Shown: one piece after another, positions 1 to 32,000 of the stretch
Layout of the letters: the number at the start of each line of letters is the position of its first letter
Position numbering within the stretch: position 1 is the stretch's first letter
The notes under the pieces: model-generated
The model's input: the letters and a program-made list of their open reading frames with translations, nothing else
What the model was told of the DNA's origin: nothing
Database searches by the model: none
Translations under genes and position numbers: made by a program
Assembly: GCA_900234795.1 (NCBI GenBank)
Contig: LT962688.1
Span: 2,460,001-2,492,000 of the forward strand
Direction: 5' to 3'
Origin: Methylorubrum extorquens
GTDB lineage: Bacteria > Pseudomonadota > Alphaproteobacteria > Rhizobiales > Beijerinckiaceae
DNA length: 32,000 nucleotides

Positions 1-1
1 C

Positions 2-217
2 GCGGCTCTGGCCGGCCCGGCGGCGACACCGGCGGGGGACCGCGACGCCCTGCGGCAGTACTGCACCGGGGATTACCTGAGCTATTGCGGCGAGTTCGCG
101 CCGGACAGCACCGAGGTGCGCGCCTGCTTCAAGCAGAACAAGGCCAAGCTCTCGCCGGGCTGCCAGGCGGCCATCACCAGTTACAACAAGGCCCAGAAGC
201 GCGCCGACCTGCGCTGA
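2..217 (+). CDS. 3' end of a cysteine-rich, probably secreted protein; the 5' end lies left of the window
   Basis: Frame is open from the window edge to TGA 215-217. It translates ...[57 protein letters not shown], with four Cys in two pairs. Codon use is GC3-rich like the neighbours. It is absent from the ORF track because no start codon lies in the window. Confidence 0.45.
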
Positions 218-229
218 GACGAATGGCCG

Positions 230-1383
230 TCACGCCTTCGCGGCGGCCTCGGCCCGCGCCCAGCCGTCCTTGGTCTCGGCCACGAAATCCGCGAGCCGCC
301 CGGCCGCGATCGCCGCGCGCATGCCGGCCATCAGCGCCTGATAATAGGCGAGGTTGTTCCAGGTCAGCAGCATCATCCCCAGGATCTCGTCGGACCGGAC
401 GAGGTGGTGGAGATAGGCGCGTGAATAGTCCCGCGCCGCCGGGCAGTCCGAGGCCTCGTCCAGCGGCCGCGTGTCCTCGGCGTGGCGGGCGTTGCGCAGG
501 TTGATCCGGCCGTGCCTCGTATAGGCGAGGCCGTGGCGGCCGGCGCGGGTCGGCATCACGCAATCGAACATGTCGATGCCGCGCATCACCGACTGCATCA
601 GGTCGTCGGGGGGTGCCGACGCCCATGAGGTAGCGCGGCTTGCCGGCCGGCAGATGCGGCTCCACCGTCTCGATCATCGCCAGCATCACCGCCTGCGGCT
701 CGCCGACGGCAAGCCCGCCGATGGCGTAGCCCTTGAGCCCGAGATCGGTCAGCGCCCGCGCGCTCTCGACGCGTAGTTCGGGCACGTCGCCGCCCTGGAC
801 GATGCCGAACAGTGCCTTGCCGGGCTGCTCGCCGAAGGCGACGCGGCAGCGCTCGGCCCAGCGCAGGGGAGAGGTGCATCGCCTTCTCGATCTCCGGCCG
901 CTCGGCCGGCAGGCGCACGCATTCGTCGAGCTGCATCTGGATGTCGGAGCCGAGCAGGCCCTGGATCTCGATCGAGCGCTCCGGGCTCATCCGGTGGGCG
1001 GTGCCGTCGATATGCGAACGGAAGGTCACGCCCTCTTCGTCGATCTTTCGCAGGGCCGACAGCGACATCACCTGGAAGCCGCCGGAATCGGTAAGGATCG
1101 GCCCGTCCCAGCGCATGAAGCGGTGGAGGCCGCCGAGCCGCGCCATCCGCTCGGCGCCGGGGCGCAGCATCAAGTGGTAGGTGTTGCCGAGCACCACGTC
1201 GGCGCCCAGATCGCGCACCTGCTCCGGATACATCGCCTTCACGGTCGCGGCGGTGCCCACCGGCATGAAGGCCGGCGTGCGGATTTTTCCGCGCGGCATG
1301 GCGATGTGGCCGGTGCGGGCCTGGCCGTCGGTGGCGGAGACCGTGAAGGAGAAGTCGGTCGGGGGATCGAGCGGTTCGGTCAT
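230..1383 (-). pseudogene. tgt: tRNA-guanine transglycosylase (queuine tRNA-ribosyltransferase), interrupted by two +1 frameshifts as sequenced
   Basis: Three minus-strand pieces join into a complete Tgt. Piece 1: [37 protein letters not shown]. Piece 2: [49 protein letters not shown]. Piece 3: [26 protein letters not shown]... The joins require deleting one base from G-run 866-869 and one from G-run 608-613. 1154 nt minus 2 gives 384 codons. ATG at 1383, TGA at 230-232. Confidence 0.9.
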
Positions 1384-2222
1384 CGGTCCGGGGATGTGGG
1401 AGGCTCGGGGCGGGCGTGATAGCCCGGCGCGGCGTCGATCAGGAAACGCATCGCATCGAGGCCGGCCCGCATCGTCGCCTGCGACACCGCCTCCAAGTCA
1501 CCGAAACGGGCCGCGAGGGCGTCCTCGACCGCTTCGTGATAGGCCTTCGGGAGCAGGACCGTTAGGCGGCGTCCGGCCTCGGTCTTCGAGACGATCCGGC
1601 CGCTGGCGAGGGTCTCGATGATGCGGCCCACCCCCAGCACGCCCCATTCCAGGGCTCCCGCGTCGCAGGCGTCGTCGGGCGCCTTTCCGGCCAGCGCCGT
1701 CTCGTGATGCACGAGCCAGGGGCGCCAATGGGCTTCGAGGTGGGCGAGGCCGTAGGCGTGCAGCGTTGCATCATCATCGGCGATGTTCAGTGCGGCCGGC
1801 GTCGCCCCGAGGATCGGACGGCTGGACCGGGTAAGGCACCGCCAAGTGGCCGGATTCACCCCATGGCAGGGCTCGCCGCTGCGAAGCTGCCCGTCCACGC
1901 TGAAGGGCACGACGGCGCCGGGCTCCGGCGGGTGCCGCAGGGCCTCGATCGGTAGGTAGAAGCCGTCGAAATGCGGCCCGCCGGCCCGTGCCAGGGCGGC
2001 GTGGACCCTCGCCAGCGCGTCCGTCTCCGCCGCATTGAGGGGGCCGTCGAGGCAGGCGACGAAATCGATGTTGCTGCGGCCCGGCCGGAAATCACCGAGC
2101 GCCACCGAGCCGACGAGATAGAGGCCGCGCAGTTTCGGGCCGCCCTCGCTCGCGATCAGGCCGAGGAAGCGATCGACGGTGCGGGCGACATCGACCCGGA
2201 GCGGTGGGCGCCGGCTGCTCAT
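1380..2222 (-). CDS. Nucleotidyltransferase-fold protein, ANT(3'')/AadA-like architecture (NTase domain plus helical C-terminal domain)
   Basis: 280-aa ORF. NTase signature is [22 protein letters not shown] (G-S...D-x-D). The C-terminal [25 protein letters not shown] resembles the AadA helical domain (VVLTLSRIWYSAVTGKIAPKDVAA). The start overlaps the queA stop (ATGA at 2219-2222). The stop overlaps the tgt start (ATGA at 1380-1383). Confidence 0.75.
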
Positions 2223-3325
2223 GTGATGGACTCCGAAACCGGGGCACCCTCCGGAAACAGCAGGCTGGCATCGCCATAGGAGTAGAAGCGATAGCCGGAT
2301 TGGATTGCGTGGGCATAGGCCGCGCGCATGGTATCGAGGCCGGCAAAGGCCGAAACCAGCATGAACAGGGTCGAGCGCGGCAGGTGGAAGTTCGTCACCA
2401 GGGCATCGACCGCGCGAAAGCGGTAGCCCGGCGTGATGAAGATGTCGGTGGCCCCGGAGAACGGGCGGATCGTGCCGTCCGTGTCGGCCGCGCTCTCCAG
2501 CAGGCGCAGGGCCGTGGTGCCGACGGCGACGACCCGGTTGCCCCTCGCCCGCACGGCGTTGAGCCGCGCGGCGGTGGCGGCATCGAGGATGCCGATCTCG
2601 GCGTGCATCCGGTGGGCGTCGGTGTCGTCCGCCTTCACGGGCAGGAACGTGCCGGCCCCGACATGCAGGGTGACGTGGACCCGCTCGATCCCCGCCGCGT
2701 CGATGCCCGCGAGCAGCGCGTCCGAGAAATGCAGGCCGGCGGTGGGGGCGGCGACCGCGCCGGGCTCGCGGGCATAGACGGTCTGGTAGTCGGTGGTGTC
2801 CTGCGCGTCGGTGGGCCGCTTGCCCGCGATGTAGGGGGGCAGCGGCAGGGCGCCGAGCCCGGCAATGGCTTCGTCGAGCGCCGGCCCGGACAGGTCGAAG
2901 CGCAGCAGGATCTCGCCGCCCTCCCCCCGCTCCTCCACCGTGGCATCAAGCCCCGACAGGGCGCAGACTTCACTGGCGCCTTCGCTGCCGAAGCGGATGC
3001 GGTCGCCGGGGGCGAGGCGCTTGGCCGGGCGGGCGAAGGCGCGCCATCGATCGGGCGCCTCGCGCAGGTGCAGCATCGCCTCGCAGCGCTGCCCCGAGCC
3101 GCCGGCCCGATGGCGGATGCCGGAGAGCCGCGCGGGGATCACCCGCGTGTCGTTGAAGACGAGGGCGTCGCCGGGGCTCAGGAGGGCGGGCAGATCGCGC
3201 ACGCCGCGATCCGCCAAGGGGTCGCCGGGGCGCACCACGAGCAGGCGGCTCGCGTCGCGCGGGCTCGCCGGCCGCAGGGCGATCGCCGCCTCCGGCAACT
3301 CGAAATCGAACAGGTCCACACGCAT
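2219..3325 (-). CDS. queA: S-adenosylmethionine:tRNA ribosyltransferase-isomerase
   Basis: Typical QueA N-terminus [20 protein letters not shown] from ATG 3325. Family motifs present: [80 protein letters not shown]. The track ORF start at 3418 adds 31 non-homologous residues. Confidence 0.92.
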
Positions 3326-3417
3326 CCCAGGGCCATCAGCACGGATGGGCGCCCGACGCAAATGGCGGATTGATCGCAGAGGCCGGCCGGAGCAGCATGA
3401 CACCGGAGGCATCGCCA

Positions 3418-4878
3418 ATGGCAGACGTCCTGATCGTCGGCGCCGGGCCGGTCGGCCTGACGCTCGCCTGCGAGCTGGCGCGCTACGGCGTCGGCATCCG
3501 GCTGATCGACCGCGCGCCTCAGGCGACGCAGACCTCGAAGGCGCTCGTCGTCTGGTCGCGCACCCTCGAATTGATGGACCGGATGGGCTGCACCGAGGCC
3601 TTCCTCGCGGCGGGTCTGCGCGCCCGCGGCGCGACTCTGCGCGGTGGCGGCCGGGTGCTCGGCGGCCCGGACTTCTCCGACATCGCCAGCCCCTACGCCT
3701 TCGGGCTGATGATCCCGCAGAGCGACACCGAGCGGCTGCTGGCCGAGCACCTGCGCGGCTTCGGGGTCGCGGTCGAGCGCGCGGTCGAACTCACGCGCTT
3801 CTCACAGACGCCCGACGGGGTGGAGGCACGGCTCTCCCACGCCGATGGACGCGAGGAACGGGTGGCGACAGGCTTCCTGATCGGCTGCGACGGCGCCCAC
3901 AGCGCCGTGCGCCACGGGCTCGGCCTGCCCTTCCGCGGCACGGCGCAGGGCGACGAGTGGCTGCTCGCCGACATCCGCCTCGACGGCGCGGGTGTCCCGC
4001 CCGGCGACGCGATCGCGGTCTATTTCCACCGGGACGGTCCGTTCGTGATCTTCCCGATCCCCGGTGGTCGGGCGCGGGTGGTCGCCACGGTCGGACGCGC
4101 GGACGGGCGGCCGCGACCCGATCCGACGCTGGACGAGGTGCAGGCCCTGGTCGCCGCTCGGGCCGGGCCCGGCCTCCGCGTCTTCGATCCGGTCTGGCTC
4201 AGCCGCTTCCGCATCCATGAGCGGAAGGTCTTGGAGTACGCCCGGGGCCGCGTGTTCCTGGCGGGCGATGCCGCGCATATCCACAGCCCGGCCGGCGGCC
4301 AGGGCATGAACACCGGCATGCAGGACGCGGTGAACCTGGCCTGGAAGCTCGCCCTGGTGCGGCGCGGCGCGGCCGCCCCATCGCTCCTGGACAGCTACAG
4401 TTCGGAGCGCAACGCCGTCGGCGAGATGGTCTTGCGCAATGCCGGATGGCTCACCGCCATGGCGACGCTCACCCACCCCCTCGCCCAGGCCGTCCGCAAC
4501 CGCGCCCTGCGTCTGTTCCTCGGCTTTCACACCGTGCGGCGCCGGATGGCGGCGACGATGAGCGAGATCGCAATTGGCTATCCCGCCTCTCCGCTCTCGG
4601 TCGGGCCCGGCGCCGGCCGGCGCTGGCGGCCGGAGGATGCGGACGGCCCGCCGCCGGGCGCCGGCGCCGACCCACGCTTCGTCCTCTACGCGGCCGATGC
4701 CGAGCGCGGGACGGCGCTCGCCGCCCGCTTCCCCGGTCTGGTTCAGCCCGCAGCGCGAGCGAACCCCGAGCCGGGGCGCCTGCATCTGGTGCGCCCCGAC
4801 GGGTATGTCGGCCTCGCGGCCGGCGCGGCCGACTGGGACGCTGCGGCGCACTACCTGAAAGAACGTGGACCGGTCTGA
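3418..4878 (+). CDS. FAD-dependent aromatic-ring monooxygenase (PheA/TfdB/UbiH-type)
   Basis: [24 protein letters not shown] is a GxGxxG Rossmann start. DG..S.VR and [30 protein letters not shown] are the FAD/NAD motifs. GGAGG at 3405-3409 lies 8 nt before ATG 3418. Confidence 0.85.
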
Positions 4879-4944
4879 ACGCGGTGCAGCCGAGGCGCAT
4901 TTTCGCGCGTTGAGGTAGCGATTCGACGGAGAACGCCGCCCACA

Positions 4945-5193
4945 ATGAAATGGTTTGTAATCAGCCCGCGGGATTCCGCCGACCCGCGCTGGCCGCTTCC
5001 GGAAACGCCGCGGATCACCCTCAAGGCCGCGAACGCGAACGACGCCCGCTGCCGCTTCGAGGAAGCCTATCCGAGCGAGCCCTTCGGCACGCCGGGCCAT
5101 CCCACCGGCGATGTCGGACTCGGCAGTTTCCGGGGCGATGCGGAGGCGCTGCTGGTCGAGGAGACCGACACGCCACCCGCACCGGACGCTTGA
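4945..5193 (+). CDS. Hypothetical small protein (82 aa)
   Basis: ATG ORF with GGAG 13 nt upstream. The translation is not Arg/Pro-shadow-like (MKWFVISPRDSADPRWPLPETPRITLKAANANDARCRFEEAYPSEPFG...). No family recognised. Confidence 0.35.
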   Translation: MKWFVISPRDSADPRWPLPETPRITLKAANANDARCRFEEAYPSEPFGTPGHPTGDVGLGSFRGDAEALLVEETDTPPAPDA

Positions 5194-5225
5194 GCCGTGC
5201 CGCCGGCCACAGGAATCTTCGCGCC

Positions 5226-5490
5226 ATGACCGAAACCACGACCGAAACCGGCAAACGCTCCCCCGCACGAGACCCTCGACGCGCAACTCGTGCGCTACTG
5301 GGAGCGGGAGGCCACTCGCTTCGACGAATTGTCGGCGCGGGCCAGCTTCGGCTGGATCAGCCGCAACTATGCCCGCAGGGCGCAGCGTGCTCGCGAAAAA
5401 GCCGAACGCAGCCGCGCCAAGGAGGTCGCCCGCGGCCGCTTGCCCGCATCTGCGCAGGCGGCCGATCGGGACGGCGATAGCCCGAGCTAA
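5226..5490 (+). CDS. Hypothetical small basic protein; full length requires a +1 correction in C-run 5260-5264 (otherwise GTG 5290..5490)
   Basis: ATG 5226 has AGGAA upstream and reads MTETTTETGKRS, then falls out of frame. Removing one C gives ...PHETLDAQLVRYWEREATRFDELSARASFGWISRNYARRAQRAREKAERSRAK..., continuous with the track ORF 5290..5490. No RBS precedes GTG 5290. Confidence 0.3.
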
Positions 5491-5563
5491 AACCTTTGCC
5501 GTGGCCTTCCGGGGCCACGGATCGTAAGGGCGGGGCCGTCCCCTCCCCGCCCCCTTGAGCCGC

Positions 5564-6452
5564 ATGACAGGAACCGAAAAGGCTGCCCTGGCGAGCGCCG
5601 CCGTCGGCGTGCTCGTCACGGCGCTGAAATTCACCGCCTATTGGCTCACCGGCAGCCTCGCGCTCTATTCCGACGCGCTGGAGAGCATCATCAACGTCGT
5701 GGCCGCGGCCTGCGCGTTCCTGGCCGTGCGCGTCGCCGCGCAGCCGGCCGACGAGGATCACCCCTACGGCCACCACAAGGCGGAGTATTTCTCCGCGGTG
5801 ATCGAGGGCGCGCTGGTCATCGTCGCCGCCCTGCTGATCCTGCGCGAGGCGTATTTCGGCATCCTCGACCCGAAGCCCCCTCGACGCGCCCGCGCTCGGT
5901 CTGGCCGTCAACGGCGTCGCCACCATCATCAACGCGGTCTGGGCAACGCTGCTGTTCCGGCGCGGCCGGCGGCTGCGCTCGCCCGCCCTGTTGGCCGATG
6001 CCCGCCACATCCTCGCCGACGTCGTGACGTCGGGCGGCGTACTCCTCGGTCTCGGCTTCGTCCTGGCCACGGGAACGCCGGTGCTCGATCCGGTCGTAGC
6101 GGGCTTGGTGGCCCTCAACATCCTCTGGTCGGGCTGGACGATGGTGCGCGATTCGATCAACGGCTTGATGGATCAGGCGGCCTCACCCGAGATGGTCACG
6201 CGCATTCGCGCCCTAATCTCGGCTCACAGCGAGGGCGCCCTGGAGGCCCACGACGTGCGCACCCGCCATGCCGGCAGCGCCACCTTCATCGACTTCCATC
6301 TCGTCGTGCCCGGCGAGATGACCGTGTTCGAATCCCACGCGATCTGCGACCGGCTGGAGGGTGTGATCGAAGCGGGGATCGAGGGCGCGGTCGTGGTGAT
6401 CCATGTCGAGCCGGGCGATCAGGCCAAGCTGCGCGGCGTGCCCGTGATCTGA
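5564..6452 (+). pseudogene. Cation diffusion facilitator (CDF) family metal efflux transporter, interrupted by one +1 frameshift as sequenced
   Basis: N-terminal part: MTGTEKAALASAAVGVLVTALKFTAYWLTGSLALYSDALESIINVV..HPYGHHKAEYFSAVIEG..GILDPKP. It continues in the next frame: LDAPALGLAVNGVATIINAVWATLLFRRGRRLRSPALLADARHILADV..HVEPGD. The join needs one C removed from run 5876-5880. 889 nt minus 1 gives 296 codons. Confidence 0.88.
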
Positions 6453-6768
6453 AGCCGGCTTCAGGCGCGATATCGGGGCTCGCATGAAGCGGGTCTTCCT
6501 CACCTCCCCGCCGAGCCACCGCAACGCCTACGACCTGTTCGACGGACGCCGGGCGAGCGATCTCATCGAATTCGTGCCTGGCCTGATCCGGGTGCTCGCC
6601 CATCACGGGCTAACCGAAACGGCGACCCCGACTTCGGGAACGGCCCGGCCGTGACGCTCGCCGCGCAGCGGCCAGGCGTGGCTTCACCGGCTTGACCCGT
6701 CCGGCAAGGGCTCCCTACACACTCGGACAGGCGCCGATCCGGCGGCGCTGGCACTGAAGTCGAAGAGA

Positions 6769-8241
6769 ATGACCGAGCGCGTCGATCCGAAGAAGCTCAT
6801 CAAGGGCGGCCTCCACGACTGGGAGGTCGTGATCGGCATGGAGATCCACGCCCAGGTCACGAGCCGCTCCAAGCTGTTCTCCGGCGCCTCGACCGAATTC
6901 GGCGGCGAGCCCAACGACCACGTCTCGCTGGTCGATGCGGCCATGCCCGGCATGCTGCCGGTCATCAACGAGGAATGCGTCGCCCAGGCCGTGCGCACCG
7001 GTCTCGGGCTCAAGGCCCAGATCAACCTTCGCTCGGTGTTCGACCGGAAGAACTACTTCTATCCGGACCTGCCGCAGGGCTACCAGATCTCACAGTACAA
7101 GGACCCGATCGTCGGCGAGGGCGAGGTGCTGGTCGATCTGCCCGAGGGCGAGTCGATCACGGTGGGCATCGAGCGGCTGCACCTCGAACAGGATGCCGGC
7201 AAGTCGCTGCACGATCAGGATCCGACCAAGAGCTTCGTCGATCTCAACCGCTCCGGCGTGGCGCTGATGGAGATCGTCTCCCGGCCCGATCTGCGCTCCT
7301 CGGAGGAGGCACGGGCCTACGTGACGAAGCTGCGCACGATCCTGCGCTATCTCGGCACCTGCGACGGCGACATGGAGAAGGGGAGCCTTCGCGCTGACGT
7401 GAACGTCTCCGTGCGCCGCCCCGGCGAGCCGCTCGGCACGCGCTGCGAGATCAAGAACGTCAACTCGATCCGCTTCATCGGTCAGGCCATCGAGACCGAG
7501 GCGCGCCGCCAGATCGCGATCCTGGAGGACGGCGGCAAGATCGATCAGGAGACGCGCCTCTACGACCCGGGCAAGGGCGAGACCCGCTCGATGCGCTCGA
7601 AGGAAGAGGCGCACGACTATCGCTACTTCCCCGATCCCGACCTGTTGCCGCTCGAATTCGATCAGGCCTACGTCGATGCGCTGGCCTCGGGCCTGCCGGA
7701 ACTGCCGGACGCCAAGAAGGCGCGCTTCATCAAGGATTTCGGCCTCAGCGCCTACGATGCCGGCGTGCTCGTCGCCGAGCGGGCCTCGGCCGACTACTTC
7801 GAGGCGGTGGCCCGCGGGCGCGACGGCAAGGCCGCCGCGAACTGGGTCATCAACGAGCTGTTCGGCCGCCTCAACAAGGAGGGGCGCAGCATCGAGGACA
7901 CGCCGGTCTCCGCCGAGCAGCTCGGCACCATCGTCGATCTGATCGGCGACGGCGTGATCTCGGGCAAGATCGCCAAGGACCTGTTCGAGATCGTCTGGTC
8001 CGAGGGCGGCGACCCGCGCGCGATCGTCGAGGCCCGCGGCATGAAGCAGGTCACCGATACCGGCGCCATCGAGGCGGCGGTGGACGCGATCATCGCCGCC
8101 AACCCCGACAAGGTCGAGCAGGCCAAGGCCAAGCCGACCCTGCTCGGCTGGTTCGTCGGCCAGACCATGAAGGCGACGGGCGGCAAGGCCAATCCGGCCG
8201 CGGTCAACGCGCTGCTGAAGGACAAACTCGGTATCGAGTAG
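6769..8241 (+). CDS. gatB: Asp-tRNA(Asn)/Glu-tRNA(Gln) amidotransferase subunit B
   Basis: 490-aa ORF with GatB hallmarks: [93 protein letters not shown]-terminal YqeY-like tail is present. Confidence 0.97.
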
Positions 8242-8458
8242 GTCCGGTGGTCGCACCTAGAGTGCGTTCATACCAAGGGGCCACCGGTTCGTCGGAAGAA
8301 TGCGCGGCAACGCGATGACCTCGGCCGCTTTTTCAGCGAAGCGGATGCCGGTTCGGCGAAAGAAAGCGCATTGAAACAGAGACCTGGAGACGTCGGCTCG
8401 ATGCAATCCGATCGGATACAACTCTAGCCAGATCAGGATTCGAGCCGTTACCGCAGAT

Positions 8459-8495
8459 GTTGGCCCGACGGTCGCCGGGCGACCCTCGGGCCAAC
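8459..8495. repeat. 37-nt near-perfect palindrome (18-nt arms, one mismatch) in a long intergenic region
   Basis: Sequence is gttggcccgacggtcgcc-g-ggcgaccctcgggccaac. The arms are reverse complements except for one position. No T-tract follows on either strand, so it is not a canonical intrinsic terminator. Confidence 0.6.
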
Positions 8496-8659
8496 GTTAA
8501 GTCAATTCGCAGTTCGCGGCGTGAGGGTCGCGGGCGGGGAAATATTTTCAGGAATTGTCTCTCAGCATCCAATCTCCTTTAACTTCGAGCTGAGAAGCTT
8601 CGCTCTCCCCACCAGCCTCGGGCGCCGGCCTCGGTCGACGCTTTCGGGGGAGCCAAGCG

Positions 8660-11600
8660 ATGTCCGCGTCCCGTCCGGTGCCACACAGCGATCGTGGAGC
8701 CGCTGCACCCGTCCAGAACGCGCCGCGGGAGGACGGGTTGGAAAGCCGCCTCGACGCTCTGTGCCGCTCCGTCGCCGAGGTCTTCGCCGTCCCCATGGCG
8801 GCGATCGCGCTCATCGACGCGGATCGCATCCGTTTCCGCGCCCGCTACGGGCTCGCGGAGGCCGTCATCGACCGCGACGACGCCCTCTGCCATCACACGA
8901 TCCACCAGCCGCGCGGTCACGCCCTCGTGGTGCCGGACCTGATCCGTGACGAGCGTTTCGTTCATTCTCCCCTCGTCGTCGGCGCGCCGCATGCCCGCTT
9001 CTACGCGGGTCTGGCGATCCGCTCGGGAGCGGGCCGGGTCGTCGGCACGCTGTGCCTGATGGATCGGGTGCCGCGGGACGATGTCTCGTCCGACCGAGTG
9101 CGCGTCCTTCAAGAATTGGCGCTCGTCGCCGAGGCGCATCTTGAGCTCGACGAAGCCCGCCGCGCGAGCGAGGCCGCGGAACGCCGACGGGCGGAGGCGC
9201 ATCTCTTGGAATGGGAGGCGCGCCAGAGGGCGCTCGAGGCGGCCCACGCCATGGCTGAACAGATCGCCGCCTTCGGCCATTGGCGGATCGATGCGGCCAC
9301 CTGCACTATCGCGTGGTCGGACGGGATCGCCGGCATCTTCGGGCGCAACGCCGAACGCGCGACGCTGCCGCTCGAAACCCATATCGGCTTCTATCATCCG
9401 CATGACCGCGAACGCGTCTGGGCCGCCATGGACGAGGCGCTCGCGGGCCGCAGCCGGACTCTGGGGGGTGGCTACGAGCACCGCTCTCGCATCCTTCGTC
9501 CCGACGGCGAGATCCGGGTGGTGGCTGTTCACGGGATCGGCGAACACGATGAGGCGGGCCGCCTCGTCTCGATCTTCGGCGTCTGCCTCGATGTCACCGG
9601 CATGGCCCGCTCCGAGCAGCGCCTGCGCGAGACCGGCGAGGCGATGCGGGCCGCTCTCGAGGCGATGGATCAGGGCCTCGTCATGATCGGCCCCGACGAC
9701 CGGGTTCAAGTCCACAACCAGCGCGTCCGCGATCTCCTCGAACTGCCGGAGGACGTCCTGCACGAGGGTGTGTCCTACAGGGCGGTGCGGCGCTTTCTCG
9801 GCCGGCGCGGCGAGTTCGTGCATGCGCCGCCCGAAGCCCAGGAATGGCTGGAGCACGGTGACTTCCCGCCCGGCGTCCAACGCTACGAGGGGATGCGGCC
9901 CAACGGCACGATCCTGGAGGTGCGGCACGCTCCGATGGCTTCCGGCGGCCACATCTGCACCTTCACCGACCTGACGGCGTCTCGGCAGAGCGAGGCGGCC
10001 CTGCGCTCGGCCGAGGCCGATTACCAGTCGTTGTTTCAGAATGCGGTGATCGGCGTCTATCGGGCCCGGCTCGACGGCGGCATCGTCCAGGCCAACCGAG
10101 CGCTCGCACGGCTGCACGGCTACGGCGATGCGGGCCTGTCCCTGCCGGATGGCGGCTTCAGCCACGACTGGTACATCGAGCCGGGCCGGCACGAGGCCTT
10201 CCTGGCCTGCCTGAAGCGGGAGGGCCACGTCGAGGACTTCGTATCCGAGGTGCGCCGCCACGCGGGCGGGGAACGCATCTGGGTCTCCGAGACCGCCTGG
10301 GTGGTGCGCGACGCGGCGGGCCGGCCGATCTGGTTCGAGGGCACTGTCGCGGATGCGACGGAGCGCAAGCGCGCCCAGGCGCTGATCGAGCACATGGCCC
10401 GCCACGACGCGCTGACCGGGCTGCCCAACCGCCGGCTGTTCCAGGAGACCCTGGCCCGGGAGATCGACGGAGCCCGGCGCGACGGCGGCTCGGTGGTGGT
10501 GCTGTGCTGCGACCTCGACCGCTTCAAAGCGGTCAACGACACCTTCGGCCATCCCGCGGGCGACGCCCTGCTCCGCGTCGTCGCGGGCCGCCTCCGCGCG
10601 ACCCTGCGCGAGGGCGACGTGGTGGCCCGGCTCGGCGGGGACGAGTTCGCGATCATCTTGCCAAGCCGGGGGAAGCAGCGCCGCATCGCCGCCTTCGCCC
10701 GCCGGCTGATCCAGGCCGCCGGGCGGCCGGTCGATCTCGGCGGCCGCGCCACCACCGTCGGCGTCAGCATTGGCGTGGCGGTTTGGCCCAAACACGGCGA
10801 CAGCGCCGACACCCTGTTCAAGAACGCCGACATCGCACTCTACCGGGCCAAGGATTCCGGGCGGAACACCTTCCGTTTTTACGAGAGCGGGATGGCTCTC
10901 GCGGTCGTGACCCGCAACCTTCTGGAAATCGAGATGCGCGAGTCGATCCGCTCCGGCGGGTTCGCGCTGCATTACCAACCGATCTTCGCCCTCGCGGACG
11001 GTGCGCCGCAGGGCTTCGAGGCTCTGTTGCGCTGGAATCATCCGATGCGAGGGCCGATCTCGCCGGGGGCCTTCATCCCGCTGGCGGAGGAGAGCGGCCT
11101 CATCACCCAACTCGGCGCCTGGGCGCTGCACGAGGCCTGCCGCGAGGCGGCCTCCTGGCCGGGCGATCTGCGGGTCGCCGTCAATGTCTCGGCGGTGCAG
11201 TTCCGCAAGACCGGGCTGGAGCAGAGCGTCGTGCGCGCGCTCGCGGCGTCGGGCCTACCGGCCGGGCGGCTCGAACTGGAGATCACCGAAAGCGTGCTGA
11301 TGCAGGATTCGGACGCCGTGATCGGTTCTCTGCACCGCCTGCGCGCCATGGGCGTGCGGATCGCGCTCGACGATTTTGGCACGGGCTACTCGTCCCTGAG
11401 CTACCTCTGCCGGTTCCCCTTCGACAAGATCAAGATCGATCGCGCCTTCATCCGCGACATCGACGAGCCCGTGGCGGCGGCGGTGGTGCGCGCGGTGGTG
11501 GGTTTGGGCGAGCGCCTCGGCATGGCCATCACCGCCGAGGGCGTGGAGACGGAGGAGCAGTTGGTGCAGGTGCGGCGCAAGGGCTGCACCGAGGTGCAGG

Positions 11601-11671
11601 GCTTCCTGCTCGGCCGGCCGCTGCCCGCCGCGGAAGCCATGACCCTCGTCGCGGGGCGGGTGGCGGCCTGA
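8660..11671 (+). CDS. Multidomain c-di-GMP signalling protein: GAF, several PAS domains, GGDEF and EAL
   Basis: 1003-aa ORF with GGGGGAG 8 nt upstream of the ATG. N-terminal GAF-like region: LDALCRSVAEVF..IALID..RF.ARYGL. PAS/PAC-like repeats follow: W..D..IFG, HP.DRE.V. GGDEF domain has RLGGDEFAI with an RxxD I-site (REGD) five residues upstream. EAL domain has EALLRWNHP, DDFGTGYSSLSYL, KIDRAFI, EGVET and QGFLLGRP. Confidence 0.93.
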   Translation: MSASRPVPHSDRGAAAPVQNAPREDGLESRLDALCRSVAEVFAVPMAAIALIDADRIRFRARYGLAEAVIDRDDALCHHTIHQPRGHALVVPDLIRDERFVHSPLVVGAPHARFYAGLAIRSGAGRVVGTLCLMDRVPRDDVSSDRVRVLQELALVAEAHLELDEARRASEAAERRRAEAHLLEWEARQRALEAAHAMAEQIAAFGHWRIDAATCTIAWSDGIAGIFGRNAERATLPLETHIGFYHPHDRERVWAAMDEALAGRSRTLGGGYEHRSRILRPDGEIRVVAVHGIGEHDEAGRLVSIFGVCLDVTGMARSEQRLRETGEAMRAALEAMDQGLVMIGPDDRVQVHNQRVRDLLELPEDVLHEGVSYRAVRRFLGRRGEFVHAPPEAQEWLEHGDFPPGVQRYEGMRPNGTILEVRHAPMASGGHICTFTDLTASRQSEAALRSAEADYQSLFQNAVIGVYRARLDGGIVQANRALARLHGYGDAGLSLPDGGFSHDWYIEPGRHEAFLACLKREGHVEDFVSEVRRHAGGERIWVSETAWVVRDAAGRPIWFEGTVADATERKRAQALIEHMARHDALTGLPNRRLFQETLAREIDGARRDGGSVVVLCCDLDRFKAVNDTFGHPAGDALLRVVAGRLRATLREGDVVARLGGDEFAIILPSRGKQRRIAAFARRLIQAAGRPVDLGGRATTVGVSIGVAVWPKHGDSADTLFKNADIALYRAKDSGRNTFRFYESGMALAVVTRNLLEIEMRESIRSGGFALHYQPIFALADGAPQGFEALLRWNHPMRGPISPGAFIPLAEESGLITQLGAWALHEACREAASWPGDLRVAVNVSAVQFRKTGLEQSVVRALAASGLPAGRLELEITESVLMQDSDAVIGSLHRLRAMGVRIALDDFGTGYSSLSYLCRFPFDKIKIDRAFIRDIDEPVAAAVVRAVVGLGERLGMAITAEGVETEEQLVQVRRKGCTEVQGFLLGRPLPAAEAMTLVAGRVAA

Positions 11672-11816
11672 GCCGGTGCGCGAGGACGGCCGGATGGCGG
11701 CACCTGTCGGGGGCGGATCGGCGGAAGTCCTGAGCGGAGGGCGAGCCGGCGCGTCGATGGGAAAGACTGAAATTTAAGAGTAATCGGCTATCGCTTCGGC
11801 CGTGACGTCGATGGCG

Positions 11817-11866
11817 AGAGCGGTGTCCGACCCCGTTGGGTCGGGCACCGCTCTATCCTCTTGTTT
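11817..11866 (+). terminator. Probable intrinsic terminator (17-bp stem, tetraloop, T-rich tail) downstream of the GGDEF-EAL gene
   Basis: agagcggtgtccgaccc-cgtt-gggtcgggcaccgctct with one G-T pair, followed by atcctcttgttt. It lies 145 nt after the stop at 11671 and before the ATG at 11927. Confidence 0.45.
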
Positions 11867-11926
11867 GCGGCGCTTTCTTTCGATGAACCGGAACCCGCTT
11901 CGTCGGAAAGCGCTCGAGGGGCGGTG

Positions 11927-12985
11927 ATGCAGGGACAGATGCAGCAGGCGGATCCGGACCTCGACCGCGCTCTGGCTCCCGCGCACCGCGCCTGGGAGGC
12001 GCTGCGGCAGTATGCGCTGCCGCCCTCCCCGCGGAACTACGAATTGCTGCACACCTTCTTCGCCGGCGCCAATCCGCCGCTGAGCGAACGCCTCGCGGCC
12101 TGTCTGGCACCCGGTGGAACGCTGACCGAGGAGCAGGCGAGCGCGCTCTACGACGCCTGCATCGCCGAGACCGGGACGGAGGCCTCCGTGCTCGATGGGG
12201 CGGGCCGGCTGGCGGAGGCGGCCGGTACCCTGGCGGAGCGCGTCGCGGGCAGCCGGAGGGCGCTCGCCGGCTATGGTGACGCCCTGACCCATTGGTCCGG
12301 CCGCCTGAATGCACGTCCGACCGCCGACGAGCTGATGACGGCGCTCGTCGCCCTGATCGGCGAGACCGAGCAGGCGCAGACCCGCAACCACCTGCTCGAG
12401 GAGCAGCTCTCGGCCTCCGCCGCCCACATCGCCAAACTGCACAAGGATCTCGTCGAGACGCAGCGCGCGGCGGCGACCGATGCCCTGACGGGGCTTGCCA
12501 ACCGCAAGACCTTCGACGGGTTCCTGCGCGACTCGATCGCCCGCACCCGGAGCGATTCCGGCAGCACCTTCTCCCTGCTCATGCTCGACATCGACCACTT
12601 CAAGGGTCTCAACGACCGGCACGGCCACCGCTTCGGCGATCAGGTGCTGCGCCTCGTCGGACGGCTGCTCAGCGCGAAGACGACGGATCGCGACCTCGCC
12701 GCGCGCTACGGCGGCGAGGAATTCGCGATCGTGCTCGGCGAGGCCGGCATCGGTGCCGGCGTCGCACTCGCCCAGGAGATCTGCGGCCGGCTGCGGGGTC
12801 AGCGGCTGGTCAAGCGTGGCACCGGCGATGTCGTGGCACAGGTCACGATCTCGGCCGGCGTCGCGCAGTACCGGCCGGGCGAAGCCGCCCGCGACGTGAT
12901 CGAGCGGGCCGACCGCGCGCTCTACGAGGCCAAGCGGACCGGCCGCGACCGTGTCTGCCCGACGCCGCGGGCCGCGGTCGCGTGA
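11927..12985 (+). CDS. Diguanylate cyclase (helical/coiled-coil N-terminal region plus GGDEF domain)
   Basis: ATG 11927 has GAGGGG 6 nt upstream. The GGDEF domain shows DALTGLANRK.F, LLMLDIDHFKGLNDRHGH..GD and RYGGEEFAIVL. The I-site position reads TDRD, not RxxD. The track start at 11861 would overlap the hairpin at 11817-11854. Confidence 0.88.
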   Translation: MQGQMQQADPDLDRALAPAHRAWEALRQYALPPSPRNYELLHTFFAGANPPLSERLAACLAPGGTLTEEQASALYDACIAETGTEASVLDGAGRLAEAAGTLAERVAGSRRALAGYGDALTHWSGRLNARPTADELMTALVALIGETEQAQTRNHLLEEQLSASAAHIAKLHKDLVETQRAAATDALTGLANRKTFDGFLRDSIARTRSDSGSTFSLLMLDIDHFKGLNDRHGHRFGDQVLRLVGRLLSAKTTDRDLAARYGGEEFAIVLGEAGIGAGVALAQEICGRLRGQRLVKRGTGDVVAQVTISAGVAQYRPGEAARDVIERADRALYEAKRTGRDRVCPTPRAAVA

Positions 12986-12998
12986 GGTCGCGCGGCGA

Positions 12999-14351
12999 TC
13001 AGCGGAAATCGGTCGGCGCGAGGCCGTAGCGGGCGATCTTGTCGTAGAGGGTCTTGCGCGGCACGCCGAGGGACTCGGCTGCCAGCCGCACGTCGCCGCC
13101 GGCCATGATCAGCTCCTCGCGGATCAGCCCGCGCTCGAACCGCTCGACCTGGTCGGACAGGCTGAGAGCCGCCGTCGGCGTCGCCTCCGGGGCGGCTTGG
13201 CCGGCGAGGCCCAGGGCGCAGCGTTCGGCGAAATGATCGAGTTCGCGCACGTTGCCCGGCCAGGAATGGCGCAGCAGGTGGTCGCGCATCGCCGCCGTCA
13301 CCGGGGGCGCCTCGCGGCCGAACCGGGCAGCGGCGCGGGCCAGGAAGTGCTGGAACAGCATCAGGATGTCCTCACGCCGCTCGCGCAGGGGCGGGATCAC
13401 GACCGTGACGACGTTGAGCCGGTGGTAGAGGTCGTCGCGGAACGTGCCGGCGGCGGCCTCCTGGCCGAGATCGACCTTCGTCGCCGAGACGACCCGCATA
13501 TCGATCGGCCGCCGCTCGTTGGTGCCCAGCGGCTCGACCACCCGCTCCTGCAGCACGCGCAGCAGCTTCACCTGAAGCGCCAGCGGCATGCTCTCGATCT
13601 CGTCGAGGAACAGTGTGCCCCCTTGCGCGTGCTCGATGCGTCCGACCCGGCGCTTGAGCGCCCCGGTGAAAGCGCCGGCCTCGTGGCCGAAGAGTTCGCT
13701 CTCCACCACGCTGTCGGGCAGCGCGCCGCAATTCATCGCGACGAAGTTCTTCGAGGCGCGCCGGCTCCAGCGGTGGAGGGCGTTGGCCACCACCTCCTTG
13801 CCGGAGCCCGTCTCGCCGAGCACGAGCACATCGACATCGGCGCCGGCCACATCGCGCACGAGGCGGCGCAGGCGTACGATTTCCGGCGAGATCCCGAGGA
13901 AGGCGGGATCCTCCTCGATTGCCGCGTCGAGCCGGGCGATGAGCCGGCGGTTATCCAGAACGAGGCGGCGGCGGTCGAGGGCGCGACGCACCGAACCCAT
14001 CAGCGCTTCGGCCGGGTAGGGTTTGGCCAGGAAATCATAGGCGCCCGAGCGCATCGCCGCGACCGCCATCGAGATATCGCCGTGCCCGGTGATGAGGATC
14101 ACGGGCAGGTCCGGGTCCTCGGCCTGGATCCGCTCCAACAGGGCGCGGCCGTCGAGACCCGGCAGGCGCACGTCGGTGACGACCACCCCCGGTGGCTCGG
14201 CCCGGATCGCTGCGAGGGCGGGTTCCCCCGCCTCGAAGGTCTCGACCTGGAAGCCGTCGAGTTCGAGGCTCTGGCGGTTGGCGCGCCGCACGTCCTCCTC
14301 GTCGTCGATGAAGACGATCCGCTCGGACGCGCCGTCCGGCTCGCTGCTCAT
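12999..14351 (-). CDS. dctD: Sigma54-dependent response regulator of C4-dicarboxylate transport
   Basis: ATG 14351 gives MSSEPDGASERIVFIDDEEDVRR, a receiver domain (VVTDVRLPGLDG). The AAA+ sigma54-interaction domain has GETGSGKE, ESELFGHEAGAFTGA and GTLFLDEI. A C-terminal HTH (LGVPRKTLYDKIARYGL) is present. The start overlaps the dctB stop (ATGA). The 794-aa track ORF is an artefactual upstream extension. Confidence 0.9.
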   Translation of the reverse strand: MSSEPDGASERIVFIDDEEDVRRANRQSLELDGFQVETFEAGEPALAAIRAEPPGVVVTDVRLPGLDGRALLERIQAEDPDLPVILITGHGDISMAVAAMRSGAYDFLAKPYPAEALMGSVRRALDRRRLVLDNRRLIARLDAAIEEDPAFLGISPEIVRLRRLVRDVAGADVDVLVLGETGSGKEVVANALHRWSRRASKNFVAMNCGALPDSVVESELFGHEAGAFTGALKRRVGRIEHAQGGTLFLDEIESMPLALQVKLLRVLQERVVEPLGTNERRPIDMRVVSATKVDLGQEAAAGTFRDDLYHRLNVVTVVIPPLRERREDILMLFQHFLARAAARFGREAPPVTAAMRDHLLRHSWPGNVRELDHFAERCALGLAGQAAPEATPTAALSLSDQVERFERGLIREELIMAGGDVRLAAESLGVPRKTLYDKIARYGLAPTDFR

Positions 14352-16225
14352 ATGGCCTCCAGGCTCCCGACCGGCTTTGCGTTCCGCTTGTCCTGCGCCG
14401 CATCCGCCGGTGCGGGGGCGCGGGTCAACTCCATCCGGAAGGTCGTGCCGTCGGCGCCCGAGTGCAGCCCGAGCGTTCCGCCGCATTCCTCGACGATACC
14501 GCGGCAGATCGCCAGACCGAGCCCGAGGCCTTCGGATTTCGTGGTGAAGAACGGGTCGAACACCTGCGCCCGCACGGCTTCCGGGATGCCCGGCCCGTTG
14601 TCGGCGACCTCGACCGCGATCCGCTCCTCGCTCGCCTCGACCCGCAGGGCGATCCGCGCCTCCGGGCGGCCGGTCACCGCGTCGAGGGCGTTCTGCAGCA
14701 GGTTGACGACGACCTGTTCCAGGCGTGGCCCGTCGCCGAGCACGGCGAGATCGGGCGAGGGAAGCGGCGCATCGAGGGCGATGCCGGTCTGCGCGGCGCG
14801 CCAGGAGACGACTTCGAGGCTTCCGCGGACGATATCGGCGAGGCCGACCGGCTCGCGCCGGCCCGAGGCGCGGCGGGCGAAGCCCTTGAGCTGGCGGGTC
14901 AGGGTGCCGATGCGCTCGGTCAGCCGACCGATCGCCGAGACGTTCTCCGCCGCATCCTCCACGCGCCCGCGGCGCACGAGAAACGCGGTGTTGTCGGCAT
15001 AGGAGCGGATCGCGGCGAGCGGCTGGTTGATCTCGTGAGCCATGCTGGCCGCGAATTGACCCAATGCCGCGAGCCGCCCGGCCTGGGCCAGTTCGCGGCC
15101 GAGGCGCTCGCGTTCGGCCTCGGCGCGGCGGCGCTCCTCGATCTCGCCGAGAAGCTGCCGGTTGGCCTCGCTGAGCGCGTGCGTGCGCTCGGCCACCCGC
15201 GCTTCCAGGTCTTCGCGCCGGGCGGCGGCCTCTGCGAGCCGGGTCCGCATCCGCCGCCGGCGGCCCATCAGCATGGCGAGCCCGGCCCAGGCGAGACTCG
15301 TCGTCAGCAGGGCGATCACCCGGCCCTGCGCCCGCTCGCGCTGAACCGCGGCGGCGATCGGGGTCAGGGTGTGAAGGCGCCATTCAGTGCCGGGGATCGG
15401 GGCGTCGAGCATCAGTGCCGGCCAAGCCGGCTTGGCGCTGCCGCCGACCCGGACGAGATCGTCCGCGCCGAGATCGGCGTAAAGCGGCAGGGGCAAGAGC
15501 GCCGCTTCGCCGAATTCGAGCGCCTCGCGGATGCGCTTGCGCTCCGCCTCGTCGATGGCGCGCAGCGCCTTGAAGCGCCAGGCCGGGTCGCTCGCCACCA
15601 GCACGATACCGCGGGCATCGGTGACGAACACGCTCTCGCGACTCGTGCGCCATGCCGCCTCGATCGCGTCGAACTCGATCTTGACGACGACGACGCCGGC
15701 CGCGCGAGGGAGCCGGCGAGCGAGATAGTAGCCCGGCCGGCCGCTGACGGTGCCGAGGGCGAATTGCGAGCCGGAGCCGGTCGCCATCGATTCCCTGAAA
15801 TAGGGGCGAAAGCCGTAGTCGCGGCCGAGGAAGCTCTTTTCCGAGGTCGCGTTGCTCGCGGCGACCGTGACGCCGTCGGTGCCCATCACGTAGATCACCG
15901 CGGCCCCGGTCGCCTCGGCGATCTGAGCGAGGCGGCCATTCACACCCTCGACGAGTTCGGGGTCGGGCGCGGGTGCCACGATGCGGGCGATCTCGGGGTC
16001 CGCGGCGAGCGCGAGCGGCAGCGAACTCTGCGCCTGCATCTCGGCCCGAAGCGCCGCGACTTGGAGGCCGAGCGTCGAGGAAGCCGAACGCCGCAGATCG
16101 GTCAGCGCCCACCGTTCCGCCACCCGCCCGCCGAGCCAGCCCGACAGCAGCAGAGCCGCGAGCCCCGCCAGCACCACGAGCGCCCGCCGGTAATCTTTCG
16201 CGGAAAGCGGAGCGGCGACGATCAC
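14348..16225 (-). CDS. dctB: C4-dicarboxylate sensor histidine kinase
   Basis: 625-aa ORF with a GTG start at 16225 (start uncertain). It has an N-terminal TM segment, a periplasmic domain and a second TM segment. The H-box is FAASMAHEINQPLAAI. HATPase motifs are LLQNALDA, DNGPGI and GLGLGLAI. It is divergent from dctA and coupled to dctD, the Rhizobium-type dct locus arrangement. Confidence 0.88.
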   Translation of the reverse strand: MIVAAPLSAKDYRRALVVLAGLAALLLSGWLGGRVAERWALTDLRRSASSTLGLQVAALRAEMQAQSSLPLALAADPEIARIVAPAPDPELVEGVNGRLAQIAEATGAAVIYVMGTDGVTVAASNATSEKSFLGRDYGFRPYFRESMATGSGSQFALGTVSGRPGYYLARRLPRAAGVVVVKIEFDAIEAAWRTSRESVFVTDARGIVLVASDPAWRFKALRAIDEAERKRIREALEFGEAALLPLPLYADLGADDLVRVGGSAKPAWPALMLDAPIPGTEWRLHTLTPIAAAVQRERAQGRVIALLTTSLAWAGLAMLMGRRRRMRTRLAEAAARREDLEARVAERTHALSEANRQLLGEIEERRRAEAERERLGRELAQAGRLAALGQFAASMAHEINQPLAAIRSYADNTAFLVRRGRVEDAAENVSAIGRLTERIGTLTRQLKGFARRASGRREPVGLADIVRGSLEVVSWRAAQTGIALDAPLPSPDLAVLGDGPRLEQVVVNLLQNALDAVTGRPEARIALRVEASEERIAVEVADNGPGIPEAVRAQVFDPFFTTKSEGLGLGLAICRGIVEECGGTLGLHSGADGTTFRMELTRAPAPADAAQDKRNAKPVGSLEAI

Positions 16226-16238
16226 CGCGGCAAGTCCA

Positions 16239-16285
16239 GTGCGAAATTCCGGAACGATCCGGAACCCTGCGTGCGGATCACCGCA
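16239..16285. promoter_or_regulatory. Candidate tandem DctD upstream activating sites
   Basis: Two GTGCG-N5-CCG elements sit 32 bp apart: GTGCGaaattCCGga at 16239 and GTGCGgatcaCCGCA at 16271. The second contains the perfect dyad TGCGG-N4-CCGCA (16272-16285). They lie about 90-130 bp upstream of the sigma54 -24 element, the distance expected for dctA UAS sites. Confidence 0.45.
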
Positions 16286-16370
16286 ACAGGCATTCGAGCG
16301 CCTTGCACCTGCGAACGTGAAATATCATTCATTTCAGTGCTTTAACAAAAAGTTATCGGCGCCTTCGGAT

Positions 16371-16385
16371 TGGCATGCCGGTTGC
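16371..16385 (+). promoter_or_regulatory. Sigma54 (-24/-12) promoter of dctA
   Basis: TGGCAT-gccgg-TTGC matches TGGCAC-N5-TTGC with one mismatch. It lies 150 nt upstream of the dctA ATG, downstream of an AT-rich dyad (TGAAAT-N7-ATTTCA, 16318-16336) that could be a bending site. Confidence 0.7.
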
Positions 16386-16536
16386 CATTCCCTGATCGTA
16401 ACGCAGCCATGACTGAACTGCAGAGCTGTGTGCCGCGAGGCCAAAAGCAAGAGCGGACGGTACCGGAATCCTCCTCGGGAGGCGTCCGGCGAACCGATCC
16501 GACGGACCGCCCACCGTCCGACAGGGAGAAACGCCC

Positions 16537-17880
16537 ATGGCCACCGTGCCGTCCCCTTTGACCGCGCCCCACGCGCCGCCCGCACCCATGCCGCTCTATC
16601 GCACGCTGTACTTCCAGGTGCTGGTTGCCGTCGCCATCGGCATTGCCCTCGGGCATTTCTACCCGAAGCTCGGCGCCGACATGAAGCCGCTCGGCGACGC
16701 CTTCATCAAGCTCGTCAAGATGATCATCGCGCCGGTGATCTTCCTCACCGTTGTCTCCGGCATTGCCGGCATGACCAATCTCGAGAAGGTCGGCCGCGTC
16801 GGCGGCAAGGCGCTCATCTACTTCATCACCTTCTCGACGCTGGCCCTGATCGTCGGCCTCGTCGTCGCCAACGTGCTCCAGCCCGGCCATGGCCTGCATA
16901 TCGACCCGAACTCGCTCGATCCGAAGGCGGTCGCGACCTATGCCGGCAAGGCCAAGGAGCAGAACATCGCCGACTTCCTGATGAACATCATCCCGACGAC
17001 GGCCGTCGGTGCGTTCGCGGGCGGTGAAATCCTCCAGGTGCTGTTCTTCTCGGTGCTGTTCGGCTTCGGCCTCGCCTTCCTCGGCGAGCGCGGCAAGCCG
17101 GTGCTCGACATCATCAAGGTGATGTCGGAGGCGATCTTCGGCGTCGTCAACATCATCATGAAGGTCGCCCCCATCGGTGCCTTCGGCGCGATGGCCTTCA
17201 CCATCGGCAAGTACGGCATCTCCTCGCTCGCCAACCTCGCCTACCTCGTCGGCGCCTTCTACCTGACCTCGGCGATCTTCGTGCTCGGCGTGCTCGGCGC
17301 AGTCGCCCGCTACAACGGCTTCTCCATCCTCAAGCTCATCCGCTACATCAAGGAAGAGCTGATGCTGGTGCTCGGCACCTCCTCCTCGGAGTCGGCCCTG
17401 CCCTCGCTCATCGACAAGATGGAGAAGGCCGGCTGCTCGCGCCCCGTCGTCGGCCTCGTGGTCCCGACCGGCTACTCGTTCAACCTCGACGGCACCAACA
17501 TCTACATGACGATGGCGGCGCTCTTCATCGCCCAGGCCACCGACACCCCGATCACCTACGGCGAGCAGATCCTGCTGCTGCTGGTGGCCATGCTCTCCTC
17601 GAAGGGCGCTGCGGGCGTGACCGGCTCGGGCTTCATCACCTTGGCCGCGACGCTCGCCGTCGTTCCCTCCGTGCCGGTTGTCGGCATGGCGCTGATCCTC
17701 GGCATCGACCGCTTCATGTCGGAGTGCCGCGCCCTCACCAATTTCATCGGCAACGCGGTGGCCTGCATCGTCGTCGCCCGCTGGGAAGGTGAGGTCGACG
17801 AAGCCAAGCTTCACGCCGCGCTGGGTGGCAAGCCGGTCGCCGCGGCGACCCCTGCCCCGGTCCTTCAGCCGGCTGAGTGA
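16537..17880 (+). CDS. dctA: C4-dicarboxylate:cation symporter
   Basis: 447-aa ORF with GGGAGA 7 nt upstream of ATG 16537; an alternative ATG is at 16588. DctA hallmarks: [49 protein letters not shown] and [22 protein letters not shown]. Confidence 0.95.
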
Positions 17881-17928
17881 TCCGGTCAGGAGGGCGCACC
17901 GTCCTGCGTCCTTCGTCCGGTATGGGAG

Positions 17929-17965
17929 CCGCGGCAGCCGGAAAAGGGCTGCCGCGGTTTCTCGC
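17929..17965 (+). terminator. Rho-independent terminator of dctA
   Basis: An 11-bp perfect GC-rich stem ccgcggcagcc / ggctgccgcgg with loop ggaaaag, followed by tttctcgctttct. Confidence 0.7.
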
Positions 17966-18073
17966 TTTCTGAGGCCTCTCAGAGCGCATTTTCGCAGAGT
18001 CTGTTCTTACCGGTCCTTCGGGACGATGCTCTATCCTCCGGCGCATCGCTGCCTGGCGATTCGAGGAGGTTTC

Positions 18074-18469
18074 ATGCTCAAGGGACGCTGCCATTGCGGG
18101 GCCATCACCTACGAGATGCCGAGCGAGGTGGCCCATAACACGCTCTGCCACTGCTCGGATTGCCGGCGCCATTCCGGCGCGCCGATGGTCGGCTGGGCGA
18201 CGGTGCCGGCCGAGCGCGTAACGATCTCCGGCGAACTCTCGGTCTACGCCTCCTCCGAGCACGGACGGCGGCATTTCTGCGGGCGTTGCGGCACCGGCCT
18301 GTTCTACGTCAACGAGCAGACTCTGCCGGGCATGATCGACGTGCAGACCGGCACCCTCGACACGCCTGAAGCCCTGCCGCCGCAGGCGCATATCCAGGTG
18401 GCCGAGCGCGTCGCCTGGATGGAGGAGGCGCACCGGTTGCCAAGCTTCGAGCGGTTTCCGGGCGGTTGA
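18074..18469 (+). CDS. GFA family protein (glutathione-dependent formaldehyde-activating enzyme / CENP-V fold, Zn-binding)
   Basis: GAGGAGG lies 4-5 nt before ATG 18074. The sequence MLKGRCHCGAITYE..CHCSDCRRHSGAP..FCGRCGTGLF shows the characteristic Cys pattern of the GFA family. Confidence 0.85.
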   Translation: MLKGRCHCGAITYEMPSEVAHNTLCHCSDCRRHSGAPMVGWATVPAERVTISGELSVYASSEHGRRHFCGRCGTGLFYVNEQTLPGMIDVQTGTLDTPEALPPQAHIQVAERVAWMEEAHRLPSFERFPGG

Positions 18470-18697
18470 TACCAAGCTGTCTGGACCCCGACCGATGCTT
18501 GCTTTCCGGGCGTTCGGCGGAAGCTCGCCGCGCCGCCGCATGGGCAATCGGCGATGAACCCTCATCGTCGTCGATTGTATGAGGTCTCCTCCGGGACATG
18601 CATGGGGCTTTGTATTCTACCCTATGTTGCATTTACTTGATGCGCCTGCGAAGCAGAACGGGCGGATAGCCGGTCCGTCGCCTGCCAAGAGCCCGTC

Positions 18698-19582
18698 ATG
18701 CCGAGTGCGCCGTGGCCGCTGATCGAGATCTACGTCGCGGCGGTGTCCGACGATAACCGGAGCAGCCTGCGCAGCGCATTGCTGGAATTGGTGGCCGAGA
18801 CTCCGAGCCTTGATTTCTCGACCGATTCGACGACCGGCCGATTCATCTTCAAAGCCGGGACCGAGCGGTGTCTCGGCGTCGCACTCGAGCGTCTCCGAGC
18901 CGGTCCGATCGCCTTCGAGACTGGGCAGCTGCAGGTCGCTTATCGCGAGAGACTGACCCGTCGACGTGAGATCGACTTCCTGCACAAGCGTGTGATCAAA
19001 GGCGACAAAGGCCAGTTCGCGCGCGTGAAGCTCCGGTTCGAACCGAGCGAGCCCGGTGTCGGCAACGTGTTCAACGCGAAGATCCCCGAAGCGACTCTGC
19101 CGAGCGAGTACGTCGATGGTATCGAGAGGGGCGTCGCTTCGGTGCTGAGCGCCGGTGTCGTGGCCAGCCGTCCCGTTATCGACATCACGGCTGAGCTGAT
19201 CGACGGCGCTTATCACGAAATCGATTCTTCGCCCCTCGCCTTCGAAATCGCAGCCCGCGCAGCCTTCCGTGAGGCGCTTCACGGCAGCTCCGTGCTCGCC
19301 GAGCCGATCATGGCAGTCGAAATCGCGGTACCGGAGCGATCCGCCGCCCGGGTGATCAGCGACTTGCAAGGCCGCCGCGGTCTGATCCGGGACAGGAGCG
19401 TGCGCAGCGACGCGACCCTCATCACCGCGACGGTGCCTCTCGCTGAGATGCTTGGGTTTGGTTCGCGCCTGCAATCCGTAGCCGGCGACGAAGCCTGCTT
19501 TTCAATGGCATTCAGCCATTATGCACCCGTCCCATCGTTGGATCTCGATCCGCCGCCGATGGTTGCTGCACTACGCGCGTAA
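18698..19582 (+). CDS. Elongation factor G-like protein comprising only domains III, IV and V (no GTPase domain, no domain II)
   Basis: 294 aa, colinear by eye with the EF-G C-terminal half. Matches: PLIEIYVAAV..LRSALLELVAETPSL, QVAYRER, GDKGQFARVKLRFEP, DGAYHEIDSSPLAFEIAA, AEPIMAVEI.VPE....VISDLQGRRGLI and VPLAEMLGFGSRLQS. There is an in-frame stop at 18638. Only 228 nt separate it from the preceding gene. The RBS is weak (AAGAG). Confidence 0.8.
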   Translation: MPSAPWPLIEIYVAAVSDDNRSSLRSALLELVAETPSLDFSTDSTTGRFIFKAGTERCLGVALERLRAGPIAFETGQLQVAYRERLTRRREIDFLHKRVIKGDKGQFARVKLRFEPSEPGVGNVFNAKIPEATLPSEYVDGIERGVASVLSAGVVASRPVIDITAELIDGAYHEIDSSPLAFEIAARAAFREALHGSSVLAEPIMAVEIAVPERSAARVISDLQGRRGLIRDRSVRSDATLITATVPLAEMLGFGSRLQSVAGDEACFSMAFSHYAPVPSLDLDPPPMVAALRA

Positions 19583-19585
19583 GGA

Positions 19586-19618
19586 TCTTGCGCCGAGCGT
19601 GAGAGCGCTCGCGCAAGA
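19586..19618. other. GC-rich hairpin filling the 39-bp gap between convergent genes (possible bidirectional terminator without a clear U-tract)
   Basis: tcttgcgc-c-gagcg-tgagag-cgctc-gcgcaaga: an outer 8-bp plus an inner 5-bp stem. It sits between TAA 19580-19582 (plus-strand gene) and the TAA complement at 19622-19624 (minus-strand gene). Confidence 0.4.
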
Positions 19619-19621
19619 GAA

Positions 19622-20206
19622 TTAGAACGCCGACAGCCGTCGACAAACCCGCTCGATGAACCGTGCGCGCATCGGTTGCGTGGCCCCATCCATGCCGGTG
19701 AGCGCGATCCAGTCGAGCCGGCAGCGCGGGGCACAAAGCGGGCAGATGCCGAAGCGGAACATCCGCCAATCGGGCCAGCCGACGAGCCAGAGCAGCCAGC
19801 GCGGCGAGCCGTAGGTCGTCACCACGGCAATCCGTCGGATGTTGGTGAGGCGTGGTTGCAGCACCTTCGCCCCGCCCAGCGCGAAGGCCACGCCCGGCAG
19901 CCAGACCCGGTCGAACCAGCCTTTCAGCATGGCCGGCGGCCCGAACCACCATGTCGGGTAGACGAGGACCAAAGCCTCGGCCCGGCGCAGCGCGGCGATG
20001 TGGCCGGCAAGGTCCGGCCGCCCGGCACCCTCGTCGTAATAGGCGCCCCGTTCCGCCGCGCTCAGCCGCGGATCGAAACCCTCTTCGTAGAGATCGAGCC
20101 GTTCGATCACATGGCCCGCCGCTTCGAGCGCGGTGGCGGCGGTGTCGCATAGGGCCGCGTTGAAGCTGTCGCGGCGGGGATGGCAATGGACCAGCAGGAC
20201 GCGCAT
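19622..20206 (-). CDS. Flavodoxin-like fold NAD(P)H dehydrogenase (quinone) family protein
   Basis: MRVLLVHCHPRRDSFNAAL..LDLY.EGFDP, followed by VLVYPTWWFGPPAMLKGWFDRV, typical of the Flavodoxin_2 / NQO-type family. It starts 6 nt after the stop of the upstream transglycosylase gene. Confidence 0.8.
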   Translation of the reverse strand: MRVLLVHCHPRRDSFNAALCDTAATALEAAGHVIERLDLYEEGFDPRLSAAERGAYYDEGAGRPDLAGHIAALRRAEALVLVYPTWWFGPPAMLKGWFDRVWLPGVAFALGGAKVLQPRLTNIRRIAVVTTYGSPRWLLWLVGWPDWRMFRFGICPLCAPRCRLDWIALTGMDGATQPMRARFIERVCRRLSAF

Positions 20207-20212
20207 CGGCGG

Positions 20213-21454
20213 CTACGGTACCGGCGCGTTCGCTGCCCGCACCCGATCGAGCAGGGCGGCATCGGCATAGCCGTCGGGGACGAGGCCCTTGGCTTCCTGG
20301 AAGGCGCGGATCGCGGCGCGGGTCTTCGGGCCGATCTTGCCGTCGGCGCCGCCGACCGGATGGCCCAGCGCCGCGAGCCGGGTCTGCAGGTCGGTGCGCT
20401 CCTCGGTCGTGAGCATGCGATCGGTCCGCGGCCAGTCGCGGGTGAAGCCGGGTGCGCCGCGCAGCCGGTCGGAGAGATGCGCCACGGTGAGCGCGTAGGC
20501 GAGTGCCGTGTTGTAGCGCAGGATCACCCGGAAGTTCGGCTCCAGCAGGAAGGCCGGCCCCTTCGCGCCCGTCGGCAGCAGCAGGGCAGCGCGGCGCGCC
20601 GCACCATCAGGAAAGGCGCCGTTGGCCGGCTTGAGGCCGAGCCTTTGCCATTCGGCGAAGGGCCGCTCGGTGATCTCGTCGGCGACCCGGTAATCGAACC
20701 CGTCCGGCAGCAGCACCTCAAGACCCCAGCCTTCGCCCGCGCGCCAGCCGGACTGCTTCAGGAAGTTGGCGGTCGAGGCGAGCGCGTCGGGCACCGAGTG
20801 CCAGATGTCGCGCCGGCCGTCGCCGTCGAAATCGACCGCGTGGCGCAGGAAGGCGGTCGGCATGAACTGGGTGTGGCCCATGGCGCCGGCCCAGGACCCG
20901 CGCATCCGTTCCGCGTCGGCATCGCCGTCGGCGAGGATCTTCAGGGCCGCGACGAGTTCGTCGCGCCACAGGCCGGGCCGGGCGGGATCGCCGCAGGCCA
21001 GCGTCGCCAGCGCCGGAACGACGGGACGCATGCCGGCGCCTTCGAGGGCGGCCCCGAAATTCGACTCGACGCCCCAGAAGGCGACGAGGATGTGCCGATC
21101 GACGCCGTAGGCCGCCTCGATCCGCCCCAACACCTCGGACCACTGGGCGAGCTTGGCTTGACCCGTCGCGATCCGCTCCGGCGTGACGCTCGCCTCGATA
21201 TACTCCCAGACCGGCTTCACGAACTCAGCCTGCGACTGGGTCGCCGGCACCACCGACGGATCGTGCGCGATCCCCGACAGGGCCATCCCGGCCACTGTCC
21301 GCGGAACCCCTCGCTCCTCCGCGAGCGTCTTCAATTCACCGAGGCAACGCGCGAAATCCGGCGGCGCCGGGTCGGTCGGTGCCTCGGCCCGCGCCGGGAT
21401 CGGCCCGGCGAGGATCGCGGTGGCGAGAAGGAGCGCTTTGGCAGAGGGCTGCAT
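20213..21454 (-). CDS. Lytic murein transglycosylase (MltB-like) with a C-terminal peptidoglycan-binding domain
   Basis: Signal peptide MQPSAKALLLATAILAGPIPARA. MltB-family motifs: ILVAFWGVESNFG, SWAGAMGHTQFMP, NFLK..GW and YN....YA. The C-terminal L..LG......DG..G..TR.AI..FQ...GL..DGY is a PG_binding_1-type repeat. Confidence 0.9.
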   Translation of the reverse strand: MQPSAKALLLATAILAGPIPARAEAPTDPAPPDFARCLGELKTLAEERGVPRTVAGMALSGIAHDPSVVPATQSQAEFVKPVWEYIEASVTPERIATGQAKLAQWSEVLGRIEAAYGVDRHILVAFWGVESNFGAALEGAGMRPVVPALATLACGDPARPGLWRDELVAALKILADGDADAERMRGSWAGAMGHTQFMPTAFLRHAVDFDGDGRRDIWHSVPDALASTANFLKQSGWRAGEGWGLEVLLPDGFDYRVADEITERPFAEWQRLGLKPANGAFPDGAARRAALLLPTGAKGPAFLLEPNFRVILRYNTALAYALTVAHLSDRLRGAPGFTRDWPRTDRMLTTEERTDLQTRLAALGHPVGGADGKIGPKTRAAIRAFQEAKGLVPDGYADAALLDRVRAANAPVP

Positions 21455-21500
21455 GGGCGCAGCCTTACCATTTCTCCGGCCGATCGCGCGACCGGGCGCG

Positions 21501-22199
21501 TCAGCTTCCGAAGGCGCTCGCCCGGGCGAAGGCGGCGGCGAAGCCGGCGAGCGGCACGGTGATGATCGTCGGCTCCTTGGCGTCCGGCTTCGTCGCCGAG
21601 ACGGTGAGGCTGGTCGCCGTCTTCATCGTGTCGGTGGCCAGCGTCGGCAGGCTGATCGGTACGAGGCAGCCGTCGCTGACGCAGAACGAGAAGGGCGCGC
21701 CCTTGCCGAGTTGCCGGTCGTCGAGCTTGAACGAGACGCCGGGCTCGATCTGAAGGCCGAACGGCATCAGGATCAGCCCCTCGCTCTTCCCGTCCTTGGG
21801 CGGGCGCAGCTCGACGCTGAACAGCCGCTTGCCCGTGCGCCGGTCGCCCTGCGACTGGATGATCACGCAATCGGTGCGCGCCTCGGCGCGGTTGCAGTTC
21901 ATCGTCCAATCGCCGTAGCTCTCGCTGACCGAGGTGGCACCGGGCGGCCACTGGGCCGATCCGGAGGCCGCTGCGGGTTCCAGCACCGTGCCGGAGGGCG
22001 CGGCGCTCGCCGGCTCTTTCGCCTCTTCCTTCTTCGGTGCCGGCTTGCGCGGGCGCGGCTTGGGTCGCGCGGCCGGCTCCGCGGGGGCGGCCTCGGGCGC
22101 GGCATCCTGAGCGGAGGCGATGGTCGGCCCGACCAGGGCCATCAATCCGGCGAGCAGAAGCGCCGTGGAGGACGCGGTTCCGCGGGACAGGGACGGCAT
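21501..22199 (-). CDS. Invasion-associated locus B (IalB)-like secreted protein
   Basis: Signal peptide (ALLLAGLMALVGPTIASA) followed by an Ala/Pro/Lys-rich linker. The IalB-like core is YGDWTMNC......C.I.Q..........LFSVEL.P........ILMPFGL....GV....D.......F..C...GC. Confidence 0.78.
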   Translation of the reverse strand: MPSLSRGTASSTALLLAGLMALVGPTIASAQDAAPEAAPAEPAARPKPRPRKPAPKKEEAKEPASAAPSGTVLEPAAASGSAQWPPGATSVSESYGDWTMNCNRAEARTDCVIIQSQGDRRTGKRLFSVELRPPKDGKSEGLILMPFGLQIEPGVSFKLDDRQLGKGAPFSFCVSDGCLVPISLPTLATDTMKTATSLTVSATKPDAKEPTIITVPLAGFAAAFARASAFGS

Positions 22200-22529
22200 G
22201 GTGGAGCTCCTGCGAGTGTCGTCCGGGGCTCTGAGACTGCCTCACACAACGTCCGATCACCGATCGTCTCCCTTCCGGGCCCGTTGGCGCGGCAGGAGTT
22301 GTGTAGGAGACACTAAGCCCTTGTTTTAACGTGCTCTCTTGCGCCGGGCCGGTATCCGGCCCAGCCGAGAGCGCTCTAGCCCCGCTTGATCAAGGATGCA
22401 ATTGCAGGGACGCCGCACGGCACGGGACAATGGTATTTCCAGTCGAGCCTGGAATCGTTCCACGAAATTCAGGACAATATCACCCTTGGGGGCGGGACTA
22501 TTGAGCAATCGACGGCGTTGGGAGCGGTC

Positions 22530-23024
22530 ATGAGCAACCTCTACGATCATGCTCCGCGCGACGCGCGTGGCGGACTGCATCCCCTGTCGCAGTATCGCGG
22601 CAAGGTGCTTCTGGTGGTCAACACCGCCTCGAAATGCGGGTTCACGCCGCAATATCAGGGCTTGGAGACCCTATGGCGGCGTCATCGCGCCCGCGGCCTC
22701 GTGGTGCTCGGCCTGCCCTGCAACCAGTTCGGTGCGCAGGAGCCGGGCGATGCCGCCGCCATCGAGCAGTTCTGCTCGTTGACCTACGACGTGACCTTTC
22801 CGGTCCTCGCCAAGGTCGAGGTCAACGGCCCCGGCGCCGACCCGCTCTATGTCGATCTCAAGCGCGAGAAGCCCGGCCTGTTCGGCACGCAGGCCATCAA
22901 GTGGAATTTCACGAAATTCCTGATCGGCCGGGACGGCCGGGTGATCGGCCGCTTCTCCCCATCCACGAAGCCCGAGGCCTTGGACGGTGCGATCGAGCGG
23001 GCCCTGGCGGAGCCGGGCGAGTAG
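22530..23024 (+). CDS. Glutathione peroxidase (Cys-type, not selenocysteine)
   Basis: ATG 22530 gives MSNLYDH..G....LSQYRGKVLLVVNTASKCGFTPQY..LE.L......GL.VLG.PCNQFG.QEPG....I..FC...Y.VTFP...K..VNG....PLY..LK......IKWNFTKFL. These are canonical GPx motifs. The upstream extension to 22386 has no homology. Confidence 0.93.
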   Translation: MSNLYDHAPRDARGGLHPLSQYRGKVLLVVNTASKCGFTPQYQGLETLWRRHRARGLVVLGLPCNQFGAQEPGDAAAIEQFCSLTYDVTFPVLAKVEVNGPGADPLYVDLKREKPGLFGTQAIKWNFTKFLIGRDGRVIGRFSPSTKPEALDGAIERALAEPGE

Positions 23025-23027
23025 CCT

Positions 23028-23825
23028 TTACCGCCCCGCCCGTGCCGTCGGCCCCGGATCGATCGCCGGCAGCTCGCCGGGGGGCAGGCCGGGGATCGCG
23101 GCGGATGCCTGCGGCGCTTCGAGGCCGCGGGCGCGATTGGCGAGCGCCACGGTCAGCTTCTCGGCCGGCTCCGAGCCCATTAGGGCGAGCACCTCGGCCA
23201 TCTTGCGCGGGTTCATCGCCGTCACGATCGGCACCAGCGTCTCAAGGTTCAGGCGGTCGAAGACCCGGGCCGCGTCCTTCGGCTTCATCGTCTCGTACAT
23301 GAGGACGATGCCCTTCATCCCGGCCTTCTCCGCCTCGGCCCGCTTGGTCCCCTCGGACCCGACCTTGTCCTCGGCCCCCTTCAGGTCGGCCACGCCGGTT
23401 TCGAGCTTGCGCTCGGCATCCTTGAGCATCTGCTCGCGCAGGTCGAGTTCGTCCCGGCGCTGCTTGAGCGTGTCGCGGCGGGCCGCGAGCTTTTCCAGGA
23501 TCGCCCGCTCGCTATCCGAGACCGGTTCGGGCACCTGCGGCTGGTAGACCGGCGGCGGAGCGGGTTCCGCCGTCTTCGGCGGCGCCGAGACGGAGCCCGT
23601 GGTCGTCGGGTCGGTCGGCTCGTAATTGGTGCGCGCCTTGGCCAGCACGCGGGCGAAGTCCGGCAGCGGCGCGCCGGGCGCCGGCTCGTCCGCAGCCATC
23701 AGCGCGGTGAGTTTGAGCACGAGAAGCCCGATCGCCGCCAGGGTCACGGCGTCGATCAGGCGCAGCCGGAAGGGGCGCGCCGGAAGGCTCGCGAGACGTG
23801 CGAGTCGGCGCGCGGGAAGGGTCAT
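23028..23825 (-). CDS. motE: MotE-family flagellar protein (N-terminal TM anchor, coiled coil, MgtE_N/FlbB-like C-terminal region)
   Basis: Features are the TM segment AVTLAAIGLLVLKLTALM, a Pro-rich linker, a charged coiled coil, then YETMKPKDAARVFDRLNLETLVPIVTAMNPRKMAEVLALM. It is last in the fliL-fliM operon, and its start overlaps the upstream stop (ATGA 23822-23825). Confidence 0.7.
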   Translation of the reverse strand: MTLPARRLARLASLPARPFRLRLIDAVTLAAIGLLVLKLTALMAADEPAPGAPLPDFARVLAKARTNYEPTDPTTTGSVSAPPKTAEPAPPPVYQPQVPEPVSDSERAILEKLAARRDTLKQRRDELDLREQMLKDAERKLETGVADLKGAEDKVGSEGTKRAEAEKAGMKGIVLMYETMKPKDAARVFDRLNLETLVPIVTAMNPRKMAEVLALMGSEPAEKLTVALANRARGLEAPQASAAIPGLPPGELPAIDPGPTARAGR

Positions 23826-24310
23826 GCGGCCCTGGCCCGGAGGCGATCGAGGGCGCGTTCGGACAGGGCCTGGGCCGCGGCGAGCGCCGCGCCGACGCGC
23901 TCACCGTTGCCGATGGCGGGCACGGCCTCGATGGCCACCGGACGCGGCGCGGCGGGCGCGGCGGCAGGCGCCGCCGTGGTCCGCGCCTGGCCGACGATGG
24001 CCGCGATGCGGCTGATCACGCTCTCCCCCGCTTGCACATGCGCGGCGAGATCGGTGCTGGTGCGCTCGGCGCCGGCGAGACGTTCGGTCAGCGTCCGGTC
24101 GCACTCGTCGAGGGTGGCGCGCAGGCCGGCGATGGCCCGCTCGGCGGTGGCGCTCGCCACCACGAGGTCGCCGATGGTGGAGCGCAGGGCCGCCTCGTCC
24201 GCCTTGAGCCGGTTGATACGCCCCGACAGCTTCACCGAGGAGGCGATGGTGGCGACCAGAAGAACGGCGACGAGCACGTCGGCGGCCATCGAGACGAAGA
24301 AGGTCATCAT
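23822..24310 (-). CDS. Uncharacterised membrane-anchored protein of the fliLM operon (possibly DUF6468-type; name not verifiable here)
   Basis: AGGAAG lies 4 nt before ATG-ATG 24310. The sequence is MMTFFVSMAADVLVAVLLVATIASSV (TM segment) followed by helical KLSGRINRLKADEAALRSTIGDL..ATLDECDRTLTERL... It starts 14 nt after the fliM stop. The track ORF start at 24433 would overlap fliM. Confidence 0.55.
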   Translation of the reverse strand: MMTFFVSMAADVLVAVLLVATIASSVKLSGRINRLKADEAALRSTIGDLVVASATAERAIAGLRATLDECDRTLTERLAGAERTSTDLAAHVQAGESVISRIAAIVGQARTTAAPAAAPAAPRPVAIEAVPAIGNGERVGAALAAAQALSERALDRLRARAA

Positions 24311-24323
24311 GGTCTTCCTGCCG

Positions 24324-25544
24324 CTACCCGTCGTTACGGTTCTGCATCGAGATCTCGTAGGCCTGCAGCGTTGTGCGAGACTGCCGCAGCGGCCGGGCGA
24401 TCTGCACCGCGATCGCATCGTCGATCCGGCCAATCCGCCCTTGCGTCAGCGCCCAGTCGCCGCAGCGCACGGTGATGAGGTCCGAGGGCTTGCGGTCGAA
24501 CATCAGTGTGTCGCCGACCTTGAGGTTGAGCACCCGCTTCAAGGGCAGCGTCACCTCATGCAGCACCGCCTCCATGTCCACATCCGCCTGCCAGATCTCG
24601 GTGGCGAGGTGGCTCTCCCAGACCTGATCGCGCCCGAGCCGCTCGCCCATGAAGCTCTGCATCAGCAGGTCACGGATTGGCTCGACCGTCGCGTAGGGGA
24701 ACAGGATCTGCATCCCGCCGCCGCGCCCGTCCATGTCGAGCTTGAGCGTGATCAGGATCGCGGCGTTGCCGGGCCGGGTGATGGTGGCGAAGCGCGGGTT
24801 GGTCTCGATGCGGTCGATGCCGAAGCGCACCGGCGAGAGCGGCTGGAACGAGAGTTCGAGGTCGGTGAGGATGATCTCGACGAGGCGGCGCACCAGGCTC
24901 ATCTCGATCGTGGTGAAGGGCCGCCCGTCGAGCCGGCTCGACGAGCCGCCGCGCTTGCCCCCGAGCAGGAGATCCATGGTCGAGTAGGCGAGCGTCTGCT
25001 CGACGGTGACGAGGCCCGAGCCCTCCCAGGCATCGGCCTTGAACACGCCGAGCAGGGTCGGGAGCGGGATCGCGTTGAGATAGTCGCCGAAGCGGACCGA
25101 GGTGATGTTGTCGAGGGTCACCTCGACGTTGTCCTGGAAGAAGTTGCGCAAGGACGTCGACAGCAACCGGATCATCCGGTCGAAGACGATTTCCAGCATC
25201 GGCAGGCGTTCGTACTGAACGACGCCCGAATCGACGATGGCGCGCACACCCCCCGCGCCGGAGGCGGAGAGTTCGCGCAGGGAGAATCCGAGGACGCCGT
25301 CGATCTCGTCCTGGTTCAGGATGCGGTCGTTGCCGGCGAGTTCGGGGAGATTCTCGGTCTCCCCGTCCTCGATCATCGTCGCCCATTCGGCGGCGACGTC
25401 GCCGGCGCTCTTGGTCGTGCCCTGCTCAGCGAGCGCCGCGCCCCATTCCTCGGCCAGCGACGCGTCGCCGCCACCGCCCTCGCCGCCCTGCTCGGCAAAG
25501 GCGGCCGCCCAATCGTCCTCCAGCTCGTCTTCGGGGCCGATCAT
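24324..25544 (-). CDS. fliM: Flagellar motor switch protein FliM
   Basis: 406 aa. It has the CheY-docking-type motif ILNQDEIDGVLGF, a FliM middle domain (ERLPMLEIVFDR..R.L..SLR.F) and a C-terminal FliN-like domain (L..VL.LKVGD.L.FD.). It lies downstream of fliL. Confidence 0.92.
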   Translation of the reverse strand: MIGPEDELEDDWAAAFAEQGGEGGGGDASLAEEWGAALAEQGTTKSAGDVAAEWATMIEDGETENLPELAGNDRILNQDEIDGVLGFSLRELSASGAGGVRAIVDSGVVQYERLPMLEIVFDRMIRLLSTSLRNFFQDNVEVTLDNITSVRFGDYLNAIPLPTLLGVFKADAWEGSGLVTVEQTLAYSTMDLLLGGKRGGSSSRLDGRPFTTIEMSLVRRLVEIILTDLELSFQPLSPVRFGIDRIETNPRFATITRPGNAAILITLKLDMDGRGGGMQILFPYATVEPIRDLLMQSFMGERLGRDQVWESHLATEIWQADVDMEAVLHEVTLPLKRVLNLKVGDTLMFDRKPSDLITVRCGDWALTQGRIGRIDDAIAVQIARPLRQSRTTLQAYEISMQNRNDG

Positions 25545-25623
25545 GCCTGTCGCGCGCTCGCGGTTGTCTTACGAAAGGGGGATTCGGAGGGATCTAGGTG
25601 TGGGGACGGGGCGGCCGCGCGAT

Positions 25624-26142
25624 TCACTGGACGATCACGTCCTTGAACAGCACCGCCTCGGCCTTGGCCGGGTGCAGCGCGATGTTGACCCGCCGCAGCA
25701 ATTCCTCGCGCAGGCGGTAGAGACCGGCGGAACCGGCCAGATCGCTCGCCCGGATCTCGCGCAGGTAGGTCTGGAAGGCGTCCTCGACCCGCGGCATCAG
25801 CGGCTTGACCGTCGCCTCGACCTTGGCGTCCTTCAGCTCCAGCGCGACGCGCAGCTTGAGCACGTTGGACTTGGTCGCCCCCGGATCGGGACTGAGGTTC
25901 ACCAGCATGTCGCGCATGTCGAGGAACACGGCCTGCGCCTTCGGGTCGAGCTTCTCGGCCCCGTGCTCGCCGTGGGCGTCGGCATGCGCCGCGCGGCTCT
26001 TCATGAAGAAGAACCCGCCCCCGCCGCCCCCGAGCAGCAGCACCGCGGCGGCGATGATGATGAGCTTCTTCTTGGACTTCGGCGCTTCCGCCGCGCCCTC
26101 CTCGCCTTCGGCCGCGGGCGCCTTCTTCGGCTTCTTGGCCAT
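25624..26142 (-). CDS. fliL: Flagellar basal body-associated protein FliL
   Basis: 172 aa with a Lys-rich N-terminus and one TM segment (LIIIAAAVLLLGGGGGGFFF). The FliL core is F.DM.DMLVNL........LKLRVALEL.D......V...MPRV.DAFQ.YLRE.R..DL.G..G...LREELL.R.N. Confidence 0.85.
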   Translation of the reverse strand: MAKKPKKAPAAEGEEGAAEAPKSKKKLIIIAAAVLLLGGGGGGFFFMKSRAAHADAHGEHGAEKLDPKAQAVFLDMRDMLVNLSPDPGATKSNVLKLRVALELKDAKVEATVKPLMPRVEDAFQTYLREIRASDLAGSAGLYRLREELLRRVNIALHPAKAEAVLFKDVIVQ

Positions 26143-26197
26143 GTGCTGCTCGTCGGCAAACCGGATCGGGGCGATGGGCGGGGCTCGCGCGTGACGC

Positions 26198-26212
26198 GCA
26201 ATCCCCTTGCCT
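26198..26212 (-). promoter_or_regulatory. Candidate sigma54 promoter for fliL-fliM
   Basis: The minus strand reads AGGCAA-gggga-TTGC (GG-N10-GC spacing correct), 56 nt upstream of the fliL ATG. The match is weaker than at the dctA and flgF sites. Confidence 0.4.
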
Positions 26213-26249
26213 TCCGTTCTCGGCCGACGTGGTTAACCCTCGGTTAAGG

Positions 26250-26264
26250 CGGCAGAACTTGCCG
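26250..26264. promoter_or_regulatory. Dyad CGGCA-N5-TGCCG, a candidate enhancer for a sigma54 activator (FlbD-type), centred between the divergent flagellar promoters
   Basis: Perfect 5-bp inverted repeat cggca-gaact-tgccg. The motif acttgccg recurs at 26271-26278. Confidence 0.3.
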
Positions 26265-26363
26265 GGTCGGACTTGCCGCCGTCCCCCGGCGGGCCGGTGT
26301 CGGCGTAAGGCTTCGTTTCAGTCAAAGTACTGAATATTAAGGTAAAAACGAAGTTTCCGGGAT

Positions 26364-26378
26364 TGGCACAGCCCCTGC
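26364..26378 (+). promoter_or_regulatory. Sigma54 (-24/-12) promoter of the flgFGAH operon
   Basis: TGGCAC-agccc-CTGC, 38 nt upstream of the flgF ATG. An AT-rich nested palindrome (26311-26353) lies immediately upstream. Confidence 0.6.
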
Positions 26379-26416
26379 GGTGGAGGGCATGAACCCGTCG
26401 CCATTCGAGGCACACC

Positions 26417-27157
26417 ATGCAGAACGCGCTCTTCGTCGGAGTCTCCGCCCAGACCGCCCTGGCTCGCGAACTCGACGTCATCGCCAACAACATGGCCAAC
26501 GTCTCGACCACCGGCTTCAAGGCGCGCTCGGCTCGCTTCCAGGAATATCTGATGCCGGTGGCCTCCGCCGACAGCTTCCAGCGGAGCGACCGCCGCCTCT
26601 CCTACGTCATCGACCAGGGCACCCCGCTCGACCTCACGCAGGGCCCGGTGGAGCCTGACAGCAACCCGATGCACGTGGCCCTGCGCGGCGACGCCTTCCT
26701 CGCCGTCCAGACGCCGCAGGGCCTGCGCTACACCCGCAACGGCGCCTTCGAACTCGATGCCACGGGCAACCTCGTCACCTCGGACGGCCACGCGGTGCAG
26801 GGCGACGGCGGCCCGATCACCATCGGCCAGCAGGAGACGGGGCTCGCCATCGCCCCCGACGGCACGATCTCGACCAATCTCGGTATCCGCGGCCGGCTGC
26901 GCCTTGTCACCTTCGCCGACGTGCAGGCGCTGAAGTCGGAGGGCGCCAACCTGTTCTCGTCCGAGGCGCCTGCCCGGCCCGCCGGCCCCGGTGCCCATCT
27001 GGAGCCCGGCGCGCTGGAGCGCTCCAACGTGAAGCCGGTGGTCGAAATGACCCGGCTGATGGACGTGAACCGCACCTACTCGATGGTCTCGAGCGTGATC
27101 TCGCGCCTCGACGACCTGCGCGGCACGGCGATCCGCCGTCTCGCCGACGTCGCCTGA
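26417..27157 (+). CDS. flgF: Flagellar basal-body rod protein FlgF
   Basis: MQNALFVGVSAQTALARELDVIANNMANVSTTGFK is the rod-protein N-terminal motif. The C-terminal LE.SNV.PV.EMT.L....R.Y is also present. 246 aa, directly upstream of flgG. Confidence 0.9.
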   Translation: MQNALFVGVSAQTALARELDVIANNMANVSTTGFKARSARFQEYLMPVASADSFQRSDRRLSYVIDQGTPLDLTQGPVEPDSNPMHVALRGDAFLAVQTPQGLRYTRNGAFELDATGNLVTSDGHAVQGDGGPITIGQQETGLAIAPDGTISTNLGIRGRLRLVTFADVQALKSEGANLFSSEAPARPAGPGAHLEPGALERSNVKPVVEMTRLMDVNRTYSMVSSVISRLDDLRGTAIRRLADVA

Positions 27158-27183
27158 CCCCCCGGCTCTAAGGACCGACGCCG

Positions 27184-27975
27184 ATGCGCGCCCTCTACGC
27201 CGCCGCCACGGGCATGGCGGCCCAGGAACTCAACGTTCAGGTCATCTCGAACAACATCGCGAACCTGCGCACCACCGGCTACAAACGCCAGCAGGTGCAT
27301 TTCCAGGATCTGCTCTACCAGAACCTGCGCCGCTCCGGCTCCTCGACCTCGGACCAGAACACGATGCTGCCCGCCGGCCTCGCGCTGGGCTCGGGCGTGA
27401 AGACCACCTCGACCGCCCGCGCGATGAGCCAGGGGCCGCTGGCGCAGACCGAGAAGGACTACGACGTCGCGATCCGCGGCGAGGGCCTGTTTCGCGTCCG
27501 CCTGCCGGACGGGCGCACCGCCTACAGCCGCGACGGCTCGTTCGACCTCGACGCGCAGGGGCAGATGGTCACCCGCGACGGCTACCTGCTCGATCCCGGC
27601 GTGACGGTGCCGAACACCGCGACCTCGGTGACGATCTCGGCCACCGGCGCGGTGCAGGCGACCATGCCGGGCCAGACCGCACCGCAGGCGCTCGGCCAGT
27701 TCCAGCTCGCCCGCTTCGTCAACAAGGTCGGCCTCGAATCGATCGGCGACAACCTGTTCGTCGAGACCGCCGCCTCGGGCCCCGCCATCACCGGCCTGCC
27801 GGGCTCGGAAGGCTTCGGCAATCTGCAGCAGCGCTACCTCGAAGAGGCCAACGTCAACGCGGTCACCGAGATCTCGTCGCTGATCGCGGCGCAGCGCGCC
27901 TACGAGATGAACTCCAAGGTCGTCACCGCCGCCGACCAGATGCTCTCCACCACCTCGCAGATGTTCCGCGGTTGA
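27184..27975 (+). CDS. flgG: Flagellar basal-body distal rod protein FlgG
   Basis: N-terminus is MRALYAAATGMAAQELNVQVISNNIANLRTTGYKRQ. The C-terminus is LEEANVNAVTEISSLIAAQRAYEMNSKVV.AADQML. 263 aa, with AAGGA upstream. Confidence 0.95.
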   Translation: MRALYAAATGMAAQELNVQVISNNIANLRTTGYKRQQVHFQDLLYQNLRRSGSSTSDQNTMLPAGLALGSGVKTTSTARAMSQGPLAQTEKDYDVAIRGEGLFRVRLPDGRTAYSRDGSFDLDAQGQMVTRDGYLLDPGVTVPNTATSVTISATGAVQATMPGQTAPQALGQFQLARFVNKVGLESIGDNLFVETAASGPAITGLPGSEGFGNLQQRYLEEANVNAVTEISSLIAAQRAYEMNSKVVTAADQMLSTTSQMFRG

Positions 27976-27989
27976 GGATTCGACCCGTG

Positions 27990-29037
27990 ATGCACGCCCT
28001 CCGGCCGATCCGCCGTCCCGTCCCGCTCGCCGTCACCCCGCTCTCGCGCGGCATGATCGGCCGGACCGTCCTCGCGCTGGCCGCCTTCCTCACGGTGACG
28101 TTGTTCACCCTGCCGCTGATGGCCGCCGGCACGACGCTGCGCCTGCGGGGCGACGTCACCGCCCGCGGCGACACGCTCAGCTTCGGCGACCTCGTGGAAG
28201 GCGCCCCTGCCGATCTCGCCGCCCGCGCGCTGTTCCGCGCCCCGGCCCTCGGCGCGGTCGGCACGATCCAGGCTCGCCGCATCATCGAGGCGGCGGCCGC
28301 CCTCGGCCTGACCGGGATCGAGACCGGCGGGCGGCTCCAGGTGACGGTGCAGCGCGCCGCCCGCCGGGTCGGGGCGACGGAGATCGAGGCGGCGCTGAAG
28401 CGCGCGCTGGAGACCGGCTACGGCCTCGATCCGAAATCCCTCTCGGTGCGTCTCGACGGCGATGCGCCGATGCTGCTCGCCCCGCTCGACCTCGACGGGC
28501 AGGCGGCGGCGGTCGATCTCACCTACGATCCGCGCACCCGCCGGGTCGCCGGCCTCGTGGTGCTCGGCGAGCGTCAAGCCTCGCTGCGGGTGGCCGGCGT
28601 GGCGGTCGAGACCCGCGAGGTAGCGGTGCTGACCCGCAGCCTCAACCGTGGCGAGGCGGTCGCCAGCGCCGACCTCACTGTCGAGCGCCGCCCGCGCGAC
28701 AGCGTGCCCAACGACGTGCAGGGCGCGCTGACCCTGGTCGTCGGACAGGTGGCGCAGCGTCCGCTCAGCGCCGGCGCCGTCCTGCGCTCGGGCGACGTGG
28801 CGCCGCCCGATCTCGTCGCCCGCGGCGACAGCGTCGCCATCGTGTTCGAGACCCCCCGGCGTGTCGCTGTCGCTGCGCGGCATCGCCAACGAGAGCGGCC
28901 GCCTCGGCGCCAGCGTCTCGGTGACGAACGCCGCCTCGAAGAAGGTGCTGCAAGCCGTGGTGATCGCCCCGGGGCGGGTCTCGGTCGGCCCGGCTCCGCA
29001 GCCTCAGCCGATCCTTCAGGCCAGCGCCGCCCCGTGA
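27990..29037 (+). pseudogene. flgA: Flagellar P-ring assembly chaperone FlgA, interrupted by one +1 frameshift as sequenced
   Basis: Signal-like segment is MIGRTVLALAAFLTVTLFTLPLMAAG. The SAF/FlgA C-terminal region is LNRGEAV...DL......D.V.....G.....VVGQVA.RPL.AGAVLR..DV..P.LV.RGD.V.IVFETP. After one C is removed from run 28852-28857 it continues GVSLSLRGIANESGRLGASVSVTNAASKKVLQAVVIAPGRVSV, ending at TGA 29035-29037. Start is ambiguous: TTG 27972, ATG 27990 or ATG 28053. Confidence 0.85.
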
Positions 29038-29093
29038 GCCGCGCCGCGTCCCTTCCGTCTTTCTCCCCTTCCCGCTAGCGCCGGACCCATCCG

Positions 29094-29847
29094 ATGACCG
29101 CTCGCCGTCCCCGCCTCTCCCGCCTTGCCGTGATCCTGGCGCTTGCGCCGCTCGGCGCCTGCAACACCGTGGACCGCCTCTCCCAGGTTGGCGCCACGCC
29201 GACGCTCTCGGCGATCGAGGATCCAACCGCGCAGCCGGGCTACCGGCCGGTGCGCATGGCGATGCCCGATACGAGCCCCGTCTCCTACGCGCCGAACTCA
29301 CTCTGGCGCACGGGTTCGCGGGCCTTCTTCAAGGATCAGCGCGCTGCGCGGATCGGCGACCTGCTCACCATCAAGGTCAACGTGACCGACCGGGCCAACC
29401 TCAACAACGAGACCAAGCGTTCGCGCACCAACGCGGAAGGCTTCGGCCTGCCCAACGCCTTCGGCCTGGAGAACAGCGCGGGCGTGGCCGCGGCCGGCAT
29501 CGCCCCCCGACAAGCTCATCAACGGCACCTCGACCTCGTCGAGCGACGGGGCCGGCTCGGTGCAGCGGGCCGAGACGGTGACCACCAACGTCGCCGCCGT
29601 CGTCACGCAGGTGCTGCCCAACGGCAACCTCGTGGTCGAAGGCAAGCAGGAGATCCGCATCAATTTCGAGGTGCGCGAGCTGATCGTGGCCGGCGTGGTG
29701 CGGCCCGAGGACATTGAGTCCGACAACACCATCGATTCGAGCAAGATCGCGCAGGCCCGCATCGCCTATGGCGGCCGCGGCCAGATCACCGACGTGCAGC
29801 AGCCTCGCTACGGCCAGCAGCTCGTGGACATCCTGCTGCCGTTCTAA
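29094..29847 (+). pseudogene. flgH: Flagellar L-ring lipoprotein FlgH, interrupted by one +1 frameshift as sequenced
   Basis: The lipobox is LAVILALAPLGAC. The first part reads ..SLWRTGSRAFFKDQRAARIGDLLTIKVNVTD.A.L.N....R...... It then continues in the +1 frame as DKLINGTSTSSSDGAGSVQRAETVTTNVAAVVTQVLPNGNLVVEGKQEIRINFEVRELIVAGVVRPEDI..DNTI.S.KIA.ARI.YGG.G after one C is removed from run 29503-29508. Confidence 0.9.
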
Positions 29848-29968
29848 CGGCTCCCGCGAAACGCCCGCTTCACCGCCGTGCCCGAAGGGCAAACGAGCGG
29901 TGACGGGGCGTTCGGTGACGTACTTTCAAGCCGGACGGCGCAGGCGCTCTCACCCGGCAAAAAAGCAA

Positions 29969-30008
29969 AAGCCTCGTCCTGGGTGTCGGATCCAGGATGA
30001 GGCTTTTT
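29969..30008. terminator. Bidirectional Rho-independent terminator between flgH (plus strand) and a small minus-strand gene
   Basis: A 14-bp stem aagcctcgtcctgg / ccaggatgaggctt with one G-T pair. It is followed by ttttt on the plus strand. On the minus strand it reads gcttttgctttttt after the stem. Confidence 0.75.
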
Positions 30009-30075
30009 CCTGTTGTTCTGCTTCGTCGTCTTCCGAAAGCCGGCAGACCCCTATCGGGGCGCCGCTCCGGAGGCG

Positions 30076-30252
30076 TCAGTGCTCGGTGCCGGGCCGGTTC
30101 GGGCGAGGCGCTTCGCCGTGGGCCTGGGTGAAGGCCGAGCGGTGCGGGTCGTTCTTCGACTGCGCCACCCGGGCCCGCTGCCAGATCGCGAAGGCCGCGA
30201 CGAGGACAATGGTGACGATGGCGAGCAGCGGAATGAGCACGTCGTTCGACAT
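30076..30252 (-). CDS. Small single-pass membrane protein (58 aa), uncharacterised
   Basis: GGAGGA lies 7 nt upstream of ATG 30252; a second in-frame ATG is at 30258. The sequence is MSNDVLIPLLAIVTIVLVAAFAIWQRARVAQSKNDPHRSAFTQAHGEAPRPNRPGTEH, a hydrophobic helix plus a basic tail. It ends just before the bidirectional terminator. The 184-aa track ORF is an unlikely extension. Confidence 0.5.
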   Translation of the reverse strand: MSNDVLIPLLAIVTIVLVAAFAIWQRARVAQSKNDPHRSAFTQAHGEAPRPNRPGTEH

Positions 30253-30589
30253 CGCCATTTCCTCCGATGATTGTGTTCGGGGGCAAGCGGCGCGCGGATG
30301 AAAAGGTTCCGGAAGATCGTACTTGGCTATTCCGCTGCGGTCCGGCCAGTTTTCGCAAGTCTTTGATCGGATTCGCAACGGTGCGACTTCACGGCTTCGC
30401 GAGCGGAAAGCGTTCGTGAGCCGGCCGTAGCGCTTCGGGAAGGCGCGCTCATGGCCCGGCGCAGTCGAGGCAGCGTGGTTCGCTCGCGGCTTTTCTCGCG
30501 CGCCATCGATGCACGGCCATGCGAGGCCGGTGGCGCCCGACGTCACGGGGCCGCCGGGGCGCCGTAGCCCCGGATCGTGTCGCCGATGC

Positions 30590-31069
30590 TTACAGGCTGC
30601 GCGAGAACACCAGCGGCCCGCCCTGCGCACCCCGGCCGTAGGGCGAGGGCGAGACGGAGGGGCGGCCGTAGACGGTGGGTGTGCGCGCCTTGGCGACTTC
30701 CTCGGCCAGCGCCTTGATCAGCCCTTCGGAGACAGCGCGGGCGGTGGCAAGCACCTGCTGATTGGTTTCCACCACGGCGGCGAAGCGGTGCTGGGCCGCC
30801 TTCAGCGCCTCCAGACCCTCCGGCGCGAAGCGGGCGAGTGCGATCGCGTTGGCCTTGGCCGCCTCCAGGCCGTTCATGTAGGCGGAGGCGAGTTCGGATT
30901 TCGACGCGGAGTCCGTCAGCGCCTGGGCGATCCGCCCGGCCCGCACGCCGTCGCTCTCGCGGGTGAGCACCGCTTCCAGCTCGATCATGGTGGCGAGCAG
31001 CCCGCGCACGAAGGTCTGGGCCGAGGGGCGATCGGTGAGGCGCAGGGCGAGGGTTCGATCAACGGCCAT
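30590..31069 (-). CDS. Flagellar-cluster protein downstream of flgI and the flgJ/cheL-like gene (FlbY/FlgN-like by position; family not verifiable here)
   Basis: 159-aa helical ORF: MAVDRTLALRLTDRPSAQTFVRGLLATMIELEAVLTRE.... It overlaps the upstream gene stop by 11 nt. Its position matches the Caulobacter-type flgI-cheL-flbY order. Confidence 0.45.
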   Translation of the reverse strand: MAVDRTLALRLTDRPSAQTFVRGLLATMIELEAVLTRESDGVRAGRIAQALTDSASKSELASAYMNGLEAAKANAIALARFAPEGLEALKAAQHRFAAVVETNQQVLATARAVSEGLIKALAEEVAKARTPTVYGRPSVSPSPYGRGAQGGPLVFSRSL

Positions 31070-31418
31070 TGCCCGCCTCCTGCATCCGCATCATCTCGGA
31101 ATAGACCTGATTGCTGATGCCGACGCCACCGGTCTTCACGATGGCGTTGGCGTATTCCTTGGTCATCATCGAGCGCCAGACGCCGCCGCCGGTGCCGTTC
31201 TCGCCCATCGGCCCTTCCGTGCCCTCGCTCTGCGTCAGCTTCTCCAAGCTGTCCTCGAGGAACATCTTCTCGAAGTCGTCGGCGGTCTTACGCGCCTTGA
31301 CCGAGGCGGTGGACTTGGCCGTGTCCATCGTGTTCGCGTCGGTTTTCGCGAGCGTGTTGAGCAGGTTCTTGCCGACGCCGACGGCGGCGGAGGCCGCGAA
31401 GGTTGCGAGGGGCAGCAT
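31059..31418 (-). CDS. Rod-binding protein (FlgJ N-terminal domain only / CheL-like); no muramidase domain
   Basis: ATG 31418 has GGGAGA upstream. DDFEKMFLEDSLEKL and MMTKEYANAIVKTGGVGISNQVYSEMMR match the FlgJ rod-binding domain pattern (..FEA.FL..ML...; ...GGGIGLA..L..Q). 119 aa, immediately downstream of flgI. Confidence 0.78.
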   Translation of the reverse strand: MLPLATFAASAAVGVGKNLLNTLAKTDANTMDTAKSTASVKARKTADDFEKMFLEDSLEKLTQSEGTEGPMGENGTGGGVWRSMMTKEYANAIVKTGGVGISNQVYSEMMRMQEAGNGR

Positions 31419-31444
31419 GGTGCGGTCTCCCAAGGGGAAAGAAA

Positions 31445-32000
31445 TTACATCAGCTCGATGTCGGCCTGGAGCGCGCCGGCCGTCTTGATCGCCTGAAGGA
31501 TCGAGATCAGGTCGCGCGGGCCGACCCCGAGCGCGTTGAGGCCGTCGACGAGTTCGCGCAGGCTCACGCCTTCCTTCACCAGGGCGAGCTTGTTGCCGTC
31601 ACCGGTATCCACCTTCACGCCGGTGCGCGGCACCACCGCAGTCTGGCCGTTCGACAGCGGCGCGGGCTGGCTCACCATCGGCTGCTCGGTGATCGTCACC
31701 GTGAGGTTGCCCTGCGCGATCGCGACCGTGGAGACCCGCACGTCGCGGCCCATCACGATGATGCCGGAGCGCTCGTCCACCACGACTCGCGCTGTCTGGT
31801 CGGGCTCGACCTTGAGCTGCTCGACCTCGGTGATGAGACGGATCATGTTGCCGCGGTACTTGGCCGGGATCTGAAGGGTGATCGTCGCCGGGTCGGTCGG
31901 CTCGGCGGTGTCGGCACCCATGAAGTCGTTGATCGCTGAGGCGATCCGCTTGGCGGTGGTGAAGTCGGGGTTGCGCAGCGACAGCCGCAGGGAGCGCGCC
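31445..32000 (-). CDS. flgI: Flagellar P-ring protein FlgI, C-terminal part; the 5' end lies right of the window
   Basis: The frame is open to the window edge. It reads ...SLRNPDFTTAKRIASAINDF.G...A...D..TI.LQIP......M..LI.EVE.L.VEPD..ARVV.DERSG.IVMG.DVR.S.VA.AQGNLTV.I.E...VSQP.P......T.VVP.T...V.......L.......SL.ELV.GLNALGV.PRDLI.ILQAIK.AGALQA.IE.M with stop TAA (31445-31447). Confidence 0.92.
   Translation of the reverse strand, partial: ARSLRLSLRNPDFTTAKRIASAINDFMGADTAEPTDPATITLQIPAKYRGNMIRLITEVEQLKVEPDQTARVVVDERSGIIVMGRDVRVSTVAIAQGNLTVTITEQPMVSQPAPLSNGQTAVVPRTGVKVDTGDGNKLALVKEGVSLRELVDGLNALGVGPRDLISILQAIKTAGALQADIELM

Follow-up and report, generated by a model that had tools for sequence, protein, structure and literature searches.

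The Methylorubrum extorquens window analysed here (32,000 nt of contig LT962688.1) contains an intact gene that encodes domains III, IV and V of elongation factor G (EF-G) only, without the GTPase (G) domain and domain II, and this domain content is well supported. The gene, a 294-aa GTPase-less EF-G paralogue at 18698..19582 on the forward strand, sits alone in an inserted islet. By its architecture it appears to belong to a large and so far undescribed family of domain III-IV-V EF-G paralogues with a C-terminal peptide of their own, and that such a family exists is likewise well supported. To our knowledge, every protein so far assigned to the EF-G/EF2 lineage is a GTPase, among them EF-G2, the Tet(M)-type protection proteins, LepA, BipA, RF3 and Snu114. 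Because surveys of translational GTPases search with the G domain, relatives that lack it escape them. A large family under selection that has only the tRNA-mimicking body and a conserved peptide at its end would represent a novel kind of translation-associated protein. The original prediction had described a stand-alone EF-G body in a compositionally atypical, possibly acquired islet and had listed the C-terminal half of a split EF-G among its possible roles; the G-less body and the atypical islet stand, the split EF-G is disfavoured, and both the tail-defined family and the divergent status of this copy had been missed.

Domain content and predicted fold

The ORF runs from an ATG at 18698 to a TAA at 19580-19582, and its colinearity with the C-terminal half of EF-G, first noticed by eye, was borne out by profile searches. 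In Pfam, the domain IV-like part (aa 79-197; 18932..19288) matched EFG_IV over aa 79-195 (2.3e-30) and the domain V-like part (aa 198-280; 19289..19537) matched EFG_C over aa 200-280 (1.3e-21). The domain III-like part (aa 1-78; 18698..18931), which is the least conserved, gave a borderline EFG_III match over aa 5-68 with 26.9 bits, just below the 27-bit cutoff. The GTP_EFTU and domain II models (GTP_EFTU_D2, EF-G_D2) had no match in the 294-aa protein. The C-terminal tail (aa 281-294; 19538..19579), the SLDLDPPPMVAALRA region, replaces the canonical EF-G C-terminal helix. NCBIfam EF-G models aligned only across model positions ~400 to 680 and scored below their cutoffs (TIGR00484, 207.0 against 659.4; NF009381, 213.8 against 583). 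The closest PDB sequence match was Rickettsia EF-G residues 412-699 (E 2.7e-61), and identity to Methylobacterium EF-G (P0061) was only ~48%.

The AlphaFold model of the protein had a pLDDT of 83.6. In Foldseek it superposed on EF-G domains III-V with a query-normalised TM-score (TMq) of 0.84-0.86 and an rmsd of ~2.6 Å over ~278 residues. Domains III-V are homologous and colinear with those of canonical EF-G (fusA; TIGR00484, EFG I, Alphaproteobacteria), and the predicted fold agrees at a TMq of ~0.85. The protein differs from EF-G in lacking G, G' and II, and with them GTP binding or hydrolysis, in carrying a Pro-rich tail where EF-G has a C-terminal helix, and in being encoded outside the str operon by a gene that evolves several-fold faster than its neighbours.

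There is no room upstream for the missing half, as had been argued from the letters: the stop noted in frame at 18638 is confirmed as a TGA, each of the three frames of 18470-18697 is interrupted by stops, and a tblastn search of the whole window with E. coli EF-G residues 1-410 returned nothing (best E-value 0.25).

The inserted islet and its evolution in Methylorubrum

The whole islet (18470..19621) comprises 1152 bp between the stop codons of two convergent genes, a GFA gene on its left flank (18074..18469, forward strand) and a flavodoxin-like NAD(P)H oxidoreductase gene on its right flank (19622..20206, reverse strand). The wider neighbourhood, with dctA-like SDF, GFA, flavodoxin-like oxidoreductase and SLT_2 genes, is not the str operon (rpsL-rpsG-fusA-tuf). 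In M. rhodesianum-type genomes (L191-L195) the islet is absent and the GFA and flavodoxin-like genes are only 6 nt apart; the gap is also 6 nt, without islet, in M. organophilum (L196). A junction alignment placed the indel boundaries exactly between both stop codons. Because the flanking genes lie 6 nt apart in relatives without it, the islet is an insertion, and the horizontal acquisition that had been proposed from composition agrees with this. Gene presence is patchy, with the gene inserted in some Methylorubrum strains, and the Methylorubrum copy came in as a single-gene cassette between the stops of two convergent housekeeping genes. The islet ends carry neither direct nor inverted terminal repeats, and no transposase was seen. 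In two metagenome loci a tRNA gene lies close to the family member.

The composition of the islet is atypical. The GC3 of the ORF is 0.749, the lowest among the 29 ORFs of the window (median 0.884, sd 0.059), and the GC content of the islet is 0.63 against 0.695 for the whole window. Codons ending in A or T make up 24.8% of the ORF and 7.1% of gatB, and the earlier hand counts of ~25% and ~7% were therefore accurate; the codons AGA (one), AGG (two), CTA (one) and GTA (two) are present as reported.

The left spacer and 5' leader (18470..18697, forward strand) is 228 nt long, has stops in all frames and a GC content of 0.61. In M. podarium its proximal ~100 nt are conserved, down to an identical AAGAGCCCGTC directly 5' of the ATG, and its distal ~113 nt are missing. 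The Shine-Dalgarno sequence before the ATG at 18698 is weak (AAGAG), and a sigma-70 consensus promoter was sought in the left spacer and not found. A regulatory RNA in the leader was rejected, given a weak Rfam BjrC80 match at 18463-18582 (24 bits against a gathering score of 80) and an RNA fold no better than that of shuffled sequences. A strong stem-loop between the convergent genes (19586..19618), terminator-like on either strand and without a U-tract, had a folding energy of -24.5 kcal/mol (z -4.4; none of 200 shuffles equally good); M. podarium lacks 18 nt of it.

The exact 294-aa protein was found on 23 public contigs with the same neighbours. Orthologues of 293-294 aa lie at the corresponding site in M. 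podarium, in M. extorquens DM4 (FP103042.2, at ~3.762-3.764 Mb) and in another M. extorquens strain (CP019322.1), and one M. zatmanii genome also carries the gene. No relative has a full-length fusA paralogue at the locus, where there is either the 293-294-aa ORF or nothing, and a remnant of such a paralogue, the refutation that had been foreseen, is thereby set aside. In a scan of GTDB representative genomes with the window protein, 79 of the 80 loci returned were full-length fusA or unresolved and one (L006, from a Rhodobiaceae MAG) was a family member. The same scan returned no Methylorubrum locus, despite the presence of the gene in DM4, CP019322 and an M. zatmanii genome; the representative genome may lack it.

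The ORF is intact in every genome sampled, with 293-294 codons and one 1-codon indel over a dS of ~0.6-0.9. Amino-acid identity with M. podarium is 68%, against 85-96% for the flanking genes. The dN/dS against M. podarium is 0.39 (bootstrap 95% interval 0.28-0.55; 0 of 300 replicates at or above 1), with 0.61 for domain III, 0.36 for domain IV and 0.32 for domain V, and the neighbouring housekeeping genes gave YN00 values of 0.02-0.10. Inside the M. extorquens clade the ratio is 0.36-0.81, against 0.03-0.32 for the flanking genes, and with values up to 0.81 the window copy may be losing function. Since its insertion, the Methylorubrum copy has evolved fast under weak purifying selection.

A family of GTPase-less EF-G paralogues

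The architecture is shared by more than 100 protein clusters, with at least 64 representatives that are no more than 50% identical to each other. Members are ~300 aa long, start at the domain II/III boundary and end in the tail DDPxFxPAxGMRA-COOH, which is common to the stand-alone proteins and absent from canonical EF-G, with its terminal ...AxEVQAKYA helix. In two protein searches, all 107 tail-bearing proteins lacked G and domain II. Exact matches to the back-translated tail, a pattern expected by calculation once per roughly 7e14 positions, were found in 90 metagenome stretches, which yielded 44 distinct complete ORFs of 295-306 aa. Among the 149 top representatives newly returned (150 were listed, the remaining one being P0005), 89 were 270-330 aa long and 64 of these 89 had the tail; many short proteins outranked full-length EF-Gs (~680-700 aa) among the top representatives listed. 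In the tail logo, few positions of the protein are conserved as strongly as the tail A (0.98) and R (0.97), and the family-wide dN/dS is 0.23-0.32. Tail pLDDT was below 50 in both AlphaFold models, and the tail is predicted to be disordered; it had no match in solved structures.

Of the canonical-invariant columns, the family keeps 70% in domain IV, the best conserved, 48% in domain III and 52% in domain V. Across the diverse family H573 (0.89), S577 (0.95) and the RR of domain V (0.94 and 0.83) are kept, domain IV loop I is not conserved, and residues 454-472 of domain III (Thermus numbering, Tth), invariant in canonical EF-G, are variable. In EF-G these domain III positions point towards the G domain and the fusidic acid pocket. 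Unrelated mini-domains are present at the N-terminus of some members.

Soil and rhizosphere metagenomes are rich in family members, and the few taxon-assignable members are Alphaproteobacteria. No gene neighbour is conserved across the family; conservation is confined to sub-lineages and gives no functional clue, and the ABC permease/MtnK and purine-catabolism contexts were rejected as a functional link because they are lineage-specific synteny. At one locus (L004), two BrnT/BrnA toxin-antitoxin pairs adjoin the family member. No viral contig had the tail pattern, and among the plasmid-search matches listed the top ones were canonical fusA and none was a tail-bearing copy; several of these matches sit on records of 2.6-11.9 Mb, which is chromosome-sized.

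The view that no characterised family has this architecture held up in every resource consulted. NCBIfam has no model specific to the G-less proteins, even for diverse members, Pfam offers none, PADLOC models did not match the window protein or three family members, and the searched literature, also when queried by protein accession, does not describe a natural G-less EF-G. Databases annotate these proteins as 'elongation factor G', a systematic mis-annotation that can now be flagged, and the family can be searched for by its length (~300 aa), its beginning at the domain III boundary and its tail ...F-x-P-A-x-G-M-R-A. Decayed family copies occur elsewhere (L095, L111, L136, L157). Occurrence of the tail on non-EF-G proteins was rejected, as the candidates (L095/L153, L100, L136) are decayed EF-G remnants. 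One tail-bearing sequence on a 1.8-kb metagenome contig (L125) reads upstream into domain II sequence; we did not accept it as a full-length tail-bearing parent, and chimeric assembly or recombination with fusA may account for it. The reverse mosaic is seen in P0082, P0084 and P0180.

Within this family, the window copy appears to be a fast-evolving, degenerate and weakly constrained branch. It keeps domain IV loop II (DGAYHEIDSS, with the His-x-x-Asp-Ser-Ser of EF-G) and the RRG motif of domain V, and its N-terminus MPSAPWPLIEI parallels the xxWPLIEV and PPWLVEV of other members. Domain IV loop I is altered (KRVIKGDKGQF against KKQTGGTGQF), and three basic domain V residues conserved elsewhere are lost (K/R607->A, R660->Q and R666->E in Tth EF-G numbering). 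Of the 102 columns that canonical EF-G and the main family both conserve, 26 are lost in the window lineage, and the window copy retains 39% of the canonical-invariant columns in domain III and 73-74% in domain IV. Its tail, ...SLDLDPPPMVAALRA, keeps the acidic-Pro-Pro start and the terminal L-R-A but not the F (0.83) and the near-invariant A (0.98); it reads as a degenerate form of the family motif DDPxFxPAxGMRA, and intermediate tails exist in other members (PPPAAAMRA in P0107, PPVAAAIRA in P0022, PPPAAAAMRA in P0011). In an NJ tree the window group formed a long branch outside the tight canonical cluster, like other stand-alone proteins, a placement in which long-branch attraction is possible. 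A search with the family profile, which itself contained window-group sequences, ranked the M. podarium orthologue third. Given the degenerated loop I, basic domain V residues and tail, the activity of this copy is probably weakened or altered.

Proposed mode of action and alternative explanations

We tentatively favour, with less than firm conviction, the reading that the ORF is an inserted family member whose product most likely binds the ribosome without nucleotide turnover and uses its tail as a docking peptide. Without a GTPase, the protein would not catalyse translocation. In EF-G, the kept parts, namely the domain IV core with loop II and the domain V RRG, extend into the ribosomal A site and the factor-binding region, and their retention is what suggests such binding. 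On the ribosome, the protein would occupy or compete for the EF-G site and could modulate translation or serve as a parking or protection factor. The tail, conserved and predicted to be disordered, may be a docking peptide or a stability signal for some partner. Without the G and G' domains, L7/L12 recruitment and the sarcin-ricin loop contact would be missing, and binding to the ribosome could therefore be weak. What EF-G does at the decoding centre depends critically on domain IV loop I, and the lack of conservation of this loop in the family and its disruption in the window copy count against a ribosomal role. The columns lost in the window lineage, the clade dN/dS of up to 0.81, the weak Shine-Dalgarno sequence, the missing promoter consensus and the lack of a telling neighbour speak against the favoured reading as well. 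Borowski, Rodnina and Wintermeyer reportedly found (PNAS, 1996) that an engineered G-domain-less EF-G still binds ribosomes and promotes partial translocation.

Among the alternatives, it is rather unlikely, in our judgement, that in Methylorubrum the gene is a passenger, decaying or evolving almost neutrally, an acquired family copy with little activity left that has simply not yet been disrupted. The high dN/dS inside the M. extorquens clade, the low identity with M. podarium, the lowest GC3 of the window, and the loss of the GG motif in loop I, of three conserved basic residues in domain V and of the F and A of the tail are what such a passenger would look like; decayed copies are known elsewhere in the family, and in a neutral-substitution simulation an ORF of 885 nt stayed open in 12% of the runs. 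The same ORF is nevertheless intact and constant in length at 293-294 codons in all sampled genomes over a dS of ~0.6-0.9, its dN/dS of 0.39 is significantly below 1, and domains IV and V are more constrained than domain III, which is unexpected for a pseudogene. An artefactual origin, with the ORF either a chance reading frame or a 3' portion of fusA that was frameshifted or mis-called, can hardly be credited and we regard this reading as refuted, since the locus lies outside the str operon, the upstream sequence is stopped in all frames and without EF-G similarity, identity to Methylobacterium EF-G is only ~48%, and the same ORF occurs in the complete genomes DM4 (FP103042.2) and CP019322.1. 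Precedents for such artefacts do exist: a frameshifted fusA in an str operon has P0113 as its third piece, and among 291-296-aa 'proteins' there are many gene-call fragments beginning at the internal MEFPEP.

A decoy or sponge, in which an inactive display of domains III-V titrates argyrin-type antibiotics, EF-G-binding proteins or toxins and so shields EF-G, is improbable. Resistance genes are often patchy, single-gene insertions, and the gene is patchy among close relatives and was inserted singly; it evolves fast, and the family is abundant in soil and rhizosphere metagenomes. A sponge would, however, need high expression, and codon usage is poor. The fusidic acid site requires the G domain, which is absent here. 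Domain III, which makes up half of the argyrin site, is conserved less than any other part of the protein, the strongly conserved tail is left unexplained, PADLOC gave no match, and resistance or toxin genes were unseen in most of the neighbourhoods examined, the BrnT/BrnA pairs at L004 excepted. [quoted passage not shown] It is very improbable that the protein is the C-terminal half of a split EF-G, assembling with a separate G plus domain II polypeptide into a working translocase, even though the ORF starts exactly at the domain II/III boundary. No G-domain gene adjoins any examined family member or is found in the window, and the family has its own N-terminal residues and a new C-terminal tail, with the unrelated mini-domains on some members instead. 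The domain III residues Tth 454-472, which in EF-G point towards the G domain, are variable. The family dN/dS of 0.23-0.32 is several-fold above the 0.02-0.10 of neighbouring housekeeping genes, the comparison being with neighbours and not with fusA, and constraint at least as strong as theirs is to be expected of an essential translocase.

Returning to ribosome binding without nucleotide turnover, the broader proposal that the widespread soil-bacterial family is a new class of nucleotide-independent ribosome factor, with the Methylorubrum gene as an acquired and diverging member, is in our view possible but doubtful. If true, the factor would sit in the A site and the factor-binding site, or compete for them, and would thereby control translation, for example in dormancy, under stress or in protection from EF-G-directed attack, and the tail would recruit it to, or free it from, a specific partner. 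The family would then be a natural experiment in what domains III-V do without GTP hydrolysis. M. extorquens DM4 carries the gene and is genetically tractable, and the question is therefore directly testable, a main-family member being the better biochemical subject.

The proposed nucleotide-independent occupancy of the site would be the only likeness, by analogy, to HPF/RaiA, Balon and EF-G on hibernating ribosomes (PDB 9PYC); HPF/RaiA, Balon and the like have no sequence or fold relationship to the window protein. EF-G2 (EFG II) and Tet(M), Tet(O) and Otr(A) are likewise EF-G-derived and outside the translocase role, but they keep the GTPase and domain II, both of which the window protein lacks, and it scored far below their cutoffs (tet_protect, 77.2 against 775; EF-G2, 159 against 890). 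Tet proteins act with domain IV and a C-terminal extension at the decoding centre. Laboratory III-V or G-deleted EF-G fragments fold alone and bind ribosomes or FusB. These fragments, G-deleted EF-G and the S. aureus EF-G III-V 'C3' (PDB 2MZW), have the same domain content but are engineered truncations, whereas the window protein is naturally encoded and belongs to a selected family with its own termini; 2MZW (301 aa) aligns with window residues 4-280 (E 8e-46).

A stand-alone EF-G body in an inserted islet

The EF-G body gene (18698..19582, +) starts with ATG and encodes 294 aa. In its product, Pfam identified EFG_IV (2.3e-30, aa 79-195), EFG_C (1.3e-21, aa 200-280) and, at 26.9 bits vs the cutoff of 27, EFG_III (aa 5-68), and gave no match to GTP_EFTU or domain II. 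The protein aligned to the NCBIfam EF-G models only at model positions ~400 to 680, with scores far under every whole-protein cutoff (207 vs 659 for TIGR00484). Its top PDB sequence match was Rickettsia prowazekii EF-G residues 412-699 (E 2.7e-61), and in the same search it aligned end to end with 2MZW, an S. aureus domain III-V construct. An AlphaFold2 model built from 32 sequences (pLDDT 83.6, pTM 0.72) was superposed on EF-G domains III-V with a query-normalised TM-score (TMq) of 0.84-0.86 and an rmsd of ~2.6 A over ~278 residues. Upstream of the ATG, the 228 nt back to the GFA stop are interrupted by stops in all three frames, including an in-frame TGA at 18638, and E. coli EF-G residues 1-410 found no match in the 32-kb window by tblastn (best E 0.25). 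The original prediction of an EF-G body lacking the GTPase and domain II, with no room upstream for the missing half, was thus borne out in both architecture and fold, and the reading of this gene as an artefact, to which we gave practically no weight, is refuted.

The atypical composition of the islet (18470..19621), previously counted by hand, was also correct: 24.8% of the codons of the EF-G body gene end in A/T vs 7.1% in gatB, AGA, AGG, CTA and GTA are each present, its GC3 of 0.749 is the lowest among 29 ORF calls (median 0.884, sd 0.059), and islet GC is 63% vs 69.5% for the window. Comparison with relatives shows that the islet is an insertion. In M. podarium the same site carries SDF, GFA, EF-G body (293 aa), flavodoxin-like, SLT_2, IalB and GSHPx genes in matching order; M. 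extorquens DM4 (FP103042.2) has a 294-aa gene there, M. extorquens CP019322.1 likewise carries the gene, and an identical copy of the flavodoxin-like protein lies on GCA_001423385.1 LMNP01000006.1 with neighbours unchanged. The gene is absent from M. rhodesianum-type genomes and from the outgroup M. organophilum, in both of which just 6 nt separate the GFA gene from the flavodoxin-like one. A nucleotide alignment of the site placed the indel boundary exactly between the two stop codons. The M. podarium insert follows a ...TGACGC junction that looks ancestral. The extorquens clade differs in the four final GFA codons and has ~113 extra nt at the left end. Terminal repeats of the islet were looked for and are absent, and a strong stem-loop (19586-19618, -24.5 kcal/mol, z -4.4) lies between the convergent genes. 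None of the relatives compared has a full-length fusA paralogue here, and the gene is not what is left of a local fusA.

The G-less family and its C-terminal tail

Orthologues of the window protein occur at 93-94% identity in M. extorquens, M. zatmanii and Methylobacterium sp. RAS18, at 68% in M. podarium and at 59% in one further relative, followed by many ~300-aa proteins on long contigs at ~47-49%. Some of these, such as P0022 and P0083, are genuine stand-alone genes in unrelated genomic contexts; others are artefacts, among them P0113, which is piece three of a fusA broken by frameshifting in a str operon. Aligned C-termini read ...HYAPxP-x-DD-PPFRPAIGMRA in stand-alone proteins, ...HYEQVP-xx-AAEVQAKYA in canonical EF-G and ...SLDLDPPPMVAALRA in the window protein.

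The back-translated tail pattern, expected by chance about once per 7e14 positions (our own arithmetic), matched 90 metagenome stretches, mainly from soil, peat and rhizosphere. These yielded 44 distinct complete ORFs of 295-306 aa starting at the domain III boundary, together with 358/365-aa forms and a few decayed copies. A profile search added ~100 further clusters among the matches listed. The tail was carried by 107 of 222 proteins, all of them either <=320 aa or 353-372 aa with a non-EF-G N-terminal extension, and none of the 107 has a G domain or domain II. An exhaustive HMM search over 1.84 billion representatives was evaluated for its best 150 matches (149 new sequences and the protein P0005); 89 of the 149 were 270-330 aa long, many of these outranking full-length (~680-700 aa) EF-Gs among the matches listed, and 64 of the 89, with mutual identity <=50%, bore the tail. 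As a logo the tail reads D-D-P-x-F(0.83)-[PR]-P(0.77)-A(0.98)-x-[GA]-[ML]-R(0.97)-A(0.75)-COOH, and its A and R belong to the best-conserved residues anywhere in the protein. Across the family dN/dS is 0.23-0.32.

Few of the sources have names (Methylorubrum/Methylobacterium, a Tardiphaga MAG and a Rhodobiaceae MAG), and in all sources the proteins are annotated 'elongation factor G'. NCBIfam has no model dedicated to these proteins, PADLOC gave no match, the tail pattern was absent from viral contigs, and the top plasmid matches among those listed were canonical fusA with no tail-bearing copy. The literature searched held no description of a natural G-less EF-G, in agreement with the earlier remark that no characterised family of this architecture was known. 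We are highly confident of the identity and family statements taken by themselves. The family is large, undescribed, mis-annotated and widespread, and the finding is chiefly of value as a way into this set of EF-G paralogues that lack the GTPase and share a signature peptide at the C-terminus. Scanned with six peptide patterns, the GTDB species representatives gave no Methylorubrum locus, despite the gene's presence in the complete genomes of DM4 and CP019322; three of the six patterns occur in the M. extorquens orthologue P0001 and none in the 68%-identical M. podarium orthologue. Either the representatives lack the gene, implying strain-level presence/absence, or the collection does not cover the stretch.

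Several variants accompany the main form. A 353-365-aa G-less subfamily (P0017, P0024, P0035 and related proteins; loci L199-L203 at 5001-6074) has a ~50-aa N-terminal mini-domain of three strands and a helix (MTYLPVESFIIQRLQEGGWRVIHRR..., AlphaFold pLDDT ~80) with no Pfam match, its genes surrounded by purine-catabolism and nucleoside-transport genes, and P0011 (372 aa) has an extension of another kind. At locus L125 (1-990, -) a family body with tail is preceded by domain II sequence where the contig ends, and P0180, P0082 and P0084 join a stand-alone-type N-terminus to a canonical ...AKYA C-terminus. These mosaics of family and canonical sequence arose by gene conversion or by recombination with the resident fusA, or else they are chimeras of metagenome assembly. 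Decayed copies (L095/L153, L111, L136, L157, L086, L102, L161) are either bodies with frameshifts or what is left of domain V and the tail, joined to the end of unrelated sequence; they indicate the gene turnover typical of accessory genes. As single, non-recurring cases, a stand-alone member adjoins a divergent ClpP/SppA-like serine protease gene 8 nt away (L002, 5028-5993, -; Pfam CLP_protease 7.5e-05) and another adjoins two BrnT/BrnA toxin-antitoxin pairs (L004, 490-3073).

Conservation, selection and possible role

Among columns invariant in canonical alphaproteobacterial EF-G, the main family keeps 48% in domain III, 70% in domain IV and 52% in domain V. Relaxed positions concentrate at the new N-terminus and at domain III Tth 454-472 (T. 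thermophilus numbering), a helix which in EF-G we take to be turned towards the G domain and the pocket for fusidic acid. A protein that really does without a G domain should show such relaxation, which speaks against re-association of a split factor with a G-plus-domain-II half; with no partner gene beside any family member examined or in the window, a split EF-G is very improbable. The family as a whole retains domain IV loop II (H573 0.89, S577 0.95) and, in domain V, the RR motif (0.94, 0.83); it does not retain the loop I GG motif, invariant in canonical EF-G. The tail takes the place of the EF-G C-terminal helix, which packs on domain IV. It is predicted to be disordered even in a model with 103 aligned sequences and has no match among PDB sequences; conserved yet disordered, it would most simply be a docking motif or stability signal.

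Pairwise comparison of the window with M. podarium showed that the gene is under purifying selection, which is clearly relaxed. Amino-acid identity is 68% vs 85-96% for flanking genes, dN 0.225 vs 0.02-0.09, and dN/dS 0.39 vs 0.13-0.34 (NG86) or 0.23 vs 0.02-0.10 (YN00). The bootstrap 95% interval of the 0.39 is 0.28-0.55, with no replicate reaching 1; the gene is maintained, though weakly. By domain, dN/dS is 0.61 (III), 0.36 (IV) and 0.32 (V); inside the M. extorquens clade it is 0.36-0.81 vs 0.03-0.32 for the flanks, on small counts. The two ORFs differ by one codon without frameshifts, only modest evidence of maintenance in itself since 12% of neutral-substitution simulations left the ORF stop-free.

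The window copy is a divergent branch of the family and may be a weakened member. Of 102 columns that canonical EF-G and the main family both conserve, it retains only 76; among its losses are E414, P415, D435 and G453 in domain III and, in domain V, the basic K/R607, R660 and R666. Loop I is KRVIKGDKGQF vs KKQTGGTGQF, differs again in M. podarium (KRV-PGGRGQF) and is deleted in the 59%-identical relative, and the window tail lacks the family F and near-invariant A.

Without a GTPase the protein presumably cannot be a translocase. An engineered G-less EF-G, described by Borowski et al. in 1996, was reportedly still able to bind ribosomes. With the tRNA-mimicking domain IV core retained, together with domain V elements that are ribosome-facing in EF-G, ribosome binding without nucleotide turnover appears most likely; the EF-G body would then occupy, or compete for, the EF-G site, and the tail might mediate recruitment, release or turnover. 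We favour this role overall only tentatively, at somewhat less than even chances. The relaxed selection and lost motifs of the Methylorubrum branch would also suit a decaying passenger there, which we consider unlikely, if a good deal less so than a decoy or sponge for EF-G-directed molecules. The low affinity that argyrin B shows for EF-G in its free form (PMC9171646) weakens the latter, which we regard as improbable.

Upstream signals and genomic surroundings

Main-family genes carry a conserved promoter-like box, ...TCGATTGTCGGCCAACCTTCGCTAGAATAGT... (CTCGAT-N17-TAGAAT), ~90-100 nt upstream, and 3' of it a conserved leader, TTTGGGATTGAGCG-ATG. Both were seen at eight metagenome loci (L092, L094, L118, L133, L145, L155, L167, L171) and accompany the gene across different neighbourhoods, which suggests that it moves with its own expression signals. 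The window copy has neither, nor was a sigma-70 consensus found upstream of it. The Bradyrhizobiaceae sRNA BjrC80 (Rfam) matched at 18463..18582 (+), in the distal part of the left spacer that is absent from M. podarium, with 24.1 bits vs a gathering score of 80 and a 41-position gap. The match is of interest because the G-less family is common in Bradyrhizobiaceae-like metagenome contigs; none of 16 related loci reached the gathering score, and it is probably due to chance.

Elsewhere in the window, tgt (queuine tRNA-ribosyltransferase; 230..1383, -) appears split, the match to the Pfam TGT profile being confined to positions 2-154 for ORF 598..1383 and to positions 244-353 for ORF 230..598; one or more frameshifts, a pseudogene or an error of assembly could account for this. 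Between tgt and queA (2219..3418, -) lies an AadA_C-like nucleotidyltransferase ORF (1380..2222, -). The wider surroundings of the islet (8660..12985, 12999..16225) are signalling-rich: 8660..11671 encodes a GAF-PAS-GGDEF-EAL protein and 11861..12985 another protein with GGDEF, and a sensor kinase paired with a sigma-54 activator, both DctB/DctD-like, is encoded upstream of the dctA-like SDF transporter. Flagellar genes, for FliM, FliL, FlgF/G, FlgA and FlgI, follow downstream.
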